Notes under the pieces: model-generated
Told to the model about the DNA's origin: nothing
Database searches by the model: none
The model's input: the letters and a program-made list of their open reading frames with translations, nothing else
NCBI GenBank assembly: GCA_017302015.1
Contig: JAFLEE010000019.1
Span: 2,551-66,550 of the forward strand
Reading direction: 5' to 3'
DNA length: 64,000 bases
Source: Spirochaetota bacterium
GTDB lineage: Bacteria > Spirochaetota > UBA12135 > COTS27 > JAFLEE01
Made by a program: the position numbers and the translations under genes
Part shown: positions 1 through 64,000 of the stretch, piece by piece
How the letters are laid out: every line of letters starts with the position of its first letter
How positions within the stretch are numbered: the stretch's first letter is position 1

Positions 1-346
1 GATTTTTGAAAATGCCCATAATTGATTTTTCTGGATTTCTTTCCAACCCTTTTGATTTCACGAAAATTGCCTTTGTATGGGAAAGTAATTTTGGTTTCAG
101 AAACTGCCGTTTTTGATTTTTCTGGATTTCTTCTCTTAACTCGTTGGGTCATTCGCTTTGGAGCACTACTTGATTATTTCCTTCTGATTTCAAAGAGGTT
201 ACTTTGGTTTGAAGATCAATTTCATTGCCCAGGTTCAGTTTTTGTTTCAGATTTCTTGATTTCTGATTCCTCATTTGATTCTGATCAAATTTCTACAATT
301 CCTATTCTCTTGATTCCTTTTCTGCATCTCTTTTGATTTCGCCTAA

Positions 347-464
347 CGTGGCGTTCAGCAGCGCCGATATTTAAATGGTCCTTTCGAATACGAAATACAT
401 TTCGAAAAACGGGTAAGTTCGAAGGCAAAGCCGGTGCGGCGTCTGCTGCAACGAATTGTTCGAG
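347..464 (-). other. attC of cassette 6 (about 118 bp). On the - strand: R'' CTCGAAC, then L'' aattcgttgcagcagacgccgc, then L' gcggcgctgctgaacgccac, then R' G|TTAGGC.
   Basis: L''/L' are inverse-complementary (cgttgcagcagacgccg versus cggcgctgctgaacg). R'' CTCGAAC is the exact reverse complement of G+TTCGAG, the cassette's own 5' end, as expected for a circularised cassette. The AACAATTCGTT...GACGCCGC start resembles class-1 59-be sites. Confidence 0.6.
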
Positions 465-599
465 TGCCTTTCTCATTCTGAGATTCCTGATCTCTTTTCT
501 TCATGTTTTCTCTATTTCTGAAATTCTTCAAATCTCTTCATCTGTCCTTACTTTTTGGATTTTGACCTAAGTTTTTTGTATTCCCCTGAGTCACTCGAA
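347..599 (-). repeat. Cassette 6, an ORF-less 253-bp gene cassette. It is copy 1 of duplicated element R1, near-identical to 3321..3574.
   Basis: Direct repeat of about 254 bp with only a few mismatches to 3321..3574. Bounded by G|TTCGAG (G 600 from the preceding attC) and ...ccacG|TTAGGC (G 347). No ORF of at least 60 aa that is confined to the element. Confidence 0.6.
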
Positions 600-650
600 C
601 GGTTAGGTTGAGCGGCGACCCTTGGGCGTCCGCTCGAACCTTTGTTAGGC
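600..650 (-). other. Short attC (about 51 bp) ending cassette 5. On the - strand: R'' GCCTAAC, L'' ggttcgagcggac, L' gtcgccgctcaacctaacc, R' G(600)|TTCGAG.
   Basis: Perfect RYYYAAC inverse core. Imperfect L''/L' inverted repeat (ggtt..gagcgg). Lies immediately 3' of cassette ORF 759..1403. The crossover G is followed by the start of the R1 cassette. Confidence 0.5.
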
Positions 651-758
651 CGTTAAAAATACCAATACCTCTCGACTGTTTTGTTGCCCAGACCTCTGGA
701 GAAGCAAATTTTGTTTTGGAATTTCATCATTGCATACTCATTTGTCAAACGTAGCGAA

Positions 759-1403
759 TCATCTTTCTGAGATTGAGTTTTTTACTTTTATCGAAAACGC
801 CAATACATCAACGCCATCTCGAAAATTAAATAACCGAATCGCCAGATTATTTCTAAAAATAGTCACGGAGTTCGTTTTATGTGCCCTTGTGCTGTCACTA
901 GGAAATCGAACTGGAGTGTTTCGCTCAATAAGTAAGATAGTGTTTGTCTCAATCATAATTAGCGAGTGCATCGAGGCATACAAGTCAACCGAGCCCGAGC
1001 CCTGTGTTGCCGATTCCAGAAAGACCATGTATCGAGTGGTCTCGCTCGACTTACTATAGTAGAGTTTGCCAACCGCAATTCTGTTTGTGGCCGAATCGAA
1101 ATACTCTAAGCCATCTTGATCGTTACATTTTAAAATTTTGAATGCACTCGGCTTATTGCTTCTTGAAAAAAATCGAGTTTCAACCCCAGAAATCCATGGG
1201 ACGTTCGATTCTGTTATTGGGCCATTGTTTCTTTGGCCACAAAATGAGGTTTCGTAGTCATTGTAGTGCAATCCCAACTTAAATACATTAAGTGAATTTG
1301 AAAAATCCACTATTTGTATCTTATGGTTGTATACTGATTCTGATATTGGAAAGCAATTAAGCGCCAAAATAATACATAGAAAAGAAATTTTACAACAAAT
1401 CAT
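759..1403 (-). CDS. Cassette-encoded hypothetical secreted protein (214 aa) with an N-terminal signal-peptide-like segment MICCKISFLCIILALNC.
   Basis: Complete ORF inside cassette 5 (1463..600). ATG preceded by a GAGGA Shine-Dalgarno 8 nt upstream. AT-rich codon usage typical of cassette DNA. No recognisable domain. Confidence 0.6.
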   Translation of the reverse strand: MICCKISFLCIILALNCFPISESVYNHKIQIVDFSNSLNVFKLGLHYNDYETSFCGQRNNGPITESNVPWISGVETRFFSRSNKPSAFKILKCNDQDGLEYFDSATNRIAVGKLYYSKSSETTRYMVFLESATQGSGSVDLYASMHSLIMIETNTILLIERNTPVRFPSDSTRAHKTNSVTIFRNNLAIRLFNFRDGVDVLAFSIKVKNSISER

Positions 1404-1463
1404 ATGATATCCTCAGATACTGTTGCTATATAAAAAGGTTTTATTATTCGCGCATTCATATAA

Positions 1464-1674
1464 CGCCAGGCACTCAAGAAATGCACCGTAACAAGCCTAT
1501 CATGAGAAGACGAGGAAAGTTCACCGGTGCATTTGGTTCGGAAGGGCGCCCGAAAAGAGGGCGATAAATCCCAGAAAGCCCTCTTTTCGGGCGCTCTGGA
1601 GAACCTGACGAACCCCCCCCCCCGGAGGCCGAAGGCCGGAGCGGGGGTGAGGAACTTGAGTGGCCTCGTTAGGT
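1464..1674 (-). other. attC of cassette 4 (211 bp, 'giant' attC). On the - strand: R'' ACCTAAC, then L'' and two long internal hairpins, then L' cttgagtgcctggc, then R' G(1464)|TTATAT.
   Basis: Outer imperfect inverted repeat (aacgccaggcactcaag / cttgagtggcctcgtt). R'' ACCTAAC equals the reverse complement of G+TTAGGT, the 5' end of its own cassette at 2227. About 85% identical to 2228..2435 and 3050..3252. Confidence 0.6.
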
Positions 1675-1777
1675 GAAAAGACTGGGCGGCGCAGGATGCG
1701 CCTCTTCTCTTGTATTTTGCGTTGAACAACGCCAAGAAACGAAGGCGCGAATTCCAAGTCGAGTAAAGCGAAAAAAA

Positions 1778-2137
1778 TCATTTCGATGCGACCCATTTTT
1801 CATACTGCACATAGTCCCTCTGGATTACCTCTTTTTCAAACAACTTCGAAACTGCACCACCAAAAGAAATTTTATCAGTATATTCTGGATATTCGGCCTT
1901 AGAAATTACATCGCGATAATCAATAATTGCAATTTCGATTTGGTTTCGAAGTCTTTCAATATTTTTAGATGAATTTCTGATAGCGTCGATCCAAACCCTG
2001 TACCTACCGTTTTTGCTGCCCTCACCAGAATACTTCATCAGTATAGAGAATACCATGTCGAAAGATTCCCGCGGAAACTCACGAGTAATAATTCTATTGA
2101 CGTCTTCAATTGAAAAAACCGGTACTTTCTGATCCAA
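1778..2137 (-). CDS. Cassette-encoded hypothetical protein (119 aa). TTG start as listed. GGAGA Shine-Dalgarno 8 nt upstream.
   Basis: Only ORF inside cassette 4 (2227..1464). An in-frame upstream stop limits the N-terminus. No recognisable domain. The start codon is uncertain (TTG or ATT). Confidence 0.5.
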   Translation of the reverse strand: MDQKVPVFSIEDVNRIITREFPRESFDMVFSILMKYSGEGSKNGRYRVWIDAIRNSSKNIERLRNQIEIAIIDYRDVISKAEYPEYTDKISFGGAVSKLFEKEVIQRDYVQYEKWVASK

Positions 2138-2227
2138 GAGAATCTCTCCAATATGGATATTTCATGATTTCATTTTGAACATCTTAGGCCGCCAGGAAGG
2201 CGGCCTCTTGCCCAGGCTTTTTACCTA

Positions 2228-2435
2228 ACGCCAGACACTCAAGAAATGCACCGTAATAAGCCTACCATGAGAAGACGAGGAAAGTTCACCGGTGCATTTG
2301 GTTCGGAAGAGCGCCCAAAAAGAGGGCGATAAATCCCCGAAAGCACTCTTTTTGGGCGCTCTGGAGAACCTGACGAATCCCCCCGGAGGCCGCAGGCCGG
2401 AGCGGGGGTGAGGAACTTGAGTGGCCTCGTTATGC
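2228..2435 (-). other. attC of cassette 3 (208 bp, 'giant' attC). On the - strand: R'' GCATAAC ... R' G(2228)|TTAGGT.
   Basis: Same architecture as 1464..1674. R'' GCATAAC is the reverse complement of G+TTATGC, the cassette's own 5' end at 3049. R' GTTAGGT fits the GTTRRRY consensus. Confidence 0.6.
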
Positions 2436-2493
2436 GCAATGGTCGGGCGCCGCAGGATGCGGCTCTTATTCTTAAATCGATTTAGATCCATAT

Positions 2494-2994
2494 TCAACTT
2501 TCCATTTCGATTCCCATGATTTTTAAAGAATTTGAAATTATACATGACAATACGTACTGTGTTGCATTCCCAGGAAGGGAAAAATCGAAACGCGTGTGTT
2601 CATTTTCAATATTCAAATAAATGCCAATTCTTTTAAGTATCATGACATTTGAAAATTCTACTTCGGTTGGATTCTTTTTCTGAAACAGCGATATTTTAAC
2701 CGGATCAGCAAGTTCTTCGCGGTGATGGTCGAAATACAACCTTGGAGATCTACCCGAATCAGCTATTTTAAATTCACATAAAATATTTTCAATACAACGA
2801 GTTCTTATTTTTTCTGATTCTTTCAAAATCATTTTAACAAGATCTGATTTCAATGAAATATCGGCGCCTGGTTCAATATTCAGGTCGACCGCAACAGGAT
2901 ACCCATTTACGATCAACGTAGAATCATAATAGTCCATGTGACCTTTTTGAGGAATCATTCCGAATGGATTGAAATCAAAGGTCTTCATTGACAT
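2494..2994 (-). CDS. Cassette-encoded hypothetical protein (about 166 aa, MSMKTFDFNPF...).
   Basis: ORF inside cassette 3 (3049..2228). The listed ORF starts at TTG 3000. ATG at 2994, or ATG at 2988 with GGAG 7 nt upstream, is a more likely start. No recognisable domain. Confidence 0.55.
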   Translation of the reverse strand: MSMKTFDFNPFGMIPQKGHMDYYDSTLIVNGYPVAVDLNIEPGADISLKSDLVKMILKESEKIRTRCIENILCEFKIADSGRSPRLYFDHHREELADPVKISLFQKKNPTEVEFSNVMILKRIGIYLNIENEHTRFDFSLPGNATQYVLSCIISNSLKIMGIEMES

Positions 2995-3049
2995 CTCCAA
3001 AATCTTTGGCCGCCACGATGGCGGCCTCTTGCCCGACTATTGCGCATAA

Positions 3050-3252
3050 CGCCAGGCACTCAAGAAATGCACCGTCTAGAGCCTACCATGGAACCTTGTG
3101 GAAAGTTCACCGGTGCATTTGGTTCGGAAGAGCGCCCCAAAAGAGGGCGATAATTCCCAGAAAGCCCTCTTTTGGGGCGCTCTGGAGAACCTGACGAACC
3201 CCCGAGCCGACCTTGGCGAGCGGGGTGAGGAACTTGAGTGGCCCCGTTATAT
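3050..3252 (-). other. attC of cassette 2 (203 bp, 'giant' attC). Cassette 2 (3320..3050) contains only 68 bp plus this attC and has no ORF. On the - strand: R'' ATATAAC ... R' G(3050)|TTATGC.
   Basis: Same three-hairpin architecture as the other two long attC sites. ORF 3060..3281 lies entirely within the repeat and is judged non-coding. Confidence 0.55.
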
Positions 3253-3320
3253 GAATGCGCTCTAGTCAATTTCATCCCCATTTTCTTCTCTTTTCAATCA
3301 TTCCTCAGTTCTTCGCCTAA

Positions 3321-3574
3321 CGTGGCGTTCAGCAGCGCCGATATTTAAATGGTCCTTTCGAATACGAAATACATTTCGAAAAACGGGTAATTTCGAAGGC
3401 AAAGCCCGTGCGGCGTCTGCTGCAACGAATTGTTCGAGTGCCTTTCTCATTCTGAGATTCCTGATCTTTTTTCTTCATGTTTTCTCTGTCTCTGAAATTC
3501 TTCAAATCTCTTCATCTATCCTTACTTTTTTTGATTCTGACCTGAGTTTTTTGTATTCCCTTGATTCACTCGAA
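3321..3574 (-). repeat. Cassette 1, the attI-proximal cassette (254 bp). It is copy 2 of duplicated element R1. Its own attC lies at 3321..3438 (R'' CTCGAAC at 3432..3438 on the + strand as gttcgag; R' G(3321)|TTAGGC).
   Basis: Near-identical to 347..599. Bounded by G(3575)|TTCGAG and ccacG(3321)|TTAGGC. Confidence 0.6.
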
Positions 3575-3669
3575 CAAGAATTAGGCGATCGCCAGTAATC
3601 CCCCACCCACGCCCGTTTCACCCGAATTGTCCCGGTTCTGTTTTTTCACAAAAGAGCATAGCATGCCCT
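3575..3669 (-). other. Candidate attI and intI promoter region. The crossover is predicted at G3575|T3574.
   Basis: 95-bp region between the intI start codon and the first G|TT cassette boundary. Contains the palindrome ggcgatcgcc. The assignment rests on position only. If R1 copy 2 is not a cassette, attI would instead end at G3321. Confidence 0.35.
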
Positions 3670-4902
3670 ATGCAACTAAAACGCCCAAACCCCGATGAAA
3701 TCAAGGCTTTTAAAGCGCACTTACTCGATTCCGGCCATCCCGAAAACCGGGTGGCCTGGTCCATCAAATGGCTGGAACGCTTTTTGGTGGAATGTGCGGA
3801 TCCAATCTTGACGGACCAGACTGTCAACCAATATTTACATTCCCTGGAGGGGCGATTTTTAGACTGGCAGGTGAGGCAGGCGTCCGAGGTGATTTCCCGC
3901 TATGGGGCTTGGTCGGGTGGAGTGAGTTTGGATGGAGAGCCGAAGGATTCAGCGCTGATCGCCGAGGCGAAGGCGCAGATCCGCCTCCTCCACTATGCCT
4001 ATCGCACCGAGCAGAGTTACCTCGATTGGCATCGGCGGTTTCTCAGGTTTCGGCGGGAGGAGGGGCTCCCCCTTGAGGCGCGTGCACTATCCTCTTTTTT
4101 GAGGAAGTTAAATGAAGGCGATGGAGTAGCCGCCTCGACCCTCAATCAGGCGCATCACGCGGTGGCCTTTCTCTTTAAGCACGTCCTTCGGAAGGAGGTG
4201 GATGCCCTGGAAGAGGTGCCGCTGGCGAAGCGGCCGAAAAGACTCCCTCAGGTCATTTCGCGGGAGGAAGTTTCTCGCCTGCTTTCGCAGATGAATGGGA
4301 CCACGGGGATCATGGGTGCGCTCCTCTACGGTTGCGGATTACGACTGATGGAATGCTGCCGATTACGGATAAAAGATATCGATCTAACGGGGAAGGGGGT
4401 CATGGTTCGGGGTGGGAAGGGCGGGAAGGACCGCAGGGTGCCCTTACCGCGGCGGCTCGAAGAAATCCTCGCCCAACAGATGCGCGTGGTGAAGCTCCGG
4501 CATGAAAGCGATGCCGAGCAGGGCATCCCCGTGTCCCTTCCCGAGGGCCTTGAGCGGAAGTACCCCGGCGCGGGCCTCGAGTGGCCATGGTTCTACGTGT
4601 TCCCTTCGGGGTCGACGTGCCAGCATCCCCGCCTTGCCTTGGTGGTGCGCCACCATCTCTTCGAGGACACGCTTCAACGGGCGGTGAAGGTGGCGGGAAT
4701 CCGGGCGAACCTATCGGTGCCGGCCCATTGCCATCTATTACGCCATTCCTATGCCACCCATCTTTTGGAGGCCGGGACGGATATCCGCACCCTCCAGGAA
4801 CTCCTCGGGCACCGCGATGTGTCCACCACCATGATCTATACCCACGTGATCCAGAGGCCGGGCCAGATGGTATCAAGTCCGTTGGATCTTCTTGGGCCTT
4901 AA
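3670..4902 (+). CDS. intI: Integron integrase IntI (tyrosine recombinase, 410 aa as annotated). A GTG start at 3922 would give a typical 326-aa IntI.
   Basis: Motifs read from the translation: IRLLHYAYRTEQSY (IntI N-terminus), the IntI-specific additional-domain signature LERKYPGAGLEWPWFYVFPS, VVRHH, HLLRHSYATHLL (HxxR) and GHRDVSTTMIYTHV (catalytic Tyr). Confidence 0.92.
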   Translation: MQLKRPNPDEIKAFKAHLLDSGHPENRVAWSIKWLERFLVECADPILTDQTVNQYLHSLEGRFLDWQVRQASEVISRYGAWSGGVSLDGEPKDSALIAEAKAQIRLLHYAYRTEQSYLDWHRRFLRFRREEGLPLEARALSSFLRKLNEGDGVAASTLNQAHHAVAFLFKHVLRKEVDALEEVPLAKRPKRLPQVISREEVSRLLSQMNGTTGIMGALLYGCGLRLMECCRLRIKDIDLTGKGVMVRGGKGGKDRRVPLPRRLEEILAQQMRVVKLRHESDAEQGIPVSLPEGLERKYPGAGLEWPWFYVFPSGSTCQHPRLALVVRHHLFEDTLQRAVKVAGIRANLSVPAHCHLLRHSYATHLLEAGTDIRTLQELLGHRDVSTTMIYTHVIQRPGQMVSSPLDLLGP

Positions 4903-5255
4903 GGAAGGTTCTAAGAATTGGATCGATTGGATTTCAGAGGCGAATCCCTCTGACTTGATGTGTTGAGGAGTTCCCGCCGTTGAAGATGCGGGAATGATTG
5001 GGTGGCGGGAAAAAGCGTCTTGAGGCGTTTTAAGGTTCGATAGGATGGATCTCGCGAATGGCGCATTGGGGATGATGACCCTGTTTGCGCGAGGGATGCG
5101 TAGGGGAAGCCTGCCGCAGGCAGGCCGCAGCGAAGCGGAGCCCGAAGCAGCCCGACCCCGCAAGTTGGGTGGGGTGTGGAGAGGGGAAGCAGGAGCGGGG
5201 GCGCGCCCGAAAGTATCGGGAAATACCCTTTGCGCGTGTTTTGTACGCCCCGGCG

Positions 5256-5654
5256 CTATTTGTAATTTTCCCTCATGTGGATGATGTAGCGCGAGATCGC
5301 CATGCGCTCTTCCAGCGAGAGGAAGGGGTTCTTCGGCATGGCGGACTTCACGTTCGTGAGGCCCGTGCGGATGGTGGCGGCCATGGCTTCCTGGGAACTG
5401 CCCTGCAGGTAGGCGTTCGTCAGGCGGAAATCCATGGGCGGCGGCACCAGGCGGGAGGCTCGATCGCCATTCCCGTGGCCCGCGATCCCGTGGCACGCCG
5501 CGCAGCCCCGGATATGGTAGAGGGAGCGCCCCTGGAGGAGTTCATCGCGCTCGGCCTGGGGCATGGCGGCGAGGGCCGCGGGCATTTGGGGTCTTTGGGG
5601 CGAACACGCGGCGAGGAACAGCATGAGAAAGAGGGCGAAGGAAGTTCGGCGCAT
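5256..5654 (-). CDS. c-type cytochrome lipoprotein (CAACH haem-binding motif, LAAC lipobox).
   Basis: CxxCH motif. Signal peptide with lipobox. 132 aa. Confidence 0.7.
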   Translation of the reverse strand: MRRTSFALFLMLFLAACSPQRPQMPAALAAMPQAERDELLQGRSLYHIRGCAACHGIAGHGNGDRASRLVPPPMDFRLTNAYLQGSSQEAMAATIRTGLTNVKSAMPKNPFLSLEERMAISRYIIHMRENYK

Positions 5655-5782
5655 GGGGTATCATTTCATGGATTGGCGCCTGCGGCCCACGACAGTCGCG
5701 GTGGGACGGCTTTCCGGTTTTGTCGGCGGGGTTTGATAATATCGTGGCCTAGGAGTACATTCTCTCACTATAGGAGACCCGC

Positions 5783-6199
5783 GTGAAAGTGATCCTGGCC
5801 CTTCCCATTTTCGCCCTCTTGGCGTTGCTCCCCGCCGGCTGTGGAGGGTCCCGATTGGTCACCGTTGCCGTGGGGGGGCAGGAGCCGTCAGATCCCGCTT
5901 CTGGCCGCAGTCTCTTCATGCGCAGCGGCTGCTTCCAATGCCATGGGATGGGCGGGGAAGGGGACGGCGCCATGGCGGCTTCGCTTCGCAATCCTCCCCG
6001 GGATTTCCGCAAGGTCGATGCCTTCAAGGGCGGCACCCAGGTGCGCCAGATCGCCTTCACCATCAAGTACGCCAGCCAGTGGAGCCGTGTGACGAACCAA
6101 AGCCTGGAGGGGATGCCCGATTTCTCCCAATTGCCCGACGGCGAATTGATGGCCCTCGCTTCCTACGTGAAGTACCTCCAGACCAATCAAGCGCGGTGA
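5783..6199 (+). CDS. c-type cytochrome lipoprotein (CFQCH motif). GTG start with a TAGGAG Shine-Dalgarno.
   Basis: CxxCH motif. LPAGC lipobox. Divergent from 5256..5654. Confidence 0.7.
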   Translation: MKVILALPIFALLALLPAGCGGSRLVTVAVGGQEPSDPASGRSLFMRSGCFQCHGMGGEGDGAMAASLRNPPRDFRKVDAFKGGTQVRQIAFTIKYASQWSRVTNQSLEGMPDFSQLPDGELMALASYVKYLQTNQAR

Positions 6200-6268
6200 G
6201 CCGTGCGAGCGTGTATACTATAGAAGAAAGTGCCACGATAAGCGTGGAACGAAGAAGCGGAGTCAAGC

Positions 6269-6811
6269 ATGTCCTATGAGTCCATGAACGGCAAAGCGGG
6301 TGGGATAGTCTGGCGGCGGCGCGCCATCATCGGCCTCTCCATCGCGGTGCCCCTGGCGGTGGCCGCTCTATTCCGGGTGCATCTCCCCGGGCATGATCTC
6401 TCTTTCCTTCCTCCGATCTATGCGGGCATCAACGGGGTCACGGCGCTGCTCCTCATCGCGGCGGTCTGGGCGGTGCGCCACGGGCGCCGCTCCCTCCACC
6501 AGGGCCTCATGAAGACTTGCATCGGGCTCTCCGCCTCTTTTCTCGCCATGTATGTCGCCTATCATATGACGAGCGAGACCACCCATTACGGCGGGGTCGG
6601 GCCCGCACGGGCCGTTTACTTCTTTATCCTCATCACCCATATCGCCTTCTCCACGGCCATCACCCCCCTCGTGCTCCTCACCTTCTCCCGGGCCCTCGAC
6701 GGGCGCTTCGATCGCCACAAAGCCCTCGCGAGGTTCACCTTCCCGATCTGGCTCTACACTTCGGTCACGGGCGTCGTGGTCTATTGGATGATCCGGCCCT
6801 ATTACCACTGA
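6269..6811 (+). CDS. DUF420-family integral membrane protein (CtaM-like; often associated with haem-copper oxidases).
   Basis: About 180 aa and four predicted TM segments. Family assigned from overall similarity recalled from memory. Moderate certainty. Confidence 0.45.
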   Translation: MSYESMNGKAGGIVWRRRAIIGLSIAVPLAVAALFRVHLPGHDLSFLPPIYAGINGVTALLLIAAVWAVRHGRRSLHQGLMKTCIGLSASFLAMYVAYHMTSETTHYGGVGPARAVYFFILITHIAFSTAITPLVLLTFSRALDGRFDRHKALARFTFPIWLYTSVTGVVVYWMIRPYYH

Positions 6812-6840
6812 GGCGTATCTCTCCGCCGTCGTCGACCCCG

Positions 6841-7659
6841 ATGCCCCTCGCCAAGATCCTCGAAGCGCGGCAGGCCCCGGGCGTAATTTGGGATCGCCGC
6901 TCGAGGGGGATGGAGCGCTCCCACCGCCACGAGGAACTCGAGATGAACCTGGTGCGCGGCGGCCGGGCCACCTACCTCCTCGGCCGGGAGCGCATCGAAC
7001 TCGCCCCGAGGAGCCTCGTGTGGTTCTTCCCCGACGAAGAGCACCTGCTTGTCGAGACGACCCCCGATTTCCGCATGTGGCTCGGCATTTGGCAGCCCGA
7101 TTTCCCCGCGCTCCTCGCACGGGAGGGGGGGCCGGCGGCCCTCGCTGCGCGCCGCGGTTTAGTCCACCACCGCCGGCTTCCCGCCGTTTCCTTCGAGGGG
7201 CTATCCCAACTCTGCGAAGCCGTCTCTTCGTCAACCCCCGCGGCGGCCCAGGCTGCCCACCGGTTCCTGCTCCACCGCGCCTGGCAACTCTTTGGCGAGT
7301 CGCCCTCGGAGGCGGGCACCGACGTGCATCCCGCCGTCGCCCGGGCCGCCTCCATCCTCCAGGAGGAGCAGGATCTTTCCGTGGGCGAATTGGCCCGGCG
7401 CCTCGAGCTCACCCCGGACCATCTTGGGCGCCTGTTTCGCAAGCAACTCGGCCTTTCCCTCGGGGAGTACCGCACCCGCGAGCGCCTCCTTCGCGTGCGC
7501 GAACGGGTGAGCTTAGGCGGGGCGGATCTCACCGCCGCGGCCCTCGCCAGCGGATTCGGGAGCTATAGCGCTTTCTACCGGGCCTGGAAACGCGCCCACG
7601 GGGAATCCCCCCTCCAAGTCTTGGGGCGCCCCGTGGCCCCTCAGCCCGGCCCGAGGTAG
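6841..7659 (+). CDS. AraC-family transcriptional regulator (cupin sensor plus C-terminal HTH).
   Basis: C-terminal AraC HTH (LSVGELARRLELTPDHLGRLFRKQLGLSLGEYRTRERL). The listed ORF 6517..7659 carries a spurious N-terminal extension that overlaps the DUF420 gene. Confidence 0.75.
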   Translation: MPLAKILEARQAPGVIWDRRSRGMERSHRHEELEMNLVRGGRATYLLGRERIELAPRSLVWFFPDEEHLLVETTPDFRMWLGIWQPDFPALLAREGGPAALAARRGLVHHRRLPAVSFEGLSQLCEAVSSSTPAAAQAAHRFLLHRAWQLFGESPSEAGTDVHPAVARAASILQEEQDLSVGELARRLELTPDHLGRLFRKQLGLSLGEYRTRERLLRVRERVSLGGADLTAAALASGFGSYSAFYRAWKRAHGESPLQVLGRPVAPQPGPR

Positions 7660-8507
7660 CGATTGCGGAATGCGCCGGGCGTCTCTCCGGTGCGGCGCTT
7701 GAATTGGCGGAGGAAGGCGAAGACTTCCGGGTACCCCAGCCTTTCGGCGATGGCCGTGGCCGAGAGGCCCCGATCCATGAGGAGGAGCTTGGCCCGGTCC
7801 ATCTTTTCGGAGAGCCTGTAGTCCTTCGGGGAGAGCCCGGTGGCTTCCTTGAAGATCCTTCGGAATTTCTCGTAGGGCATGCCCGACGCCCGGGCGACGG
7901 CCTCCATCGAAAGCGGCTGGTCGAGTTTTGCGGCGAGGAGGGCGCGGGCCCTGTCGAGGACGAGGCCGTCGCCTCGGCGCCTGCTGGAAGCCTCGACCTC
8001 CCGTTCCACCATGCGGAAGATATCGAGGAGGGCGATGAGGCGCGCCGCATAGTGGCGGGCCCGGTGGAAAGCCGCACTCGCCTCGCGCAGGGCCGCGAAA
8101 AGCGGCGCGGGATCGGCGAGGCGGAAACTTCGGCGGGAGGGATCGAGGAGAGAAAACTCGACCAGAACCGCATAGATGGACGGGGGGGCCACGATGGCGA
8201 ACTCGCTATAGCCTCCGGCGCGATAATGGATGGAATGGCGCAACCCCGGCGCCCGCCACAGCAGCGTCCCGGGTTCGAGGGGGATGGATTCTCCCTGGGG
8301 CGTGGTGAAATCGGCCCCGCCCCGGGCCGTGAGGGAAAAGCGGAAATCCTGGTAGGCCACCCCCCGGGCCGCCGACGACAGGGCCCGGTGGGCCGGCACG
8401 CGCCAGGGTCCGAGGATGAGGATTTGGGTTCCCGAGCGCCCCGCGAGGAGCGACGAACGCAGGAATCCGAGGAGGGGATCGCTCGCGGGCATCCCCAAAT
8501 CTGCCAT
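7641..8507 (-). CDS. AraC-family transcriptional regulator.
   Basis: AraC HTH motifs (SMEAVARASGMPYEKFRRIFK; GLSATAIAERLGY...FRNRY). Divergent from the 8587 operon. Confidence 0.8.
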   Translation of the reverse strand: MADLGMPASDPLLGFLRSSLLAGRSGTQILILGPWRVPAHRALSSAARGVAYQDFRFSLTARGGADFTTPQGESIPLEPGTLLWRAPGLRHSIHYRAGGYSEFAIVAPPSIYAVLVEFSLLDPSRRSFRLADPAPLFAALREASAAFHRARHYAARLIALLDIFRMVEREVEASSRRRGDGLVLDRARALLAAKLDQPLSMEAVARASGMPYEKFRRIFKEATGLSPKDYRLSEKMDRAKLLLMDRGLSATAIAERLGYPEVFAFLRQFKRRTGETPGAFRNRYLGPG

Positions 8508-8586
8508 ACCCCCTCGTCTTTTGCCATAGGGCCCCCGCGGGCTCCGGCCTATAATTTAGGAAAAGACCGAGCCCCTTGGAGTCCCC

Positions 8587-9426
8587 GTGAAACGATCTCG
8601 ACTTAGATTGTGGACCTTGGCCCCAGCCGTTGCGATCCTCGCCTGGTGCACCGCCGCGCCTGTGACCCGGAGCCTCCCCCTGGATTTCGGCGCCTACTCC
8701 GTGAAGGTGGACGCCTTCGGCGTGGTGAAGGACGTTTCCGTGGACGGGCGGGTCTGGATCTCCCTCGTGCACCTCATCGATACCGGCAATTACGAGGGGC
8801 GGGTCGGGAACACCCGGGTTTGGCAGGGTGAGAAGGAGATCGAGGTGGCGGGGGGCGCCACGTCCCTGGAGCGGGTGGACGGGGGCCTTCGGCTGACCCG
8901 GTCCGCTCTCGTGGGGAACGCCCAGTACCCCGATTTCGTCGCCTACCGGGAAACCCTGGTCCTGGGAACCAACGGCCTCCTCGAGTTCGAATACCTGCTC
9001 ACGATGAGACAGGACGTGGTCTACCTCAGTTTCGCCTTCCCCCAGATCCGCGTTTCCCTCCCCATGCCCGCGCTCCTGGACCGCCCGATCCGCCTCGTCG
9101 ACAAGGACGAGATCCCGTCCCTCTTTACCTTCATCGACGATCCCAAGCAGATGAAGGGGACGCGCCTGCCCTGGGTGCAGGCCTTCGACCTTCTGGTGGC
9201 CCCGCTTCGCATCCTCTCCATCCGCTCCTCCTTCCCGACGATCTCCGTCAGCGATTCCCGCGCATGGGGCGGCAACGACTTCGACCTCCGCTCCAGCGGT
9301 CCGCTGCCCGAGTGGAAGGAGAAGTTCCCGGTGGTCCGGGGCGCCACCAAGAAGATCGACCTTTCGATCCAATTGCCCCTCGCCCGAGCGGCGGTCGTCC
9401 CCGCCCTCCAGGAGCCCGCCCCATGA
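8587..9426 (+). CDS. Hypothetical secreted protein (279 aa) with a signal peptide.
   Basis: N-terminal signal sequence. Stop codon overlaps the next gene's start (ATGA, 4-bp overlap). Confidence 0.55.
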   Translation: MKRSRLRLWTLAPAVAILAWCTAAPVTRSLPLDFGAYSVKVDAFGVVKDVSVDGRVWISLVHLIDTGNYEGRVGNTRVWQGEKEIEVAGGATSLERVDGGLRLTRSALVGNAQYPDFVAYRETLVLGTNGLLEFEYLLTMRQDVVYLSFAFPQIRVSLPMPALLDRPIRLVDKDEIPSLFTFIDDPKQMKGTRLPWVQAFDLLVAPLRILSIRSSFPTISVSDSRAWGGNDFDLRSSGPLPEWKEKFPVVRGATKKIDLSIQLPLARAAVVPALQEPAP

Positions 9427-12400
9427 AACCCTCGCGCAAGACCCTCGCCGCCCTCGCCCTTTTCGGAGGCATGCTCATGGCCGAGTTCACCCTGGAACCC
9501 CGGGAAAGTTACGTCCCCGCGAAAACTCGGATCCCGGGCTTCGAGGCCGCGCGCCGGCCGGAGGAAGGTTTCTTGTTCGCGCCCGTGCCCGATTCTTGGA
9601 AGGTCACCCCGCTCGACGGGCGTTGGCGGGTGCTCCTGGCGACCCACGAGGCCGCGGTCGATTACCTGGCCATCGACGAGCATTTCGGCCCGGTGAAGAT
9701 CGCCGACCTCTTCGCCCAGGGAGACGCCTACCCCGGCCTCATTTCGTTCCCGGTGCCCTGGTCCCTCTCCTTCCAGAAGCAGGCCGACGGCACGGTCAAG
9801 GAGTTTCGGGGCTTCGGCTATTACACCCGGGAATTCGAGGTGCCTGCCTTCGGGAAAGACCAGGCGCTCTTCCTCTGCTTCGAGGGCGCGGGGTGGCGCA
9901 CCGACGCCTGGGTAGACGGCCAATACCTCGGCTCCCACCAGGGCCCTTTCGCCTCCTTCGAGTTCGATCTGAGCAAGGCCGTGAAACCCGGGGCGAAGGC
10001 GCGCCTGGTGGTGAAGACCCTCCACACCCGCTACGGCCTCTCCTACCTGGGGGACCTCGATGTGGGGATCATCGCCCCGGTGCGGCTCATGGTGCGCGAC
10101 GCCCTCCACGCCAAGAACGTGCGCGTGAAGCCCGATTTCGCCAACGGGAGCCTGCAGGTGCGCTTCGTGGCGTCGAACCCGGCCCGCCTGCCCGCCGCCC
10201 CCGTCTCGGCGACGGTGGAAGGGCCCAGAGGCGAGCGGCTGGGGAGTTTCAAGGGGAACCTGCCCTTGGCCGGCGAGCCGATATTCTCCATCCCCCTGGC
10301 GAACCCGCAGCCTTGGTCCCCCGAGAACCCCGCCCTGCTCACCTTGAAACTCTACCTCGGGGGCCATCCCGCGGCGGTGGTGCGCTTCGGGTGGCGCAGC
10401 CTCGAGATCAAGGCCGGCGAAGACGGGCGCCAGCATTTCATGCTCAACGGGCAACGCCTTTATGCCCGGGGCTTCGAGTTCGATACCTGCTGGAATTTCC
10501 GCAAGGCCGCCCGTGCGCTGCCCATCGAGGAGGGCGGTTGGGGCTACAACCGCGCGGGGTGGCTGCGCGAGGCCCTGCTCGTGATGAAGTTCGCCAACGT
10601 GAACGTGCTGCGCCCCCATTCGATGAATAATTTCCATGGGGAGACCTTCTACCGTCTCTGCGACGAACTCGGCTTCCTGGTCAACCTCGACTGGAACGGG
10701 AGCCAATACCATTTCTCGCCCGTCCAGAAGGGCCAGCGCGGGCAGGACCACCGCATCGAGAGCCTGGAGAAGACGCTGCCGTCGTTCCGGGAGGTCCTCG
10801 CGCGCCTGCACAACCACCCCTCCCTCGGTTTCATCAGTTTCGGGAACGAACTCTACGACTGGGAACTCTCCCCGGGGCGGACCTACGACCCCGTGCTCAC
10901 CCAGTACTACGAGGCCCAGAAGGCCGGCGACCTGTGGAACCGCCCGGCCAGCGGGTCCTCCGGGCGCCCCGTGTACGCGGGCCGCGCCCCCGTGGATTTC
11001 GTCGACCACCACCAGTACATCGGCGTCTACTACGGGTCGTGGCAGGAGGTGCGGCGCTACCTGCGCGAGACGCGCTCGATGATCCAGGACCGCTTCGGGG
11101 CCGCGCTGCCCTTCGTGAACTACGAGACCGGCGACGTCGCCGATTTCCGAGTCCATGCGGCCAATTTCCTCGAATGGGCCCCCGATCTGCGCAAGGACGT
11201 TTTCGACAAGGCCCTCTTCATCCGCAATGTCCAGGACAAGAGCGATATCAAGGCCTGGGCGCGCCTGGCCTTCAATACCGGCGGCCTGCGGCCCTATCTC
11301 TGCGCGCTCCCCGAGTACCGCGCGCGCAAGAGCGACCTCATGGTGAAGCGCTACCTCGAACTCTTCCGCGTAAACCGAGACCTCACCGACGGGGTGTCCC
11401 TCAACACGATGTCGTTCACCCTGGCGAGCGTCGTCGACCCCGACTACCGAAGCGGGACGGGGGGGCCCCGCGTGCAGCCCTGGCCCGACGGCTCGGATCT
11501 CGTGCTCACCGACCCGGTCTACCGGTTCCGCGCGGCTTTCTCCCCGGTGCAGGCTTTCCTCGACCTGGAGCACGCCCACCCGATCGCAGGCCAGACGGTC
11601 AAGGCCTCCCTCGTGTTGGTGAACGATTCCGAGAAAGGGGCTTCGTTCGACCTCAGCCTGCAGTGGCGCGGCCCCGACGGCAAGGCCCGCGCCCCTTGGG
11701 TGAAGGGGGGCTTTTCGTTGGCCGCCGGCGCCCACCTAAGGCAAGCTTTCCCGATCGAAGTGCCCGCCGACCTCACGAGCGGCAAGCAGGTCCTGGAGGT
11801 CTACCTCTCCTCCGCCGGCGTGAAAATCTCGGAGAATTCCTACGACTTCTACATGCTCTCGCCCCGGGACCGCCGAACGCGCTTCCCCGCGAAGAAAGTG
11901 GCCGTCTACGACTTGGTGGCGAGCCGTTTCGCCGGATTCGGCATGGCCAGCACCAAGGGCATGCTCGAGCAATTGGGGATCCCCCACGACCTCATCACCA
12001 ATTTCGAACGCCTCGCGGAGTACCCGGTCCTCCTCATCGGGGCCAATTCCTTCGACGCCGGGCTCATGAAATCGGGCGAGGCCCTGCACCGCTGGCTATT
12101 GGCCGGCGGGCGCCTGGCGGTCTTCGAGCAGACCACGGGGTCGGCCGTGCCTTGGAGCCCTGAGGACCGCATCACCGTGCTCGGCAAAAGTTCCTTCGTC
12201 GAGCATTGGTACCCCAAGCACCCGCTTTTCCGGGGGATCGAGAACGAGATGGCCTGGGAATCCCCGGCGGGACGCAACGGCGCGCTCTTCGACACCTGCC
12301 TCGAACTAAATGATTCCTTCCTCTCCGTCGCCGCCGTGGCCCATTTCCAGGACGCCTCCTCGGCGGTGAAGGCCGTCATCACCGATCGCCGCCTGGGAAA

Positions 12401-13184
12401 GGGCGAGTACCTCCTCTCCATGATCGGCACCGCGGAGCGCTTCGGGAAGGACGGCACGATCACCCGGTACGTGGAAAACCTGCTCGATTACCTGCTGGGG
12501 GACGAGATCTCCCCGTACGCCGTGCCCGCGAAGAATACCGGTTTCCTCGCCCAGAAGGTCATCGCCCTGGCCAAGGAAGACGCCGAGTTCGTCGACCTGC
12601 GCGCCGCGGTGAACCGGGGATTCGCCGACGAGAAGGCCGCCGACGGGGAGGGCGGATGGACGGACTACGGCCGCGACAGCGATATGCGCGCCATCCCCCT
12701 GGGCGTGACGCCCTTAAGCGGCCTCGTCCCCTTCACCGTCATCGACCCCTCCCGCAACGGGGGGCGCTCGTGCCTGGTGCTGCGCGGGCCCACGCGGGAG
12801 GCGTTCCCGGCCGAGGGGCCGAAGATCGCGGTCGGCCGGAAATTCGAGAAGCTCTTCTTCCTCCACACGTTCATGTACGTGAAGGCGTCGGCGAACGAAC
12901 CGATCGTCGAATACCTCATGACCTACGACGACGGAAAAACCGAACGCTTCCCCGTGAAGAAGGGCGTGGACGGCGGGGATTGGTGGCAGGCGAAGGACCT
13001 CCCCAACGGCGCCACGGTCTACCGCGACGGCGACAAGGGGCTCTACGCCAGCGAATGGGTGAACCCGAACCCGAAAAAGGCCATCGCCAGCATCCAGGCC
13101 TTCGCCACCGGGAAGGCCATCCCGATCCTCATCGCCGTCACGGGCAAGAAGAAATTCGCCCAGACCATCGATAAGGAAGAGTAA
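9423..13184 (+). CDS. Large secreted multidomain glycoside hydrolase, family 2-like (1253 aa).
   Basis: N-terminal GH2 sugar-binding jelly-roll signature (FRGFGYYTREFEVP...LCFEGAGWRTDAWVDGQYLGSHQGPFASFEFDL) followed by beta-sandwich/TIM-like regions and an extra C-terminal domain. The true start is at ATG 9423 (MKPSRKTLAALALF signal peptide), not the listed 9264. Confidence 0.65.
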   Translation: MKPSRKTLAALALFGGMLMAEFTLEPRESYVPAKTRIPGFEAARRPEEGFLFAPVPDSWKVTPLDGRWRVLLATHEAAVDYLAIDEHFGPVKIADLFAQGDAYPGLISFPVPWSLSFQKQADGTVKEFRGFGYYTREFEVPAFGKDQALFLCFEGAGWRTDAWVDGQYLGSHQGPFASFEFDLSKAVKPGAKARLVVKTLHTRYGLSYLGDLDVGIIAPVRLMVRDALHAKNVRVKPDFANGSLQVRFVASNPARLPAAPVSATVEGPRGERLGSFKGNLPLAGEPIFSIPLANPQPWSPENPALLTLKLYLGGHPAAVVRFGWRSLEIKAGEDGRQHFMLNGQRLYARGFEFDTCWNFRKAARALPIEEGGWGYNRAGWLREALLVMKFANVNVLRPHSMNNFHGETFYRLCDELGFLVNLDWNGSQYHFSPVQKGQRGQDHRIESLEKTLPSFREVLARLHNHPSLGFISFGNELYDWELSPGRTYDPVLTQYYEAQKAGDLWNRPASGSSGRPVYAGRAPVDFVDHHQYIGVYYGSWQEVRRYLRETRSMIQDRFGAALPFVNYETGDVADFRVHAANFLEWAPDLRKDVFDKALFIRNVQDKSDIKAWARLAFNTGGLRPYLCALPEYRARKSDLMVKRYLELFRVNRDLTDGVSLNTMSFTLASVVDPDYRSGTGGPRVQPWPDGSDLVLTDPVYRFRAAFSPVQAFLDLEHAHPIAGQTVKASLVLVNDSEKGASFDLSLQWRGPDGKARAPWVKGGFSLAAGAHLRQAFPIEVPADLTSGKQVLEVYLSSAGVKISENSYDFYMLSPRDRRTRFPAKKVAVYDLVASRFAGFGMASTKGMLEQLGIPHDLITNFERLAEYPVLLIGANSFDAGLMKSGEALHRWLLAGGRLAVFEQTTGSAVPWSPEDRITVLGKSSFVEHWYPKHPLFRGIENEMAWESPAGRNGALFDTCLELNDSFLSVAAVAHFQDASSAVKAVITDRRLGKGEYLLSMIGTAERFGKDGTITRYVENLLDYLLGDEISPYAVPAKNTGFLAQKVIALAKEDAEFVDLRAAVNRGFADEKAADGEGGWTDYGRDSDMRAIPLGVTPLSGLVPFTVIDPSRNGGRSCLVLRGPTREAFPAEGPKIAVGRKFEKLFFLHTFMYVKASANEPIVEYLMTYDDGKTERFPVKKGVDGGDWWQAKDLPNGATVYRDGDKGLYASEWVNPNPKKAIASIQAFATGKAIPILIAVTGKKKFAQTIDKEE

Positions 13185-13283
13185 ACCGGGCGGGGCGAAG
13201 CCCGAGGTTGGCTGCGCCGGGTTCCCGGGCATCCCCGGGCGGGGAGGGGAGACCCCCCGCGAAAGGGCGCAGTATAATCTTCC

Positions 13284-14504
13284 ATGGAACATTTCATCCC
13301 CGTCGATAAAGCGCAGGTGCTGGCCCAGCTCCTGGCCGATCCCGCCTGGAAAAAGGGAGAAGCCGCGGCCTTCCGCGAACTTTTCGAGCTCCTCGAGCAT
13401 TTCTTCCATAATGAGGCCTACCGCCTCAACCGGGAACTCAAGAACCGCTACGCCCCCATCGATCCCGACCGCGACCTGCGCGACCTCTCGGGGCAGGCCG
13501 GGAGAACGGCGAAGGTCGATCCCGCCGGATTCCGGCGGTCCCTCGACCAGGTGCTCAAGGGGGGCAATTACCGCGTCGTCGGCGCGGCGGAATTGGACGC
13601 CGCCTTCGCCGCCTCCGATCTGGTGGGGCTCAAACTCTCCATCGACCTCGAGGATTACGACGAACTGCTCATCGCCGTGCGGGGGCACCGCACGGTGACG
13701 GAAACGGTGGGGCGCCTGTTCTTCCTCAAGAAGGAGATCGCGGTGGAACTCCACGAGCGGGTGCTCCTCTACGCCCGCTGGAAGCCCGCCGACTATTTCG
13801 CCGCCAAGAAGCGCCGGGGCCTCCCCTTCGTCCCCGGCACGGGGAACCTCAAACTCTTCAAGGACGTTCCGAAGAACGACCTCGAGACCATCCTCCCCAA
13901 CGCCGTGCCGCGCATGAACCTGCTCGACAAGATCCTCCTCTTCGGGCCGGGCATCGGCGGGGGCATCCCCATCCTCACGGCCAAGGTCGTCCCCGCGGTC
14001 CTCGGCCTCGCGCTGGCCTGGAAATCCGGGGAGGCGCTGCGGGGGCACAAACTCTACCAGGGGATGATGGAGGGGCTCCTCGCCCTGGGCGTGCTCTTCG
14101 GCTACCTGTTCCGCCAGTACAACGGCTACGTCGCCAAGAAGATCAAGTTCGCCAAGATGCTCACCGAGAGCCTCTACTTCAAGGCCCTGGGGAACAACGC
14201 CGGGGTCTTCCACGCGCTCCTCGACGCCGCCGAGGATGAGGAGCAGAAGGAGACCATCCTCGCCTATGCCTTCCTCCTGCGCGCCGAGCGCCCGCTGACG
14301 ATGAAGGAACTCGACGGGCGCATCGAGGCCTGGTTCGCCGCGCGCGGGGTGAACCTCGACTTCGAGGTGGACGACGCTTTGGCGAAACTCGCGCGCCTGG
14401 GGCTCGGGAAGAAACGCGGCGGGAAGTGGACCGTGCTCCCCCTGGAGAAGGCCAAGCGCCGGGTGGATTGGCTCTGGGATAACCTCTTCACGTTCAACCG
14501 GTGA
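13284..14504 (+). CDS. Hypothetical protein with a central hydrophobic region (possibly DUF3754-like).
   Basis: 406-aa ORF with good codon usage. Family guess only. Confidence 0.45.
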   Translation: MEHFIPVDKAQVLAQLLADPAWKKGEAAAFRELFELLEHFFHNEAYRLNRELKNRYAPIDPDRDLRDLSGQAGRTAKVDPAGFRRSLDQVLKGGNYRVVGAAELDAAFAASDLVGLKLSIDLEDYDELLIAVRGHRTVTETVGRLFFLKKEIAVELHERVLLYARWKPADYFAAKKRRGLPFVPGTGNLKLFKDVPKNDLETILPNAVPRMNLLDKILLFGPGIGGGIPILTAKVVPAVLGLALAWKSGEALRGHKLYQGMMEGLLALGVLFGYLFRQYNGYVAKKIKFAKMLTESLYFKALGNNAGVFHALLDAAEDEEQKETILAYAFLLRAERPLTMKELDGRIEAWFAARGVNLDFEVDDALAKLARLGLGKKRGGKWTVLPLEKAKRRVDWLWDNLFTFNR

Positions 14505-14646
14505 CAAAACGGGCCCGCCCTTCGGCTCGGTCGCCCCGAAACGCCCCGTGGACCCGCCCTTGCCGGGGGCCGATTCGGATGATTCACTGGGGCCATGCCC
14601 GCCGCGGTCCCCGGGTCGGGGCCCCAGCCGGCGGGGAGGATGCGAC

Positions 14647-15018
14647 ATGCCCTGGAAAGCCCGCCTCAACGGGGAACCGGTCTTCGTCGAACTCACCTAT
14701 TCGGGGATGGTCACGCCCCAGGATCTCCTCGAGGCCTTGGCGGCCGCGGGGAAACTCGCCCAGGAGGGCCGCACCCAGCGCTTCCTCGCCGATCTCACGA
14801 CCATGATTGGCGGGCACTCCATCGCCCACCTCTACGAACTCATCACCCTCCTCGAGGCCAACGGCGTCGACCGGGCGATGAAAGAGGCCATCGTGAGCCC
14901 GAACCTCGACGGCAACCAGGAGCAGATGCGCTTCTACGAGACCGCCTGCCTGAACCGGGGCTATCGCGTCCGCCTGTTCCGCGCCCGCGGGGAGGCGCTC
15001 GCCTGGCTCTTCGCCTGA
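14647..15018 (+). CDS. Hypothetical small protein (123 aa).
   Basis: ATG at 14647 (MPWKARLNGEPVFVE...). The upstream part of the listed ORF is P/R/G-rich and likely non-coding. Confidence 0.4.
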   Translation: MPWKARLNGEPVFVELTYSGMVTPQDLLEALAAAGKLAQEGRTQRFLADLTTMIGGHSIAHLYELITLLEANGVDRAMKEAIVSPNLDGNQEQMRFYETACLNRGYRVRLFRARGEALAWLFA

Positions 15019-15025
15019 GGGCCCC

Positions 15026-16969
15026 CTAGCCGCGCACCTTCTGGATGAGGAGGTCCACCACGGAGGGGTCGGCCAGGGTCGATACGTCGCCCAATTGGTC
15101 GGTCTCGCCCGCGGCGATCTTGCGCAAAAGGCGCCGCATGATCTTGCCCGAACGCGTCTTGGGCACCCCGGGCACGATGACGATGCGGTCGGGCACGGCG
15201 ATGGGCCCGATGTGGTGGCGCGCCTCGTTCTTGAGTTCCCCGATGAGTTCGGGGGTCTCCTCGTAGCCCTCCTTGAGGATGACGTAGGCGAAGATGCCCT
15301 GGCCCTTGATCTCGTGGGGGTAGCCCACCACGGCGGCCTCGGCGCAGCCCTCGTGGCTGACCAGCGCGCTCTCCACCTCGGCGGTGCCCATGCGGTGGCC
15401 CGAGACGTTGATGACGTCGTCGACGCGCCCCGTGATCCACCAATCGCCCTCTTCGTCGCGGCGGCAGCCGTCGCCGGTGAAATAATAGCCGGGGTAATGG
15501 CGGAAATACGTCTCGACGTAGCGCTGGTGGTCGCCCCAGATCGTGCGGGCCTGGCCGGGCCAGGAGCGTTTCAGGGCCAGGAGGCCGGTGACCCCGTTTC
15601 CCTCGATCTCGTGGCCGGTCTCGTCGAGCACCACGGGCTCGATACCGAAGAAGGGGCGGGTGGCCGAGCCGGGCTTCAGGTCGGTGACGCCGGGCATGGG
15701 GGAGATCATGATCCCCCCGGTCTCCGTCTGCCACCAGGTGTCGACGATGGGGCAGCGGCCCTCGCCCACCACGTCGTGGTACCAGCGCCAGGCCTCGGGG
15801 TTGATGGGCTCGCCCACCGAACCCAAAACGCGCAGCGACGAGCGGTCGTGCTTCTTCACCCACGCGTCGCCCTCGCGCATGATGGCGCGGATGGCCGTGG
15901 GGGAGGTGTAGAGGATGGAGATCTTGAGGCGCGAAACCATGTCCCAATAGCGCCCGGCGTCGGGGTAGGTGGGGATGCTCTCGAACATCACGGTGGTGGC
16001 GCCGTTGATGAGCGGCCCGTAGACCACGTAGGAGTGGCCGGTCACCCAGCCGATATCGGCGACGCAGGCGTAGATGTCCTCCTCCCGCACATCGAAGATC
16101 ATGCGGTGGGTGAGGGCGGCGTGGAGGAGGTAGCCCGCGGTGGCGTGCGCGACGCCCTTGGGCTTGCCGGTGGAGCCCGAGGTGTAGAGCAGGAACAGGA
16201 TGTCCTCGGAGTCCATCGCCTCGACGGGGGCGAAGGGGCGCTCGGATTTCACCAGTTCGTGCCACCAATGGTCGCGCCCGGCGATGAAGGGCACCGCGGC
16301 GCCCGTGCGCTGCACCAGGATGACGCGCTTGACGCAGGGGGCCTGGGCCACGGCCTCGTCGACGGTGTGCTTGAGGGGGATGTGCTTGCCGCCGCGCAGG
16401 CCCTCGTCGGCCGTGATCACCGTCTCGCAACTGGAATCGAGGATGCGGTCGCGCAAGGACTCGGCGGAGAAGCCGGCGAAGACCACGCTGTGGATGGCGC
16501 CGAGGCGGGCGCAGGCGAGCATGGCGATGGCCGCCTCGGGGATCATGGGCATGTAGATGGCCACGCGGTCGCCCTTGCGCACGCCCAGGCGCTTGAGGCC
16601 GTTGGTGAGTCGGCAGACCTCGGCGTGGAGCTCGCGGTAGCTGAGGCGGCGGTTATCGCCGGGGGTATCGCCCTCCCAGAGGATGGCGGTCTTGTCGCCC
16701 TTGGTGTGAAGGTGGCGGTCGAGGCAATTGGCGCTGGCGTTGAGCACCCCGCCGAGGAACCAGGCGATGCGCCCCTGGGCGAGGTCGCAATCCTCCACCG
16801 TGTGGAAATCGTGGATCCAGGAGAGGTTCCGGCGAGCCTCCTTTTCCCAGAACGCGTCGCCCTCCAGGAGGCTCATGCGGTAACGGGCGGCGTAATCTTC
16901 CTGGTCCTTCAGGTAATGATGGGGCTGGTTCTTCTCTTTGGACGGGTAGACGCTTCGGAGTTCGGCCAT
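15026..16969 (-). CDS. acs: Acetyl-CoA synthetase (AMP-forming).
   Basis: 647 aa. Conserved N-terminus (YKWSL-like [10 protein letters not shown]...), [15 protein letters not shown]-binding motif, and C-terminal [11 protein letters not shown]. Confidence 0.93.
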
Positions 16970-17209
16970 GGATGCTCCTGTGAAAAAGGCCCTTTCGCGC
17001 CCTCATGGCGCGGGCGATTTTCGGGGGCTTCCCGGCCCCGCACAGAAGGGCGACTTCTGTGTATACAGGAAACAATCTAACCCGATAGCGGCCTTCCCGG
17101 TCAATCGAGGGGGAAAAGTGCCTTGGCCGTTATCGCGTTGAACTCGGAGGCGAATTGACGGGAATGGGGTGCGGGGCGCGGCCATCCCGCGATGTGGCTG
17201 GGAACGCTT

Positions 17210-18100
17210 TTAGCCGCCCCGCTTCCGGTATTCCCGCGGCCCCACGCCGAACTCCCGGGAAAAGAGGCGAGAGAAATAGAGCGGGTCTCCGTAGCCGACG
17301 GCGGCAGCGATCTCTTCGATACGGTGGCCCGTTTGGCGGAGCATGAGGGCGGCCTCGCGCAGGCGCAGGCGCCGCACGTAGGCCATGGGCGAGGTGCCCG
17401 TGCGCGCCTTGAACACGCGGCCGAAATGGTCGAGACTGAGCCCAGCGGCCGAGGCGAGTTCGGGGAGGGTGAGGCCCACGTCGTCGTAGCGGGCCTCGAG
17501 CGCCGTGAGTACCCGCTCCACCGGTCCCACGGGCGCGGGATCCCCCGAGGCGCCGCCCTGCTCGCAGAGGATCGCGAGGATCTCGAGGAGCGAAGCCTTC
17601 ACCTTGGCGATGCACGCCGCCGAACAGCCCGGCTGGGAGGGATCGAACATGGCGAGGCCCGGATCGTAATCGGTGGGGGAGCGCCCCTGGCGCAGGCAGG
17701 CGCGCCGCAGGCGCCCGAAGGCGTCGATGAGTTCGCCCGGGTTCTCGATGGGGGCGGCGCTGAAGACCGGCTCCCGGGCGAACCGGGCCCGAAGCGCCGG
17801 GGGGGCGTGGGAGGCGTCGAGCAGGAAGCACCAGGCCCGGCCCGTGACGGGCTTGTCGGGTGAATGGTTTCCGAAATGGACGGTGTGGAGCGTCGCCCAG
17901 CCTTCGGGCACGTCGAAGAGTCGGTCCCCGAGGCGCAGGCCCTCCACCGAACCCCGCTCGAAAAAACTGACCTCGAGGTGGGGCGCGCTCGGATTGCTGA
18001 AGCGCAGGATCGGGGTGGAGCCCGCGAAGAGGATTTTCGGCAGAGGGGCCTTCTCCAGCCAGGCGAGGCAGTCCGAACCGAAGGCGCAGATTTCGTCCAT
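17210..18100 (-). CDS. AraC-family transcriptional regulator.
   Basis: C-terminal HTH (LTLPELASAAGLSLDHFGRVFKARTG...YFSRLFSREFG). Confidence 0.8.
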   Translation of the reverse strand: MDEICAFGSDCLAWLEKAPLPKILFAGSTPILRFSNPSAPHLEVSFFERGSVEGLRLGDRLFDVPEGWATLHTVHFGNHSPDKPVTGRAWCFLLDASHAPPALRARFAREPVFSAAPIENPGELIDAFGRLRRACLRQGRSPTDYDPGLAMFDPSQPGCSAACIAKVKASLLEILAILCEQGGASGDPAPVGPVERVLTALEARYDDVGLTLPELASAAGLSLDHFGRVFKARTGTSPMAYVRRLRLREAALMLRQTGHRIEEIAAAVGYGDPLYFSRLFSREFGVGPREYRKRGG

Positions 18101-18165
18101 GTTTTGCAGGTTCTCGCTATTTTAATATCCCCAGGAAATCCTACACTATCCGCAGAGGATCTTAA

Positions 18166-18489
18166 ATGGAAAGCAGAATTCATCCCGAACTCGGTGCTGA
18201 CGTCCGCCCCGCCCCTTCGGAGGCCAGGGGGGTCGCCGCCTGGGAGTTCACGGGTTTCCTGGCGGGTTTCGCGGGGTGCGCCTGCCTGGCCGCCCAGTTG
18301 ATCGCCGAATGGCGGGCCGCGACGACGAGTCTCTCCCCGGTGAACACCGTGGGCTTCCTGATCATCTTCGCCTTTTGGGCGGCCTACGGGTTCCGCTTCG
18401 GCCGCAAGGCCATGTGGATCACCAACGGGGTGGCCGTCGTGCTCCAGGCGGGGCTCATCATCGTGTCATTGTCTAAATTAGCGCGTTAG
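18166..18489 (+). CDS. SemiSWEET-like small sugar transporter (3 TM, 107 aa).
   Basis: Pattern G.lAgfag...laAQli..w......S....vgFliifafWaaYGf.....witNgvavvLq matches SemiSWEET/PQ-loop topology, with AQ in place of PQ. Adjacent to a glycoside hydrolase gene. Confidence 0.5.
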   Translation: MESRIHPELGADVRPAPSEARGVAAWEFTGFLAGFAGCACLAAQLIAEWRAATTSLSPVNTVGFLIIFAFWAAYGFRFGRKAMWITNGVAVVLQAGLIIVSLSKLAR

Positions 18490-18510
18490 CCGGTCAGGGG
18501 CCGCTATTCT

Positions 18511-19875
18511 ATGGAGGACATTCGCATCGACACGAACCGCCCCATCGGCCCCATGCGCCCCCTCCACGGCGTCAACGGGAGCCCCGTGAGTTTCGGGGGG
18601 CTGGTGGATTCCACGGCCTTCTATCGAAAAGCGGGTTTCCCCTTCATCCGCCTCCACGACACGAATTGGCCCCATCCGCGGGAGGTGGACATCCCCCAGA
18701 TCTTCCCCGATTTCTCCGCGGATCCGTTGGATCCGGCGAGCTACGATTTCCGGCGCACCGATGCCCTTTTGGACCATTGCCAGGCCACCGGGGCCCAATT
18801 GATCTACCGCCTGGGGGTGAGCATCGAGCATACCCCGAAGAAGTACTTCGTGGATCCCCCCTCGGATTTCGAGAAATGGGCCCTGGTGTGCCTCCAGATC
18901 GTCCGCCATGTCAACGAGGGATGGGCGGATGGGCATCGCCGGGGCATCCTCCACTGGGAGCTTTGGAACGAGCCCGACAACCAGTTTTTCGAAGCGGACC
19001 GCGCGAAAGATCCCATGTGGAGCGGGACGCCCGAGCAGTACTTCGATCTCTACGCGATCGCCTCGCGGAAACTGAAGGAGGCCTATCCGGCCCTGCAGGT
19101 CGGGGGCTACGCGGCTTCCCGCGTCGATGGCCGCTACGCCCCGTTCCTCGCGGGCTTCCTGGCCCGGGTGGTTCGCGAGTCCCTGCCCCTCGATTTTTTC
19201 TCCTGGCACCGCTACGCCGCCGAACCGCAGGTGGTGCTCCACGACAGCGCCCTGGTGCGCCGCCTCCTCGACGCCCACGGCCTTGTTCACACGCGTTCGA
19301 TCTGCGACGAGTGGAATTATTGCCCCGAGGGGGAGAAGCCGGATCCGCGGCCCTTCGCCGGGGAGAGCGACGCGGCCGCGCGAAGCGGCCGGTTCTCCGC
19401 GTCGTCGAGCCACAAGGGGGCCTCGTTCTGCGCGGCGACCCTCATCGGCCTCCACGACGCGGCCTGCGATACGGCCGCCTATTACGACGCGAGCCCTACG
19501 AATTATTATTGCACCCTCTTCGACCGCTACGGCTATCCACAAAAACCCTATTACGCCTTCGTGATGTACCAGGAACTCAAGGACCGGGGCGCACGCTTGG
19601 CCGCTTCGCCCAGTGGTGGCGGACTCTACGCCCTAGCCTCCGGAAATCCCGATCGAGGGGGGATCTTGGTCACCGCCTGGGAGGGCCCGAGGGATGTCCA
19701 TCTGCACTTGTCGGGGCTGGATGTCGGCGCCCGCTACCGCTTCCAAACCCACTTGACGGACGGAACCCATTGCCATACCCTGGTCGAAGAGAATGCCGGG
19801 AAGCCGCCGGTGGACGGATTGAAAATCCATCTCGAGGAAAAGGCGACCCTCCTTTTGACTTGGGACCTCGAATAA
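18511..19875 (+). CDS. Glycoside hydrolase, clan GH-A (GH39/GH5-like).
   Basis: LHWELWNEPD catalytic acid/base region typical of clan GH-A (beta/alpha)8 enzymes. 454 aa. Confidence 0.6.
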   Translation: MEDIRIDTNRPIGPMRPLHGVNGSPVSFGGLVDSTAFYRKAGFPFIRLHDTNWPHPREVDIPQIFPDFSADPLDPASYDFRRTDALLDHCQATGAQLIYRLGVSIEHTPKKYFVDPPSDFEKWALVCLQIVRHVNEGWADGHRRGILHWELWNEPDNQFFEADRAKDPMWSGTPEQYFDLYAIASRKLKEAYPALQVGGYAASRVDGRYAPFLAGFLARVVRESLPLDFFSWHRYAAEPQVVLHDSALVRRLLDAHGLVHTRSICDEWNYCPEGEKPDPRPFAGESDAAARSGRFSASSSHKGASFCAATLIGLHDAACDTAAYYDASPTNYYCTLFDRYGYPQKPYYAFVMYQELKDRGARLAASPSGGGLYALASGNPDRGGILVTAWEGPRDVHLHLSGLDVGARYRFQTHLTDGTHCHTLVEENAGKPPVDGLKIHLEEKATLLLTWDLE

Positions 19876-19895
19876 ATCTCCCCCCAGGAAGACCC

Positions 19896-21329
19896 ATGCT
19901 GAAGGTCCGTGAACTCTATTGCCCCTCCCATTTCGGGAATAGCTTCGAAGTCGCCGGGCGGCGGGAGATGGAGGATTTCCTGCGGGGCGCCAAGGATTGG
20001 GGGGTGAACCGCTATAGCGATTGGTTCGATCCCATCGACCTCTATGATCCGTATGAGCCTTCCAATAACCCGCGGAATCTATTCAATTTTCCGGAGTCGA
20101 TGTGGCGGCAGAAATTCGACCATTATCGGGCGGCCCATGAACTCGGGCTCGAATTGGGGCTCGTGCTCACCCCCAACCACGTCTACACGGACCAGCTCGG
20201 GAAGGCCCGGGCGGCCGTCCAGGGCGAAGATCCCGTCCACCGCACCCATGTCTTCGGCCAACTCCTCTGCCCGTCCGATGCCGCGGCGCGCCGCATCATC
20301 CTGGCCAATCAAGAGAACCTCTTCCGATCTTTCCGGGAGCGGGGGATGGCCCTCCGTTCCCTCTCGCTCTGCCCCTATGATTATGGCGGATGCCTGTGCG
20401 AAGCGTGCCGTCCGTGGATCCAAACCTTCGCCGCCCTCGCCCGCGACATCGCCCAGCTCGCCGAATCCTTCTTCCCCGGCATCGAGGCGAACCTCATCGG
20501 CTGGTGGTGGAGCGAAGCCGAGCACCAACTATTTCCGTCCTGGTGCGGGAGCCATGCGCCTTCCCGTTTCCATTCCATGGCCTTCCACCTGCCCTATGAT
20601 GCCGTGGGCTACGATCCCTCCAAGCGGCCCATCCCCGATGGATGCAGGGAGCGCTCCTTCGTCCATGCTTGCTACGGGGACGCCGTGGATCTTCCGGGCA
20701 TCGGGCGGCATAATTACGGCCATTTCGGGGCCCCGGTCGCCGCCCGGCGGATGGCCGCCACCCACGCATTCCTCGCCTCGCGCAAGGCGGAGGGCTGGAT
20801 GGCCTACACCGAGGGTTTCCACGCCGATTTGAACGTGGCGCTTTTGGCGGCCCTCGGGAGCGGCCAAGCCTCGAGCGCGGAGGCGGTGCTGGAAGAATAC
20901 GCCCGCAGGCATTTCGGTGGGAAGAACGCCGCGCGTTGGGGACGCTGGCTATCGGGTTTCATCGACCCCAAGAACCTCGATGTCCACGGGGCCCGGCGGG
21001 AATGGATCGACCTCGGGGGGGAGCAACTCGATGGATGGCGAGCGCGTCAGATGGAAGGAACGCTGCGCCTCTTCGAATGCCATCAGCGCGTGGAACGGGA
21101 ACCGTCTTGGAGCCCCGCGCGCATCGCCGCCGCCGACGCCTTTTGGGAGGCGAAAGAGCACCTCTACCGCAGCGTATGGGGGCTGGGCGTGCCCCGGCAT
21201 ATCTTCCAGATGGACGGCCAAGTGCCCGCCTGGCACGCGGCATACCTCGAGCATCAAGGGGCCATGCCCCGAAGCGCGCCGAGCCCAAGCACCGGGTTGA
21301 AGGCCCCCAAGGATTTGGACGAGACTTAA
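19896..21329 (+). CDS. Hypothetical protein (477 aa), possibly a carbohydrate-active enzyme.
   Basis: ATG at 19896 (MLKVRELYCPSHF...). The listed ORF 18666..21329 is an in-frame run-on across the previous gene in a different context. Confidence 0.5.
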   Translation: MLKVRELYCPSHFGNSFEVAGRREMEDFLRGAKDWGVNRYSDWFDPIDLYDPYEPSNNPRNLFNFPESMWRQKFDHYRAAHELGLELGLVLTPNHVYTDQLGKARAAVQGEDPVHRTHVFGQLLCPSDAAARRIILANQENLFRSFRERGMALRSLSLCPYDYGGCLCEACRPWIQTFAALARDIAQLAESFFPGIEANLIGWWWSEAEHQLFPSWCGSHAPSRFHSMAFHLPYDAVGYDPSKRPIPDGCRERSFVHACYGDAVDLPGIGRHNYGHFGAPVAARRMAATHAFLASRKAEGWMAYTEGFHADLNVALLAALGSGQASSAEAVLEEYARRHFGGKNAARWGRWLSGFIDPKNLDVHGARREWIDLGGEQLDGWRARQMEGTLRLFECHQRVEREPSWSPARIAAADAFWEAKEHLYRSVWGLGVPRHIFQMDGQVPAWHAAYLEHQGAMPRSAPSPSTGLKAPKDLDET

Positions 21330-21444
21330 CTTCGCCCTTAATGGTGCGCCGGGGCGCGCCGATGGGCCGGGCGGGCGCCATTTGATAATCGGCACGGGGC
21401 GGGGTATGCTTGGTCAGGCCCGCCCACCGGGGCCGCTTCAATTC

Positions 21445-22155
21445 ATGAAAGCGCCCGCCCAAGAACTCGCCCTCACGGCCCGCCGCTACGGGCCCATGAT
21501 GGGGGCGCTACTGGCCCTCTACCTACTCACGGCCATCGCCACGGGCTCCTATTTGAAGCACCATGGGGCCTTGAGCGCACAGCTCTCCGGCCATCTCGAA
21601 GACGCCATCCGCAGCAAGGGCATCCTCCCCCAAGACGCCCCACGATCGCCGAACGCCGCCGTGAACGCGGGGGCCGCCGAAACGCCCCACGGGGACCGCG
21701 CGGGATATAAAGAGACCATCCGCGGCCTCGGACATGCGGGAACCCTCGGAGTGGCCCTGCGCATCTTCAAGAATAATGCCATCGCCGTGGTCGCGATCCT
21801 GGTGTTCAGCCTGGTGCCGTTTGTTTATTTCCCCGTGATCGCGATCCTGACCAACGGCGTCGCTTTGGGCATCGTCATGGCGGACCGCATGCACGGGGCG
21901 GGGTGGCTCTCCCCCTTCCTACGGAGCCTCCTTCCCCACGGGGTGACCGAACTCACCGCCATCTTCCTGGCGGCCTCCCTCGGCATCGCCCTCTGCACCG
22001 GGATGACCCGCAGGGTGCTCCGCCTTCCACCGAAGGAGCCCATAGACCTCCGTGAACGGGCCGCAAGGGTCCTGCGGCCGTTCGTACTCCTCGTGCTTCC
22101 CCTCCTCCTCGTCTCGGCGTTCATCGAGGCCTTCGTGACGCCGCGCCTATTCTGA
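21445..22155 (+). CDS. SpoIIM/DUF95-family membrane protein.
   Basis: Multiple TM segments and an IFKNNAIAV motif typical of DUF95. The start is uncertain (21382, 21406 or 21445). Confidence 0.45.
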   Translation: MKAPAQELALTARRYGPMMGALLALYLLTAIATGSYLKHHGALSAQLSGHLEDAIRSKGILPQDAPRSPNAAVNAGAAETPHGDRAGYKETIRGLGHAGTLGVALRIFKNNAIAVVAILVFSLVPFVYFPVIAILTNGVALGIVMADRMHGAGWLSPFLRSLLPHGVTELTAIFLAASLGIALCTGMTRRVLRLPPKEPIDLRERAARVLRPFVLLVLPLLLVSAFIEAFVTPRLF

Positions 22156-22227
22156 GAAGGCTGGTTCGGCGGACGTGACGGCGCATTTCGCAGAAGGGTG
22201 CCGGAGCGGGCGAACCAAGGAGAACCG

Positions 22228-22647
22228 ATGGAAATCGAGATCAGGACCGGGGTCGAATGCATGGATTTCCCCAGGGTCGCCGCCCTGCTGGCCACGGCCT
22301 ATTGGAGCCCCGGCATCAAAGAGGCGGAAGTCAGGAAGGGCGCCCTGCATTCGGCCCTGGTGGTGGGCGCCTTCCATTCGGGCGAGCAAGTCGGCTACGC
22401 CCGGGCGATTTCCGACACGGTGCGCTTCGCCTACCTCGCCGACGTCTTCGTCGACGAACGCTTCCGGGGGCAAGGCATCGGGAAAATGATGGTCGGCCAT
22501 ATCCTCCGCCACGAAACGCTTCGCGAGGTCTACCAGTGGGTCCTGAAAACGAAGGACGCCCACAAGGTCTACGAGAAATTGGGATTCGGCGCCCTAGGGG
22601 GCGTAGATAAATGGATGGAAATCTGGAGCCCGAGACCGGCGCGCTGA
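22228..22647 (+). CDS. GNAT-family N-acetyltransferase.
   Basis: Acetyl-CoA binding motif region (RGQGIGKMMVGHIL). About 139 aa. Confidence 0.7.
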   Translation: MEIEIRTGVECMDFPRVAALLATAYWSPGIKEAEVRKGALHSALVVGAFHSGEQVGYARAISDTVRFAYLADVFVDERFRGQGIGKMMVGHILRHETLREVYQWVLKTKDAHKVYEKLGFGALGGVDKWMEIWSPRPAR

Positions 22648-22823
22648 AGCGCGAGAGCCGAAGGCTCGTCAGGGGTTCAATCTCACCCGCGGTTCGGCGG
22701 GGCTTTCTTTCATTGCGCTGAGAAACAAGATAAAGCCTTTGGGCTTCATCCAGAATCGCGCCCCCGCGGTTTGATTCCGGAGCTCGGTCGAGGTATCTTG
22801 GGTGTTTCTCTTTAGGAGTTCCC

Positions 22824-24158
22824 TTGGCATCCTCGAACCCGCCCGACCTGAAACGCCTCGTTCCTTGGATCAATTACCTCATTTTTTTCGCCGTGCTCAA
22901 CGAGACGGTGTTCAACGTGTCCACCATCAAGGTCCAGGAGCAGTATGGACTCACCGAGGCCGGGGTGAGTTGGATGATGACGGTGTTCATGGTGTGCTTC
23001 GCCATCGGCATGGTGGTCTTCGGGCGGCTGTCCGACCTCTTTGCCGCGAGGCGCCTGGTGCTCATCGGGATCCTCACCTACGCCGCGGGGTCCCTCGCCG
23101 GCTTTCTCCTCCAGTTCTCCTATCCCCTCGTCCTCGCCTCCCGGGCGGTGCAGGGGGTGGGGTGCTCGGCCATTCCCGCCCTCGTCTTCGCCATGGTGGC
23201 CAAATACTACGAACCGGGGGAGCGGGGGCGCCTTTTCGGTTTCATCACCTCCACGGTCTCCTTCAGCGTGGCCCTCGGGCCCGTCATCGGGGGACTCGTC
23301 TCGGGAACGCTGCACTGGTCGTTCCTCTTCCTTATTCCGTTGGCGACCCTCGCCGCGATCCCGGCATTCCGCAGGATCCTCCCCCGCGAAGCCCGTAAAG
23401 CCGGCGGCGTCGATCTCATGGGAGGCGCCCTCGTGGCGGCCACGGTCGCGGGCCTCGTGCTCTTCCTCAACTTGGGGGATTGGCGCTATGGATTCGGTGC
23501 CCTGGCCGCGTTCGCCGGTCTTTTGGCGCGGCTCTTCACGGCCCGTGAGCCGTTCATCGACCCGTTCCTCTTCCGCAACGGGAGGTACGTCGTGGGGGTG
23601 GTGGCCGCCGGCGGGCTCTTCACCTTCGTGCTGGGCGCCGTGTTCATGATCCCCCTCCTCCTCAAATCGGTGCATGGCTTGGAGGCGCGGGGCATCGGCC
23701 TCGTGCTCTTCCCCGGGGCGCTCATCGGCGCCTTCCTCGGGCCCTGGGGCGGGAGCCTCGCCGATCGCCGGGGCAACCCCTTCGTCATCGCCACGGGATT
23801 TCTCCTCCTCGCCCTGGGCCTCTCGGCCATGGGGTTCTTCTTGGCGGCGTCCCCGTGGGTGATCCTCGTGGCCCTCGTGCCGTTTTACGTGGGTTTCGCG
23901 TTTTCCCAGACGGCCCTGGTCAATAGCGTGACCCAGGTCCTCAGTCCCGAGAAGAGCGGTACGGGCATGGGGGTCTTCAACCTGCTGGGCACCCTGGCCG
24001 GGGCGGTGGGGATGGCCTTCGTGGGAAAGATCCTCACCCTGCACGGGCGCGGGGCCCCGCTCTTCGAAGCCTTCATGCTGGCCTTCGCCCTCGGCCTCCT
24101 GGCCCTCGGCGGGCTCTTCCTTTGGACCTTCCGCAAGCGCCCCGTGAACGCCGAATAG
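22824..24158 (+). CDS. MFS transporter.
   Basis: 12-TM hydrophobic profile. Motif GRLSDLFAARRL (MFS signature A-like). Confidence 0.8.
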   Translation: MASSNPPDLKRLVPWINYLIFFAVLNETVFNVSTIKVQEQYGLTEAGVSWMMTVFMVCFAIGMVVFGRLSDLFAARRLVLIGILTYAAGSLAGFLLQFSYPLVLASRAVQGVGCSAIPALVFAMVAKYYEPGERGRLFGFITSTVSFSVALGPVIGGLVSGTLHWSFLFLIPLATLAAIPAFRRILPREARKAGGVDLMGGALVAATVAGLVLFLNLGDWRYGFGALAAFAGLLARLFTAREPFIDPFLFRNGRYVVGVVAAGGLFTFVLGAVFMIPLLLKSVHGLEARGIGLVLFPGALIGAFLGPWGGSLADRRGNPFVIATGFLLLALGLSAMGFFLAASPWVILVALVPFYVGFAFSQTALVNSVTQVLSPEKSGTGMGVFNLLGTLAGAVGMAFVGKILTLHGRGAPLFEAFMLAFALGLLALGGLFLWTFRKRPVNAE

Positions 24159-24337
24159 GCAGACCGAACCGCCCACGGGTGCGGGCCCCACATCCTCCGG
24201 GAGCTTAAAAAGTACCCAAATCGTGCCGACTTCTTCCATACTTTTCCCGAAATCCCGGCGAGGGGGGAGGGGGTCCATGGAATAATTCTCCCGGCTTTGG
24301 CGGAGCAGAAAGCGATGCTTGGAAGGAGTTGGATCCC

Positions 24338-25678
24338 ATGGCGTTTTTCCGAACGGTTTTTTCCATCGCTGGCCTCATGAACTTCGCCCTCGCCCAAGAC
24401 GCCGCCGAGGTGGCGCGCCTCATTGCGGCGAGCCAGGCCGGCTCTCCCCGGCTGCTCTTCCAGGTCGAAGGTTCTTCCATCCCCTCCATCCAGCCTTCCT
24501 CCTTCTCCCATCCGGAGGAAACGACGACGCGCGGCGGGATCCCCAATGCCCTGAAGAAACTCGAGGCCGGCGAAGCGGTCACCCTCGCCTACCTCGGGGG
24601 GAGCATCACCCGCGCCGATGGCTATCGCCCCCTCTCCGCCAAATGGATCCAGGAGCGCTACCCCAAGGCCAAGGTGCGGGGCGTCAACGCCGGGGTGAGC
24701 GGCACGCCCACCGATCTGGGGGCCCTGCGCGTCGGGGAGCAGGTGCTGGCTTTCAAGCCCGACCTGGTCTTCGTCGAGTTCGCCGTCAACGGCGGCACGG
24801 TCGAGGCGATGGAAGGCATCGTGCGCCAGATCTGGAAGCGCGACCCCTCCATCGACATCGTCTTCGTCTACACCATCATCGAAGCGTGGTGGAAGGGCTA
24901 CGCCGAGGGGGTCCTCCCCAAGAGCGTGGTCGACTACGATCGGGTCGCCGCCCATTACGGCATCCCTTCCATCCACATGGCCCGCGAGGTGAGCGAATTG
25001 TGCAAGTCGGGAGCCGTCGTCTTCAAGGGCACGGAAGCCTCCGCGGCCGGCCGCATCGTCTTCTCCACGGATGGCGTGCATCCTTACGACCGCGCCGGGG
25101 CGCGTTTCTACGCCGCGGCCATCGCCCGGGGGTTCCAGAAACTCGCGGGGGTCGGCAAACCCGGGCCCCATGGACTCGCGAAACCCCTCACCGAAGATCC
25201 TTGGGAGGATGCCACCATGCTGCCCCCCGAGAAGGCGGTTCTTTCCGCGGGATGGAAGAAGGTCGATCCGTCTTCCGTGCCGCTGCTCGCCGCCTATAAG
25301 GGGTGGTTCGAGCAGATCTATACGGCCGAGGCGCCGGGCGAACGCATCGCGTTCCGATTCCGCGGCAAGGGCTTCGGGCTCTTCGATGTCGGGGCGCCCG
25401 AAGTGGGCCAGCTGCGCATCACGGTCGACGGCCGGGAGGAGAAGCCGCTCAACCGTTTCGGGGTGAATTGCAATAACCGCAGCCGGGGCCAGTACGCCTT
25501 CCTTCCCCTTCCCGACGGGGAACATCAAGTCATCCTCGCCATCGACCCCGAGATCCCCGATAAAAAAGCGATCCTCGGCCCCAACCAGCAGGCGGACATC
25601 GGCGCCCACCCGGAGAAGTACGACCGGCGCGCGATCTATCTCGGGCGCATCCTACTCAGGGGAACGCTCCTGGACTGA
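24338..25678 (+). CDS. SGNH/GDSL-family hydrolase (putative carbohydrate esterase).
   Basis: YLGGSIT (GDS-x-T-like block I) and DGVHP (block V, DxxH). Confidence 0.6.
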   Translation: MAFFRTVFSIAGLMNFALAQDAAEVARLIAASQAGSPRLLFQVEGSSIPSIQPSSFSHPEETTTRGGIPNALKKLEAGEAVTLAYLGGSITRADGYRPLSAKWIQERYPKAKVRGVNAGVSGTPTDLGALRVGEQVLAFKPDLVFVEFAVNGGTVEAMEGIVRQIWKRDPSIDIVFVYTIIEAWWKGYAEGVLPKSVVDYDRVAAHYGIPSIHMAREVSELCKSGAVVFKGTEASAAGRIVFSTDGVHPYDRAGARFYAAAIARGFQKLAGVGKPGPHGLAKPLTEDPWEDATMLPPEKAVLSAGWKKVDPSSVPLLAAYKGWFEQIYTAEAPGERIAFRFRGKGFGLFDVGAPEVGQLRITVDGREEKPLNRFGVNCNNRSRGQYAFLPLPDGEHQVILAIDPEIPDKKAILGPNQQADIGAHPEKYDRRAIYLGRILLRGTLLD

Positions 25679-25702
25679 GCCCCCCATTCGGGGCAGGCCG
25701 TT

Positions 25703-26761
25703 TCAGCGCGCCGGGCCCGTTGATTCGCGGACCACGAGGCTCGGCGCGAGGCGGATCTGCCATCGGGAAGAGCGCACGCCGGAGCGGCTTCGCTCTTCGA
25801 TGACCGAGAGGGCGGTGCGGGCGAAGCCCTCGAAATCTTGGCGCAGGGTGGTCAAGGGCGGGTGGGCCTTCGTCGCCAGGCCAATATCGTCGAACCCGCA
25901 GACGGAAAATTTGTGGGGGATGCGCAGGCCGACATCCCGGGCGTACTTCAGGAATTGCACGGCGAGATGGTCGTTGGCGAAGCAGAGGGCGGTGGGCCGG
26001 GCAGCCCCGCGGGAGAGCGAGCGCACGATGGCGTCGAGCACGACGGGGGTGGCCGTCCAATCGCCGGGCTTGTAATCGACCAGGCACTTCTTCTCGACCG
26101 GCAGGCCTCGGGCGCGCAGCGCCGCGCAGAAGGCGTCGAGGCGCTCGATGAAATGGGCCTGGGGCGCCGACCCGCGGGGGTCGAGGGAATGTCCGATGAA
26201 GGCGAGGCGGCGATGCCCCAAGTCGGCGAGGTGGGCGACCAGGGCGTTCATGCCGCTGGCGTTATCGGTGGTTACGCGGTCCCAGCGGGGGTAGAGGCCG
26301 TCCGGCTCTCCCGGGCGGTTGACGGCCACCACGGGGAATCGGTCGGCCCAAGCGCCCACCAGGGCGTCGGGGGCTTGGGCGGCGACGATGGCCCCCCAGG
26401 CCGAGAGGCCGCGCAGGGCCTCGGGGTCTTCGGGATGGTAGAAATGGACGACGAGGTCGCGCCCCCGGCTGGCGCAGGCCGGCTCGAGGGTTTGGATGAG
26501 CTGCTCGCGCAGCCCGTACTGGTAATTCTCGGAGCGGTTGCCCCGGTTGAGGGCCGGCAGGACGAGGGCGAGGTTCCTCCCGCGCAGCGGCACCACGCCC
26601 CGGCGCGCCAGGCGCGCGAGGTGGTCGAGGATCTTCTTCTTCTTGTCGGGGGCCACCTTGGCGCCCGAAGGGTCGGCGAGCACGCGCGAGACCGCGGATT
26701 GGGAGAGGCCGAGGGCGTGGGCGACGGCCATCTGGGTGGTGCGGTCTTTTTTCGTGGCCAT
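25703..26761 (-). CDS. LacI-family transcriptional regulator.
   Basis: N-terminal HTH (TQMAVAHALGLSQSAVSRVL) plus a periplasmic-binding-like sugar domain. Confidence 0.85.
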   Translation of the reverse strand: MATKKDRTTQMAVAHALGLSQSAVSRVLADPSGAKVAPDKKKKILDHLARLARRGVVPLRGRNLALVLPALNRGNRSENYQYGLREQLIQTLEPACASRGRDLVVHFYHPEDPEALRGLSAWGAIVAAQAPDALVGAWADRFPVVAVNRPGEPDGLYPRWDRVTTDNASGMNALVAHLADLGHRRLAFIGHSLDPRGSAPQAHFIERLDAFCAALRARGLPVEKKCLVDYKPGDWTATPVVLDAIVRSLSRGAARPTALCFANDHLAVQFLKYARDVGLRIPHKFSVCGFDDIGLATKAHPPLTTLRQDFEGFARTALSVIEERSRSGVRSSRWQIRLAPSLVVRESTGPAR

Positions 26762-26891
26762 GGGGGATTATCGCACGGATTGCATAAAAAGTGCATAAAA
26801 TATTTTTCCGGAACGCCACCGTTTCCCCCCTCTGACGCGCTGGACGGGCGCACGGGTCCGCCGTGGATGGCACAATCGATCGGGGGTCCCC

Positions 26892-27239
26892 ATGGAAGAA
26901 ATCGAACGCCTCACCCGCGCCGCCCTGAAATTCCGGGATGAACGCGACTGGGCCCGCTTCCACACGCCCAAGGATCTCGCCGCGAACCTGAGCATCGAGG
27001 CGGGAGAACTCCAGGAATGCTTCCTCTGGAAAGCATCGGAGGAGGCCGACGCGGAAAGGGTCGGCGAAGAACTGGCCGACGTGGTGGTGACCGCCCTGCT
27101 CTTGGCCCACCATTACCGCTTCGACCTGGCGGCGCTGGTCGAGAAGAAACTCGCGCAGAATGCGGCGAAGTACCCCGTGGACCGGTTCAAGGGAAAGAAT
27201 CTGAAGTGGGACGACGCGCGGGCGGCCGGCGGAACCTGA
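26892..27239 (+). CDS. MazG-like nucleotide pyrophosphohydrolase (small, single domain).
   Basis: EAGELQEcFlWk...E.gEELADVvvtaLlLA pattern of MazG/NTP-PPase domains. Confidence 0.7.
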   Translation: MEEIERLTRAALKFRDERDWARFHTPKDLAANLSIEAGELQECFLWKASEEADAERVGEELADVVVTALLLAHHYRFDLAALVEKKLAQNAAKYPVDRFKGKNLKWDDARAAGGT

Positions 27240-27263
27240 GCCCGCCCCCGCGGGGGGCGACCG

Positions 27264-30050
27264 CTATTTTTCGAATCCCACCGACCCCACGGTGAAGGCC
27301 ACCGACTTCCTTTCCTTGAGGGTACCGCCGATCTTGAAGTCGCCGATATCGGAGAGCCGCAGGCGCTCATCCCCGGCCGCCTTCTTCCCCCTTCCCCAGG
27401 CCGGGAGTTTGAACGCGGCGAAGGGGATGACGAACTCGAGGCGCTCGCCGTCGATACGCACCGGCTTTATCTCCGCGGCGAACTTGGCGCCGCTCTCTTT
27501 TTCCCCCAGCATGGCGGTGAACGAGGAGAAATCGCCGGCCTGCGCGGTGGTGAGGCTGAAGCGGATCGCGGAGAAGGGGGTGAGATCCCGGGGCGGCTTA
27601 AAGGCCCCGACGGCCAAGACGTGTCGCCCGGCGTTTTCGGGGAGGGCGGTGAGATCGGCGGTGACCTTCTGGCCCGCGGGGCCGAGCTCGAAGGTGAAAC
27701 GCCCCTTGGCCCCCCAAGAGTCGCCGCTCCAGGTAAGCTGGTCGAGGGAAAGATCCCCGGGGCGCTTCGAGGCCGACGCCCCGGCCACGCCCGCCTCGTA
27801 GGCGAAGAAGGAGAGTTTTTTGATCCGGTAGGCCACCCGGCTTTGGCCCGCGGCGCCGCCGATGAGCATGCGGGCGAGATCTTCCCGGCGGAAGGTGCCG
27901 TCGCTCTTGCCCTTGCCCCATCCCGGGAGCCGGCACTGGTCGAAATGGAGGAGGAAGGTCGTCTCGCCGGTCTTCGGGTCGCCGATGGGAAGGTCGGGCA
28001 CCCATTTGGCCTCGGTCTTCCCTTCCTGGAAGATGAAGGTCCATGACAGCAGCGAGGCCCCGTCGGGAAGATCGACCGTGAGGGAGGCGCCGTCGAAGCC
28101 CGAAGCGTCGAACCCGATGGGGAAGTCGACCACCGCGTAGAAATAATTGGCGTTGGCGGCCGAAAGGTCCGCCCGAACCTCCACCCCGGCCGGCCCGGCT
28201 TGGATGGCGGTGTCGACGCCGTCGGCGCTTCCCGATTTCCACGGGGCGCGGGCGAGATCCACCGGCTTCTCCGAAGCGAGTTTGCCGCGGGGGCGCGAAA
28301 CGGGGTCGGGCCGGACGAAGGAACCGAGCTTCGGGTAGCGGCTGCGCCAGACGGGTTGCCCGTCGGGGCCGGGGGCGTACATGGCCGGGAAGGCCGCGGG
28401 TTCCGTGGGGAAGATGCGCCGCCAGAGGGCGTCATGGTCGCTCTCCCAAACGATCGTCATGCGGTCGTAGCGGTAGGGCTCGGCGGTGATCCATTCCGGG
28501 GAGACGACCTCGGCCACGGTCTTCCCGCCGCGCACCAGGCTCGCGCGCACTTCCCCGGGGGACATGGGAACTTGGGTGCTCGTGAAGCCCGCCGGGATCT
28601 CGGCCACCTTCTTCCCGCGATAGCGCAATTCGCCGGGGGCCGCCGCGAAGGCGACGAGGTCGACGGCCTCGTCGGTGAGCAGCGATTTTTCCCAGTCGGC
28701 CCGGGAGAGGGCCCAGGAGGCGTAGTACGGCGGGAAGAGGTCGAAGCGCGCCTTGGCGCCCAGGGCATGGCGCTTATGGAGGACGACCAGCCGTTCGGCG
28801 CGCTCGGGCGCCTCGCCGCGCCAATGGGCGCGGTGCCAGGCGTTCATCAGGCCGAAGCCGAAATTATGGTTGACTTCGGGGGCGAGGTGGTGCCCCTCCT
28901 CGTAATCGTTCCAGGTGCCGAAGGAGACCATGGGCGCTTCAGCGGCGATGGCCTGCTTCCAGCACCAGGTCAGGTTCGAACTGAGCCCGGCGCCGATGAT
29001 CATGCGCCCGTAATTTTCCGGGGGCTCGCCGATCTTGTGCATCTCCACCGCCCCGGTGCGCGTGCTGCGCAGCTTCGCGCAGTTCATCTCGGGCATGACG
29101 CCCTTGACGTAGGCGCGGCCCCGGTTCTTGCAGGTCTGCGCCACCCGACGGATATCGGCCTCCCGCCCCTGCGTGGGGTAATCGAAGAAATCGTTCACCG
29201 CGGGGAAGACATCGAGGATGGCGTCGAGGGAGGCCTGGTACTCCGCGTCGGGGGTTTCGCGCCAGGGGCGATAGGAGCGCTTGCCGCCGTGGTAGATGAC
29301 GGCGATGGGAACGCCGAGGCGGGCCTCGATGAGGTCCCAGGCCCGGGCGACCTTTTTCGCCTTCTCCCGCGCATCGGTGATCCCTTTCGCCTCGGGGGCG
29401 AAGCCGTCGGTGCCCCAGGTGTAGAGGAGGAGCCGCCCGTCGGGCGTGCGCAGCCAATGGGGGGAGTTCGCCGTGGCCTGGAGGATGCGCCGAAGGCGCT
29501 CGCCCACGACCTCGACCACCTCCTCGGTCGTGGCGTAGCCGGAGACGTCGGAGGGGCAGAGGGTGAGTTTGAGGTCGATCTTCTTGGCGTCGGCGACCGT
29601 GAAATACCGGACGATCGACAGGTCGGTGGGGGAAAGTTCGGCGGGCGCGGGAACCTTGGGTTTGCCGAAGGCCATGTAGAAATGGAAGCCGTCGACCCCG
29701 AGGGGCCGGGCGGTGCGGAGTTCCCATTCGACGTAGGCGTCGATGCTCTCGACCCTTTTCCGGTCGAGAAAATCTTCGCGCATGCCCGGGAAGCGGGGGA
29801 CCGGCCAAGCGTTCCACGAAAGCACCGTGCTGATCCCCCCGATCTGGGCGAACGGGCCGTCGGGGAGGAAGAACTTGGCGTCGTTCTGGGTGCCGCCGAG
29901 GTGGGGGACGCTCGCCGCCATGAAGTGGGCGATGACGAGGCGCTCGGAGGCGATGGGCAGGGCGAGTTTCCCGGGCTCGGAGGCGGCGGAAAGGCCCGCC
30001 GCCAGGAGGCCGAGGAACAGACCGGTGCGGACCGCGTCGAAAAGGGCCAT
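27264..30050 (-). CDS. Large secreted hypothetical protein (928 aa), putative glycosidase.
   Basis: Signal peptide. Long ORF with host-like codon usage. No confident family assignment. Confidence 0.5.
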   Translation of the reverse strand: MALFDAVRTGLFLGLLAAGLSAASEPGKLALPIASERLVIAHFMAASVPHLGGTQNDAKFFLPDGPFAQIGGISTVLSWNAWPVPRFPGMREDFLDRKRVESIDAYVEWELRTARPLGVDGFHFYMAFGKPKVPAPAELSPTDLSIVRYFTVADAKKIDLKLTLCPSDVSGYATTEEVVEVVGERLRRILQATANSPHWLRTPDGRLLLYTWGTDGFAPEAKGITDAREKAKKVARAWDLIEARLGVPIAVIYHGGKRSYRPWRETPDAEYQASLDAILDVFPAVNDFFDYPTQGREADIRRVAQTCKNRGRAYVKGVMPEMNCAKLRSTRTGAVEMHKIGEPPENYGRMIIGAGLSSNLTWCWKQAIAAEAPMVSFGTWNDYEEGHHLAPEVNHNFGFGLMNAWHRAHWRGEAPERAERLVVLHKRHALGAKARFDLFPPYYASWALSRADWEKSLLTDEAVDLVAFAAAPGELRYRGKKVAEIPAGFTSTQVPMSPGEVRASLVRGGKTVAEVVSPEWITAEPYRYDRMTIVWESDHDALWRRIFPTEPAAFPAMYAPGPDGQPVWRSRYPKLGSFVRPDPVSRPRGKLASEKPVDLARAPWKSGSADGVDTAIQAGPAGVEVRADLSAANANYFYAVVDFPIGFDASGFDGASLTVDLPDGASLLSWTFIFQEGKTEAKWVPDLPIGDPKTGETTFLLHFDQCRLPGWGKGKSDGTFRREDLARMLIGGAAGQSRVAYRIKKLSFFAYEAGVAGASASKRPGDLSLDQLTWSGDSWGAKGRFTFELGPAGQKVTADLTALPENAGRHVLAVGAFKPPRDLTPFSAIRFSLTTAQAGDFSSFTAMLGEKESGAKFAAEIKPVRIDGERLEFVIPFAAFKLPAWGRGKKAAGDERLRLSDIGDFKIGGTLKERKSVAFTVGSVGFEK

Positions 30051-30123
30051 GGTGTCTCCTGGGTCTTCGGCGTCGGCCCCGAGTCGCGGCGGCGCTTCTC
30101 GGGGTGAAGCGAGCGCCCCGGCT

Positions 30124-31302
30124 TCAGCGCTTCTTCTTTTTGGCCTTCTTCGCCGCGGCTTTTTTCGCCTTCTTCGGTTTCGCCTTTGCCGCCGTTCGGG
30201 CGGGAAGGGCGAACACCGGCTTATTCCCGCGGCGAAGGGCCGCTTGGCGATGGCACTCTTCGGTCACGGCCACCTGCTGGCGCACCTGCTCGACCGTCAC
30301 TTCCAGGGGCGCGCCTTCGGTGAGGGTGCGGTGGAGCATGCGGTAATAGCGGCTGGAGATCGCCTTGAACAGGTCGGCGTCTTCGGCGGGCACCGTCCAT
30401 TTCTCCTCTTTCCAGGGGAGGGTCTCGGAGCAATAGGCCGGGCCGCCCTCGGGGGTCGAGATGGGCTTTTCGCAGAGTTGGCGCTTGGGGGCCTCCTTCT
30501 CGTCGAAATACTTCCACTCGATCTCTTTCATCGATCCCTTGAGCCCGCCGCGGGTTCCCTGCACGAGGTAGGTGAAGCCGCTATAGGCATTGCAGGAAGA
30601 GACCTCGACTTCGACGAGGGGCCGCCCGGGGGCCTTCAGGAGCACCTTGGCGAAATCGTCCGCGTCGCCGAAGGAATTGGCGAGGTCGAGATGGCAGACG
30701 ACCTCGGGCATGCCCTTGAAGTCGAGGAAGCGCAGGGCCTGGTCGAGGGGGTGGGGGCCGGTATTGCGCAGGCCGCCGGCGTTTAAGCGGTCGATCATCT
30801 GCCAGTCCCAGCGTCGGGCGTAGCCGCTGAAATGGATCTGCACCTGCACGAGGCGGCCGAGCACGCCCGAATCCACGACCTTCTTCACCTGGGTGAAATA
30901 GGGCGCGAAGCGGGATTGCTGGAAGACGGCGAGGGTGCGCCCGGCCTTCTTCGCCGCGGCGGCCATCGCATCGACCTCCGCCACCGTGCGGGCCATCGGC
31001 TTCTCGCAGAGCACGTTGAAGCCCGCGCGCAGGAATTCGAGGGAGATGGGCGCGTGCAGGTGGCTCTGGGACGCGTTCACCACGAGGTCGAGATCCTTGA
31101 TCTTAAGGAGATCCCGGTAATCGGTGGTGAGCAGGCATTCGCTATCGTAGCCGTAGGCCTTCTTGGCGTGCTCCAGGCGGGAGGCGATGGGATCGGCCAC
31201 CGCGACGATCTTGAAGTAATCCGGATCGGTGACGAGGTACTTGGCGTGGATATCCGCGCCGCTTCGGCCCTGGCCGATGATGCCCACACGTAATTGCTTC
31301 AT
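30124..31302 (-). CDS. Gfo/Idh/MocA-family NAD(P)-dependent oxidoreductase with a Lys/Ala-rich C-terminal tail.
   Basis: Rossmann N-terminus (MKQLRVGIIGQGRSGADIHAKYL) and an EKP motif (LCEKPMA). The C-terminus ends AKAKPKKAKKAAAKKAKKKKR. Confidence 0.8.
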   Translation of the reverse strand: MKQLRVGIIGQGRSGADIHAKYLVTDPDYFKIVAVADPIASRLEHAKKAYGYDSECLLTTDYRDLLKIKDLDLVVNASQSHLHAPISLEFLRAGFNVLCEKPMARTVAEVDAMAAAAKKAGRTLAVFQQSRFAPYFTQVKKVVDSGVLGRLVQVQIHFSGYARRWDWQMIDRLNAGGLRNTGPHPLDQALRFLDFKGMPEVVCHLDLANSFGDADDFAKVLLKAPGRPLVEVEVSSCNAYSGFTYLVQGTRGGLKGSMKEIEWKYFDEKEAPKRQLCEKPISTPEGGPAYCSETLPWKEEKWTVPAEDADLFKAISSRYYRMLHRTLTEGAPLEVTVEQVRQQVAVTEECHRQAALRRGNKPVFALPARTAAKAKPKKAKKAAAKKAKKKKR

Positions 31303-31374
31303 GGTATCGCTCCCCTGGATTTCCGTGGATGGGAAATTATACAACTAATCGGTTGGGAACGGATACGCCGATTC

Positions 31375-33351
31375 TCAGCGGATTTCCGGGGATTTTGAGG
31401 GGATGCGGAGAAGGACCACGCTGCACGGGGGGATTTCCAGGGAGAAGGAGGGCCCCGCCTGGAAGGGTTCCTCGACCGGGGCCACCCGATTTGGCGCGGC
31501 GAGGTCGTTGGTGGCCTCGGGCGGCCCGGCGAGGAGGGTGCGGGTAGCCGCCGCAGTGGTGGCGCCCCCGCCGCGTATGTCCACCTCGATATCCACCGGG
31601 GACGCCTGGGGATTGGCGAACTTGAGGAAGAGGGCCCCCTCCCGGGCCGAGTAGGTGCTCGAGACCCCCACCACCGTTTCCCGCCCGTCGGCCCGGGGGG
31701 GAAGATTCCAGTCGTGGGGGACCCAGGTTTCCCCCAGGTGCGACGCGAAGAGGCGCTGCACGTGGTAATTGGGCGTCGTCACCACGCGCCCGTCGTCGAA
31801 CCAGATGAGGTTGGCGTGCTTCCACTGGCAGAAATCGTAATGGGCGAGTAGCGGCGCGTAGGAATGCATCGCGACGAGGTCGCTATTGCGCTCGAGGCCC
31901 GTGAGGTAGACGGCCTCGGCCACGGCGTTCTCCATCGCGTTGCCGCGGGAGGCGTATTCCCCCACGTAGACCTTCGGCCCCTCCCGTTTCGCGCCATCGA
32001 AGCGGCGATGGTTTTCGACGAACCACGCGGGCTCCATGTAATAGTGCTCGTCGGTGTAGGACACGCCGGTCTGGGCCATGAGATCGGCCAGGGGCGCTTC
32101 GGGCCCGAGCCCCGAGGTGCCGATGATCTCGATGCCCGGGCACTCCCGCCGCAGGCGCTCGACGAATTTCGGGAAGCGCTTGCGGAAAGCCGGGGTGTCG
32201 TGCTCTTCGTTGCCGACGCCCAGGAGTTTCAGGCCGAAGGGTTCGGGATGGCCCATCGCGGCGCGCACCGCGCCCCAGCCGGAACTCGCGGGCCCGTTGG
32301 CGAAGGCCACGAGGTCGACGCAATCCTGGATCCAAGCCTCGAGCGCCTCGTCGCCTACGGCTTGGAAGGGTTTGGAGAACCCGCAACTCACCCCGGCGGG
32401 CAGGATGGGCATCGGCTCGCAGCCGATGTCCTCGCAGAACTGGAAATATTCGAAGAAGCCGAGGCCGTAGGTCTGGTGGTAGCCCCAGCGGTTCCAATTC
32501 GGCCGCCGCGACTCGATGGGCCCCACGCTGTCCTTCCATCGATAGGCGTTCGCGAGCCCGTCGCCGTGCACGATGCACCCGCCGGGAAATCGCAGGAAGC
32601 GGGGCTTGAGGTCGGCGATGGCCTGGGCGAGGTCTTTTCGCAGGCCGTTGCGGCGCCCGTGGAAGGTCTCCCTCGGGAAGAGTGAGACGTGGGCGAGGTG
32701 GAACGCGTCGCCGATATCCAGGGTGACGACGAGGCGGGCCCGGGATTCGCTCCGGCGGGGGATGAGCACCGCTTCGCGTTTTTCCCAGGCGGAGGAAACG
32801 GCGGCGAGAGTTTCCCGGGCGAGGATCTGGCCGTCGGGCCCCTCGAGGGCCACCGTGGGGGCGACGGACATCGCGCTTCCCGAGCGGATGAAGGCGCTGA
32901 AATCGTAGGGGGCGCCCGCCTCCACGCGCATCCCGCCGCGATAGCCCCGGTTCGCGATGCCGAAACTTCCCGGGCCGCCCGACGCCCGCAGTACGGCGTA
33001 ATTCGGGCTGCGCTCATCCACGGGATCGAGGATCGCGATGTCGAAGCGGCATTCCCGCTTGCCGCGGCCCACGGTTTCCCACGCGGTCTTCGGGGAGAGC
33101 GCGGTGCCCTCGCCCCGCACGCCGTGGATGGGGAAATAGGCGAAGGAGCGGTTCTCCACCAGTTCGGCGTAGAGCCCACCGTCGGCCGCGCCGTTGATGT
33201 CCTCGAAGAATAACCCATAGAGGTGCGGGGGGATGGGCTTGCCGATCTGGTCGCGGTGGAGGGTGAGGCGCCCCACAAGCCGCGGGGGGGCTTTTCGGGG
33301 GGCGAAGCGGTCGAAGATTCGTCGCAGGAGCGCGGCGGGACGGGGGGACAT
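31375..33351 (-). CDS. abfA: Alpha-L-arabinofuranosidase, GH51 family.
   Basis: N-terminal LYGLFFEDINGAADGGLYAELVENRSF, WKDSVGPIESRRPNWNRWGY and GVGNEEHD blocks characteristic of GH51. Confidence 0.8.
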   Translation of the reverse strand: MSPRPAALLRRIFDRFAPRKAPPRLVGRLTLHRDQIGKPIPPHLYGLFFEDINGAADGGLYAELVENRSFAYFPIHGVRGEGTALSPKTAWETVGRGKRECRFDIAILDPVDERSPNYAVLRASGGPGSFGIANRGYRGGMRVEAGAPYDFSAFIRSGSAMSVAPTVALEGPDGQILARETLAAVSSAWEKREAVLIPRRSESRARLVVTLDIGDAFHLAHVSLFPRETFHGRRNGLRKDLAQAIADLKPRFLRFPGGCIVHGDGLANAYRWKDSVGPIESRRPNWNRWGYHQTYGLGFFEYFQFCEDIGCEPMPILPAGVSCGFSKPFQAVGDEALEAWIQDCVDLVAFANGPASSGWGAVRAAMGHPEPFGLKLLGVGNEEHDTPAFRKRFPKFVERLRRECPGIEIIGTSGLGPEAPLADLMAQTGVSYTDEHYYMEPAWFVENHRRFDGAKREGPKVYVGEYASRGNAMENAVAEAVYLTGLERNSDLVAMHSYAPLLAHYDFCQWKHANLIWFDDGRVVTTPNYHVQRLFASHLGETWVPHDWNLPPRADGRETVVGVSSTYSAREGALFLKFANPQASPVDIEVDIRGGGATTAAATRTLLAGPPEATNDLAAPNRVAPVEEPFQAGPSFSLEIPPCSVVLLRIPSKSPEIR

Positions 33352-33422
33352 GGGGGCCTCGGAAGGCTACCGGAAGCGGCCGGCAACCTTGTGTAGGATG
33401 GCCCCGGCCCGTATAATCCGCC

Positions 33423-34379
33423 ATGGTCCCCCGGTTCAAAAACCTTTGTGAAACATGCACGATCCCCCCGGGCACCCGGGAGCGTTTCCTGCCCCTGGGC
33501 CATCCGTCCCTCGCCGGGCTGCGGGCCCTGGGCGTGCGCATGGGCGGGGTGAGCCTTATCGGGCCGGGGTACCGCATGGTCCGCTTCCGTCCCACCTTCC
33601 ACGCGCTGCTCTACGTGCTGGAGGGCGAAGCGCATTTCGGGAACGCCCGCGCGCAGGCCTGGGCTGGCCCGGGCGAGCGGCTCCTCTTCCCCGCCGGGGA
33701 ATTCCAGGCCTATGCGCCCAAAACGCCCGCGTGGCGCATGGCGTGGTTCCACTTGGACGCCGCCCGCGCCCACCGGGGCCTGGGGAAGGCCTTCTTGCGG
33801 ACCCGCGACCCCGGCGCGTGCCGCGCGGTGGAGCGCGTCATGGCCGGCCTGCTCGACGAGGTCGACCTCCGCCGCGACCGCGATCTCGTCGCCCTTTGGT
33901 CGGGCTTGCTCCTGAAGACGCTTCGGCGCGACCTTTTCGATGACGACGCGGGCTTCGCCGGGCCTGCCCCCGAGGCCGCTCGCCTCGATGAGGTCTGGGG
34001 CCTCGTCTCCTCCCAGCTTGAATCCGATTGGAGCCTTAAGCGCATGGCCTCCCATACGGTATGGACGCGCGCCCATTTCGCCCGGCTCTGCGCCTCGCGC
34101 TACGGGGAGCCCCCCATGAAGCGCCTCGCCCGCCTGCGCATGGAGCATGCCGAGGGCCTCCTCGCCGCCACCGCGCTCCCCGTGGGCGAGATCTCCCAGA
34201 GGTCGGGTTACTCCGATGCGTTCGCCTTCTCCACGGCATTCCGCCGCCACGCGGGCCTGCCGCCGGCGGTGTGGCGGGGGCGGCGAAAAGGAAAGCGGGA
34301 TCCACTGGTCCCGTCCGCATCGCCCACGCCAGACGGTCGGGGTAGGCCCCCATCGCCTCCTCGCGTAGGCGGTAATTGA
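33423..34379 (+). CDS. AraC-family transcriptional regulator.
   Basis: C-terminal AraC HTH. Divergent from the GH51 gene. Confidence 0.75.
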   Translation: MVPRFKNLCETCTIPPGTRERFLPLGHPSLAGLRALGVRMGGVSLIGPGYRMVRFRPTFHALLYVLEGEAHFGNARAQAWAGPGERLLFPAGEFQAYAPKTPAWRMAWFHLDAARAHRGLGKAFLRTRDPGACRAVERVMAGLLDEVDLRRDRDLVALWSGLLLKTLRRDLFDDDAGFAGPAPEAARLDEVWGLVSSQLESDWSLKRMASHTVWTRAHFARLCASRYGEPPMKRLARLRMEHAEGLLAATALPVGEISQRSGYSDAFAFSTAFRRHAGLPPAVWRGRRKGKRDPLVPSASPTPDGRGRPPSPPRVGGN

Positions 34380-35608
34380 TGGTAGCATCGTGGATGGGAC
34401 TTCACTTTTTTCCCCCTATCGCCCGTCGGTTCATGCAAGCCCTCCTCGGCGGGGCGTTGATCCTCATGCCCCTCGTCGCCGCCGATCGTTTGCGCATCGC
34501 GGTCTATCAATTCGATTCGCGCAGCGGGGTGGAGCCCGCCGTCGCCGGCAATGTCACCGATCTTTTCCAGACCGAGTTCGCCCGCCTCAATCGCTTCGAT
34601 GTGCTCGAGCGCGCCAACCTCCAGCGCGTCATCAAGGAACAGTCGATCCAAAGTTCCGGCTGCGTGGAGAGCTCTTGCGCCGTGAAACTCGGCAATCTCT
34701 TGGGCGTCCAAAAGATGGTGGTCGGGGCGGTGTTCCGCATGGGGGGCGCGTATTACGTCAACCTCCATTTCGTCGATGTCGAACTCGCCCGGGTCGATTT
34801 TTCGGAATCCGCCTCCACCCCCGAAGAACATGGACTGCCGGCGCTCATCGCCGAGATGGCGCTGAACATCGTGAAGAAGATCCCCGTTTCGGCGCGGATC
34901 GTGAAACTTACCGGAGATCGCACGGCCTTCTGCAACCTCGGGGTCGACGACGGGGTGCGCCCCGGTGAAACGGTCCAGATCGTACGGCTCGGGGAGGCCG
35001 TCATGGATCCCGGCACCGGCGCCCTCCTCGGCCGAGACCGCACCGTCCTGGGCGAGGCGCAACTCACCGAGTTCACCGGGCTTTCCTTCGGCACGCTCCG
35101 TTTCCCCACCAATATGGAGGTTCGCGTCGGCGACCTCGTCATGCCGCCCCTACTCAAATCGAAGGGGAGCGGCCTTTCGCCGCTGATTCACCGCGCCATG
35201 TCGCCCCGGTCCACCATGTTCCCGCAGGCGAAACGAGAGGCACCGCCGGTTGAATACGAGACCCGCGATGTCCACCGATTAAAGGCGGCCCTGCTCATCG
35301 CGGGGCCCGTATTGGCCGCGGGCGGAGGCGTGTGCCTCGCCCTCGGTCTTGACGCGCAGGCTCGGCACCCGGCCCTGAAACTGGCCTACGACACCGCCTC
35401 CACCAATGCGGCAGACGCCTATTCGGCCTATTCGTTGAATTATCAGAACGCCGTGGCTTTCACCGCGGCGGGGGTCAGTTTATTGAGCGTGGGGGTCCCC
35501 ATGCTCCTCACGGGTGTGATCCTTCCTCGGGTCATTAAAAAACCCATTCGCATCGGATTGCTGCTCGGTCCCGGTTATTTTCAATTCCAGTGCACTGCGC
35601 CCATCTAG
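34376..35608 (+). CDS. CsgG-family lipoprotein-like protein.
   Basis: RIAVYQFDSRSG...VTDLFQTEFARLNRFDVLERANLQRVIKEQSIQSSGCV...AVKLGNLLGVQKMVVGAV matches the CsgG-family core. The start is possibly downstream (MQALLGG...). Confidence 0.5.
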   Translation: MMVASWMGLHFFPPIARRFMQALLGGALILMPLVAADRLRIAVYQFDSRSGVEPAVAGNVTDLFQTEFARLNRFDVLERANLQRVIKEQSIQSSGCVESSCAVKLGNLLGVQKMVVGAVFRMGGAYYVNLHFVDVELARVDFSESASTPEEHGLPALIAEMALNIVKKIPVSARIVKLTGDRTAFCNLGVDDGVRPGETVQIVRLGEAVMDPGTGALLGRDRTVLGEAQLTEFTGLSFGTLRFPTNMEVRVGDLVMPPLLKSKGSGLSPLIHRAMSPRSTMFPQAKREAPPVEYETRDVHRLKAALLIAGPVLAAGGGVCLALGLDAQARHPALKLAYDTASTNAADAYSAYSLNYQNAVAFTAAGVSLLSVGVPMLLTGVILPRVIKKPIRIGLLLGPGYFQFQCTAPI

Positions 35609-35775
35609 GAGCTTGTGTGATCTTTCCGCGTATTCATTTTCGTTGGTTTAGGGAGCGTTCCGTGGGGTCCGGCCTCGCCGCCCAGCGTCCGCAGGGCGGG
35701 CGCGCGCATGGCCGTGGAAAGCCTTCGATCCAGCCATCGTTCCTCCCCAGGAAGCGTCTCCGATCGCGACTGGGA

Positions 35776-36792
35776 ATGCTTTGGCTGCTGGGTCTATGGC
35801 TACCTGTTTCTTGCCAATTGGACGTGCCCTCCCATACGAACCCGTTCGATCCGAAATGGAATTCCACGCTGCCGTTTTACCAGATCGCCGAATACAACGG
35901 GTTGCTCGTTGTGACCAATCGCCTGGGGTTATCGACGACCACCGGCTTTAAAATCGAGAATTCCCAGAAGATCGAGATCAGCGCCGACGAGCAGATCCAT
36001 GTGCTCAGCAAAGGCTTCTACCACGGGGTGGGAACGCCAACGACGTCGGGCATCCTGTCGCGCCTGAGTTCGGCGGGGGTCGGCGTTTGGCGAACCGCCT
36101 CTAATCTCCTGAATTGCCCGTGGGGGTTTACGGTTTCCGATCAGGGGAACTACTACTTCATCGATTCGATCGACAATACCAGCGGCGGCCGGGTTTTTCT
36201 CGCGGGCCTCTCCGCAAGCGGTACCAATTTCTTTTTGCGCTTTGGACTGGATAATTCTTCCGTCCCGCCCCCCAATTCCGTATCGGGTCCGGGTACCTGC
36301 ACATTTGATCGGGACGGCACCCTCCTGATCGTCGATGGCAAGGACCACCAGATCAAGCGTTTCACCACGAACGGATCCTGGTTGGGCACCTACGGCACCA
36401 ACGGCTACGATGCGGGGCAATTCGGTGTGCCGATGGATGTGGCCGCGGATCCCGCAGGATCCGGTTTCTGGGTCCTTGAAAACCGCAACCGGAGAATTCA
36501 ACACGTGTCCTCAAACGGCCTCACCATCGAGAAATTCGGGGATGAACGGCCGAGTTTCGCGGAGGTCCTCGTCGACCCTTTGTTCTTCTGCTTTTACTCG
36601 AACCAATACGCGTTCGTCGGCGATAGCGGGATCAAAGGCGTCCGTTTTTGCGCCTTGGACGGGTCGAATATCGGAGTCTGGTCCGCCGTGACCGACCCGG
36701 GTTTCGTGATGCCCGTGGACATCGCGGTGGGGCCCACCGGGAAGGTTTATTTTCTCTACGAACGGAGCATCAAAGTCTTCACCAAACGGTGA
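35776..36792 (+). CDS. NHL-repeat lipoprotein.
   Basis: Signal peptide plus Cys (LGLWLPVSC). Repeated YxxDxxNxRI-type NHL blocks (YYFIDSIDN, LLIVDGKDHQIKRF, FWVLENRNRRIQHV). GC is noticeably lower than in neighbouring genes. Confidence 0.6.
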   Translation: MLWLLGLWLPVSCQLDVPSHTNPFDPKWNSTLPFYQIAEYNGLLVVTNRLGLSTTTGFKIENSQKIEISADEQIHVLSKGFYHGVGTPTTSGILSRLSSAGVGVWRTASNLLNCPWGFTVSDQGNYYFIDSIDNTSGGRVFLAGLSASGTNFFLRFGLDNSSVPPPNSVSGPGTCTFDRDGTLLIVDGKDHQIKRFTTNGSWLGTYGTNGYDAGQFGVPMDVAADPAGSGFWVLENRNRRIQHVSSNGLTIEKFGDERPSFAEVLVDPLFFCFYSNQYAFVGDSGIKGVRFCALDGSNIGVWSAVTDPGFVMPVDIAVGPTGKVYFLYERSIKVFTKR

Positions 36793-36894
36793 CCGCGCAG
36801 GTTTCGGAAGGGGTATGATCATGGGGTCCCGCGAGGATTCGCGGCGGGAACTGGGCGCGGAAAAACGTCGAATGAAGGCGACCACCGCAGCGCC

Positions 36895-37500
36895 ATGACC
36901 CCCGAGATCCTCCTCTTCGACATCGGCAATGTCATCCTTCCCTTGCGCCTCGATCGGTTCCAAGCCGCCGTGGACCGGGCCGTTCCCGGATCCCCCGCGG
37001 ATTCTTGGAACCGCCTCTATCTCGATCCCGCCTCCGATGCCTTCGAGCGCGGGGCGATCGGGCGCGGCGCTTTCCGACAAGCCGCCGCTCGGGTTTTGGG
37101 CGCGATCTTCGGCCCCGCCGAATTCGAGGAACTCTATTGCGCCCTATTCGATGGCACGACCTCGGGCCTCGAAGGGGCCCTGGGCGGCCTCGCGGGCCGA
37201 TATCGCCTCGCCCTGCTCTCCAATACCAACGCCATCCACGCCGACTATTTTATCTCGCGGCACGGGGAATTATTCGACCGATTCGAACCGGAGGCCCGGT
37301 TCTACTCCCACGAACTCGGGCTCCGTAAGCCGGAGGAGGCGATCTTTCGGGAAGTGCTTCGCCGCCTCGGGGCGCCCGCCGAGAAGGTGCGGTTCTTCGA
37401 CGATAGCCCCGCCAACGTCGCCTCGGCATCGAGGCTCGGGATCGATGCGGTCCTCATCCCGAGTCCTGCGGCGATCCTTGGAGAATTGCAGAGGCTCTAG
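36895..37500 (+). CDS. HAD-superfamily hydrolase (subfamily IA-like).
   Basis: N-terminal DxG motif (LFDIGNV), and LLSNTN and FFDDSPANV motifs. Confidence 0.7.
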   Translation: MTPEILLFDIGNVILPLRLDRFQAAVDRAVPGSPADSWNRLYLDPASDAFERGAIGRGAFRQAAARVLGAIFGPAEFEELYCALFDGTTSGLEGALGGLAGRYRLALLSNTNAIHADYFISRHGELFDRFEPEARFYSHELGLRKPEEAIFREVLRRLGAPAEKVRFFDDSPANVASASRLGIDAVLIPSPAAILGELQRL

Positions 37501-37530
37501 CCGAGTCGGAGCCCCGAAGGCGACGGCGCC

Positions 37531-39405
37531 TCAGGGGGCGATTTCAAGGTCCACGAGGCCGAGGCTATTTTCCTTCGCGCCGATGGCCACGAGGCCGACG
37601 GGGTAGCTTCCCTTCGCCTTGGCGTCGGGAACCAGCCGCACCTCAATGCAACGCGTTTGGCCGGGGGCCAAGACGGCTTCGCCATCGAGGGCGGCGATCT
37701 CGGCGTGGGCGGGACCGAGGGCATCGAGGAACCCGACCGGCCAAAGTTTCACCGGCTGCGCCACGCGGGAAGCGTTGCTGGCGCAAAGCCGCAGGGTGAG
37801 GGCGGCGCCCGGGGCGGCCTTGCCCGGGCCCTCCACGCGGATGACGACGGGGCCACCGGCCTTGGGAAGACGGCCGGTGATGGCGCCCATTTCATAGAAG
37901 ATCGGCATGGGGCGCAGGGCTCCGTTCGCTTCGATTCGGTTGAGCCCGTACATATTGCCCTTTTCGTTCCCGGAGTACCAGGTGACGAGTTGGGATTGTT
38001 CGGCGAGGCCCCGCAGGGCGAGGGCCCCCTGCTCGGCCTTCTGGGCCTCGTCGGCCACCAGGCCCGGCCCGTCCTTCCACCCGCTCTGGAAGCCCACCTC
38101 GGTGATCCAGGCCTCCTTCGGCGCGCCGTAGAGGAGGCCCCGCAGGAGCAGCGTGCGGTTGACCGAAAGGCAGCCGGCCGCGGTGGAGGAGTATGGGTGG
38201 GAGCAGACCCCGTCGAACCAATTCGTGGCGCCCTCGGCGTAGAGGCGCATGAGCCAATCGCCCTTCACGAAGGCCCCGGTGAACACCCGCGCCTTCCCAT
38301 CGGCGCGCTTGGCGGCGAGGTAGGCGCGCTTCAAATACTCGCGGTACTCCTCGTAGGCGCCCATGAAGCCCTCGCTGGGGAGGTCGGGCTCGTTGATGAT
38401 TTCCCAGGCGTCCACGCGCCCGTGGGCGGCCCGGACCGCGCCCTCGACGAAGCGTTCCCAGTCCTCCCAGCGCTTGGGGGCCCAATAAGAATTGCTCACC
38501 TTGAAGGGGCCGAGTTTTTTCCGCTCGGCCTCGGGGATCTCGAGGAGGGGGTCTTTGCCGCTGGCCCAGGCCGGGGTGCCCCCCAGGCAGACGATGGGCA
38601 CGCGGATGCCGTAGCGCGCGAAGGAATCGAGTTTGTCGACGAAGGGTCCATAATTCGTCTTCCCCGCCTCGGCTTCCGCGCTCTCCCAGCGCAGGCCGCC
38701 GCGGGTGGCGAGCACCCCCGCGCAGGCGAAGAGTTTGAGGGCCGTGTCGCGGCGGCGGGGCTCGAACTCGGGGAGCCCGTAGGTGCGGTCGATGCCCGTG
38801 GCGGCCCAATAGGTCGGGCCCTTGGGCAGCGACGCCGCGGGGAGTTCCTTAGGCGCCTCGAAGGTCTCGATGCGCAGCGAGGTCACGAGCGCCTCGCCCT
38901 TGGCGTTCTTGAAGCGCAGCCCGACCTCGAAGCGCGCCACGTTCTCGGAGAGGCGCATGATGTCGCGGGTGGCGACCGGCTGGGGGCCGAGGGGCCCGAG
39001 GCCCTGGAAGAGCGCCGTGCGGCCCTTCTCGTCGCGGGCGATGAGGTAGGCTTCGGCGCTGCCCTCTTCGAGGGACGCGCGTCCCGCGAGGCGCACGGTG
39101 TAATAGCGGCCGCGGTCCTTCGCCTCCACCGCGAACTGGCGGGCCCCGTAGCCGCTGACGCCCCCCGTCGCCACGAGGCGAAGCCCGGTCGGCCCGGGCT
39201 CGAAGGCGATGGCCCCGTTGGTCTTCCAGGTGACGACCCAGTCGACGGTTTCTTTCGAGGGCCCGTCGTGGAAGACTTCGCCGCCGCACGAGAAGGAGAC
39301 GAGGGCGAGGAGGGCGAAAAAGGGATGGGGGCGTTTCACGTGGGGAACTCCGCGCGGAAGGTTCGGGAAAGGTACTTTCAAGCCAGGGAAAACACAACGC
39401 AACAA
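37531..39405 (-). CDS. Secreted glycoside hydrolase, clan GH-A.
   Basis: AWEIINEPD acid/base motif. Signal sequence. 624 aa. Confidence 0.6.
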   Translation of the reverse strand: MLRCVFPGLKVPFPNLPRGVPHVKRPHPFFALLALVSFSCGGEVFHDGPSKETVDWVVTWKTNGAIAFEPGPTGLRLVATGGVSGYGARQFAVEAKDRGRYYTVRLAGRASLEEGSAEAYLIARDEKGRTALFQGLGPLGPQPVATRDIMRLSENVARFEVGLRFKNAKGEALVTSLRIETFEAPKELPAASLPKGPTYWAATGIDRTYGLPEFEPRRRDTALKLFACAGVLATRGGLRWESAEAEAGKTNYGPFVDKLDSFARYGIRVPIVCLGGTPAWASGKDPLLEIPEAERKKLGPFKVSNSYWAPKRWEDWERFVEGAVRAAHGRVDAWEIINEPDLPSEGFMGAYEEYREYLKRAYLAAKRADGKARVFTGAFVKGDWLMRLYAEGATNWFDGVCSHPYSSTAAGCLSVNRTLLLRGLLYGAPKEAWITEVGFQSGWKDGPGLVADEAQKAEQGALALRGLAEQSQLVTWYSGNEKGNMYGLNRIEANGALRPMPIFYEMGAITGRLPKAGGPVVIRVEGPGKAAPGAALTLRLCASNASRVAQPVKLWPVGFLDALGPAHAEIAALDGEAVLAPGQTRCIEVRLVPDAKAKGSYPVGLVAIGAKENSLGLVDLEIAP

Positions 39406-39532
39406 GACGGGGACTTATGCCCTTCCATCCATGGAAAGGAACCAGGAATCCGACCGCCCCGAGGCGGCGACGGGGGATGAATCTTGACATCCGCCGCGGA
39501 ATGGGACGATAATAGTAAAACGATTTCCTAAA

Positions 39533-40936
39533 TTGGAGTTCCCCATGCCCGCCAAGCCCAAGGTCGTCTTCCTCCCCCACGCCAATATCCAGTATTCCCA
39601 GCTCAAGCCCGGTCGACGGGCCTGGGTGGCCAGGCAGTCTTACGAAAAACTCTTCGATCTGGTGGCCAGCGACCCGCGCTACCGCATCGGCTTCGAAGCC
39701 TCGGGCGAGACCGTGGCCTTCATGGCCCGGGAAACGCCCGAGGTGGCGAAGAAACTGAAGGCCCTCATCAAGAAGGGTCAGATCGAACCGGTGGGCTCGC
39801 CCTACACCCACCTCATGGTCTCCAATATCGATCCCGAGATCGTCCTGCTCACCCTGAAAGACGGGCTCGACGCGTGGGAGAAGCATACGGGCGTCCGCCC
39901 CGCCGTGGGCTGGAACCCCGAATGCTCGTGGACGAGCCACGTGCCCCAGGTCTACAAGCAAGCCGGGTTCAAGAGCCTGGTGATGGATGCGGATTCGTTC
40001 TTCCTCTCCTTCCAGGATATCCGGGAGGCGACGAAACTCGCCTTCGATGTGCGGGGCCACAGCAATAAGAACCACCTCTTCAAGATTGAGGAGTACATCA
40101 AGGACAAGCCCCATTACCTGAAGTTCCTCACCAATCCGTCGAAGGCGGCCAACGGGCTCAAACTCATCTTCCGCTCCGACATGATGAGCAATTTCATGCT
40201 CTGGTACCTCATGGGCGCCACCGAGGGCTACCGCGAGAAGCCCGTGGGGCTCGAGGAGGTCCAGGGGGTGCTCGCCACCTGGAAGAAGCGGGTGGAGGCC
40301 ACTGGTTCGTTCATCATGCCCTACGCCGAGGACGCCGAGTACATCGGCACCACGGCCTATTTCTATGTGAAGCAATTCGGACAGGCGCGGTTCTTCGAGC
40401 CCGAGCCGGGGAGCGTGGCGCGCTTCAAACAGGCCTTGGACGCGGCCCTGGCCCAGGGCTACGAACTCGCCACGCCCTCCGCGGCCCTCGCGGCCCCCGC
40501 CCTCCCCAATCCCGCCGTGGCGAACATCGAAAACGGCGTTGCCTGGCATGGCGGCACGGCCAAGGCGTGGGCGAACACCAAGTACGCCCGCATCCTCGAC
40601 CCGGTGTGCCGTTCGGTCTACGACGGGATCAAGGACGTCTGCCGCGAGGCAAAACTCCCGCTGACGAGCGGCGACAAGAACCTGCGCATGGCCCTCACGC
40701 GCGTCATCTCGTCCTACGTTTCCGACGCTCGCTGGCCGCCCGATCCGACCTCGCCGGGGCGCTTCAACGTCGAGGAGGCCTTGGACGATCTCGCCGCGGC
40801 CAATGTCGCCCTAGGGAAACTCATGGGGGCGAAGAAATTGGGCGCGAAGAAGGCCCTCTACTCGCCGGCCCTCATGCACGGCCAGATCGAGGCGATCCGG
40901 GCCGAACTCATGGCGCTCAAGTACTTCGGGGAATAG
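39533..40936 (+). CDS. Hypothetical carbohydrate-active protein (GH57/GH38-like N-terminus, tentative).
   Basis: N-terminal VVFLPHANIQY resembles the His-rich first strand of (beta/alpha)7 GH57/GH38 folds. Low certainty. Confidence 0.35.
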   Translation: MEFPMPAKPKVVFLPHANIQYSQLKPGRRAWVARQSYEKLFDLVASDPRYRIGFEASGETVAFMARETPEVAKKLKALIKKGQIEPVGSPYTHLMVSNIDPEIVLLTLKDGLDAWEKHTGVRPAVGWNPECSWTSHVPQVYKQAGFKSLVMDADSFFLSFQDIREATKLAFDVRGHSNKNHLFKIEEYIKDKPHYLKFLTNPSKAANGLKLIFRSDMMSNFMLWYLMGATEGYREKPVGLEEVQGVLATWKKRVEATGSFIMPYAEDAEYIGTTAYFYVKQFGQARFFEPEPGSVARFKQALDAALAQGYELATPSAALAAPALPNPAVANIENGVAWHGGTAKAWANTKYARILDPVCRSVYDGIKDVCREAKLPLTSGDKNLRMALTRVISSYVSDARWPPDPTSPGRFNVEEALDDLAAANVALGKLMGAKKLGAKKALYSPALMHGQIEAIRAELMALKYFGE

Positions 40937-40944
40937 GGGCGCCG

Positions 40945-43347
40945 TCAGGGCGCCCGCAGCACCGTCAGGGAAAGCCCGGGTAGTTCCAGCGCGGCGCTTG
41001 AAGGAAGCTCGCGGGGTGCGCTATTGCCCACCGCTTGGGAGGCGGATTTAAAGCCCGTCTCACGAGGCCAGGTCGCCTTCGTCTTCGCGGGATTGAAGAG
41101 GAGCAGGGCGCGCGGAGCCCCGGCGAGGCGGATCTCCACGGCGAGTACGCCGCCCACCGGCGCGCGCGCGGCGGCCGTCAGGGGTTCCGAGCCCTTGGCC
41201 GTCATGGAAACGTTGGCGCGGAAGGTTTCTCCCTTGGCGAAGCCCTTCCCGTCGGCGTCCTTCACCCGGGCCTCCAAAAGGCTCAGGGGGTAGAATCCCA
41301 CCGAGTATCCCCAGGTCCGCCCGAGGTTCTTGATCTTCCCGGCGTAGGCCTCTTCGAGGAGGATCGTGCCCCCGGCGAGTTGGATCTCGCGGCCCGAGAT
41401 TTTTTTATCGTCGGAGACGTGGGCCCATAGATTGACCTGGGTGCAGGGATTGTCCGAGATCGCTTCGAGGGAAAGCGTCCCCGCGAATCCGTGGGAGTCG
41501 GCGTAATAGAGATCGGTGCGCCTCCACGGGGAGAGATTCTCCAAATCGACCGCGCCCGGGAGGGCGGGGCCGCCGAGGGCGGGGCGGAACACCGTGGCCG
41601 CGGCGATGAAGCCGGCACCGGTGAGGATCGACCGGGCTTCCGGCGCGGGGCGATGGTCTTCCACCACGCTATAGGCGTCGGGGAAATGGGAAGGGGCGGG
41701 CTTGCCGCTGGCCGGGGGCTTTACCGCCGTGAGGATCACCGAGCAGAGTTGGGATTCCACGGCCTTCGGGGTGGCGAAGACCGCGCCGCAGGTGGATTCG
41801 CCCCAGGAGCGGTACGGCATGGCGATCAGGTGCCCTTCATGGCGCAGGACGGGGCCGTTCTCCACCGGGGAAAAAAAGGCGCCGCCTTCGAGCGGGCGGA
41901 CCGGCAGCGAAAGATCCGGGAGGAGCATATTGTAGTAGATCCCGATTTCGCCGTCGTAGGCGTGGTAGGGGGCGGCCATGGACGCCTCGGTGAACTGCCG
42001 AGCGCGGGAGAGGAGTACGAGCTGGGCGTACTCGGGGTTCCGGGAAGCGGCCAGGATGGCCTCGGGCAGGGTGCCGGCGTCGTTATAGGCGGTGAAGGTG
42101 TGCTTCCACCAGGGCGAACCCAGGGAGACGGGCTGCCCGTAGAGGGTCGCGCACGAGGCCGCCACCGCCATGTCCGCTAGGGCCGCGGCGGTTTCCGGCG
42201 AGGGAGAGAGCTGGTGGTAGCGGCCCAGGTGGTTGCCGTCGTAATTGAAATAGTTCGCGTCGACCCCGGAGCCGTAGCTGTAGCCGAAGGTATTGCCGCG
42301 CTGGCGCAGCGACAGGGCGCGGTCCATGCGGGCCTTCGCTATCGCCGCCCAACGCGTGGCCGACGGGGGATCGACGGTGGCCCAGAGCATGGAAGCGAGG
42401 CGCAGGATCACCGCCTGCTGCAGGAGGATATTCGGGGTATTGTCCCCCCAGCCGTCTCCGTTGGTGGCGCGGGTATGGCAACTATCAATGCAGGGCTTGA
42501 TCCGCTCCAGGAGCCCGTTCACCACGGGGCGCGGGGTTCGGGGGTCTTGCGCCCATAGGTTGGCCAGCTCCAGTTCGCGGAGGAACCAGAGGCTCGGGGC
42601 CGGGCCCTTGCGGGCCTTTTCGCGTAGTTGGTCGAAAGCGACCTCGGTGAGTTTCATGGCCAATCGCCTCAGTTCGGGCTCGTCGCGATGGAGGCTCTGG
42701 GGGCTCGTGGCGCCCCAGCTAAGCCAGAAGGCCCACGGAAGATAGGGGTCGAGGCTGCGGTCTTCCATCTCGAGCCAGCGGGTTTTTCCGTCTTTCGTGA
42801 CGGGGAAACTCCACGCGTAGGGGGCCTGTCCGTCCACAGAAATAAAGAAGGAATTGGACTTTTCGTCGGGCCCGAAGACCTTCCCCCAAAAGACCACGGT
42901 CTGGTCCTCATCGAGCGTGAACTCGAAGACCGCCTCCCCTTCATTCTTGCCCCCGATGAGGACCGGGGCACTTCCTGTGGCGTCCAGCGTCATGGGGGCG
43001 GTGGGACGAGTATCGCTTGCGGCGAGCAGGAGGCCGGCGGCCTTCCCGGGCTCCGCGCCTTTTTTCCCGATGAAGATCGATTCCAGGCGCGCGCCGGCTT
43101 CCCGCCCCGAAACGACGAGCCGGTGCTTGCCTTTCTTGAGCTCCCAGGCGAGGACGGGGCAGTATTTCGCGACGGCATTGGAGGCTGCCGCGAATTGCAT
43201 AGACACTTTCGCGTTGTAGCGCTCCACATACGGGGCGGAGCGAAAGGCCACGGGCGCGGGGGCCGGGGCGCCGATGGCGACCGGAAATATCATGGCGAGG
43301 ATCGCTACGGCCAACGAAATCGGGCGGGCGAATAGTTTCATGGTCAT
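40945..43347 (-). CDS. Secreted hypothetical protein (800 aa), putative polysaccharide-degrading enzyme.
   Basis: Signal peptide. No confident family. Confidence 0.5.
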   Translation of the reverse strand: MTMKLFARPISLAVAILAMIFPVAIGAPAPAPVAFRSAPYVERYNAKVSMQFAAASNAVAKYCPVLAWELKKGKHRLVVSGREAGARLESIFIGKKGAEPGKAAGLLLAASDTRPTAPMTLDATGSAPVLIGGKNEGEAVFEFTLDEDQTVVFWGKVFGPDEKSNSFFISVDGQAPYAWSFPVTKDGKTRWLEMEDRSLDPYLPWAFWLSWGATSPQSLHRDEPELRRLAMKLTEVAFDQLREKARKGPAPSLWFLRELELANLWAQDPRTPRPVVNGLLERIKPCIDSCHTRATNGDGWGDNTPNILLQQAVILRLASMLWATVDPPSATRWAAIAKARMDRALSLRQRGNTFGYSYGSGVDANYFNYDGNHLGRYHQLSPSPETAAALADMAVAASCATLYGQPVSLGSPWWKHTFTAYNDAGTLPEAILAASRNPEYAQLVLLSRARQFTEASMAAPYHAYDGEIGIYYNMLLPDLSLPVRPLEGGAFFSPVENGPVLRHEGHLIAMPYRSWGESTCGAVFATPKAVESQLCSVILTAVKPPASGKPAPSHFPDAYSVVEDHRPAPEARSILTGAGFIAAATVFRPALGGPALPGAVDLENLSPWRRTDLYYADSHGFAGTLSLEAISDNPCTQVNLWAHVSDDKKISGREIQLAGGTILLEEAYAGKIKNLGRTWGYSVGFYPLSLLEARVKDADGKGFAKGETFRANVSMTAKGSEPLTAAARAPVGGVLAVEIRLAGAPRALLLFNPAKTKATWPRETGFKSASQAVGNSAPRELPSSAALELPGLSLTVLRAP

Positions 43348-43396
43348 TCCTATTGAACGGGGCGTCGGTGGATGGAGGGGTGAAAGAGAACGAAGG

Positions 43397-44179
43397 TCAT
43401 GGGGGGGGATGGGAAGCCTTCGTAACGGATGGATCCTTTCCCAACCGGGCCGCGGCTTCCTTCAGGATCTTGGTGGTGAGGGCGGGCGTGTGTTTCCCCT
43501 TGATATCGGCCCGGGGGAGGCTCGCGCCCAGGGCGGAAACCATTTGGCCGTTCCCGTCGAGGATCGCCACCGCTTGGCGGAGGTAGAGGGCGTCATCGAA
43601 GGGGCTTTCGGCGGCGCCTTCCTTGGCCACGAGGGCGAGGAAGGCGTCGAGTTTCTCCCGTGTCTTCCATAGAGAGAGCCCGTGTTCCGCGAAGGGGCGC
43701 CGGTCCTCGAGGACCGAGCGCTCCGCGGCGTCGGCGTGGGCCAGCGCAATGAGTCCCGCGGCGCTGGCGTAGGGGTGGAGCGCGTCGCCGGAGAGGCGCT
43801 GGACGACCCCCGGGCGGTCGGGGCTCAGGCGGCGCGTTTGGCGGAATTCGGCGCCGACCCGCACGCCCCAGATCACCGTGGCGCCGGGGAGCTCGGCCTG
43901 GAGGGTGAGCATGGCGCCCTCGACGGCCGCGTTGCGCGGGGAGCGGAGTTGCTGCTCGCCGAGGACCGAGACGGCGGTGCCGAGGCGCAGGCGCCCATCG
44001 GGCCCCTTCTCGAGGAATTGGCGCAGGATGAGCGTGCGCACCAAGTGGTGCGTGGCGGGGGTCTTGAGGCCGAGGGCCGCGGCGAGTTCGTTGAGGCGCA
44101 AGCCGTCTTCCGCCTCGCCCACGGTGCGCAGGATATCGAGCCCCTTGAGGAGCGAGAGAACGGGATCGCTATGGGCCAT
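43397..44179 (-). CDS. IclR-family transcriptional regulator.
   Basis: N-terminal winged HTH (LLKGLDILRTVGEAEDGLRLNELAAALGLKTPATHHLVRTL) plus an effector domain. Confidence 0.8.
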   Translation of the reverse strand: MAHSDPVLSLLKGLDILRTVGEAEDGLRLNELAAALGLKTPATHHLVRTLILRQFLEKGPDGRLRLGTAVSVLGEQQLRSPRNAAVEGAMLTLQAELPGATVIWGVRVGAEFRQTRRLSPDRPGVVQRLSGDALHPYASAAGLIALAHADAAERSVLEDRRPFAEHGLSLWKTREKLDAFLALVAKEGAAESPFDDALYLRQAVAILDGNGQMVSALGASLPRADIKGKHTPALTTKILKEAAARLGKDPSVTKASHPPP

Positions 44180-44195
44180 GGATTCCTACCTTCCT

Positions 44196-44957
44196 TCAGC
44201 GGCCGAGCCAGCCGCCGTCCACCGGCAGCACGGCCCCGCTGACGTAATCGGAGGCGGCGCCCGCGAGGAAGACGACGGCGCCCGCGAGGTCCTCGGCCCG
44301 CCCCCAGCGCCCCGCGGGGATCCGCTCCAAAATCTGGCGGCTGCGATCGGCGTCCTCCCGCAGCGCGGCGGTATTATCCGTCGCGATGTAGCCCGGCGCA
44401 ATGGCGTTGACGTTCACCCCCCGCCCCGCCCACTCGTTGGAGAGCGCCTTGGCGAGTTGGGCGACCCCGCCCTTGCTCGCCGCGTATCCCGGCACATTCA
44501 CCCCGCCCTGGAAACTCAGGAGCGAGGCGGTGAAGATGATCTTCCCCCGCCCGCGCGCCACCATCGCCTTCCCGATCTCGCGGCTGAGCAGGAACGGCGC
44601 CGCGAGGTTGACCTCCATGACTTCGTCCCAGAACGCATCGGGATGCTCCGCGGCGGGGGCGCGCTTGATCGTCCCCGCGTTATTGACGAGGATATCGATG
44701 ACGGGGTGCTCCGCTAGCGCCCGGGCGCAGAACTCCTTCACCTTCCCCCGTTGGCCGAAGTCGCAGGTATACGGATGGAAGGCCCGCCCCAACTCGCGCA
44801 CGCGCTTCCCGACGGCGCCCCCGTCGGCCTCCATGCCGGCGCTCACGCCGAGGATATCGGCGCCCGCTTCGGCGAGGGCCTCGGCCATGGCTTTCCCGAT
44901 GCCGCGGCGGCAGCCGGTGACGAGGGCGAGTTTTCCATCGAGTCGGAAGGGGTTCAT
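44196..44957 (-). CDS. kduD: SDR-family oxidoreductase, 2-dehydro-3-deoxy-D-gluconate 5-dehydrogenase-like.
   Basis: TGCRRGIGKA Rossmann motif, NNAG and YAASK catalytic motifs, and a KduD-like C-terminus (ILERIPAGRWG). ATG at 44957. The listed ORF has a long spurious R-rich extension. Confidence 0.7.
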   Translation of the reverse strand: MNPFRLDGKLALVTGCRRGIGKAMAEALAEAGADILGVSAGMEADGGAVGKRVRELGRAFHPYTCDFGQRGKVKEFCARALAEHPVIDILVNNAGTIKRAPAAEHPDAFWDEVMEVNLAAPFLLSREIGKAMVARGRGKIIFTASLLSFQGGVNVPGYAASKGGVAQLAKALSNEWAGRGVNVNAIAPGYIATDNTAALREDADRSRQILERIPAGRWGRAEDLAGAVVFLAGAASDYVSGAVLPVDGGWLGR

Positions 44958-44986
44958 GGCGATTCCTTTGGGTGGGCGGAGATTCA

Positions 44987-46000
44987 TCACGCGATCGCGT
45001 CGCACTGGATGAGAGTCTTCATCCCGGTGCCGGCGCTTTCGAAGCCACTTTGAATAGAAGAAAGCGGCAGCCGGGCGCTGATCATCTTTTCGAGGGGCAG
45101 GCTTCCCTCCGCGGCGAGCGTGATGGCTTCGTCGAAATCGGCGGCCTCGTAGACCCGGGCCCCCAGGATTTCGACCTCCCGCCAGAAGAGTTGCTTGAGG
45201 TCGACGGGGGCGGGCTGGGAATAGATGCCCACCACCACGACCCGACCGCGCACCCGGGGCAGGCGGGCCATGAGGAGCGCGCAGGCGGGGGCCGCGGTGC
45301 ATTCGAAGACGGCATCGGCGCCGATGCCACCGGTCCACGCGTCCACGTCGGCGGGAACGCCGTCGCCCGAGGCCAGGACCCTGAACCCGAGGGAGGCCGC
45401 GAACGCGCGCCGCTTTTCATCCAATTCCACGACGACGACTTCGGCCCCGCGGGCTCGGGCCACCAGGGCCACGAACAGGCCGATGGGCCCGGCCCCCAGC
45501 ACCACGGCCTTCTCCCCCGCGGCGAGCCGGGCGCGGCGAACATCGTGGCAGGCGACGGCGATGGGCTCGATGAGGGCGCCGTGGTCGAGGGCCAGGCCGG
45601 GCGGCAGGCGGTGGAGGAGACGGGCGGGCACGTTCCAGGCTTGCTGGAAGGCGCCGGGCGAGTCGATGCCGAGGAAATTGAGGTTCATGCACACGTGGCC
45701 GAAGCCCGCGCGGCAGGCGGCGCAGCTGCCGCAAGAAAGGAGCGGCCGCACCGTCACGCGCTCGCCCGGCTTCCAGCCCGCCACGCCTTCGCCCAACGCT
45801 TCGATGACCCCGCTCATCTCGTGCCCCACCGTCTGGGGGGGCTTCACCCGGGCGTCCATTTTCCCGTGGAAGATGTGCATGTCGGTGCCGCAAATGCCGC
45901 AGAAGGCGACGCGCAGGCGGACTTCGCCGGGTTTCGGGTCGGCGGCGGCGGCTTGCTCGACGGTGAAGGAATGATTCCCGGCATAGATCGATTTGTTCAT
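44987..46000 (-). CDS. Zn-dependent medium-chain dehydrogenase (sorbitol/L-idonate dehydrogenase-like).
   Basis: GHEMSG, CGSCAACRAG (structural Zn) and GAGPIGL NAD motif. Start ATG 46000 overlaps the stop codon of the upstream gene (ATGA). Confidence 0.8.
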   Translation of the reverse strand: MNKSIYAGNHSFTVEQAAAADPKPGEVRLRVAFCGICGTDMHIFHGKMDARVKPPQTVGHEMSGVIEALGEGVAGWKPGERVTVRPLLSCGSCAACRAGFGHVCMNLNFLGIDSPGAFQQAWNVPARLLHRLPPGLALDHGALIEPIAVACHDVRRARLAAGEKAVVLGAGPIGLFVALVARARGAEVVVVELDEKRRAFAASLGFRVLASGDGVPADVDAWTGGIGADAVFECTAAPACALLMARLPRVRGRVVVVGIYSQPAPVDLKQLFWREVEILGARVYEAADFDEAITLAAEGSLPLEKMISARLPLSSIQSGFESAGTGMKTLIQCDAIA

Positions 46001-48066
46001 TCGGTCCTCCCATTGGGGGTTTCGTTCAAAGTCCATTTTTCATCCTCAGTCTTCTCGACGCGCCAATGCCGACTCGAGCACTCTTCCTGGAGCACGATGG
46101 CATCGCCCGCGGGATCGATGCGAAGCGCCCACCGCTCCCTGGCGTACGGGGCCTCCAAGACCGTGGGCAGGGCGGCGTTCTTGAGGTGCCAATACGCCAC
46201 GGGGCCGTAGCCATCCACCGCGATGGCGTGCACCGCCCAGCGCTCCAATGCCGGCTCGTTCTCGATGAAGCGGGCGATGGCCGCGCTCCCGGCGGCGCCC
46301 TCGCCCCTCTGGCCGGGCATGGGGTGGTAGGCCAAATGCATCCAGCCGCTTGCGAGTTCGGCGAAACGGCCCCCGCCGCAATGGAAGAGTTTCATGCCGC
46401 TGGCCCCGCGGCGGCAGATGAGGCGGTCTTCCCCGGGATCCTTGAGTTCTAGGGCGCGGTCGTGGTTGTCGAGCACCCAATTCCACACGGTTCGCACCGG
46501 GGTGGTGGCGACGACATGGTCGACGATGAAAAGCGCGTGGGAACCGCAGAGGATCCAAAAACGCTCGCACGTTCGGATCGGATCGCCATAGGAGCGGCCG
46601 AACTCGCTGGCGGTCACCCGTAATTGGCCCAGACTCGCCGAAAGCAGTCGACGGGCCCCCCGGTCGATGGCGGGGCCGGGGACGCCGTCTTGGAGTTTTC
46701 GCACCGGGGTTCCGCCCTGCTGCAGGACGAGTTCGCCGTGCGGCCCGGGGACGCGGAAGGTGAGGGTATTGTGGGTCTGGGACTGGACCTCGGTGGCGTG
46801 CACCAGGCCCCGGTAGCAGGAATGCCCCGGATCCGCCAGCAGGCGCTCCTCCCGGTGGGTCAGGATGAAACTGCCCAGGTCGCCATGGAGGTGGCCCAGG
46901 CCGTTTAGGGCCGGGCCGCCGCCGCGGACCGCGAGGACGGTCTCCCCGCCCCAATGGTCCCGGGCGATGGTATCGCCGTTGTCGAAGGACTGCATCGCCC
47001 CAAGACCGATTTGCTCCGGGGTTCGGGCCTGGGCCGCTCCCGCCAGGTGCACCAGGGCCAGAAACCCGAAACGGGGAAGGAAACCGAATGAGGACTGGTC
47101 GTGGGGTTCGGGGTCGGGAACGGGCGGGGTGAACGTGTCGTGGATCCAGCGCGCCAGGCCCGAGAGGTCCGCATTTTTCCCCTTCAACCTCGAAGAAATC
47201 TGGAGAAGGACATCGGCGGAAGGCGAATAGATCGCGCCGGAATCGTTGAAGTTCGCCGACCAGGCGCGGGGCGCGGGGCCGAAGCCCTCGGCGGGCTTCC
47301 GATGGAGGAGGCTCGCGGCCTGCCAAATCAGGCCGCGGGCGTAGCGCTCGATGGGGAGCGAAGCGAGAAGCGCGGGGCGCGCGCGCACCAGGGCTTCGTA
47401 GTGGAGGGTGAGGGCGTACATGGCGTAATGGCCGTATTGCAGCGATTCCCCGTAGGACCCGTCCTCCTGGAAACATTCCACATGGATCTTGAAGAGCCGT
47501 TCGGCTTCATCCAGCGCCGCCTCATCCTTGAGGATCGCCGCGGGCACGGCGAGGCCCGCGCCAAGGACGCAGCGCCAATTGGCCAGGGTCGTTCCGGCGG
47601 GCCCCTCGAGGAAGCGTCGGCACATGGGGATCGCCCGGTCGCGCAGCACCGCGATCAGTTCATCCCGTTCGCTTTCGCGGAAGACCCCGGGGGCGAGATC
47701 GAGGGCGAGGGAGATCGCCCAGGAGAGGTGGGCGGTCTCGAGGTGGCCGACCGGGGGTTTCGCGGTATGGTTGCGGAATCCCGGGCCGACCCAATCGTCT
47801 TCGCTGCGCCGTGACAGATCGAGGGCCACGCTTCGGAGCCACGCCCCCACGTTCGCGTCGCCCGTGAGGGCGACGTGCATGGCGGCGTCGGAGACGTACT
47901 CATGGGCGGCGTGCCACCAGGCCATGGTGGCGCCGGGACCGAGGAGCCCGGGTTGGGCCGAGCGCCGCAGGCAGCGCATGGCGAGGGCCCATTTATAGTC
48001 GGCATGCACCGGCTCGCGGGAACCGAGAAAGGCGGCTTTTTGGGGATCGCTCAGGAAGTGGGGCAT
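45997..48066 (-). CDS. Heparinase II/III-like polysaccharide lyase (689 aa).
   Basis: C-terminal GLGHLHGDLGSFIL...DPGHSCY block typical of the heparinase II/III (alginate/heparin lyase) family. N-terminal alpha/alpha toroid-like region. Confidence 0.65.
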   Translation of the reverse strand: MPHFLSDPQKAAFLGSREPVHADYKWALAMRCLRRSAQPGLLGPGATMAWWHAAHEYVSDAAMHVALTGDANVGAWLRSVALDLSRRSEDDWVGPGFRNHTAKPPVGHLETAHLSWAISLALDLAPGVFRESERDELIAVLRDRAIPMCRRFLEGPAGTTLANWRCVLGAGLAVPAAILKDEAALDEAERLFKIHVECFQEDGSYGESLQYGHYAMYALTLHYEALVRARPALLASLPIERYARGLIWQAASLLHRKPAEGFGPAPRAWSANFNDSGAIYSPSADVLLQISSRLKGKNADLSGLARWIHDTFTPPVPDPEPHDQSSFGFLPRFGFLALVHLAGAAQARTPEQIGLGAMQSFDNGDTIARDHWGGETVLAVRGGGPALNGLGHLHGDLGSFILTHREERLLADPGHSCYRGLVHATEVQSQTHNTLTFRVPGPHGELVLQQGGTPVRKLQDGVPGPAIDRGARRLLSASLGQLRVTASEFGRSYGDPIRTCERFWILCGSHALFIVDHVVATTPVRTVWNWVLDNHDRALELKDPGEDRLICRRGASGMKLFHCGGGRFAELASGWMHLAYHPMPGQRGEGAAGSAAIARFIENEPALERWAVHAIAVDGYGPVAYWHLKNAALPTVLEAPYARERWALRIDPAGDAIVLQEECSSRHWRVEKTEDEKWTLNETPNGRTE

Positions 48067-48139
48067 GGGTCTTCTCCGCGGCGTTTAGCGAGGATGGCGA
48101 TTTCGAGCGGGCATGGGGTTCTTCCCGGAGCGCCCGCCG

Positions 48140-48799
48140 TCAGAAATACCCGCCCTTCGCCACGACCTCCGTCGGCTTCAGGCCGCTTTCCACCATCTCG
48201 CGGATCCCCACCTCGCGGATGAGGATTCCCTCGGCTTTCAGGAGCACGTCGACGATGAGGTCCTTGGGCACGCAGATCACTCCGTCGATGTCGCCGAAGA
48301 GGAAATCGCCGGGATGTACGGTGATCTCGCCGATGCGCACCGGTTTCTGCCAATAGTACATGCGGAAGCGGCCCAGCATGCCCACATTGGTGCGGTATTG
48401 GTGGAAGACGGGGAATTTCTGCTCGAGGATGGCGTCGGTATCGCGGATGCCGTTGACGATCGCCCCCCGGCACCCCGCGCGCATGGCGGCCATGGTCATC
48501 ACCTCGCCCCAGTGCGCAGTCACGGTGTCGCCGGTGCAATCCCAGGCGATCACCGAATCCGTCGGGAGTTCTTCGAGCATGCGGGCCCGGGCTTCCATCT
48601 CGCCGTCGGTGGTGATGTCGGGGGCGCCCTTGATGGTGAAGGCGACCCCGGCGATCTTCATGCCGCGCTCCAGCGGGGCATAGCAGGCGGGAAGCGCGCA
48701 GTGCCTCTTATAATCGAACCGCAGCACGTCGTTGACGGCGCCCGAATAGAGTTTCAGGTAGCGCGCGCGGATCTCGGGGAGGGGGAGGTTGTGGTTCAT
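48140..48799 (-). CDS. RraA-family protein (4-hydroxy-4-methyl-2-oxoglutarate aldolase or methyltransferase-like, possibly a KdgF-like role).
   Basis: 219 aa. Overall RraA/MenG-family similarity recalled from memory (GDIVVAD-like segment GDFLFGDIDGVICVP). Confidence 0.55.
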   Translation of the reverse strand: MNHNLPLPEIRARYLKLYSGAVNDVLRFDYKRHCALPACYAPLERGMKIAGVAFTIKGAPDITTDGEMEARARMLEELPTDSVIAWDCTGDTVTAHWGEVMTMAAMRAGCRGAIVNGIRDTDAILEQKFPVFHQYRTNVGMLGRFRMYYWQKPVRIGEITVHPGDFLFGDIDGVICVPKDLIVDVLLKAEGILIREVGIREMVESGLKPTEVVAKGGYF

Positions 48800-48822
48800 T
48801 GGATTTCCTTTTTCGATGTGGA

Positions 48823-49884
48823 TTACGAAGCGCTGTCTCGCCCCGTGGGCGCCCCCGGGACCGCTTTGATCCCGAGAAGGTGCGCTTGGGAGAAGGCGAG
48901 CATGGCGGGGCCGAAGGCGTGTTCGTCGTTGAGGCGCCAGGCATTATCTTTGTAGGCCTCCACCGACCCGTCTTTTGGGCTGAGGCACCCCGTGCAGGTC
49001 TGGTCCACGGCGCCCTCGGGGGAGAGGTACTTGAGGTAGCCGCCGAGGCCCTTCTCGAAGGCCGCGCGGGTTTCCGCGCCGAGGAGCTTCGTTTCGAGGC
49101 CCCGACCCATGGCGTAGAGGATGAGCCCGCTGCCGGAGGTTTCGACGTAGGAGGCGCGGTCGTCCATCTGTTGGTGCCAGAGCCCGTCGCCGTCTTGGGT
49201 GCGCCGGCAAGCTTCGACATGGTCGATGAATAGGGCGCGTAGGGTGGGCCCCATCGGGTGGGTCGTGGGAACCACGCAAGCGAGTTCGCACAAGGCGATG
49301 GCGGCCCACCCGTTGCCACGGCTCCACAAGTCATGGGAACGCACGCCGGGGCCCGAGAAACCCACCGCCTGACGGAAGAGCCCGGTGTTCCCGTCGAGGA
49401 GGATGCCCCGCAGGAGGAGGATCTGGCGGATGGCCTCGTCGACCCACGCGTCGTTCTTGAGGGCGACCCCGACCATGGCGAGGAAGGGGCACACGGCGAA
49501 GGCCGCATCGATCCAGAGCGTCTCGGGCCGATTGGGGAAAGTGAAGAGGCCGAGGCGGGTTCGGGGATGCTCCGCCACCAGGTCGCGGCATGCCTGGGCA
49601 AGGACCCCGTCTCGGCCCTCGAGTTTCCCGTTCAAGAGCAGCCAGGCGCTCGCGTTACCGCCCACGCGGTAGAGGCGGAAGGCCCCGTGGACCTGGGGCA
49701 CCCGACCGTCGAGGAACGCGGCGAGTTCGGTGCGGGCCGGTTCGAGGAAGCGGGGATCGCCGTGGGTGCCCATGCGCGCGAGGGCGTGGAGGGCGAGGAT
49801 CTCGCTGTAATTGTGGATGGCGACTTCTTTTCGGAAGCGCTTCCAGATGGTTTCAGCGAGGGGAAGGGTGGGGGTCGAATTCAT
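48823..49884 (-). CDS. Unsaturated glucuronyl or rhamnogalacturonyl hydrolase (GH88/GH105 family).
   Basis: WSRGNGW and other (alpha/alpha)6 GH88/GH105 signatures. 353 aa. Confidence 0.65.
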   Translation of the reverse strand: MNSTPTLPLAETIWKRFRKEVAIHNYSEILALHALARMGTHGDPRFLEPARTELAAFLDGRVPQVHGAFRLYRVGGNASAWLLLNGKLEGRDGVLAQACRDLVAEHPRTRLGLFTFPNRPETLWIDAAFAVCPFLAMVGVALKNDAWVDEAIRQILLLRGILLDGNTGLFRQAVGFSGPGVRSHDLWSRGNGWAAIALCELACVVPTTHPMGPTLRALFIDHVEACRRTQDGDGLWHQQMDDRASYVETSGSGLILYAMGRGLETKLLGAETRAAFEKGLGGYLKYLSPEGAVDQTCTGCLSPKDGSVEAYKDNAWRLNDEHAFGPAMLAFSQAHLLGIKAVPGAPTGRDSAS

Positions 49885-49984
49885 GGGTGCCTCTAATGTA
49901 TCAATGATGAATTAAAATACAATCATAGATAAAGTATAGATCCGTACACCTTGATTGTCAAACAAATCCGTTCTCTTTTTTTGC

Positions 49985-50167
49985 ACATGATGTCCGGATG
50001 ACATTAAATCGGACGGCGCCCCAGGAGGCGGCTAAAAGCCGTCCGACACGATGAAAGGAGGTCATTAATCGGTCGCCGCGCCAGGAAGGCGCACTCAGGC
50101 GACCGACACGATGTCCGGAGGACATAAAACCCGATGGCGCCGCAAGGGCCGGTGGTTCGCCGCCCGG
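49985..50167. repeat. Three tandem units of about 60 bp (plus a degenerate fourth). Each unit has a small ATGnnn..nnnCAT hairpin, then TAAAnC, then a GC-rich hairpin.
   Basis: Units start at 49985, 50047 and 50107. Small hairpins are atgtccggatgacat, atgaaaggaggtcat and atgtccggaggacat. Large stems are cggacggc/gccgtccg and cggtcgcc/ggcgaccg. Confidence 0.5.
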
Positions 50168-50393
50168 CAGGATGCTCCGCCGTGGACCCTTCGCGCTCCG
50201 GTGTATAGCCGTGGAGGTCCGCACATCTCTCCGTCTGCCGGCATGGGGTCGTGACTTCAACATTTCGATTGGGGAATCCAAAGGCTCTTGGGCTACGGAT
50301 CACCGCCACCCACGCAACGTGTTTCATGGGATGGAGATTGTCGCGCAGCAGGGAGGTGCTTCCTTAGAGGGTTCTTGGAAAAATGAACGGCAT

Positions 50394-51995
50394 TTACGGC
50401 CTCGCACCCGCGCTGGGTGCGGCGCCTGTAAAGGTCCCCATCTCGCAGCCTGGCAGCGGCTTGCCATCGAGGTAGCGGCTGAGCACGAGCCCCGCCCCAA
50501 TGGCCGCGGAGGCCGGATCCGGGGCGAAGTACGGGCCCAATTTGACCCCGTCTACGTACCGGCAATCGCGCTCATTTCCCTCGCCCTCTTTCCAGGGCGG
50601 CCGTCCCCCGACGACGACATTGTTCCGAGAGGTGAAATTGACCGGTATCGCCCCCTTGGATTGGTCCGTGAAATAGCCCCGGTCGGTGACGATCAGGTTG
50701 TTCAGGAAGTGCCAGCGCGGGATGCCGATGCCGGGGCTCCCGCCCGGGGCGAGCGTATGGAGGACTAGGGCCTCGCGGTGGCCGACGATGGTGTTCTGGT
50801 AAATGTAACCGGAGGCGGTTGAGGCATCCATGCTGAACCAGAAATTGAAGCCGCGGTCGTCTTCCAAGAGGTTGTGGTGGATGTACACGGGGCCGATCCT
50901 GGGCAGTTTGAAGCGGAAACCGCCATGGGTGCGGCGAAACACGTTGTCGTGCACGTGCAGGTTGATCGCTCCGCCGCCGATCTCGATGCCCGAATCGCGC
51001 ACGTCTTCGACGGTGTTCCATGCGATTTCCGTGTCTCGCCCCTCCCCATCGCCGATGAGCGGCTTGGCCAGCGTTTCCACCACATGGACGGTGACGTTGA
51101 TCCCGTCGAAGGTCTCGCGGATGAAATTGGAGAGGATGCGGTTGCCGGCGCCGGCGGCCTGGAGGGTGATCCCCATCCGGTCGAAATAGCCGCAGAGTTT
51201 GTGGATCTGCCAGACCTCATACTCCCGTTTGATCTCCTCCTTGTTCGTGGCCGCCGGAACCCAGGATTCATAGGAACCCCTCTGGATGGCGTTGGAGACG
51301 ATGAGGTTGCTGTGGGCACCCCCGTCGAGGATGATGCCGTGGTGGGAAAAGGAGGCGAGGGTGCAATCGCGCAGCACGCATCCCCGGGCCCCCGAATCGA
51401 ACCGCACGGCCTCGAAGGCTCCGGCGAAGGCCAATCCCCGAACGGTCGCCCCGCGCGCCCCCTTGAAATGGAGGGCCGGGGCCCCCGTGGGCATCCAAGA
51501 CCAAGTTCGACCGCTTGGATCGGCGCCCCCCAAAGTGACATAGGCGGTTTTCTCCGCCTCGCGCCAGAGCCAGAGCGCCCGGATTTGGGTGAAGCCCGAA
51601 CGGGGCGGGCCCTTGGCCAGGAGGGTCTTCCAATGCCAATCCCCCTCGGTTTGCACCCGATCTTCACGCAGGGCCGCGACGATTTTGCCGTCCACCATCA
51701 ATTCGTAGGGCTTTTGCTCCAGGGAAGACTTCCATACCCCGGCGCCGATTTCGGGGGCGGGCCCCCATTTGGCCGGGAGTGGCTCGCTCGGGTCGATCCT
51801 GACCTCCCCGTCCCCCACCAGGTGGATCTCTTTTTCCAGTACGATCGGTGCCCGGTATCGCCCCGCGCGCAGGTGGATCACCGCGCCGTCGACGGCCCCG
51901 GTGATCGCCGAGGAGAGCGATGCATCGGAGTCGACTAGGGCTTCTGCGCTGCCCCAAAGCGCGACGACGACGCAGAAGATGAGGCATCGCCCCAT
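50394..51995 (-). CDS. Secreted right-handed parallel beta-helix protein (pectate-lyase fold; polysaccharide lyase or glycosidase).
   Basis: Signal peptide MGRCLIFCVVVALWGSAEA. Multiple NxxxxN/HxN-type beta-helix repeats (NLIVSNAI, HVHDNVF, IHHNLL, NNLIVTD). The upstream 50 codons of the listed ORF are R/G-rich and probably untranslated. Confidence 0.6.
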   Translation of the reverse strand: MGRCLIFCVVVALWGSAEALVDSDASLSSAITGAVDGAVIHLRAGRYRAPIVLEKEIHLVGDGEVRIDPSEPLPAKWGPAPEIGAGVWKSSLEQKPYELMVDGKIVAALREDRVQTEGDWHWKTLLAKGPPRSGFTQIRALWLWREAEKTAYVTLGGADPSGRTWSWMPTGAPALHFKGARGATVRGLAFAGAFEAVRFDSGARGCVLRDCTLASFSHHGIILDGGAHSNLIVSNAIQRGSYESWVPAATNKEEIKREYEVWQIHKLCGYFDRMGITLQAAGAGNRILSNFIRETFDGINVTVHVVETLAKPLIGDGEGRDTEIAWNTVEDVRDSGIEIGGGAINLHVHDNVFRRTHGGFRFKLPRIGPVYIHHNLLEDDRGFNFWFSMDASTASGYIYQNTIVGHREALVLHTLAPGGSPGIGIPRWHFLNNLIVTDRGYFTDQSKGAIPVNFTSRNNVVVGGRPPWKEGEGNERDCRYVDGVKLGPYFAPDPASAAIGAGLVLSRYLDGKPLPGCEMGTFTGAAPSAGARP

Positions 51996-52003
51996 CGGGA
52001 CTT

Positions 52004-52711
52004 TCACTGCGTAAGCCACGCCATGCTGTCCACATCCACCTGCCGGATGAGCATATGTTCGGGCGCCGAAAAGACCCAGAGGATGACCGAGGCGACATCC
52101 TCCACTTTGAGCATCTTCTCCCGGGCGACCTTGCGGTCTCCCCAATAGGCGCTATCGGTGGCGGAGGGGTTCACCTCGCTCACGCGGATGCCGAGTTTGA
52201 GGGCCTGGTCGGCGAGGCCCAAGCCGACCCCGCGCTGGCCGAATTTGCTGGCGCAATAGAGGGGCGCCGTGGGGTTGGTCTTCTGCCCGGCGACGGAGAC
52301 GATATTGACGATATGCCCCGCCTTGGCGGGCTTCATGAGCCGAAGGGCTTCGCGGGTGCAGAGGAAGGTGCCGCGCACGTTGGTATTGAACATCGCCTCG
52401 AAGTCGGCGAGTTTGGCTTCGCTCAGGTCGGGCGTGGGGATGCCCAAGCCGGCGTTATTGAGGAGCCCGTCGAGGCGGCCGAATCGCGCGGCGCAATCGG
52501 CGAAGGCCTCGGCGACGGAAGCTTCATCGGAAACGTCGCAGACGCGGGTGGCGAGGTTCGGGGTGGGGCGCTCCCGCTTGAGGGCCTCCAATTTGGAGGG
52601 GTCGCGCCCGATGCCGAAGACTTTCGCCCCCGCCGCAAGGAGCGAAAGGGTCGTGGCTTTCCCGATGCCGCTTCCGGCTCCGGTGATGAAAAAAACTTTT
52701 TGATCGATCAT
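52004..52711 (-). CDS. SDR-family oxidoreductase.
   Basis: FITGAGSGIGKA, NNAG and YCASK motifs. ATG at 52711. Confidence 0.75.
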   Translation of the reverse strand: MIDQKVFFITGAGSGIGKATTLSLLAAGAKVFGIGRDPSKLEALKRERPTPNLATRVCDVSDEASVAEAFADCAARFGRLDGLLNNAGLGIPTPDLSEAKLADFEAMFNTNVRGTFLCTREALRLMKPAKAGHIVNIVSVAGQKTNPTAPLYCASKFGQRGVGLGLADQALKLGIRVSEVNPSATDSAYWGDRKVAREKMLKVEDVASVILWVFSAPEHMLIRQVDVDSMAWLTQ

Positions 52712-52926
52712 GGGTGCCTCTTTGTTTATCAAGGATAAATAATAAATATCACTATGATACATTATAGGTCGTAGATTTGGAGAAGTCAATGTGCGTCAAA
52801 ATCCAGACGGCGGACCCTACCGCATACGAGGATTGGGTCGTAAGATTCCATCCTAAACAATGAGAGCGGATTTTGCCAATCCAGCGTCGCGCGGGCCCTA
52901 CGGACCCCCGGAGAAACGGTGAACCC

Positions 52927-55137
52927 ATGAAAATCGGAAACGAATCCTTCTTCCTCCAATGCTCGGATCATACGGGAGCCCTGGAATCCTGCAGGGTGGA
53001 TGGGCAAGAACTCCTGGCCCAGGCTCCCCGGCCCCCGTGCCTATTCCGCATCGGCGTCCTTGATCACGCGGGGAATCAGGCGATCCACGGTTCCAACGAA
53101 GCGGCTTCGATTTCGGCGGGGCCGACGTCGGAGGCCGGTGTGGAATGGGCGTTCCGGGATGTGGCGGGGCTCGGTCTGGACCTCGCCGTTTCGGTGCGCT
53201 TCGATGCGGCCGCGCAGACGATCTCGTTCACGTGGTCCCTCGAGAACCGGGGAGACCGGCTCGTGGAATGGATCCAACTCCCCATCCTCACGGTGCCCGA
53301 TCGGCTCGGCTATGGTCCGGGCGAACCGAAGCTATTCTGGCCGGGCAACGAGGGCTGCCTCATCGGCGATCTGGGTCTGCGGGAGAATTCCTGGAGGCCC
53401 TACACGCCCGTGGGCTATCCGGCCCGGGGAGCGGGGGGCTATTATCCCGGGGCGGCGCCCATGCAATTCATGGCCTACCTCGGGGAGCGCGCGGGGCTCT
53501 ATGTCGCCACCCATGACCCGGCCTGCGGGACCAAAGAGATCGATTACCTGCGGGGGGAAGGCGGGGTCGACCTCATCTTCAAGGTTTTTCCCGGGGCCCT
53601 GGGCCGGGGAAAGCACGCCCTCGGCTATCCGCTCGTTCTCGCTCCGTGCACTGCGGATTGGGTGGACGCCGCGGAGCGCTACCGCCGCTGGGTGCAATCG
53701 GGCACGGTGGCCCTGCCGCCCCGCCTGGCGGAAAACACCGCGCTCCCGGATTGGGTGAAGGATTCCCCCGTCGTGGTCACCTATCCCGTGCGGGGGAACG
53801 GCCACCACGGCTATAAATCTTTTCCGAACGAATTCTTTCCATATACACGGGCGCTCCCCCACCTGGACCGATTGGCGAAGGAGTGGAACGCACCCCTCTT
53901 GGCCCTCCTCATGCAGTGGGAGGGTACCGCTCCCTGGGCCCCTCCCTACGTGTGGCCGCCCTTGGGCGGGGAAAGGGTTCTGGCCGAGTTCACCGAAGCG
54001 CTCCACGAGAGGGGCCACCGCCTCGGGCTCTATTGCTCGGGCACCGCGTGGACGAATTGGGCCGGCACCGGCGACGGAACCTACCGCCGCGACAAGCAAT
54101 TCGAGGAGGAGGGCCTCGCCTCGGCCATGTGCGCCGGCCCCCGGGGGGAACTCGGTTGCCTCATCTGCAACCACGAGTCCATCCGATTCGGCTTTGATAT
54201 GTGCACCCATGCGCCGTTCACCCGTCGGGTGATGGCCGAAGAGGCGCGCAAGATGGCAGCCGCGAAGGTCGACTATATCCAACTACTCGACCAGAACCAC
54301 GGCGGGGCCAGTTACGGCTGCTATTCGAAGGACCACGGCCATCCCGGGGCCCACGGGCCTTGGCAGCAGGGCTCCATGAAGGACCTGCTCGCGGGGGTGA
54401 AAAAGGCCATGGCCGAGACCGGCAACGAGAGCGTACTCGGCTGCGAGTCGGCCGCCGCCGAACCCTACTTGGCGGAACTCCCCCTCAACGACCTCCGCTA
54501 CAACATCAATTGGGCCGAGTTCGGCATGCCCGTGCCGGCCTTCGCCTACGTCTACCACGAGTACGTGAATAATTTTTCCGGGAACCAAGTGGGGATCACC
54601 GAGTTCTTCCTCCCCGCCGAGAACCCCTGGCACCACACCCTGCGCATGGCCTACTCTTTCATCGCGGGTGACCTCCTGGCGGTGGTCCTGAAATCAGGCG
54701 GGGAACTGCATTGGGCCTGGTGCTGCCGCTGGAACGAGGAGGCCCCCGAGCAGAAGCCCTTAGTCGATTTCGTCGGGCTCCTTAACCGCTGGCGCCGCGG
54801 AGCCGCCCGGGAGTACCTCGTCCACGGGCGCATGGAAAAGCCCCACCCCATCTCCGGCATGAAGACGGTGACCCTGCGCCATATCCGCGGTTCCACCTTC
54901 CCCCATGATTCGGTCCTCACCAGCGCGTGGCGAAGCCCGACGGGCCGGTGCGCCCAAATCCTGTGCAATTACCTCCCCGAGGCTCAGCGCGTGAAGCTCC
55001 TGCTCCCCGCGGGAACGCGCACCCAGACGACGGTGAGCGAATATGGGAACCCCTTCGGCCCGGTGTCGGCGCCGGAGGGCGGCTTGCCCCTGGAACTCCC
55101 GCCGTTCTCCGCGGCGATGGTGGAATGGGGCGGGTGA
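52927..55137 (+). CDS. Hypothetical protein (about 737 aa), putative glycoside hydrolase.
   Basis: Long ORF with host codon usage. No confident family. Confidence 0.5.
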   Translation: MKIGNESFFLQCSDHTGALESCRVDGQELLAQAPRPPCLFRIGVLDHAGNQAIHGSNEAASISAGPTSEAGVEWAFRDVAGLGLDLAVSVRFDAAAQTISFTWSLENRGDRLVEWIQLPILTVPDRLGYGPGEPKLFWPGNEGCLIGDLGLRENSWRPYTPVGYPARGAGGYYPGAAPMQFMAYLGERAGLYVATHDPACGTKEIDYLRGEGGVDLIFKVFPGALGRGKHALGYPLVLAPCTADWVDAAERYRRWVQSGTVALPPRLAENTALPDWVKDSPVVVTYPVRGNGHHGYKSFPNEFFPYTRALPHLDRLAKEWNAPLLALLMQWEGTAPWAPPYVWPPLGGERVLAEFTEALHERGHRLGLYCSGTAWTNWAGTGDGTYRRDKQFEEEGLASAMCAGPRGELGCLICNHESIRFGFDMCTHAPFTRRVMAEEARKMAAAKVDYIQLLDQNHGGASYGCYSKDHGHPGAHGPWQQGSMKDLLAGVKKAMAETGNESVLGCESAAAEPYLAELPLNDLRYNINWAEFGMPVPAFAYVYHEYVNNFSGNQVGITEFFLPAENPWHHTLRMAYSFIAGDLLAVVLKSGGELHWAWCCRWNEEAPEQKPLVDFVGLLNRWRRGAAREYLVHGRMEKPHPISGMKTVTLRHIRGSTFPHDSVLTSAWRSPTGRCAQILCNYLPEAQRVKLLLPAGTRTQTTVSEYGNPFGPVSAPEGGLPLELPPFSAAMVEWGG

Positions 55138-55308
55138 GGGGGGGGCGGATCTGAGGGCTGGTGCAGCGCTGGCCCGCTCTTTGTGCCATTTTTCCTGCGC
55201 CGCGGCGCTTGCCGCCGAGAAGGGCGGGCGTTTCGGGTAGGTGTCAGGGCGCAAGGGCCTGTCCCCGGGAGCGGATTTCGGGCAAAATAGGCACCATTCG
55301 GAGGCACC

Positions 55309-56481
55309 ATGCACCTGCTATTGCGGAGTTCGTGGCAGAACGTGAATATCGGCGATGTGGCCCACACGCCGGGGGTCCTGGCCCTGTTGGAAAAGGCGAT
55401 CCCAGGGCTCGAGGTGACCCTCTGGCCCAACCCCCTCGAACCCGAGGTGAAGGCGATGATCGTCAAACGCTTCCCCCGGCTCCATCTGGCCGAGACTCCC
55501 GCCGAGAAAAAGCGGGCCCTTCGCGATTGCGGCTTCTTCCTCCACGGCTCCGGCCCCTATCTGGTGGGTTGGCGGGAACTCAACCAGTGGGCGGAGGAGA
55601 CCGGAAAGCCCTTCGGCGTTTTCGGCATCACGTTGGCGCGCCCCGCCGACCCGGGGCGAATGCCCGAGCACGAGGCGATGTACCGGCACCTGCCCGAGGC
55701 CGACTTCGTGTACTACCGCGATTCGCCTTCCCTCGACGCCGCGCGCGCCATGGGCCTCGCCTCGAGGCATGACGGGTTCGGCCCCGACGGCGCCTTCTCG
55801 GTGGACCTCGCCAACGCGCCGGCCGCCGAGGCTTTCACGCGCACCCATGGGCTGGAAAAGGGGAAGTTCTTGTGCTGCATCCCCAAGCTCCGGTTCACCC
55901 CCTACTGGATCCTCCACCCCGAGCAGGCCTTCGACCCGGCCAAGCACGCGCGCAACGAGGCCATGAAAGAGAACGACCATGAGCCCTTGCGCCGGGCGAT
56001 CCGATCCGTGGTCGCCGAGGGGGGGATGAAAATCCTCCTCTGCCCCGAGGACCGCACCCAGATGCGGGTGGGGAAGGAACTCCTCTACGATCGCCTGGAG
56101 CCGGAGGTGCGGGAGCGGGTGGTGTGGCGCCCGGATCACTGGCTCACGGACGAAGCGTTGAGCACCTACCGCTTGAGCGCCGGGCTCTTCGGCCATGAAC
56201 AGCACAGCCCCATCATGGCCATCGGCGCGGGCATCCCCGCCTGCGTGGGACGCTGGGCCGAACAGACCACCAAGGGCTTCATGTGGAAAGATATCGGCCT
56301 GGGGGATTGGCTCTTCGACCTGGATGCCGAATCGGACCGGGCGCGCTACCCCGATGCCGTGCTGGAGATCGCGCGGAATCCGGCGGCAGCGACCGAAAAG
56401 GCCCTCGCCGCGCGCGCCCGGGTCCGGGAAGCCCAAGCGGGGATGATCGCGAGCCTGAAGGCCTCGTTGGGGTCCCACTGA
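55309..56481 (+). CDS. Polysaccharide pyruvyl transferase-family protein (CsaB-like), tentative.
   Basis: N-terminal NVNIGDVAHTPG resembles the PS pyruvyl transferase start (N.GD.A). 390 aa. Confidence 0.4.
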   Translation: MHLLLRSSWQNVNIGDVAHTPGVLALLEKAIPGLEVTLWPNPLEPEVKAMIVKRFPRLHLAETPAEKKRALRDCGFFLHGSGPYLVGWRELNQWAEETGKPFGVFGITLARPADPGRMPEHEAMYRHLPEADFVYYRDSPSLDAARAMGLASRHDGFGPDGAFSVDLANAPAAEAFTRTHGLEKGKFLCCIPKLRFTPYWILHPEQAFDPAKHARNEAMKENDHEPLRRAIRSVVAEGGMKILLCPEDRTQMRVGKELLYDRLEPEVRERVVWRPDHWLTDEALSTYRLSAGLFGHEQHSPIMAIGAGIPACVGRWAEQTTKGFMWKDIGLGDWLFDLDAESDRARYPDAVLEIARNPAAATEKALAARARVREAQAGMIASLKASLGSH

Positions 56482-56500
56482 GGCGAAGGCCCGGCCGCCC

Positions 56501-59033
56501 TCATTTGGGGATTTCCAGGCGCAGTCCCGGACCCTCCTCCGAAATGGCGGCCATGCCCCCGATCGCCTTGGCGTAGGCGAAGAAGTCGGCCACATCGGGC
56601 GACCGCTCGAATCCCGGCGGACGCTTCGTCTCTTCGGCGCCCATCTCGAAGACGATGGCCTTCCCGGGCCCCTTGGCGATGGTCGAGACGCGGATGACAT
56701 GCCCGCGCCGCTCGATGGCATACAGGGCGGCGAGGCCCGCGTAGAGGCCATGGCGAAGATAGGTCTGGTCCGCGGTCACCGAGAGTTTCTCATCCCCCAT
56801 CACGAAGGCGTTCGATTCGGTGCCCCAAACGCGCATCGCCTTGGCGGTCACGAACTCGAGGAGGGCCTTCACGAAAAACGTCTCGGGAACGAGGAAGGGG
56901 ACGGCGCCGGGCGAGGACCTTTCGAAATGGGCGGGGAACGCTCCCGAAGCCAGCCGCGTCTGGTCGGCCTTGGCTTCGGCCACCCAGGGGGGCGGGGCCC
57001 CCAATCGCAGGGCCAGCTGGGCTTCGTAGAGGGAATCGGGGGTCACGGCGCTTCCCAGCGACTCCAAACATTCCAGGTGGTCTTCGTTGAACCGGGCCCG
57101 CTGACCGTGGAGCCCCACGATGATGGGGTTGTAGAACACATCGGCCCCGTCGTTTTTCCAGAAATCGTAGGTGGGCCCCGAGGGGCCGTCCTTCTTCCGC
57201 CCGTGGTCGAGGTTCCACACCACCATTTTCCCGAGGTGCTGGGGGAAGTCGCGCAGCCCCCCGGTGGACCCGTAGAGGGAACCCCCGTCGATGCGGTCAT
57301 AGAGCGAGAGGAAGGGCCGCCCGCTATGGCTGTCGAGGGGCTCCTCCGGGCCGATTTGGCAGCGCCAGAACACGGTGCCCACGGCCTTCTGGCTCACGCT
57401 GGGCCCGTGGATAAAATGGGCCCGGTCGTCCATCAGCCCCCCCAAGACTCCATGGGTGTAATAATTCACCCGGGGGATATGGTGCCCGGGGTTCCCGAGT
57501 ATGAAGAGGTTGAGCATGGAAACCGACGACGAGAGGTTCACGCTGACCGTCTGGCTCACGTCGGTGAACGAGCATCGCCGGACCCAGGCGTTGGCGACCC
57601 CCTTCATCTTGAGGGGGGACCAGCCCGAATCCTCCAAGTCGTTGCGATGATGGACCACCCGGTTATGGGCGTTCCCCATGAACGCGAGATCCTCGAAGCC
57701 CAATTCGGCGATGGGCGCGTGGGGCTTGAGCACCCAACCCGCCCCCGCCTTCACCGGGTAGCGCAGGGGTTCCTCGAGGTAGACGAGATCGCCCTCGATG
57801 CCGCGGATCTGGTGGATCTCCCCCGTCATGGGGGACTTCCTGAAGTTGAGCCAATCCGCGTCGGGTTCATGGGGAGCGATCATCGCGAGGAGGACCTCGA
57901 TGTTCTCGTTCATGAGGAAGAAATAGCCGCCCTTCTTCAGGCTCCGGGGATCCGAGACCCGCAGGGCCAGGGGGTTTTCGGCAAGCGTCCCCGTGACCTC
58001 CGCCAGGGTCGGACGTCCGGTAAGGGGCGCTTCTTCGGCCGGCGATTGGGCGTAGAAGACCGTGTCGCCCAGGTGGTAATGGCGGGGGTCCATGGGGCCG
58101 ACGCCGGTCTCGAAGGGATGGATTTGGTGGATGATGGATCCGCCTTCCCCGCAGCCCTCGCCCTTCAGCACGATCCCCCCGCGTCGGATGTACAGGGTCT
58201 TGCGGAGGTCCATGCGCGCATTGACGAGGTAGCGCCCCCGGGGGAAGAAGACCACCCCGCCCCCGGCCCCTTCGGCGGCGGCGATCGTCCGTTGGATGGC
58301 TTCGCCGTCGTCCGCGAGGTCATCGGGCTTCGCCCCGAAATCGGTGACGGGGAAGCGCCTTCCGCGCGCTTCGGGCAAGCTGCGCCCATGGTCGTATCCG
58401 GCGTAGGAGAAATCCGGGAGGAGCAGATCCTGTCCCTTCACCTTCGCCCGGGCGAACGCATCGAAGGCCGCCGAGGGTTTCGCGGCCGTGGAAGGGGCCG
58501 CGGGCCACGACTGGCGAACCCCGGGCGGGATGAGGGTGTCGAAGCGGTCCCCGTCGAGGGGCACGATGACCAGCAGGTGGGGGATGGCGAAGCGCCCCCC
58601 TTCCAAGCCCGGATGGCCGGGAATCCGCACCGGTCCCGCTTGGAACACGGCGCGATAGATCGAATCGGATAGACCGCCCTTGCCGAGGGACCAGGCGGCG
58701 GTGAAGCCCGTGGCGATCCAGGGCTCGGGCAACTCCACCTCGCCCACCCGCGCGGCGAACAGGTACACGGCCGCCGGCGATTTCAACGCGAGGGAGTACC
58801 CGGCGAAGGCCAGATCCGACTTGCCGCGGCCCACCGCCACCGTGGTTTGCCCCAGGAGTTGGGGCGGGCAGGCTTTCAGGGCGGTCGCCAAGCCCGTGCA
58901 CCGGGCCGTGCCCGTGGCCAGGGCCTCGATCTTCCCGCGGGTTTCGGCGGGCAGGACGAGATCGGCCTCGGGGTAGGGGTTCGGAAACGCCCAGGCGATG
59001 AGGAGGGGAGCCAACCAATGGAAGGTTTTCATC
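56501..59033 (-). CDS. Secreted parallel beta-helix glycoside hydrolase or lyase (pectate-lyase superfamily, GH55/GH28-like).
   Basis: FGAKPDDLADDGEAIQRTIAAAEGAGGGVVFFPRGRYLV matches the Pectate_lyase_3-type N-terminal motif. Signal peptide MKTFHWLAPLLIAWA. Confidence 0.55.
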
Positions 59034-59240
59034 CCCCTATCATACCGCGACAACGTCGATCGAGGCAGATCCTGCAAGACGCGTTTCCGGACCGAGTCCT
59101 GGAATTCCGCCTCAGTGTCGGTGTGCGCCCACGTTTACGGGCGGTCGATGGTCCCAAAAGCCGCCCCGGTGAATGTGCCGCCCTTCGTCTCACCGTCGCC
59201 GGCAAGGGATCCTATGTGGAGGAGGGGATGGATAGGGGAC

Positions 59241-59289
59241 CGAAAAAAATGGACCGCGCGGAAGAATCATCCCGCGCCCGCGCGGGATG
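59241..59289 (-). terminator. Rho-independent terminator downstream of 59323..59610.
   Basis: On the - strand: an 11-bp perfect stem tcatcccgcgc/gcgcgggatga, then a second small palindrome ccgcgcgg, followed directly by TTTTTTT. Confidence 0.55.
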
Positions 59290-59322
59290 AGGCCCCGGTC
59301 CGTCGGCGGCCCAGCCTATTCT

Positions 59323-59610
59323 TTATTGATCCTCGAACGCGTCCCAGATCTGCTGGGTGAAGCCCAGGCCCGCGGCCGCCTTCTGTTGGGAATGCGTGAG
59401 GCGCTCCCAATTCTGCGAGGCGGTGTCCGGGACGTTTTCCTGGCTATCCCACACCTCTTCGTTCCAGCCGAGGGCGCTCCAAAGGTCCTGCTCCTCGTGG
59501 GAGAGGTCGCGCCAATAGCAGTCTTCCCAGACCATCGGGTCTCCCTTCATATCGCGCACGGCCATGGGCAACTCCCCCTCGAACGGGTCGAGGTTTCTGG
59601 CCGGTTTCAT
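59323..59610 (-). CDS. Hypothetical small acidic Trp-rich protein (about 95 aa).
   Basis: Good GC3 codon usage and a terminator downstream. The start is ambiguous (listed TTG 59631; ATG 59610). Confidence 0.45.
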   Translation of the reverse strand: MKPARNLDPFEGELPMAVRDMKGDPMVWEDCYWRDLSHEEQDLWSALGWNEEVWDSQENVPDTASQNWERLTHSQQKAAAGLGFTQQIWDAFEDQ

Positions 59611-59750
59611 CGGACCGGCCGGTGTAGACAATACAACGCGGAAGCGGGTCTTGGCAAGGGGGAAAAAGGCGCGTCGTTCCCACAGGGGCGCCGAAGCGGA
59701 GGGCCGCCGCCTCGGCGGTCCGGGGAAGGTCTCGGGGATGGACGCTTCCC

Positions 59751-61196
59751 CTATTCCACCGTTTCCATGAGGATCGTGTCCATCACGCGGCCGCCGAGAT
59801 TGACTTCGGTGACGGCGACGAGGTGGTCCCCGGGCTTCACGAGGCCCTTCGTTTTAAGCCGCGCGATGGCGGCCTCGAAGTTCTTGGCGGAATCGTCGTG
59901 GAATTCGATGAGGAAGGGCTCGATGCCCCAGAAAAGGGCCAGGGTCGGCAGGAGCACGGGGTCGTCGGTGAAGGCGAAGACGGGCGTGCCGAGGGAGCGC
60001 TGCCAGGCGGCGTTTCGCGCCATGCTTCCCCGGCGCGTGAAGACGATGAGGGCGGCGGCCCCCACCTCCCGTGCCATGAGGCTCGCGGCCTTCACCATCT
60101 TGGCCCCCAGGCTGGGCATGCGGGCGAGCTCGGCATAGCCGGCGCCGCCGCTGCGCTCCACGCGGCGGGCGATGCGGTCCATGATCTCGAGGCAGGCCAG
60201 GGGGTAATGGCCCACCGAGGTCTCGCCCGAGTGCATGATGGCGTCGGCCTGCTCGAAGACGGCGTTGGAGACGTCGGTGATCTCGGCGCGGGTGGGGGAA
60301 GGGTTGTCGATCATGCTCTCGAGCATGTGGGTGGCCACGATCACCGGCGTGCCGGCCAGGATGCAATGCTTCACGATGCGCCGCTGGATGATGGGGAGTT
60401 CCTCGAAGGGCAGTTCGATGCCGAGGTCTCCCCGGGCCACCATGACGGCGTCGGCGGCGGCGATGATGGCGTCGAGGTTCTTCACCCCCTCCTGGTCCTC
60501 GAGTTTGGCGATGACCTTCTGGGGCGCCTTGCGGTAGTCGAGGATCGCCTTGAGTTTCAGGACATCCTCGGCCTCGCGGCAGAACGACATGGCGATATAG
60601 TCCACGCCGATGGCCATGGCGGTCTCGACGTCGAGGATGTCCTTCTCCGTGAGGGCGGGGAGCTTCACGCGCACGCCGGGCAGGTTGATATGGCGCCGGC
60701 TCCCGAGCACGCCCTCGGTGAGCACCTCGCAGGTGAGTTCGTTGCGCCGCTTCTCGAGCACCTTGAGCTTGATGTTGCCGTTGTCGACGATGACGATGTC
60801 GCCGAGGCCGATGTCCTCCACCAGGTGCTCGTAGTTCACGTCCACCGAATGGGTCTCCTCGCTCTTGGCGCCCCGCACCGTGAGGGCGATGCGATCGCCG
60901 GGCTTCAGGTCGAGGGCCGTGGGGAGGTCGCCGGTGCGGATGGCGGGGCCCTGGAGGTCCATCATGATGGCCACCTGGCGCCCGAGTTCCGCCGCGGTCT
61001 GGCGCAGGAGCCTTGTGATCGCGGCGGCGGTCTCCCCGCTGGAATGGCTCATATTGATGCGGGCCACGTCCATGCCGGCCTCGATGAGGCGGCGCAGCAA
61101 CTCGGGGGAATCGGTGGCCGGGCCGATGGTGGCGATGATCTTGGTGCGCCGAAGCGCGGGGCGGGTACTCGGGGCGGATTCGGATTCGCTTCTCAT
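59751..61196 (-). CDS. pyk: Pyruvate kinase.
   Basis: KIIATIGPA motif, MVARGDLG and other PK barrel signatures. 481 aa from ATG 61196. The alternative-frame ORF 59854..61323 is an R/P-rich shadow. Confidence 0.93.
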   Translation of the reverse strand: MRSESESAPSTRPALRRTKIIATIGPATDSPELLRRLIEAGMDVARINMSHSSGETAAAITRLLRQTAAELGRQVAIMMDLQGPAIRTGDLPTALDLKPGDRIALTVRGAKSEETHSVDVNYEHLVEDIGLGDIVIVDNGNIKLKVLEKRRNELTCEVLTEGVLGSRRHINLPGVRVKLPALTEKDILDVETAMAIGVDYIAMSFCREAEDVLKLKAILDYRKAPQKVIAKLEDQEGVKNLDAIIAAADAVMVARGDLGIELPFEELPIIQRRIVKHCILAGTPVIVATHMLESMIDNPSPTRAEITDVSNAVFEQADAIMHSGETSVGHYPLACLEIMDRIARRVERSGGAGYAELARMPSLGAKMVKAASLMAREVGAAALIVFTRRGSMARNAAWQRSLGTPVFAFTDDPVLLPTLALFWGIEPFLIEFHDDSAKNFEAAIARLKTKGLVKPGDHLVAVTEVNLGGRVMDTILMETVE

Positions 61197-61321
61197 GGCC
61201 GGGAGCTTCGATTGCCCCGGGGCGGGCGTCAACGCGCGCGCAAGCGTGGTCGCGGGGTCCTTCCGGATAATCGGGAGGGGAATATTCCTCGCATCGGCTC
61301 CTTTTCCGGGTAGAAAGGAGC

Positions 61322-63256
61322 ATGACCCGACTCCTCTCCGTGGCGCCCGCGCCCGCTCTCGTCTACGCTCCAAGCTGCCGCGGGGTGTATAATCCGCCTG
61401 CGCCCCCAGCTCCGGCGGTCCGCCCCTTGCCCACGCCCGAATCCATCCTCAAAGAAACCTTCGGCTACGACTCGTTCCGACCGCTCCAGCGCGAGATCAT
61501 CGAGCACGTCCTCGCCCGCCGCGACGCCCTGGCCATCCTGCCCACCGGCGGCGGCAAATCACTCTGCTACCAGGTGCCGGCGCTGATTTTCCCCGGCCTC
61601 ACCATCGTGGTCTCCCCCCTCATCGCGCTGATGAAAGACCAGGTGGAGCAGCTGCGCGCCGCCGGGGTGCCGGCGCTCTTCCTCAACAGCACCCTGTCCC
61701 CCGAGGAGTACGGCGCCAATATGCGGGCGGTGCGCCAGGGCGAGGTGAAGCTCCTCTATATGGCGCCCGAGACGCTGGTAACCGCACGCATCGAGTCCCT
61801 CCTCTCCGGGCTCTCCGTCGATTGCCTCACCATCGACGAGGCGCACTGCATCTCCGAATGGGGCCATGATTTCCGGCCCGAATACCGCGAAATCGCCGCG
61901 TTCCGCGAGCGCTTCCCCAACGCCGCCTGCCTGGCCCTCACGGCCACGGCCACCGTCCGCGTGCGCGAAGACATCAAGCGGGCGCTCAAACTCGCCGCCC
62001 AGCGCGAGTTCATCGCCAGTTTCGACCGCGAGAACCTCTTCATCGAGGTCCAGCCGAAGACCGAGACGAAGGCCCAACTCCTCGAATTCCTCTCCCGGTT
62101 CCCCGGCGAATCGGGCATCATCTACGGCTTCTCCCGCAAACGCGTCGACGAACTGAGCGCCTTCCTCGCCTCCCGGGGCCACGCGGTGCGCCCCTACCAC
62201 GCCGGCCTCGAAGACGAGGCGCGGCGCAAGAACCAAGAGGCCTTCATCCGCGACGATGCGCAGGTCATGGTCGCCACCATCGCCTTCGGCATGGGCATCA
62301 ATAAGCCCGACGTGCGCTTCGTCGTCCACGTCGACCTCCCCAAGAGCCTCGAGAATTACTACCAAGAAATCGGCCGGGCCGGGCGCGACGGGCTCCCCGC
62401 CCATTGCCTGCTCCTCTACACCTACGGCGACGTGGCGAAAATACGCCATTTCATCGACCAGAAGACCGGAGACGAGAAGCAGGTGGCCGCGAAGCACCTC
62501 GAGGCCATGGTGCGTTTCGCCGAAGACACGGCCTCCTGCCGCCGCAAGCCGCTCCTTGCGTATTTCGGCGAGGCCTACGAGAAGGCCGATTGCGGGCGTT
62601 GCGACCATTGCGCGGGCGGGGCCCAGGAACCCGTCGATATCACGGTGCCCGCTCAGAAATTCCTGTCATGCGTGGTGCGCACCGGCGGGCGCTTCGGCGC
62701 CTTCCATGTCACCGAGGTGCTCCTCGGCTCCCGGAGCGAGAAGGTCCTCAAATGGGGCCACGAAAAACTCAGCACCTGGGGCATCGGCGCCGAGTACGAC
62801 AAGAAACAATGGATGGAACTCTCCCAAGAACTCGTGCGCCTCGGCCTCCTGACCCAAGAGGGCGAGTACCGCATCTTGGTTCCCACCCCGAAGGCCCAAG
62901 AAGTCCTGCGGGAACGAACGCCCCTATTCGGCCGCCTCCCGGGGGCAGCGCGGCCGGCCTCCGCGCGGTCGCGCACCCGAAGCGGCGCGCCGAAGGGCGG
63001 CGAACCCCTCCCCGATTTCGATCCGGGTCTCTTCGACCTGCTCCGGAAAAAGCGGAAATCCTTCGCCGAGGCCGCCTCCGTTCCCCCCTACGTGATCTTC
63101 TCCGACCGCTCCCTCATGGAGATGGCCGGCCGCCTTCCCCGGTCCCCCGAAGCATTCCTGCGTGTCCACGGGGTCGGGCAGGTCAAGGCGGAGAAGTACG
63201 GGCAGGCGTTCCTGTCGATGATCCACGCCTGGTGCCAGGAGAATGGCCGGGCGTGA
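61322..63256 (+). CDS. recQ: ATP-dependent DNA helicase RecQ.
   Basis: ETFGYDSFRPLQ, PTGGGKSLCYQ, DEAHCISEWGHDFR, the RecQ zinc-binding CxxCDxC region, and a C-terminal HRDC-like region. The start may be downstream (GTG about 61384) because the N-terminus is extended. Confidence 0.9.
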   Translation: MTRLLSVAPAPALVYAPSCRGVYNPPAPPAPAVRPLPTPESILKETFGYDSFRPLQREIIEHVLARRDALAILPTGGGKSLCYQVPALIFPGLTIVVSPLIALMKDQVEQLRAAGVPALFLNSTLSPEEYGANMRAVRQGEVKLLYMAPETLVTARIESLLSGLSVDCLTIDEAHCISEWGHDFRPEYREIAAFRERFPNAACLALTATATVRVREDIKRALKLAAQREFIASFDRENLFIEVQPKTETKAQLLEFLSRFPGESGIIYGFSRKRVDELSAFLASRGHAVRPYHAGLEDEARRKNQEAFIRDDAQVMVATIAFGMGINKPDVRFVVHVDLPKSLENYYQEIGRAGRDGLPAHCLLLYTYGDVAKIRHFIDQKTGDEKQVAAKHLEAMVRFAEDTASCRRKPLLAYFGEAYEKADCGRCDHCAGGAQEPVDITVPAQKFLSCVVRTGGRFGAFHVTEVLLGSRSEKVLKWGHEKLSTWGIGAEYDKKQWMELSQELVRLGLLTQEGEYRILVPTPKAQEVLRERTPLFGRLPGAARPASARSRTRSGAPKGGEPLPDFDPGLFDLLRKKRKSFAEAASVPPYVIFSDRSLMEMAGRLPRSPEAFLRVHGVGQVKAEKYGQAFLSMIHAWCQENGRA

Positions 63257-63365
63257 GGGGCGAGTCGATCAGGAAGCCCGGTGAAAGCGGCGCCCGGCGC
63301 CGACCGGCATGAAGCGTCTCATCCGGGCCATTGACGCCTGAGGAGCGGTGTGGTTTCGGCGGCGC

Positions 63366-64000
63366 TCACTCATGCCCATCGGGCGATGGGGACGAATCAG
63401 ACGCCCCATGGGCGGTGCCGTCTCCGGGCCGGCCTTCGCCGACGGCCTTGGCGAGGTTTTTTTCCGACACCGTGACGGGTCCCGTCATGAACTCGGGAAG
63501 ATTGTAATTCTTCAGGAAACGATCATAATGATCCGGGGAGGCCTGCGGCAAGGGGAAGGGCTTGGATTCCCGTCCCTCGCCGTCGAGATGGAAAAAATAG
63601 GGGCGCGCCAGCCAGCCGTTATCGCGTTTGCTGCTGAAGACGATCCACCTGCCGTTTTGAGACCAGGAATGCCAGGAGTCGGCTTCGGGGCTATTGACGG
63701 CAAGTCGCCGGTGCGTCCGGTCCCTCAAATCGAGCAGCCAAAGATCGCTCCCCGGTTGGTTGGCGGGGAAGGCCCCCCAGGGAGACAGGCAGAAGAGCAC
63801 GAAGCGCCCATCCGGGGAGACCCTCGGTTCGCTGGCGCTGAGGCCGGTGCGCTCGGCGGACACCAGGGTTTCCACCGCTCCCCAGGAGCGGCTCCCGGGA
63901 TCATAGGGGGCGCGCACCAGGTCATAGCGCACCTTGTCGATGAGGCCAACCAGCGGAGCCTGGTTGGTCTTCCACGGCGGGAAGGCGCGGCAGAAATAGA
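63366..64000 (-). CDS. WD40-like beta-propeller (TolB/PD40-like) repeat protein. The N-terminal part lies beyond the window end.
   Basis: PD40-like repeats (DGRFVLFCL, NGRWIVFSS, WLLDL). The ORF is open to position 64000. Confidence 0.5.
   Translation of the reverse strand, partial: YFCRAFPPWKTNQAPLVGLIDKVRYDLVRAPYDPGSRSWGAVETLVSAERTGLSASEPRVSPDGRFVLFCLSPWGAFPANQPGSDLWLLDLRDRTHRRLAVNSPEADSWHSWSQNGRWIVFSSKRDNGWLARPYFFHLDGEGRESKPFPLPQASPDHYDRFLKNYNLPEFMTGPVTVSEKNLAKAVGEGRPGDGTAHGASDSSPSPDGHE

Follow-up and report, generated by a model that had tools for sequence, protein, structure and literature searches.

An AT-rich block beside an integron integrase gene in an uncultured, GC-rich (66% GC) Spirochaetota genome raises the question of what its open reading frames are. 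An earlier note, made from the letters, had described three minus-strand ORFs of 214, 119 and about 166 amino acids there, all of which are present, and had called them the best candidates for undescribed functions in the window (the whole stretch of 64,000 nucleotides that was analysed). Are they integron cargo, are they genes, and does anything point to what they do? We find that ORF1, ORF2 and ORF3 are probably the cargo of three separate cassettes in a classical chromosomal integron of this bacterium.

The integron and its setting

The integron context that the earlier note had claimed is borne out by the integrase match, by the G|TT junctions and by the folds of the attC sites.

3670..4902, plus strand: intI, the integron integrase gene (TIGR02249; VchIntIA, 2a3v), divergent from the cassette array

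The TIGR02249 model gives the intI product a score of 357.9 bits (cutoff, 265), and the product aligns with VchIntIA (2a3v) at an E value of 8e-63, active-site motifs included. The cassette array begins about 95 nt upstream of intI. The three minus-strand ORFs lie to the left of this gene, and their cassettes, counted from attI, are the third to the fifth. On the other side of intI, to its right, are genes for cytochromes c, acetyl-CoA synthetase and glycoside hydrolases, which indicates a chromosomal setting. No cassette-strand promoter was found near attI, and promoter-like sites in positions 1 to 3900 occur at the level of chance (6 found versus 6.0 expected).

600..1463, minus strand: ORF1 cassette (864 nt)
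594..650, minus strand: short attC-like hairpin closing the ORF1 cassette (57 nt)
1464..2228, minus strand: ORF2 cassette (765 nt)
1458..1674, minus strand: long attC of the ORF2 cassette (217 nt, 58% GC)
2229..3049, minus strand: ORF3 cassette (821 nt)
2223..2435, minus strand: long attC of the ORF3 cassette (213 nt)
3044..3252, minus strand: long attC of an ORF-less cassette (3050-3320) that separates the ORF3 cassette from the first one in the array

All three ORF cassettes end exactly at G|TT crossover points, and the complementarity of their ends agrees with these borders. The ORF2 cassette starts with GTTAGGTaaaaagcctgggc, which is complementary at 18/20 positions to gcccagtcttttcACCTAAC in the flank of its own attC; for the ORF3 cassette, 19/20 terminal nucleotides pair between the start, GTTATGCgcaatagtcggg, and its own attC flank, cccgaccattgcGCATAAC, and inverted-repeat analysis of the two ends gave 21 nt with 95% complementarity. 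The D2 cassette shows an end complementarity of 9/9. The ORF1 cassette starts at TTATAT, which follows the G|TT of the attC before it, and runs to the G of its short attC. Its start is complementary at 15/15 positions to 3246-3260, the 5' flank of the first long attC, and does not pair with the short attC of the cassette itself. In the ORF2 cassette the long attC takes the form of a branched cruciform, with folding free energies of -62.6 and -60.4 kcal/mol (z scores, -8.5 and -8.1). The attC boxes are ACCTAAC...GTTATAT in the ORF2 cassette and GCATAAC...GTTAGGT in the ORF3 cassette. The hairpin of the short attC, with R'' GCCTAAC (650->644) and R' G|TTCGAG (600->594), is weaker than those of the long attCs (z scores, -2.1 and -3.5). 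The three long attCs are about 85 to 93% identical to one another. The array contains two ORF-less cassettes, and an ORF-less cassette is duplicated.

In most of these respects the locus resembles the sedentary chromosomal integrons, such as the Vibrio cholerae superintegron with its VCR attCs, the Xanthomonas arrays and the spirochaete integrons. These likewise have a divergent intI, single-ORF cassettes with no promoter detected, G|TT junctions, a similar attC repeated along the array, and cargo whose functions are for the most part unknown and whose composition is unlike that of the host. Each of the three cassettes here holds one ORF in the orientation of the array, and no promoter was detected in any of them. 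What differs is that the long attCs are 209 to 217 nt in length and branched, with an outer stem of about 20 bp, whereas described attCs span about 57 to 141 nt; that two further attC types occur in the same short stretch of the array; and that the GC contrast is very large (34 to 38% in the ORFs versus 66% in the genome).

Are the ORFs genes?

759..1403, minus strand: ORF1, 214 aa, ATG start; no homologue, family or PDB match
1778..2137, minus strand: ORF2, 119 aa, TTG start; identical to GenBank MBN8216439.1 (hypothetical protein)
2494..2988 or 2494..3000, minus strand: ORF3, 164 aa from the ATG at 2988 or 168 aa from the TTG at 3000

For ORF3 a further ATG, at 2994, gives the 166 amino acids and the end coordinate of the earlier note; the ATG at 2988 is the GenBank call and has the best Shine-Dalgarno sequence. 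Shine-Dalgarno-like sites lie 6 to 7 nt upstream of each ORF (GAGG at 1411-1414 for ORF1, GGAGAG at 2144-2149 for ORF2 and GGAG at 2995-2998 for ORF3), and a leave-one-out codon model ranked the frame proposed for each ORF first among the six. When the cassettes were shuffled with their composition preserved, the length of ORF1 was equalled in 0/2000 shuffles, that of ORF3 in 2/2000 and that of ORF2 in 76/2000 (3.8%), so that ORF2 is marginal when judged by length alone.

That one or more of the ORFs is a chance open frame in noncoding or decayed cassette DNA is unlikely. Some results fit such a reading: the ORF1 product is missing from the public protein collections searched, where the ORF2 and ORF3 products of the same metagenome-assembled genome (MAG) are present; ORF2 is of a length that shuffled DNA reaches; none of the three ORFs has a homologue, and hence there is no sign of purifying selection or expression; the same array has its two ORF-less cassettes; and the single-sequence AlphaFold2 models of ORF1 and ORF3 are unusable (pLDDT, 32.9 and 28.8). 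Low pLDDT values are, however, to be expected from any single-sequence prediction, and the presence of ORF2 and ORF3 in the collections suggests that ORF1 was probably skipped by the GenBank annotation. Against a chance origin, ORF1 and ORF3 are far longer than expected in DNA of 34 to 38% GC, all three ORFs fill their cassettes and follow the orientation of the array, and each combines a properly spaced Shine-Dalgarno sequence with the best of the six frames. The composition itself could suggest that the AT-rich block was fused to a GC-rich contig by an error of assembly or binning, since GC content jumps from 0.42 in positions 1 to 3600 to 0.66 in the remainder of the window and the block sits at the end of a MAG contig. 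Such a chimera is highly improbable: attC sites of 56 to 58% GC alternate with the AT-rich ORFs, and exact integrase-type junctions adjoin an intact intI on the same molecule, a pattern that a chimera would not yield. We infer that the cassette genes are foreign in composition and are lineage-restricted orphans.

Searches for relatives and for known functions

The earlier note had seen no recognisable domains in the ORFs, and this holds: Pfam, NCBIfam, PADLOC and PHROGs gave only noise for all three. A sequence search of the PDB returned nothing below an E value of 0.4, ORF2 and ORF3 drew nothing but noise from plasmids and phages in tblastn, and scans of viral contigs found no relative. In a word-indexed search of 5.8 billion proteins, ORF1 matched nothing, and ORF2 and ORF3 each matched only itself, as the GenBank protein of the Spirochaetota MAG. 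An exhaustive phmmer search against 1.84 billion representative proteins covered ORF1 and gave 0 matches; ORF2 and ORF3 were covered by the word-indexed search, which may miss relatives below about 35 to 40% identity. Matches of ORF2 to CrAss_Ring_2 (E = 0.0019) and L19e (E = 0.015 to 0.046) were taken as noise, well below the curated cutoffs where these are given. In the Rfam scan of the whole window nothing reached the gathering threshold, and at E values up to 1 the attC stems gave only microRNA-like hairpin noise.

Two assignments to something already known deserve attention. Conflict-type functions are known to be overrepresented among integron cassettes (background cited in PMC10963911), and the earlier note had raised toxin-antitoxin and defence roles. 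ORF3 is small and acidic and resembles many immunity proteins in this respect, and it has a PADLOC match to BrxF. It is nevertheless quite unlikely that the cassettes encode conflict systems, whether for anti-phage defence, as a toxin-antitoxin module or as an orphan immunity protein. With one ORF and untranslated flanks of 56 to 103 nt per cassette there is no space for a partner gene; no toxin or antitoxin family was matched, and the ORFs show no known toxin or nuclease motif. None of PADLOC, Pfam, NCBIfam and PHROGs gave a significant match, and the BrxF match (the only one from PADLOC; E = 0.0076, 14.6 bits) spans 53 residues at the level of noise and was discounted. Neither role that the earlier note had proposed therefore finds support. 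The other assignment would make ORF3 a member of Pfam DUF2004 (PF09406), a conserved family with no assigned function, and so not an orphan. NCBI names the identical 164-aa protein "DUF2004 domain-containing protein," and its length presumably fits that family. We consider this membership doubtful: Pfam-A gives no family for the 168-aa form at E values up to 1 or for the 164-aa form at values up to 10, the precomputed Pfam field of the protein is empty, and neither the word-indexed search nor tblastn against plasmids and phages offered a relative. A literature search turned up no paper naming DUF2004 or PF09406. What ORF3 shares with the family is thus the GenBank product name and an approximate length, whereas a match of ORF3 to its HMM could not be reproduced.

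ORF1 as a putative exported protein

1335..1403, minus strand: signal-peptide-like N-terminus of ORF1 (aa 1 to 23, MICCKISFLCIILALNCFPISES, then V24), with n, h and c regions read from the sequence

The signal-peptide-like N-terminus of ORF1, which the earlier note had also remarked on, is confirmed by inspection and hydropathy. K5 is followed by a hydrophobic stretch from I6 to F18, then P19 and S21-E22-S23|V24, and hydropathy peaks at 2.66 over residues 8 to 18; elsewhere in the protein only a short stretch at about residues 148 to 149 is comparable. By inspection, ORF1 has the features expected for Sec-dependent cleavage by signal peptidase I: a positively charged n region, a hydrophobic h region within the usual span of 7 to 15 residues, and small residues at -3 and -1 (S21 and S23). 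The residues A14-L15-N16-C17 depart from the canonical lipobox, [LVI][ASTVI][GAS]C; this A-L-N-C17 may, we assume, fit the relaxed lipobox patterns of spirochaetes, which would be an alternative to cleavage by signal peptidase I. The mature part contains two cysteines, C55 and C93. ORF1 is predicted to be exported and, as read from its sequence, beta rich. It shares a Sec-type signal peptide and an unannotated function with the secreted and membrane cassette proteins of environmental surveys (Ghaly and colleagues; PMC10963911), but it has no sequence relative, so that the class alone is shared, and its export is a prediction.

Conservation in related integrons

A 20-mer from the attC had 0 matches among 185,579 species genomes and 2 in metagenomes. 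One of the two metagenome loci, L002, was a chance match. The other, an independent contig, L001, carries an attC that is 92% identical and bounded by TATAAC...GTTAGAT; its flanking sequence is different and the ORFs are not shared. Among 40 loci with related integrases (up to 52% identity) there was neither a homologue of the ORFs nor a copy of the long attC. The single match that tblastn gave for ORF3, in L021 (E = 3e-4; database size, 475 kb), was rejected, as it lies antisense inside the L021 integrase gene. The earlier note had suggested looking for co-occurrence of the ORFs in other arrays and had named conservation of the attC without the ORFs as evidence against its reading. In the small sample of L001 and the 40 loci, the ORFs are not conserved where the attC is, and they co-occur in none of the 40 related integrons.

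What the cassettes may do and how they may have arisen

Taking the ORFs as cassette cargo, we propose the following course of events. The integrase would have taken up the cassettes in circular form, and their transcription would start from a promoter close to attI or intI. The ORF3 and ORF2 cassettes may have entered later than ORF1, by attC x attC recombination at a long attC that once lay directly upstream of ORF1, and this would be why the start of the ORF1 cassette completes the first long attC. The cassettes are putative substrates for excision and integration by IntI. ORF1 would be exported via Sec and either cut after S23 or lipid modified at C17, and it may act as a binding or structural protein of about 21 kDa, beta rich and located in the periplasm or at the surface. 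ORF2 looks, by eye, all helical, and both it and ORF3, which is acidic (pI, 5.6), would be cytoplasmic. They may be stand-alone proteins (14 kDa and probably helical for ORF2; 19 kDa for ORF3), and they would more plausibly bind a partner, as an immunity, antitoxin or regulator protein does, than act as enzymes. Neither has a recognisable catalytic motif.

The architecture of the cassettes allows a bolder reading. In the ORF2 and ORF3 cassettes, the unrelated AT-rich ORFs are surrounded by the same conserved GC-rich frame, about 300 nt in length, which comprises a hairpin in the 3' UTR, a covarying stem (about 20 bp), the branched attC of 213 to 217 nt and a hairpin in the 5' UTR. An ORF-less cassette with the same attC adjoins them. 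Possibly, cassettes arise in the host lineage when foreign genes are put into such a ready-made frame, attC included. The sharp breaks in composition would then mark the joints, and the ORFs would have been captured recently from AT-rich donors and would have folds or functions that are truly new; ORF1, for example, could be a new secreted effector. We think this reading of the frame very unlikely; if it were correct, it would offer a handle on how integron cassettes originate.

For the cassettes of sedentary integrons the published description is "mostly unknown function," with signal peptides in 11 to 14% of cassette ORFs (PMC10963911). Orphan cassette genes, secreted ones included, are the norm for chromosomal integrons, so that the earlier note's phrase, the best candidates for undescribed functions, is literally true but only trivially so. 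Three more orphan proteins join a very large pool of uncharacterised cassette products, which matters little as it stands; should a new function be confirmed, ORF1, ORF2 and ORF3 would be useful examples. We rate the surroundings as more notable than the ORFs, namely, the branched attCs of 209 to 217 nt, the duplicated ORF-less cassette and the GC contrast. The standard integron-detection program has a default attC limit of 200 nt. The orphan genes described here, of which ORF1 was possibly missed by public annotation, sit in an integron with attCs above that limit, and arrays with such long attCs may be underreported in metagenome-assembled genomes.

Results and Discussion

This locus is arranged like a sedentary chromosomal integron, with intI, the integron integrase gene, divergent from a cassette array to its left.

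Features of the integron (positions in the window, strand, feature).
347-599 and 3321-3574, two copies, cassette of ~254 nt without a long ORF
600-1463, minus, ORF1 cassette, ending in a 57-nt hairpin GCCTAAC...G|TTCGAG, unlike the long attCs
759-1403, minus, ORF1, 214 aa, ATG start
1458-1674, minus, long attC of the ORF2 cassette; from 1674 to 1458, ACCTAAC ... GTTATAT
1778-2137, minus, ORF2, 119 aa, TTG start, same as the GenBank call
2223-2435, minus, long attC of the ORF3 cassette; from 2435 to 2223, GCATAAC ... GTTAGGT
2494-3000, minus, ORF3, 168 aa from TTG
3044-3252, minus, first long attC; from 3252 to 3044, ATATAAC ... GTTATGC
3670-4902, plus, intI, 410 aa, TIGR02249 match

The 410-aa intI product scored 357.9 bits against TIGR02249 (cutoff, 265), contains Phage_integrase and Phage_int_SAM_4 domains, and aligned end to end with the Vibrio cholerae integron integrase 2a3v (E = 8e-63), with the active-site motifs LRLMEC, GKGGK.R, H..RHS.ATH, LGH, and IYTHV aligned between the two. 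To the right of intI are cytochromes c, acetyl-CoA synthetase, and glycoside hydrolases, indicating that the integron is chromosomal. An N-terminal extension of ~95 aa (3670-3960) precedes the region matched by TIGR02249 and VchIntIA. Integrases of two compared loci, L019 and L027, align with the intI product from residues 6 and 18, and from these alignments the extension seems to be conserved in some relatives.

The three minus-strand ORFs exist as an earlier note had described them. When each cassette was shuffled, the length of ORF1 was reached in none of 2000 shuffles, that of ORF3 in 2/2000, and that of ORF2 in 76/2000; by length, ORF2 is the weakest gene case of the three. For every ORF, the proposed frame ranked first of six under a codon model that had been trained on the remaining two, and a Shine-Dalgarno-like site lies 6-7 nt upstream of each. 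All three are probably genes. ORF3 has an alternative start, an ATG at 2988 that lies 6 nt after GGAG, is the GenBank start, and gives 164 aa. The ORF2 protein is identical to GenBank MBN8216439.1 (from a 'Spirochaetes bacterium' MAG). In the public protein collections searched, the ORF2 and ORF3 products are present and only that of ORF1 is missing, which suggests that the GenBank pipeline skipped ORF1.

The claim that the ORFs have no recognisable domains holds, as none of the three proteins gave anything above noise in Pfam, NCBIfam, PADLOC, or PHROGs, and none had a PDB sequence match. For ORF1, a word-indexed search spanning 5.8 billion proteins and an exhaustive phmmer search of 1.84 billion representatives, which covered ORF1, were both without matches. 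ORF2 and ORF3 were covered by the word-indexed search, which can miss distant relatives, and there they matched only themselves. Plasmids, phages, and viral contigs were searched with tblastn and yielded nothing. The NCBI product name of ORF3, 'DUF2004 domain-containing protein', was not reproduced: there was no Pfam match, and the precomputed Pfam field of the protein collection was empty. Single-sequence AlphaFold2 models were unusable (pLDDT of 32.9 for ORF1 and 28.8 for ORF3). Toxin-antitoxin pairing had also been raised, but a single ORF occupies each cassette, leaving only 56-103 nt on either side, so there is no such pair.

The signal-peptide-like N-terminus that had been noticed in ORF1 was seen again: MICCK-ISFLCIILALNCF-P-ISES|V combines a single positive charge with a hydrophobic core of 13 residues, followed by a proline and by small residues at -3/-1. 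Judged from these residues it is a standard Sec signal peptide, with a relaxed lipobox at C17 as a possible alternative. Mature ORF1 is predicted to be ~21 kDa with two cysteines; at full length, ORF1 has a basic pI of 8.7 and an abundance of S, N, I, and F. ORF2 (14 kDa) lacks a hydrophobic segment and, by eye, seems all-helical, and ORF3 (19 kDa) is acidic and has no membrane segment. ORF1 may thus be an exported protein of a binding or structural class, and ORF2 and ORF3 may be small cytoplasmic proteins of a binding class. Cassettes of sedentary chromosomal integrons are described as mostly of unknown function, with signal peptides in 11-14% of cassette ORFs (PMC10963911), and integrons are already known in Spirochaetes (PMC4889954; PMC8352920). 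Three orphan cassettes, one of them with a predicted secreted product, are therefore ordinary.

The context of the array is more unusual than the ORFs: long attCs, a doubled 254-nt ORF-less cassette, and an extreme contrast in composition between cargo and host. The leftmost 3.6 kb of the window is AT-rich, with a GC of 0.42, and the remainder has a GC of 0.66; the cassette ORFs have 34-38% GC, the attCs 56-58%, intI 59%, and the remaining genome 66%.

Three copies of a long repeat stand between the ORFs. On the minus strand, each of these attCs opens with an RYYYAAC box and closes with a GTTRRRY box; each is 209-217 nt long with 56-58% GC, and is ~85-93% identical to the others. On either strand they fold into a branched four-way cruciform closed by both boxes (dG of about -60 kcal/mol, z of about -8). 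Under the integron model, each G|TT crossover is followed by six bases that are part of the next cassette and complete the attC of that same cassette. The array fits this prediction, and pairing extends beyond the boxes. At the start of the ORF3 cassette, ~20 nt are complementary to the sequence flanking the cassette's own R'' box (19/20 terminal nt); the ORF2 cassette, whose start differs in sequence, pairs with its own R'' flank at 18/20. This covariation of cassette ends with their own attC flanks is good evidence that the ORF2 and ORF3 cassettes are real and integrase-made. An outer stem of ~20 bp is expected in the circular form, its sequence varying by cassette with complementarity kept. 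The usual attC is shorter than 209-217 nt and the default attC maximum of IntegronFinder is 200 nt; this array may therefore escape standard tools.

The alignment of the ORF2 and ORF3 cassettes showed a common 5'-UTR hairpin, GGCCGCC.TC.TGGCGGCC, and a common 3'-UTR hairpin, G(G/C)CGCATCCTGCG(C/G)C; both are GC-rich, and the AT-rich ORFs inside are unrelated. The 3'-UTR hairpins (1688-1702 and 2449-2463) look terminator-like on the plus strand, antisense to the cassettes, and may block transcription entering the array from the far side. Terminator-like sites overall were not above chance (7 found versus 4.8 expected).

At the start of the ORF1 cassette, TTATATgaatgcgc is complementary at 15/15 positions to the flank of the first long attC (3246-3260). 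In the simplest history, ORF1 would originally have lain immediately downstream of this attC, and the G|TT of the attC would later have received the ORF3 and ORF2 cassettes. The ORF-less cassette that carries it (3050-3320) begins with TTAGGC, matching the R'' box GCCTAAC of the short attC of ORF1. The ends of this cassette and of the ORF1 cassette (600-1463) are thus mismatched reciprocally, which suggests that they were one unit or adjacent before the ORF3 and ORF2 cassettes came to lie between them.

A 20-mer from the attC core was found in none of 185,579 species genomes and in one real metagenome contig, L001 (Ga0154020_10225197). The attC of L001 (93-311) is 92% identical and bounded by TATAAC...GTTAGAT, and the surrounding sequence is unrelated. 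Among 40 loci with integrases at most 52% identical, there was no homologue of ORF1-ORF3 and no copy of the long attC. The earlier note had held that an attC conserved without its ORFs in related arrays would tell against its proposal of undescribed functions, and the attC, not the genes, is the only conservation seen, in a tiny sample. Directly beside the attC of L001, on the opposite strand, is a 396-aa ORF (359-1549) that reads like a candidate IS256-family transposase.

The two copies of the ~254-nt cassette are ~95-97% identical, depending on the alignment method; one directly adjoins attI, the other comes after the ORF1 cassette, and both are followed by TTAGGCGAA. This cassette has its own attC of ~130 nt, in which R'' CACTCGAAC is complementary to the start of the cassette at 9/9 positions. 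A promoter or small RNA could reside in the cassette, or the cassette could be the trace of a duplication or of a multi-cassette circle inserted by attC x attC recombination. The next cassette (1-346) shows a strong purine bias on the minus strand, has the exact 20-mer TTGATTTTTCTGGATTTCTT at both 22-41 and 113-132, and continues past the left window edge, as does an open frame within it.

Follow-up and report, generated by a model that had tools for sequence, protein, structure and literature searches.

Three exceptionally long repeats in a Spirochaetota cassette array are probably attC sites with a conserved branched fold

Three near-identical elements near one end of a 64,000-nucleotide stretch of Spirochaetota DNA (hereafter the window) raise the question of whether they are integron recombination sites of unusual size, a folded nucleic-acid module carried within such sites, or repeats of another origin. 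They are direct copies in the same orientation, and TAAC to GTTA was taken to mark their ends:

1461-1671, + strand: candidate giant attC, copy 1, 211 nt, written as the folding (bottom) strand
2226-2432, + strand: candidate giant attC, copy 2, 207 nt, architecture as in copy 1
3047-3249, + strand: candidate giant attC, copy 3, 203 nt, architecture as in copy 1 with a shorter P3 hairpin

Searching the 64 kb with an 18-mer from the element, allowing up to three mismatches, returned only these three copies, for a chance expectation of 0. The initial annotation had placed three near-identical elements here with a mutual identity of about 85%, and the measured pairwise values of 93.4, 82.9, and 84.5% agree with this. 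The outer inverted repeat that it quoted is present as described. The elements had also been called far longer than typical attC sites, which holds against published sizes: the whole site measures 203-211 nt compared to 57-141 bp (PMC5027507), and its terminal structure 176 nt compared to 20-100 nt (PMC4889954). Including the flank stems described below, the site extends to about 235-240 nt.

Folding of copy 1 as single-stranded DNA (ssDNA) yielded -60.4 kcal/mol for the + strand and -58.8 kcal/mol for the - strand, far below the shuffled sequence (-32 +/- 3.5 kcal/mol; z = -8.2 and -7.5, respectively), and each of the three copies displays a strong ssDNA fold with z of about -8. In the fold, R and L stems with a spacer between them enclose the 176-nt terminal structure, which contains three hairpins (P1, P2, and P3). 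In copy 1 these elements are as follows:

1461-1465/1667-1671, + strand: R stem, 5 bp, TAACG/CGTTA
1466-1470 and 1663-1666, + strand: spacer, with G1663 as a predicted bulge
1471-1478/1655-1662, + strand: L stem, 8 bp
1479-1534, + strand: hairpin P1, 36-nt variable loop on a 10-bp stem (1479-1488/1525-1534)
1535-1605, + strand: hairpin P2, 5-bp base (1535-1539/1601-1605), then a GGA/GGA 3x3 internal loop
1543-1562/1578-1597, + strand: upper part of P2, 20-bp stem with a 15-nt loop
1606-1612, + strand: linker TGACGAA between P2 and P3, single-stranded, invariant in 20 of 20 copies
1613-1647, + strand: hairpin P3, C-run/G-run base, small GC tip, and GAA loop, the tip varying by subfamily
1648-1654, + strand: linker TGAGGAA from P3 to the 3' arm of the L stem, single-stranded, invariant in 20 of 20 copies

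This architecture modifies the earlier description of two long internal hairpins: both are there, but the third, with its C-run/G-run stem, had been overlooked. The 10-bp stem AAATGCACCG/CGGTGCATTT is present, its loop measuring 36 nt instead of 35. The long stem described as near-perfect over 25-28 bp is in fact made up of 5 bp, a 3x3 internal loop, and 20 bp. The two invariant single-stranded linkers, as well as the complementary flanks outside the element, had also escaped notice.

In the set described below, each of the 16 full copies carries the ends TAACG and CGTTA, without variation and paired. The triplet and the L stem are separated by 6 nt in the 5' arm and by 5 nt in the 3' arm, matching the ~5-6 nt expected of an attC spacer. 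Within the spacer, C6, C7, and A8 are predicted to be unpaired, and two invariant G-C pairs, which carry no covariation signal, may form beside the one predicted bulged G, which lies in the 3' arm of the + strand at a distance of 5 nt from GTT. The L stem is 100% paired and contains no bulge, and a 7-nt linker comes after it on the same arm. In the attC L'' arm, the bottom strand carries the extrahelical bases T12'' and G20'' (PMC2727003); bases of this type have no clear counterpart in the giant site.

Seventeen additional copies were recovered from other metagenomic cassette arrays, for a total of 20. The element was translated and spurious gene-caller ORFs across it were then searched, yielding loci L014-L020, while of the two matches from a 20-mer scan of metagenomes one was a true copy (L011) and the other due to chance (L012); the copies within locus sequences were located by nhmmer. 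In the 20-copy alignment, 99.3% of the cells pair, and double changes occur in 12 pairs and 56 cells, a level reached by none of 500 shuffles; alignments slid out of register gave 0-2 covarying pairs. The covarying pairs are located in the L stem, in P1 (2), and in P2 (7). P1 columns 27/66 show three pair types, and the L stem, where three pairs are changed on both sides between subfamilies, swaps CACTCAAG/CTTGAGTG for CACACCTG/CAGGTGTG between copies. Because the copies within one array are paralogues, these counts represent non-independent events. The compensatory change noticed earlier in the window copies is real and consists of a single base pair (alignment columns 92/128), which is G-C, A-T, or C-G across the three. 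The accompanying proposal that the fold is under selection, for which homologues without stem covariation would have been a counter-argument, is thus upheld by the covariation among homologous copies.

The P3 tip was left out of the covariation scoring on account of the indels between subfamilies in this part of the alignment; folded variant by variant, it forms a short GC hairpin in each. RNAalifold favored a pairing of TGACG (columns 146-150) with CGTTA (columns 207-211) over the R stem, which we treated as an artefact of 5'-truncated rows and as a possible alternative pairing. Conservation of P2, of both linkers, and of parts of the loops is far above what hairpin stability needs, and hints at an additional constraint on the element.

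One source of constraint could be coding, if the minus-strand ORFs through the element encoded a small conserved protein. In the window copies, two - strand frames indeed run through the element uninterrupted, and public data contain 13 gene-caller annotations of such ORFs. However, the copies are 203, 206, 207, and 211 nt long, with differences that are not multiples of 3, P3 lengths differ by 1, 3, and 4 nt, and the frame upstream of the shared 'SSGSPERPKRG' varies between copies. Substitutions are paired across the stems and not clustered at third codon positions, and the ORFs have no Pfam domains on record. The frame shifts between copies rule out the protein-coding reading, to which we assign a negligible probability.

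The surroundings of the three elements correspond to an integron array:

3670-4902, + strand: intI, integron integrase of 410 aa, of which ~95 form a conserved N-terminal extension
3571-3586, + strand: probable attI crossover region, cgAAC^AAGAATTAGGC (^ marks the putative crossover here and below), proposed from conservation of a motif also present at three related intI loci
3315-3438, + strand: ordinary-sized attC, 124 nt, GCCTAAC...GTTCGAG, belonging to an ORF-less first cassette
2494-3000, - strand: cassette ORF, 168 aa, no family match, followed by copy 2
1778-2137, - strand: cassette ORF, 119 aa, no family match, followed by copy 1
594-650, + strand: ordinary short attC of the same array, 57 nt, CTCGAAC...GTTAGGC
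341-464, + strand: duplicate of the 124-nt attC, 97% identical to 3315-3438

The intI product passes the integron-integrase model TIGR02249, which includes the IntI-specific additional domain, with 357.9 bits (cutoff 265) and a coverage of model positions 2-314 of 315. The annotated version of this IntI has 315 aa, compared to 410 aa here. The array is AT-rich, with ~40% GC beside a 66% GC genome, and the giant elements lie 3' of co-oriented ORFs and near intI and attI. With the neighboring intI, the AAC...GTT ends, the spacer, the inner L stem, and the co-oriented minus-strand ORFs before the elements, the earlier identification as attC is supported. We conclude that the three elements are probably genuine integron attC sites of an unusually large, conserved type. 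The giant attC is best described as an extreme, newly recognized variant within a known class of sites; it does not amount to a new kind of system.

The other loci present a similar picture, with 2-5 co-oriented copies per contig, ORFs between them, and a copy spacing of ~0.4-1.2 kb; the ORFs include toxin-antitoxin genes (BrnT, HicB, PhdYeFM/YoeB) in the same orientation. Linkage of the family to an integrase is seen in the window and, through a 10-nt flank remnant, in L021, where the intI-proximal layout is as in the window; the remaining contigs are short array fragments.

This distribution bears on whether the elements could be self-spreading REP/MITE-like palindromes that sit in the array by chance and are exchanged by homologous recombination instead of IntI. 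They are long direct repeats of 83-93% identity, homologous recombination would likewise keep cassette flanks together, and the L011 copy abuts an IS256-like transposase gene. Yet all three window copies fall inside a 3.6-kb array, with none in the other 60 kb. An exact 18-mer scan of 185,579 species genomes gave 10 matches, all due to chance since blastn confined them to an 18-23-nt word, and two scans of viral contigs and a blastn search of plasmids gave 0 copies of the element. All recovered copies are co-oriented, at cassette spacing, and after ORFs; their variable flanks start exactly at the AAC/GTT triplets, their R-spacer-L layout is that of attC, and no target-site duplications were seen around them. 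Frequent occurrence outside integrons had been named as evidence for a REP-like repeat, and 0 copies were located outside cassette arrays. Because the copies are confined to arrays, we reject the REP/MITE reading as very improbable.

Comparison of the sequences on either side of the elements revealed complementary flanks:

1450-1460, + strand: left flank of copy 1, GCGCATTCATA, partner of 3250-3260
1672-1687, + strand: right flank of copy 1, GGTGAAAAGACTGGGC, complementary to 2210-2225 at 14 of the first 16 positions
2210-2225, + strand: left flank of copy 2, GCCCAGGCTTTTTACC, partner of 1672-1687
2433-2448, + strand: right flank of copy 2, TGCGCAATGGTCGGGC, 15 of 16 positions pairing with 3031-3046, for a 21-bp outer stem in the circular form
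3031-3046, + strand: left flank of copy 3, GCCCGACTATTGCGCA, partner of 2433-2448
3250-3260, + strand: right flank of copy 3, TATGAATGCGC, complementary to 1450-1460 and recurring in L015, L016, and L021

In all 14 adjacent pairs of copies, the stretch of 11-16 nt past CGTTA is reverse-complementary to the stretch of equal length preceding the next TAACG, and the complementarity begins at the triplet (G^TT). Adjacent pairs match at a mean of 14.9 of 20 positions, compared to 8.1 of 20 for the 346 other flank combinations. Since it is the two ends of the same cassette that pair, the crossover would lie at TAA^C / G^TTA. These 11-16 nt of additional complementarity imply that the site of an excised circle gains a 21-bp outer stem. 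The predicted fold of the circular form is -76.4 kcal/mol compared to -56.6 kcal/mol in the array for copy 2, and -78.3 compared to -67.4 kcal/mol for copy 1, so that the circular-form site is predicted to be 11-20 kcal/mol more stable.

Small hairpins lie next to several of these flanks:

1688-1702, + strand: small GC hairpin followed by TCTTCTCTTG, just beyond the right flank of copy 1, terminator-like
2449-2463, + strand: small GC hairpin as at 1688-1702, here followed by TCTTATTCTT, after copy 2
2187-2205, + strand: related hairpin GGCCGCCAGGAAGGCGGCC followed by TCTTG, just beyond the left flank of copy 2
3008-3026, + strand: related hairpin GGCCGCCACGATGGCGGCC followed by TCTT, just beyond the left flank of copy 3

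The small GC hairpin motif is also found at other loci, where a compensatory variant occurs.

Wobble pairs served as an indication of the folded strand. The core contains G·T wobbles on the + strand in 6 cells (4 distinct pairs), compared to 1 A·C cell, and in the paired runs of the flank stems 4 of 6 mismatched positions are G·T on the + strand. Core and flanks together thus give about 8 independent G·T positions versus 1-2 A·C. The + strand fold is the more stable one in 11 of 16 copies (by a mean of -1.0 kcal/mol), 60% of the unpaired positions on this strand are purines, and the P3 loop of window copy 1 reads GAA. Bottom strands of attC sites are known to fold more stably and to have purine-rich unpaired regions, and those of mobile integrons carry a GAA loop (PMC5027507). 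A bias of the same direction, modest in size, is therefore present here, and this modest evidence points to the + strand, which is the bottom strand of the cassettes, as the strand that folds.

For the giant attC sites, these observations suggest the following mechanism. On the + strand, the 5-bp R stem and the 8-bp L stem would form with a short unpaired spacer between them, an arrangement shared with ordinary attC sites; the short terminal loop would be replaced by P1, P2, and P3, which radiate from a four-way junction and are joined by the two purine-rich invariant linkers. IntI would cleave within the AAC triplet after binding to both the R and the L stem, and cassettes would be exchanged at TAA^C on the + strand, corresponding to G^TTA on the cassette strand. 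Most likely, the internal hairpins compact the very long terminal region into a self-nucleating fold, which would bring the R and L arms together on single-stranded DNA. Terminal-structure length is inversely related to recombination from double-stranded DNA (PMC5027507), and the giant attC should therefore depend much more on single-stranded DNA. In the excised single-stranded circle, the 21-bp outer stem would favor folding and re-insertion, while the weaker array-form site would keep excision from the array rare. An outer stem restricted to the circle would be a simple way for a site to excise poorly yet insert well, and bears on how large chromosomal arrays remain stable while still capturing cassettes.

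The strong conservation of the core also allows the less likely view that P1-P3 and the linkers are a functional module of their own inside the attC frame, acting on the + strand as a noncoding RNA or as an ssDNA signal. The RNA would be antisense to the cassettes and end at the small hairpin and T-rich tail just downstream; the ssDNA signal would be an accessory-protein or priming site on the excised circle. In keeping with such a module, TGACGAA and TGAGGAA are invariant and P2 nearly so, though copies are only 72-79% identical overall, the wobbles favor the + strand, which is also the RNA sense, and terminator-like + strand hairpins occur 16 nt past copies 1 and 2 and recur elsewhere with the compensatory variant. 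The ~95-aa N-terminal extension conserved in this IntI clade would be a possible partner. Nevertheless, there is no conserved promoter upstream, where the left flanks are cassette-specific, and the downstream hairpin is absent from several copies. Rfam gave 0 matches at the gathering score in the window, a permissive scan returning sub-threshold miRNA-hairpin noise. Moreover, the covariation of the flanks makes sense for circular DNA only, not for an array transcript, and no instance of the core outside an R and L frame was found.

In a more specific form, which we likewise hold to be doubtful, the branched core would be a dedicated ssDNA (or RNA) module whose linkers and P2 are bound by a partner, either the IntI N-terminal extension or a host factor. 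Combined with the circle-only stem, this could distinguish excised from integrated cassettes and favor capture over loss. If true, it would constitute a regulatory layer undescribed for integrons.

Returning to the giant elements as attC sites, their size has consequences for detection. The default attC size limit of IntegronFinder is 200 nt. A setting of --max-attc-size 300 was needed in another study (PMC13616975). Sites of the attC type are the only means of delimiting cassettes, and the giant attC lies beyond both the published size range and this default; arrays that carry it may therefore be missed or mis-split in environmental surveys.

With VCRs, which are roughly 120-130 nt long, and other sedentary-chromosomal attC sites, the giant attC shares the organization into array-wide families of highly similar sites, each after a cassette ORF, as well as the R and L stems and the AAC/GTT triplets. 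The long terminal structure, in which branching is possible, is another common trait, and there the substrate is the folded bottom strand, which is more stable and purine-rich (PMC5027507). The giant attC differs from them in the conserved four-way junction and invariant linkers of its 176-nt terminal structure, in a cassette-end complementarity of 11-16 nt past TAAC, compared to the roughly 4 nt of the 7-nt core consensus, and in that T12''/G20'' (PMC2727003) are not evident. With the short attC sites of mobile integrons (e.g., attCaadA7, ~60 nt), it has in common the R-spacer-L logic, the crossover position, and the bottom-strand GAA loop, here at the P3 tip of the window subfamily, whereas three hairpins over 176 nt take the place of a 3-nt loop.

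Long attC sites of 132 and 115 bp have been described in Treponema succinifaciens and T. brennaborense, respectively (PMC3607928). The host metagenome-assembled genome is labelled Spirochaetes, and the Treponema sites are likewise long and 92-96% identical within an array. They are, however, ~70-90 nt shorter than the giant attC and drawn as simple stem-loops. The window has the classical layout, with intI and the array in divergent orientation.

Three giant elements, each running from TAAC to GTTA, lie as direct repeats after cassette ORFs in the first 3.6 kb of the window, an AT-rich stretch (~40% GC) adjoining a genome of 66% GC. The neighboring tyrosine recombinase matches the integron integrase model TIGR02249 with 357.9 bits (cutoff 265) over model positions 2-314 of 315, and a public protein 100% identical to it is annotated 'integron integrase, MAG: Spirochaetes bacterium'. 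The intI gene is divergent from the cassettes, which is the classical integron layout; the cassette top strand is the window - strand and the bottom strand the window + strand.

Features of the cassette array (window positions)
341-464, ordinary-sized attC site, 124 nt
594-650, ordinary-sized attC site, 57 nt
1403->759, - strand, small cassette ORF left of intI (ORF reading)
1461-1671, giant element copy 1, 211 nt
2137->1778, - strand, small cassette ORF left of intI (ORF reading)
2226-2432, giant element copy 2, 207 nt
3000->2494, - strand, small cassette ORF left of intI (ORF reading)
3047-3249, giant element copy 3, 203 nt
3315-3438, ordinary-sized attC site, 124 nt
3670-4902, + strand, integron integrase (IntI), 410 aa (TIGR02249 model)

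Pairwise identity among the copies is 93.4, 82.9, and 84.5%, and an element 18-mer allowed up to three mismatches has no match beyond them in the whole 64-kb window. For copy 1 folded as single-stranded DNA, the predicted energy is -60.4 kcal/mol (+ strand) and -58.8 kcal/mol (- strand), compared to about -32 ± 3.5 kcal/mol for shuffled controls (z = -8.2 and -7.5, respectively). The giant structured repeats described in the initial annotation are borne out in all essentials.

Searching one genome per species with an exact 18-mer gave chance matches only, the blastn similarity ending at the word itself. In JGI metagenomes, a 20-mer turned up one true copy (locus L011) and one chance match. Since two - strand reading frames are open across the element, its translations were aligned and used to search the protein database, yielding 13 'hypothetical proteins' that overlie homologous elements and are gene-caller artefacts. 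A protein-coding reading was rejected, as the differences between copy lengths (203, 206, 207, and 211 nt) are not confined to multiples of three and the artefactual ORFs shift frame upstream of the common stretch. Rfam gave no match at gathering scores and only sub-threshold miRNA-hairpin noise in a permissive scan.

Eight contigs carrying these ORFs were fetched and scanned with nhmmer, revealing 2-5 co-oriented copies each, with 433-1171 nt of cassette content between neighbors. The intervening ORFs are co-oriented and include the toxin-antitoxin genes BrnT, HicB, and PhdYeFM/YoeB, typical cassette-array content. The resulting set comprises 20 copies (16 full and 4 partial) in two subfamilies, 72-79% identical to each other. 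In L011, a 396-aa ORF (359-1549, locus minus strand) that by eye looks like an IS256/mutator-type transposase interrupts a cassette ~50 nt from the left end of the giant element.

The alignment of the 20 copies, whose columns are the positions of copy 1, folds overall into a four-way junction with a terminal structure of 176 nt (columns 19-194).

Pairings in the 20-copy alignment (columns)
1-5 / 207-211, R stem
9-10 / 204-205, two G-C pairs in the spacer
11-18 / 195-202, L stem
19-28 / 65-74, hairpin P1
75-79 / 141-145, base of hairpin P2
83-102 / 118-137, P2 main stem, separated from the base by a GGA/GGA internal loop
160-164 / 182-187, base of hairpin P3

Standard pairs occupy 99.3% of the 975 cells of this structure, with two-sided changes at 12 pairs (56 cells); not one shuffle in 500 matched these values, and with partners slid by 1-3 columns, 0-2 covarying pairs and 32-52% pairing remain. 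The compensatory stem changes first read from the window copies are upheld by homologues from elsewhere. Of the covarying pairs, three lie in the L stem (CACTCAAG/CTTGAGTG vs CACACCTG/CAGGTGTG), two in P1, where one shows three pair types, three in the P2 base, and four in the P2 stem. Among these four is the originally cited example at columns 92/128 (A-T, G-C, or C-G). The R stem and P3 base are uninformative because they are invariant, and the P3 tip has a subfamily-dependent sequence, yet forms a short GC hairpin in every fold. RNAalifold recovered P1 and P2 independently. It also favored, over the R-stem pairing, a pairing of the R-box arm CGTTA (columns 207-211; window 1667-1671) with TGACG (columns 146-150; window 1606-1610) in place of TAACG, which could represent an alternative, non-recombinogenic conformer.

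The indications that the + strand is the folding strand are consistent but modest. In + orientation, the core has six G·T cells vs one A·C cell, and G·T accounts for four of the six mismatched positions inside the paired flank-stem runs. Unpaired + strand positions are 60% purine, the + strand has the stabler fold in 11 of 16 copies (mean -1.0 kcal/mol), and its P3 loop in copy 1 is GAA. This agrees with gene orientation and with published attC bottom strands, which have a mean stability advantage of 2.12 kcal/mol, are rich in purines, and in mobile integrons carry a GAA loop (PMC5027507).

Published attC sites measure 57-141 bp (PMC5027507), with terminal structures of 20-100 nt (IntegronFinder, PMC4889954); the longest spirochaete description found is 132 bp (PMC3607928), and in the literature on attC size and structure, as incompletely covered here, no site above 200 nt was found. 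Canonical sites have extrahelical bases T12'' and G20'' (PMC2727003); in the giant elements, a single bulged G is predicted on the 3' arm, and the L stem has no bulge. In position, architecture, and boundaries they agree with attC criteria, and comparative sequence evidence argues that they are a real, selected, oversized attC family, with practical consequences for integron detection. The window integrase presumably handles both giant and ordinary-sized sites.

A property absent from the initial annotation lies in the flanks: on the + strand, the first 11-16 nt beyond an element's CGTTA are reverse-complementary to the 11-16 nt that lead up to TAACG of the next one. This holds in 14/14 neighboring pairs (window and six other loci), with a mean of 14.9/20 matched positions vs 8.1/20 in 346 non-adjacent combinations. 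This is the cassette rule: variable, cassette-specific sequence starts exactly at the AAC/GTT triplets and the two ends of each cassette match, as predicted by attC crossover between G and TT. Within the array, pairing between the two flanks of one element is usually absent (5-10 of 20 positions matched), except at L019 745-951 (reverse-complement coordinates) and L020 426-632 (15/20), which look like un-split, circle-form sites within linear DNA. The flanks vary by cassette yet remain complementary, which adds another layer of covariation, one that can matter only with the cassette in circular form. When the two ends of one cassette are joined, a 21-bp outer stem results, with predicted folds of -76.4 kcal/mol in the circle vs -56.6 in the array for copy 2, and -78.3 vs -67.4 for copy 1.

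Two cassettes violate end matching reciprocally (window 3250-3314 and 651-1460): the copy 3 unit begins TTAGGC, a start that matches the short attC at 594-650, and the unit with that attC begins TTATATGAATGCGC, a start that matches copy 3. The pattern fits a single ancestral cassette whose internal giant site was intact, with later insertion of the copy 1 and copy 2 cassettes into it.

We propose that IntI would bind the folded + strand at its R and L stems, with strand exchange between TAA and C. Recombination from dsDNA declines with longer terminal structure (PMC5027507); by this length effect, 176-nt structures should therefore rely on ssDNA. The three internal hairpins probably serve as self-nucleating modules, reducing the effective loop length and drawing the R and L arms close to each other. 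The cassette-end stem, present only in the excised circle, should strongly stabilize the recombinogenic fold and thus favor re-insertion over excision. Neither idea explains the sequence conservation, beyond structure, of P2, which is nearly invariant, and of the single-stranded linkers TGACGAA (columns 146-152) and TGAGGAA (columns 188-194), both invariant in 20/20 copies. This residue is the basis for two readings that we consider unlikely: the branched core as an RNA or accessory-factor module, and a more novel case in which a partner would recognize that module and, with the circle-only stem, allow excised and integrated cassettes to be distinguished. For the oversized attC family, the conserved four-way core and circle-only outer stem merit experiments.

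Many elements are bordered on both sides, just beyond their flank stems, by a recurrent small GC hairpin (consensus GGCCGCA-NGAT-GCGGCC) with TCTT(A/G)TCTT after it (window 1688-1702, 2449-2463, 2187-2205, 3008-3026; also flanks in L011 and L015-L019). Its orientation is terminator-like in every case when read on the + strand, which is antisense to the cassette genes, and one L019 copy carries the compensatory variant GCCACAGGATGTGGC. A ~260-bp ORF-less cassette with a 124-nt attC occurs twice at 97% identity (window 338-600 and 3312-3575), once first beside attI and once five cassettes away; the locus L021 (IntI 62% identical) has the same intI-proximal layout, with an ORF-less stretch, an attC beginning GCCTAAC, and then a giant-element flank. 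Directly upstream of intI, the motif CGTTTCACCCGAAT-N6-7-CGGT(G)TTC is conserved in 4/4 related loci (window 3615-3650; L013 88-120; L021 430-465; L022 140-180) and may be a candidate regulatory site for integrase expression. IntI residues 1-96 (window 3670-3960) form a ~95-aa N-terminal extension outside Pfam and NCBIfam models, kept in homologues at 46-62% identity with F14, L18, G22, R37, L56, W66, Q67, Q70, and A71 invariant; the public annotation (315 aa) begins downstream of it and is probably too short.

Follow-up and report, generated by a model that had tools for sequence, protein, structure and literature searches.

R1, a probably mobile gene-less cassette with two copies, probably inserted separately, in a spirochaete-type integron array

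No part of an integron array is understood less well than its gene-less cassettes, and recent work shows that many of these are mobile promoters. In the window (the whole 64,000-nt stretch of Spirochaetota DNA analyzed here), one such segment, R1, occurs twice beside an integron integrase gene, which raises the questions of what R1 is, how the two copies arose, and what its non-attC part (the cargo) does. The preliminary description proposed a recent integrase-mediated duplication or re-insertion of a non-coding cassette or, alternatively, duplication of part of an extended attI/Pc region. That description had the type of element and of event right but not the recency, and its attI alternative is rejected. 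Judged from sequence comparison, R1 is very likely a mobile gene-less cassette whose two copies are separate insertions, neither of them a fresh copy of the other. The features first needed are these:

3321..3574, minus strand: R1 copy A, gene-less cassette in first position, 254 nt, TTCGAG...CCACG
347..599, minus strand: R1 copy B, 253 nt, inserted after the short attC of the cassette with ORF 759..1403
3575..3595, minus strand: attI core, GCGATCGCCTAATTCTTG↓ (the arrow marks the crossover), crossover G at 3575
3670..4902, plus strand: intI, integron integrase, 410 aa including an N-terminal extension of about 95 aa

Both copies sit in a cassette array that occupies the left 3.6 kb of the window, runs leftward from intI, and reads on the minus strand. 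Their coordinates and bounds were given correctly at the outset: the copies are 95.3% identical (blastn), differ by 10 substitutions and one 1-nt indel (repeat finder and pairwise alignment), and both run from G↓TTCGAG to G↓TTAGGC, with no third copy found by blastn in the 64-kb window. On the 5' side, identity between A and B begins exactly at the crossover G↓TT, upstream of which lies attI for copy A (junction 3574/3575) and a 52-nt attC (600..651) for copy B. On the 3' side, identity stops 9 nt beyond the crossover, CCACG↓TTAGGCGAA, and the sequences diverge thereafter. The crossover TTCGAG departs from TTRRRY at two positions; with attI and intI adjacent, the boundary is that of an integron cassette. 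An assembly artefact was considered as the source of the copies and rejected, since they differ in both sequence and flanks.

The integrase matches TIGR02249 with 357.9 bits (cut-off 265) as well as Pfam PF13495 and PF00589, and its residues 96-410 are 100% identical to the NCBI entry "MAG: integron integrase [Spirochaetes bacterium]". The extension of about 95 aa (3670..3957) precedes the TIGR02249 match, and the NCBI annotation starts at residue 96 (315 aa). Homologues of 406-430 aa cover the extension, at 93-100% query coverage, so the 410-aa long form is probably real.

A canonical attC (the 59-base element, e.g., that of aadA7) has the order R''-spacer-L''...L'-spacer-R', carries AAC/GTT, and keeps two extrahelical bases. 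The attCs of R1 can be compared with it directly.

3321..3438, minus strand: attC of copy A, 118 nt, folded in array and circular forms; L boxes common to an attC in contig L047
347..464, minus strand: attC of copy B, 118 nt, folded in array and circular forms

The R1 attC reads R'' CTCGAAC, AATTC, L'' GTTGCAGCAGACGCC, and then L' GGCGCTGCTGAAC, GCCAC, and R' G↓TT. Its R'' (CACTCGAAC) is complementary to the G plus TTCGAGTG of its own cassette's 5' end over 9-10 nt, with 9 nt kept in all four copies of R1 described below, just as had been claimed for the inverse core. Such complementarity is the signature of a circularizable cassette; together with the G↓TT junctions, one of them at attI, it upholds the identification of R1 as a non-coding integron cassette. 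In the array form, folding the bottom strand as single-stranded DNA pairs the L box, in which two bases bulge out, and gives a three-way junction as terminal structure. For the circular form, the junction was rebuilt as ...CCACG + TTCGAGTGA... and the bottom strand folded in the same way: an R box of 10 bp (CACTCGAACG/CGTTCGAGTG) now forms, followed by an unpaired spacer, the L box with its two extrahelical bases, and a terminal structure that branches three ways. The energies are -33.0 kcal/mol for copy A and -31.1 kcal/mol for copy B.

The R1 attC is a canonical attC. It shares with the aadA7 type the box order, AAC/GTT, the unpaired central spacer, the two extrahelical bottom-strand bases, and a variable terminal structure, and its 118 nt are within the known range. 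It differs in its circular-form R' core, GTTCGAG, which departs from GTTRRRY, and in lacking detectable sequence similarity to plasmid-borne attCs: blastn found no relative of it among 72,556 plasmids. The earlier label of an "internal class-1-like attC" is therefore apt for the site itself and for its architecture, but not for its sequence, nor for its place, since the attC makes up the 3' 118 nt, its normal position in a cassette. Under the established integron model, the integrase would excise R1 as a circle, whereby the attC would gain a perfect 9-10-bp R box, and the circle would re-insert at a G↓TT, either at attI (copy A) or at the attC of another cassette (copy B, at the 52-nt site called S here).

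Further copies were reached by searching protein databases with spurious ORFs that lie on R1 and on a neighboring long attC, a route that led to contigs L045-L050. A 58-aa ORF of R1 had a single match, P0121, in an exhaustive HMMER search of 1.84 billion representative proteins, and a profile search of 5.8 billion clusters returned the same single match. P0121 is itself a translated R1 copy (copy D), its other C-terminus and length being due to an indel and a replaced attC center. It led to contig L045 (JGI 3300028898, Ga0310364_1398820, 3,977 nt), a cassette array with two further R1 copies.

L045:724..976: R1 copy C, after a NUDIX gene and a short S-type attC
L045:3275..3529: R1 copy D, after an AAA_21 ATPase gene pair and an S-type attC
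600..651, minus strand: short attC S, 52 nt, fold z -4.1; crossover G (600) joined to copy B
3250..3320, minus strand: leader after copy A, purine-rich, TTAGGCGAAGAACT...CTAGAGCGCATTCATATAAC
1..346, minus strand: sequence after copy B, purine-rich, ORF-less, TTAGGCGAAATC...; runs off the window

R1 is hence seen in four copies on two contigs, behind attI (A) or behind three different cassettes (B, C, D), with copy B following a 214-aa ORF without known identity and an S-type attC. Downstream, all four continue with TTAGGC(C/G), a purine-rich leader, and a long attC. As for the cassette genes, the NUDIX hydrolase beside copy C is L045:176..688, and the pair beside copy D, an AAA_21/AAA_15-type ATPase and a 159-aa partner (L045:1598..2731 and 2728..3207), is possibly a defence-type pair; the window's own cassette ORFs (759..1403, 1778..2137, and 2494..3000) have no Pfam or NCBIfam match.

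Filled sites have empty counterparts. Sites homologous to S precede copies C and D and also a junction in L049 (NCBI GCA_040960095.1, 412 nt), one of the contigs L046-L050 that were found with a spurious ORF spanning R1 into the long attC as the query. In L049 the S attC is joined straight to the leader, ...GTCGCCGCTCAACCTGAGCG↓TTAGGCCGAGAAAAG..., and in comparison with the copy C locus both flanks are homologous while about 253 nt are absent exactly between G and TT; read from its flanks, this junction is an empty R1 site. L047 holds a second R1-free junction, where a leader comes straight after an attC whose L boxes are of the R1 type but whose R'' is GGCCTAAC. In the related integron L001, the attI crossover has no R1 beside it, and 3 nt away is a leader-like TTAGGC..GAAGAACT; the leader part of this similarity is not significant on its own. 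Four copies in varied contexts, with filled and empty sites, mark R1 as a discrete mobile cassette; by these alignments it is an insertion at integrase crossover points and not part of attI. A genome-contig scan with the integrase found relatives of at most 52% identity and no R1. Two scans of metagenome contigs for exact R1 22-mers found one chance match in a coding region (L044) only; the scanned collection lacked L045, which has both exact 22-mers, so this negative result does not mean absence from JGI data.

What of the proposal that copy A is part of an extended attI/Pc region, duplicated with the platform? Copy A does directly adjoin attI. However, in alignments with L001 and L002, whose integrases are 61% and 62% identical to that of the window, the attI core AAC↓(A/T)AGAATTAGNCG lies immediately right of the crossover, with no similarity to its left, and the same core is readable at the end of L003. 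The core AAC↓AAGAATTAGNCG, kept with these three related integrons, ends exactly at the crossover. In addition, copies B, C, and D come after attC sites rather than attI, R1 has a complete attC of its own, and L049 has an R1-free junction with homologous flanks. The conservation boundary at the crossover and the empty site in L049 lead to rejection of this origin, which is extremely improbable. As a separate observation on this region, a motif GTTTCACCCGAAT-N7-9-CGGT(G)TTC stands 30-55 nt upstream of the intI start in four of four related integrons (window 3615..3638; L001:~93..115; L002:~433..458; L003:~152..177) and is a candidate PintI operator or promoter element.

The next question is whether A and B are a fresh pair, as first thought. 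The pairwise identities, drawn from MAG and metagenome consensus sequences that can be chimeric at repeats, R1 included, are as follows:

A and B: cargo 92.6%, attC 98.3%
A and C: cargo 92.6%, attC 94.1%
A and D: cargo 94.9%, attC 80.2%
B and C: cargo 98.5%, attC 94.1%
B and D: cargo 91.2%, attC 79.3%
C and D: cargo 91.2%, attC 76.7%

In a recent duplication within this genome, copy A would be a fresh re-insertion at attI of a circle excised from B, or the reverse. The A and B attC halves, the closest attC pair of all, speak for this, as does the place of copy A at attI, where new insertions land. The cargos speak against it: those of A and B differ by 9 substitutions and one indel in 136 nt, that of B is nearer to C and that of A nearer to D, and at least five cargo sites, the indel included, back the grouping (A,D)(B,C), while none backs (A,B) with (C,D). 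The recency is thus not supported, and a duplication of this kind is unlikely. The attC halves group the copies otherwise than the cargos do, with A and B closest and D at 77-80%. The center of the D attC has been replaced, and in D the attC has diverged far more than the cargo. A and B show the opposite, their cargos having diverged more than their attCs, and no simple constraint model fits both patterns. The conflict between the two groupings makes the R1 family a mosaic. By their sequences, A and B appear to represent two R1 sub-lineages, both also present on L045, and either the duplication predates a population split, or cassettes are exchanged by way of a common pool and their attC halves have later been recombined or converted. 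A shared cassette pool would then have supplied both R1 sub-lineages, diverged and partly recombined, and each of the two copies would have been inserted on its own.

Large chromosomal integrons such as the Vibrio cholerae superintegron offer a comparison, as cassettes are repeated there within one array through semi-conservative excision and re-insertion. R1 likewise occurs more than once in one array. It differs in that A and B are 4-5% apart and their cargos are each closer to a copy on another contig.

The cargo is the part for which a function has to be sought.

3439..3574, minus strand: cargo of copy A, 136 nt, 74% purine, 10% C, 33% GC, unstructured
465..599, minus strand: cargo of copy B, 135 nt

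A makes up 50% of its bases, G 23%, T 17%, and C 10%. Its RNA fold is no better than those of shuffled controls on either strand (z +0.3 to +1.3; for copy A, +1.1 sense and +1.3 antisense). The purine bias and C depletion are common to all ORF-less array segments (R1 cargo, leaders, and 1..346), which suggests selection on the transcript or on the DNA strand; with a family of four copies, selection on the cargo is inseparable from young age. Local alignment of the R1 cargo with two leaders gives z 3.5-4, too weak for a claim of homology, and its similarity to the leaders or to the first cassette of L002 is weak at most. Consensus scans of both strands of copies A-C for a sigma-70-like promoter (at least 8 of 12) were negative, and no terminator was found in or after R1. 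An Rfam scan of 1..5200 found no family for R1 at E<=1, only chance miRNA-like hairpin matches in the long attCs.

R1 had been called ORF-less, and this stands by the usual criterion for gene-less cassettes, no ORF of at least 70 aa or 210 bp (PMC11014356). Among frames of at least 25 aa there are only a 58-aa frame and a 50/63-aa frame, both overlapping the attC. R1 is gene-less by this criterion; in copy D, the frame in question has lost its stop and extends to 77 aa with an unrelated tail. The reading that R1 encodes a small protein, either the basic 58-aa ORF (3329..3505 and 355..531, minus strand) or the 50/63-aa ORF in another frame, can point to a 58-aa frame that is open in copies A, B, and C. 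This ORF is mostly translated attC stem, however, and copy D, with its 1-nt indel, has another C-terminus and length; four of five substitutions in the frame change the amino acid (hand count); and the other frame ranges from 50 to 170 aa between copies. No ORF is conserved across the R1 copies, no R1 ORF has a Pfam match, and the two exhaustive protein searches found no homologues beyond R1. On the lack of homologues and of a Pfam match and on the mostly non-synonymous change, a small-protein cassette was rejected as highly improbable.

Gene-less cassettes elsewhere provide the closest known precedents. In Vibrio chromosomal integrons, most of the gene-less cassettes assayed have sense promoter activity, and in silico promoter prediction is unreliable for them (PMC11014356, Blanco et al. 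2024), so consensus scans of R1 do not predict its promoter activity. ORF-less cassettes from Treponema and the oral metagenome, one of them in first position, also have promoter activity (PMC6557892, Tansirichaiya et al. 2019). R1 resembles these Vibrio and Treponema cassettes in having its own attC, no ORF of at least 70 aa, and a place upstream of gene cassettes; copy A is in first position, as is Treponema TMB4, and the host is likewise a spirochaete-type MAG. It differs from them in having no predicted promoter, in the unusually purine-rich (74%) and C-poor cargo, and in recurring, as a conserved family of several copies, in alternation with gene cassettes. The intI orientation is also reversed in the Treponema integron, while here it is the usual divergent one. 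Another precedent is the sRNA-Xcc1 cassette of the Xanthomonas campestris integron (cited in PMC6557892), which is ORF-less, like R1, and has a proposed non-protein function; by prediction, R1 differs from it in having no RNA structure, promoter, or terminator.

With these precedents in mind, the roles open to the cargo can be weighed against each other. The length of an untranslated cassette lowers downstream expression (PMC11511950), from which it follows that 254 untranslated nt in first position ought to carry a cost unless R1 compensates in some way. One way would be for the cargo to act in cis on array expression, either as a sense promoter, an option modelled on the other gene-less cassettes, or as a structure-free, Rho-resistant spacer through which transcription reaches the next gene. 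A purine-rich, C-poor composition would be expected of an RNA selected as unstructured and as a poor Rho substrate. A cis-acting cargo deserves serious consideration, at somewhat less than an even chance. Alternatively, R1 may do nothing for the host: as a selfish minimal cassette, it would consist of an efficient attC plus a short tail of junk and would spread by semi-conservative excision and re-insertion. Several copies with no ORF, structure, or promoter motif would fit this, as would the filling of three of three S-type sites in the window and L045, plus attI, by R1 and the fact that the cargo changed more than the attC between A and B. Over the four copies, though, the cargo is 91-98% conserved while D's attC center has been replaced (77-80%), and the strong purine bias and C depletion that the cargo has in common with all other ORF-less array segments suggest selection. 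A selfish cassette is nearly as likely as a cis-acting cargo. Were R1 a trans-acting sRNA cassette like sRNA-Xcc1, one could cite the ability of ORF-less cassettes to encode sRNAs (cited in PMC6557892) and the conserved cargo; but R1 has no Rfam match, shuffled controls are more structured than its cargo on both strands, no promoter is found by consensus scan, and no terminator follows the cargo. An sRNA is accordingly quite improbable.

An antisense promoter would place a sigma-28-like site on the bottom (plus) strand of the attC, firing toward the cargo and, in copy A, on into attI and intI.

3318..3344 and 344..370, plus strand: sigma-28-like TAAC-N15-GCCGATAT, inside the R1 attC

The sigma-28 consensus is TAAA-N15-GCCGATAA/T. 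The second element of the R1 site is GCCGATAA in copy D and GCCGATAC in copy C, so that the overall form is TAAC-N15-GCCGATA(T/A/C). Shuffled sequence gives an expectation of 0 for this motif in the 64-kb window, where the two R1 copies are its sole occurrences; it is kept in four of four copies despite the replaced center of the D attC, and the R1-type attC of L047 that has no R1 cargo also has no motif. Yet the R' box accounts for TAAC, GCCG belongs to the L-box stem, and attC geometry sets the spacing, which leaves only about 3-4 bases free. The chance of such a promoter is slim. Taken alone, GCCGATAT/A is over-represented in the window, with 14 found against 3.5 expected.

A broader reading, and a doubtful one, is that R1 and the leaders are dedicated non-coding modules of a spirochaete-type integron lineage, with R1 re-seeding attI (or S-type attCs) after each gene capture. 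If this were true, arrays would grow as alternating gene and regulatory cassettes, and each gene would get its own promoter and/or Rho-proof, structure-free leader, independent of its distance from Pc. Whichever role applies, R1 belongs to a known class, the gene-less integron cassettes, and leaves the integron model unchanged. Its value is as a clean natural case: conserved and multi-copy, with filled and empty sites, a copy at attI, and an extreme composition. If the cargo controls expression of neighboring cassettes or of intI, the idea of a regulatory cassette extends beyond Vibrio and Treponema; if not, R1 illustrates well what a selfish minimal cassette is.

The surroundings of R1, with their attCs of about 203 nt, R boxes of 15-19 bp, two-attC units, leaders, and GC contrast, are more unusual than R1 itself. 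The usual attC range is 57-141 nt, so a site of about 203 nt exceeds both this range and the default size limit of attC finders. In this integron lineage, the regular attC measures 200-208 nt from R'' to R'.

3050..3249, minus strand: long attC, R'' to R'
2229..2432, minus strand: long attC, R'' to R'
1464..1671, minus strand: long attC, R'' to R'

Long attCs are also present in L045, L046, L047, L048, L049, and L050, and the copies are 76-89% conserved. As single-stranded DNA they form a branched fold with a central hairpin of about 37 bp (z -8.8 and -5.2). In 15 long attCs of the window and L045-L048, an uninterrupted 7-19 nt of the R'' flank (15-19 nt in 13 of the sites) pair with the 5' end of the cassette to which it belongs, against only 1-6 nt with that of the neighboring cassette. 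This pairing with the own cassette and not the neighbor identifies the long attCs as true recombination sites that cross at G↓TT. One of them (L047:2239/1993) has the compensatory pair TAGC/GCTA instead of TAAC/GTTA.

Two "cassettes" of the window, 1463..600 and 3320..3050, break the rule of R'' and 5'-end pairing, and they do so reciprocally. The 5' end of 1463..600 (TTATATGAATGCGCG) pairs over 15 nt with the R'' flank of 3320..3050 (GCGCATTCATATAAC), and the R'' of the S attC finds its partner in the 5' end of 3320..3050 (TTAGGCC / GGCCTAA). L045 shows this swap too, as does L047 (L047:105..1125), and L049 also has a two-attC unit. On the simplest reading of these pairings, such a unit would be a circle made up of an ORF, an S (or R1-type) attC, a leader, and a long attC, in which either site could be used. 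Two-attC units could integrate via S at attI, alternating with R1 insertions at attI, and c3 (3049..2229) and c4 (2228..1464) would be ordinary insertions at a long attC. This would reproduce the order of the window: attI, R1-A, leader-L1, c3, c4, ORF-S, R1-B, and leader. Alternatively, R1 may have entered intact S sites, such as that of L049, by attC x attC insertion, or a deletion between attI and an S site may have left copy A at attI without any insertion there. All of these routes would be integrase-type events.

The leaders are ORF-less, 61-75% purine, and found after every R1 copy. Besides 3250..3320 and 1..346, they lie at L045:977..1120, L045:3530..3671, L047:777..917, and L002:1..92. 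They share the start TTAGGCC.AG and an end of about 50 nt, ..AGAGTTTG.GCATGAA...GCTAGAGCGCATTCATATAAC, even in L002, for all the distance of its integrase. Within 1..346, an exact 20-nt repeat, TTGATTTTTCTGGATTTCTT, occurs at 22..41 and 113..132. The first cassette of L002 (L002:93..393, minus strand) is ORF-less, purine-rich, and 301 nt long, with its own attC of about 117 nt and of other sequence; the same type of leader follows it, so that the layout is as in the window, with no detectable homology to the R1 sequence. In the window, GC content is 42% in the cassette array (1..3574), 35-38% in the cassette ORFs, 59% in intI, and 66% in the rest (5000..64000). The contrast is alike in L002 (array 35%, intI 52%), which makes it a feature of the lineage and not an assembly chimera.

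Cassettes with long attCs also have two hairpins of their own, both found in L046 and L047 too. One, a conserved GGCCGCC-N5-GGCGGCC, lies just after the 5' arm (3008..3026 and 2188..2206, in c3 and c4). The other, which is GCCGCATCCTGCGGC-like, lies just before the 3' arm (2449..2463 and 1688..1702), and on the plus (antisense) strand it is followed by a T-rich run and scores as terminator-like. In L050, the long attC at 465..700 has arms, GGGGCACTTCGCATAAC / GTTATGCGAAATGCCCC, that pair in place and is a complete stand-alone site, flanked by direct repeats of about 150 nt (about 60..270 and 905..1112) rather than by cassettes.

Follow-up and report, generated by a model that had tools for sequence, protein, structure and literature searches.

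The DNA analysed here, a stretch of 64 kb referred to as the window, belongs to the 66% GC MAG of a Spirochaetota bacterium. In it, two minus-strand genes, each of a sugar-degradation operon, enclose a spacer of 509 nt. Upstream of the spacer lies the gene of a right-handed beta-helix protein of 533 aa (50394..51995), the last gene of an SDR/beta-helix unit, and downstream of it the gene of a GH88 unsaturated glucuronyl/rhamnogalacturonyl hydrolase (48823..49884, MBN8216477.1), the first in the order GH88, RraA-like, heparinase-like, ADH, SDR and IclR. The coordinates and the strand given for both genes in an earlier note on this DNA are correct. The IclR-family regulator of the GH88 operon is encoded at 43397-44179. 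Within the spacer, a tandem array of hairpin-forming units (49985-50169) is found approximately 228 nt beyond the beta-helix stop codon. The proximal part of the spacer, which follows this stop codon (50170..50393, minus strand), is free of repeat units, is not unusually structured and shows no sign of coding.

A sigma-70 promoter of the GH88 operon (TTGACA-17-TATACT, 11/12 matches) is predicted on the minus strand at 49961..49933; it separates the array from the start codon of GH88, its -35 hexamer beginning 24 nt past the array. The A7 tract at 49976..49982 (minus strand; T7 on the plus strand), located between the first unit and the -35 hexamer, may be an UP-like element. The predicted promoter of the SDR/beta-helix unit (52789..52761, minus strand) has the same architecture and is paralogous to that of GH88, and a 13-nt RBS context (AGAGGCACCCATG) is identical at the start codons served by both promoters and is found nowhere else in the window. 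Since the GH88 promoter is paralogous to that of the upstream unit, two separate transcription units are predicted, and the array sits at the 3' end of the predicted SDR/beta-helix unit. A 5'-UTR or riboregulatory function for GH88, considered earlier with this promoter overlooked, is disfavoured: with a promoter between array and gene, the array is placed outside the primary GH88 5' UTR and would reach the GH88 mRNA by read-through only. The two promoters and their leaders of approximately 48 nt form paired modules (49885-49961 and 52709-52789, minus strand; TTGACA/TTGACT-17-TATACT/TATAAT). Both leaders carry palindromes of the ATCA..TGAT type (TATCATAGTGATA and ATCATTGAT), which are operator candidates, perhaps of the IclR-family protein encoded at 43397-44179.

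TRF reported a single array (49985-50129) with a period of 60, 2.4 copies, 72% matches and a score of 155, the only long-period repeat that this program gave for the 64-kb window. A covariance model of the unit recognized three head-to-tail copies (49985-50048, 50051-50105 and 50106-50169, with E-values of 5e-19, 1e-10 and 2e-15, respectively), and the same three units were returned by nhmmer. The array is a real repeat with the 60-bp period claimed before, and it comprises three units rather than four. The degenerate fourth unit proposed in the earlier note was rejected: local alignments of each unit to 50168-50393, on both strands, were no better than those of shuffles (p > 0.15), and neither the covariance model nor nhmmer found a copy. 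Pattern search, covariance model and nhmmer detected no further full or partial unit elsewhere in the 64-kb window, and 27 kb of related loci contained none either. A degenerate unit suspected upstream of the SDR promoter was unsupported by nhmmer and the covariance model. A weak covariance-model match to the whole bipartite unit (13.8 bits, E of 0.2) was obtained at 16981-17043 (minus strand), in the intergenic region between two minus-strand genes, where a small GC hairpin is followed by a GCGCC-AUGAG-GGCGC hairpin with a U5 run; this is probably an ordinary terminator region and no relative of the array.

The units are designated U1 (49985..50045), U2 (50046..50105) and U3 (50106..50169) and share 69% (U1/U2), 71% (U1/U3) and 60% (U2/U3) of their nucleotides. 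Read on the plus strand, each consists of ACAYG, a small ATG..CAT hairpin, TAAA and a two-tier GC-rich hairpin. The latter has an outer stem of 9 bp, an inner stem of 5 bp, an apical loop of 5 nt and a bulge of 5 nt on the 3' side. The linkers ACAYGATG and TAAA are conserved among the units, and the small palindrome with its surroundings (ACAYGATG...GGA...CAT) is conserved in sequence as well as in structure.

The small hairpins are present as the earlier note had quoted them, namely atgtccggatgacat at 49990-50004, atgaaaggaggtcat at 50051-50065 and atgtccggaggacat at 50111-50125. U1 (86.7 bits) is the only unit with both hairpins intact. Its small hairpin reads ATGTC-CGGAT-GACAT, and its GC-rich hairpin (50009-50046) combines the 9-bp outer stem with a 5-bp inner stem containing one C.C mismatch, the apical loop being AGGAG and the bulge TAAAA on the plus strand. 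In U2, the GC-rich hairpin (50069-50106; 9 + 5 bp, loop AGGAA) is perfect, while the small hairpin is weak, with 4 bp only around the loop AAGGAGG. The outer stems of these two units are perfect (50009-17/50038-46 and 50069-77/50098-106). U3 (71.7 bits) has an intact small hairpin of 6 bp with the loop GGA and a degraded GC-rich hairpin, in which 11 of 14 pairs are kept in register, including two that are G.U when read on the plus strand. The earlier description of three good units is thus an overstatement, as the GC-rich hairpin of U3 and the small hairpin of U2 are impaired.

Stable hairpins are frequent in the 66% GC DNA of the window; compared with shuffled sequences, U1 and U2 fold with z-scores of -4.55 and -4.26 on the plus strand and of -3.6 and -4.3 on the minus strand, while U3 and the proposed fourth unit fold no better than shuffles (z of approximately 0). 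The rest of the spacer (50166-50396) is without unusual structure (z of +0.83), which leaves the array as the only significant structure within the 509 nt. The earlier claim that the GC-rich arms differ between units and yet stay self-complementary holds for U1 and U2. Between them, four pairs are flipped: in the outer stem A-T to T-A and G-C to C-G, in the inner stem C-G to G-C, and in the small hairpin T-A to A-T. None of the differences disrupts a pair of the GC-rich hairpin, of which 14/14 and 13/14 pairs are retained at 69% identity, and the small hairpin of U2 has one pair fewer. These compensatory flips, without any disruptive change in the GC-rich stems, indicate that selection or templating acted on the formation of the hairpins.

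When five different unit sequences are taken together, 93.7% of the cells are paired on the plus strand, compared to 81.6 +/- 2.8% in column shuffles (reached by 0/500) and to at most 46% when the partners are slid. The covariation score for these sequences is 0.37, compared to 0.16 in shuffles (0/500). In the mirror test on the minus strand, 91.6% of the cells are paired, so that base pairing does not identify the strand. Nearly all stem pairs are of the Watson-Crick type; read on the plus strand, the stems include three G.U pairs, and read on the minus strand, one.

A coding repeat was rejected, since codon-position GC is flat, at approximately 0.6 for each of GC1, GC2 and GC3 in every ORF of the array (0.65/0.50/0.82 in genes), and no Pfam match was obtained for the ORFs across it; their GC3 is 0.57-0.68 compared to 0.77-0.88 in genes. 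The plus-strand ORF 50172-50768 was likewise rejected as a real gene, and no tRNA or tmRNA was found by ARAGORN. The comparison with Rfam proposed earlier gave noise only and no family match, for the region with E up to 10 and for the whole window at the gathering threshold. A pattern that matches all three units (ACAYGATGNNNGGAKGNCATWAA) was searched for in 596 Gb of genomes, JGI metagenomes and viral contigs. It gave six single hits in genome contigs, 13 in metagenomes and one in a viral contig, all of which are due to chance because none has an adjoining hairpin. These scans are uninformative on copies in this species, as they returned neither the source MAG nor the contig of the close relative described below. 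No match was found in the plasmid collection by blastn.

Short head-to-tail repeats in a non-coding stretch are also the form of CRISPR arrays and of the antitoxin arrays of type III (ToxI-like) toxin-antitoxin systems. A CRISPR array was rejected, in agreement with the earlier note, as the repeats are only 60-71% identical and the would-be spacers are mutually homologous and self-complementary. A ToxI-like antitoxin was rejected as well, there being no toxin gene downstream and a promoter separating the array from GH88. An integron attC site or cluster, defined by R''/R' core sites (RYYYAAC ... GTTRRRY) bracketing an imperfect palindrome, was rejected because U1 and U2 have no AAC...GTT core and the genuine integron is 45 kb away.

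This chromosomal integron is located at 1-4902, with its integrase on the plus strand at 3670-4902 (TIGR02249, 357.9 bits, cut-off 265). To the left of the integrase, a low-GC (41-46%) array of small minus-strand ORFs is found, with unusually long boundary repeats; the cassette ORFs gave no NCBIfam matches. The boundary repeats of approximately 212 nt are present in three copies (1406-1617, 2171-2382 and 2992-3203), each of which continues into an 89-nt segment to give approximately 300 nt, with inverted ends ATAACGCCAGGCACTCAAG...CTTGAGTGGCCTCGTTAT. A second repeat, of 219 nt, has copies at 338-556 and 3312-3530; at approximately 600-655 there is a short attC-like site. Small GC-only hairpins flank each cassette ORF (1688-1702, 2186-2204, 2449-2463 and 3008-3026, plus strand). 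Together with the array hairpin at 50078-50092 they have loops AGGAT, AGGAA or ACGAT, followed by TCTT. The window contains four hairpins with a perfect 5-bp GC stem and an AGGA[AT] pentaloop, all of them located on the plus strand and running antisense to the genes around them.

Two independent Logan assemblies contain the array in identical form. The JGI contig L024, whose GH88 is 98% identical at the amino acid level, carries the array with the same copy number and three substitutions, so that the array is not an assembly artefact. The first substitution changes the apical loop of U1 from AGGAG to AGGAT (plus strand). The second is located at the inner-stem mismatch of U1, where L024 has G-C, as U3 does, and the C.C of the window is for this reason probably the derived state. 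By the third, the closing U-A of U2 becomes U.G on the plus or C.A on the minus strand.

The more distant relatives place the spacer at a synteny break. The next-closest GH88 proteins are 56-58% identical, and their genes start 10-35 nt behind a different gene, which is heparinase-like in one contig (L009) and not the beta-helix gene in two others (L028 and L029). By this comparison of gene orders, the spacer is specific to the lineage considered here, in which the SDR/beta-helix pair and the 509-nt spacer would have been joined to the GH88 operon. For a beta-helix relative of 82% identity, the contig ends 117 nt past the stop codon, before the expected start of the array; these 117 nt are barely alignable, and the proximal spacer is poorly conserved in this relative. 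A relative of 52% identity has a different gene context. Divergence from L024 rises steadily over 3.5 kb (47597-51146), from 0.7% in the beta-helix gene over 1.6% in the spacer and 2.2% in GH88 to 3.0% in the RraA-like and 4.9% in the heparinase-like gene, a gradient that points to a recombination boundary close to the spacer.

Behind the 9-bp stems, T-rich tails are confined to the minus strand (TTTAATGT, 5/8; TTAATGAC, 3/8; TTTTATGT, 6/8); the plus-strand tails read CACGATGA, CACGATGT and CAGGATGC. A scan of the minus strand for canonical intrinsic terminators (a GC-rich hairpin with a 3-8 nt loop, followed by at least five T in eight) did not call the array units, because loop plus bulge are too long and the tail of U2 is weak. 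Canonical terminators are not enriched in the window, and the intergenic regions between its co-directional genes usually contain stable GC-rich hairpins, mostly without U tracts. Both observations make a non-canonical 3'-end hairpin plausible in this organism.

Position, orientation and the T-rich tails confined to the minus strand are best accounted for by a locally duplicated 3'-end hairpin element, which would act as non-canonical terminator, RNA stabiliser or promoter insulator; we give this reading a probability of roughly 40%. What we infer is transcription of the region, the choice of the minus strand as the one that matters and an actual termination or stabilisation. On the minus strand, RNA polymerase would continue past the stop of the beta-helix gene into the units, each of which would fold into a stable two-tier GC-rich hairpin of approximately -26 to -28 kcal/mol with a U-rich tail directly behind it (UUUAAUGU, UUAAUGAC or UUUUAUGU). 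Stacked in this way, the hairpins would terminate transcription non-canonically or make the polymerase pause, and would block 3'-exonucleases; the upstream mRNA would thereby be ended and stabilised, and the strong GH88 promoter, which begins 24 nt further on, would be protected from read-through. The three copies would have arisen by tandem duplication, with the promoter-proximal U1 fully intact and U2 and U3 decaying. In this form, the stacked terminator array considered in the earlier note is retained, with the qualifications that its units fail the canonical scan and that only two of the GC-rich hairpins are intact. A terminator-type element leaves unexplained why the small ATG..CAT hairpin, both linkers (ACAYGATG and TAAA) and the recurrent loop GGA (UCC on the other strand) are conserved.

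A possible, though doubtful, explanation is that the array is a cluster of a dispersed palindromic repeat private to the species, similar to REP/BIME, BOX or SPRITE elements. The units would then belong to a mobile or recombination-spread family whose hairpins are kept for the spreading mechanism rather than for a local function, and U1 and U2 would be members of subfamilies that landed side by side. Short intergenic palindromes with differing yet self-complementary stems are typical of REP subfamilies (PMC3733652), boxB modules are arranged in tandem and SPRITE elements are terminator-like at the 3' ends of genes (PMC3049150), and the array lies at a lineage-specific synteny break. Moreover, the U1 apical hairpin of L024 shares the 19-mer GGCGCCGCAGGATGCGGCT with an integron-region hairpin at 2446-2464, a length of identity reached by 0/200 null sequences, and the four perfect GC hairpins with AGGA[AT] loops in the window compare to approximately 0.1 expected. 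The site at 2446-2464 is a hairpin within the ~300-nt repeats that separate the integron cassettes. The shared 19-mer and the AGGA[AT] hairpins may represent a small genome-wide hairpin motif, or a coincidence.

Against a dispersed repeat stands the absence of a second unit from the 64-kb window and from the 27 kb of related loci, while the negative database scans, which the source MAG and the L024 contig had escaped, say little on this point. No transposase or RAYT gene is nearby, the sole recombinase being the integron integrase 45 kb away. The units also depart from the GTAG/CGTC REP definition in tag, loop, stem start and orientation. REPs of these super-families carry an unpaired GTAG or CGTC (or TGTC/CCTC) tag on one side of the palindrome; CGTC REPs have a stem of 8-9 bp with A/T pairs at positions 1-2, a loop of 4-5 nt and a CCA tail, and in the GTAG/CGTC families a head-to-tail arrangement is negligible, most copies being head-to-head or tail-to-tail dimers with many dispersed copies (PMC3733652). 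In the array, the 9-bp stem fits, but 20 nt with a nested hairpin lie between its arms, the first stem pair alone is A/T, and the tail is TTT/TTA. There is no GTAG at the flanks (CATCGTG/TCGG... on the minus and TAAA/TCGG... on the plus strand), and TGTC is obtained only if a paired T and C are counted as unpaired. The units stand head-to-tail at a single locus in the 64-kb window. The earlier statement that this is not an obvious REP family is therefore correct for these definitions, dispersed copies having been judged within the 64-kb window.

That the array is a neutral relic, i.e. an old tandem duplication of a functional or accidental hairpin region with decaying copies and no present role, we consider unlikely. 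It would account for U1 alone being fully intact, with U2 and U3 having each lost one hairpin. The array differs from L024 at 3 of 186 positions and the rest of the spacer at 5 of 323, which is equal; third positions of the flanking genes diverge by 1.2% (left) and 5-8% (right), with the array between these values, and the divergence from this single relative is so shallow that the strain comparison cannot show present constraint. Of the three substitutions within the species, two weaken stem pairs; this is what an absence of present constraint would predict, although the sample is tiny. The 82% relative likewise shows a fast-evolving spacer. On the other hand, the retention of 14/14 and 13/14 pairs of the large hairpin at 69% identity, by way of three flips, is very unlikely under neutral decay, and the copy number is stable between strains, being equal in L024, whose neighbouring genes show 5-8% synonymous divergence.

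It is highly improbable that the 15-bp palindromes (ATGTCC-GGA-GGACAT) are DNA operators for a dimeric regulator, for which the IclR-family protein of the operon would be the candidate. Such operators would be spaced 60-61 bp apart, with centres at approximately -71, -132 and -192 from the predicted GH88 promoter. Conservation of sequence, and not of structure alone, in and around the small palindrome is consistent with this, as are the IclR-type regulator encoded in the GH88 operon and the position of the array directly upstream of the predicted GH88 promoter. Yet the palindrome is absent from the SDR promoter of the same design and from the rest of the window, that of U2 is merely 4+4 symmetric, and the compensatory evolution of the GC-rich hairpins is left unexplained. 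The 20-nt spacer in these hairpins makes cruciform extrusion in duplex DNA unlikely. The palindrome type shared by the 5' UTRs of both promoters (ATCA..TGAT) is the better operator candidate.

A very slim chance is given to the reading in which the array would encode a plus-strand decoy RNA, antisense to the flanking genes; in its widest form, the GC stems with AGGA[AUG] loops of the array and the near-identical AGGAU/AGGAA hairpins at the integron cassette boundaries would be the motif by which a protein that binds RNA or ssDNA recognises its sites. With five or six loop GGA motifs approximately 30 nt apart, the decoy would titrate a protein that binds GGA, for instance CsrA, as the CsrB/RsmZ (Csr/Rsm-like) sponges do. 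GGA is found in five of the six predicted plus-strand loops (CGGAU, AAGGAGG, GGA, AGGAG and AGGAA; the apical loop of U3 is AAGGG), as in a sponge with several GGA motifs in hairpin loops. It is constant while adjoining stem bases change, and L024 has AGGAU where U1 has AGGAG. An exact match to the CsrB repeat CAGGA(U/A/C)G is found in U2 and in U1 of L024, and the sites follow one another at 28-32 nt, inside the 10-63 nt range for dual-site binding (PMC7652899). The G.U pairs favour the plus strand 3:1. However, neither a promoter nor a terminator was found on the plus strand, and no Csr/Rsm family match was obtained in Rfam with E up to 10. The GGA count has no strand bias beyond the loops, whose mRNA-sense reading is UCC. 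[quoted passage not shown] For spirochaetes, no Csr/Rsm-type sRNA antagonist was found in the literature consulted.

If the 3'-end hairpin element is real, a high-GC spirochaete would end an operon and insulate the next promoter by duplicated, bulged hairpins instead of U-tract terminators. This would be useful for the prediction of operons and terminators in MAGs, though unsurprising. The compensatory changes among the tandem copies are a small, clean case of structure conservation within one locus. The finding would matter more if the complete genome held a new dispersed family linked to the integron-associated AGGAW hairpins, or if plus-strand transcription and CsrA binding held.

Among known systems, intrinsic and tandem terminators resemble the array in the GC-rich stem with a U-rich tail in the sense orientation and in the position past a stop codon and before the next promoter. 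They differ from it in that the array stem is broken by a 5-nt bulge and the tails are mixed A/U rather than a U run. With CsrB, CsrC and RsmX-Z the array has in common the loop GGA motifs at approximately 30-nt spacing, some in the CAGGA(U/A/C)G context (PMC7652899); in contrast to these sRNAs, it matches on the antisense strand only, without promoter, terminator or Rfam match, and with more stable stems.

REP/BIME elements are, like the array, short extragenic palindromes, often at 3' ends, whose stems vary yet stay self-complementary, and termination and mRNA stabilisation are among their proposed roles (PMC3733652). Unlike them, the array has no GTAG/CGTC tag, a two-tier hairpin, an additional small hairpin in each unit, a head-to-tail order and one known locus. 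BOX and SPRITE are composite intergenic repeats with an internal module that is tandem and self-folding, SPRITE being terminator-like and enriched at 3' ends; the pneumococcal elements have many dispersed copies, flanking boxA and boxC and a strain-variable number of boxB (PMC3049150), whereas the array is found at one locus in the window, its flanks (50170-50393 and 49885-49984) being unique and mutually unrelated, without flanking modules, with units 60-71% identical and with a stable copy number. The array is thus an orphan variant of a well-known class, the small structured intergenic repeats, rather than a new kind of system.
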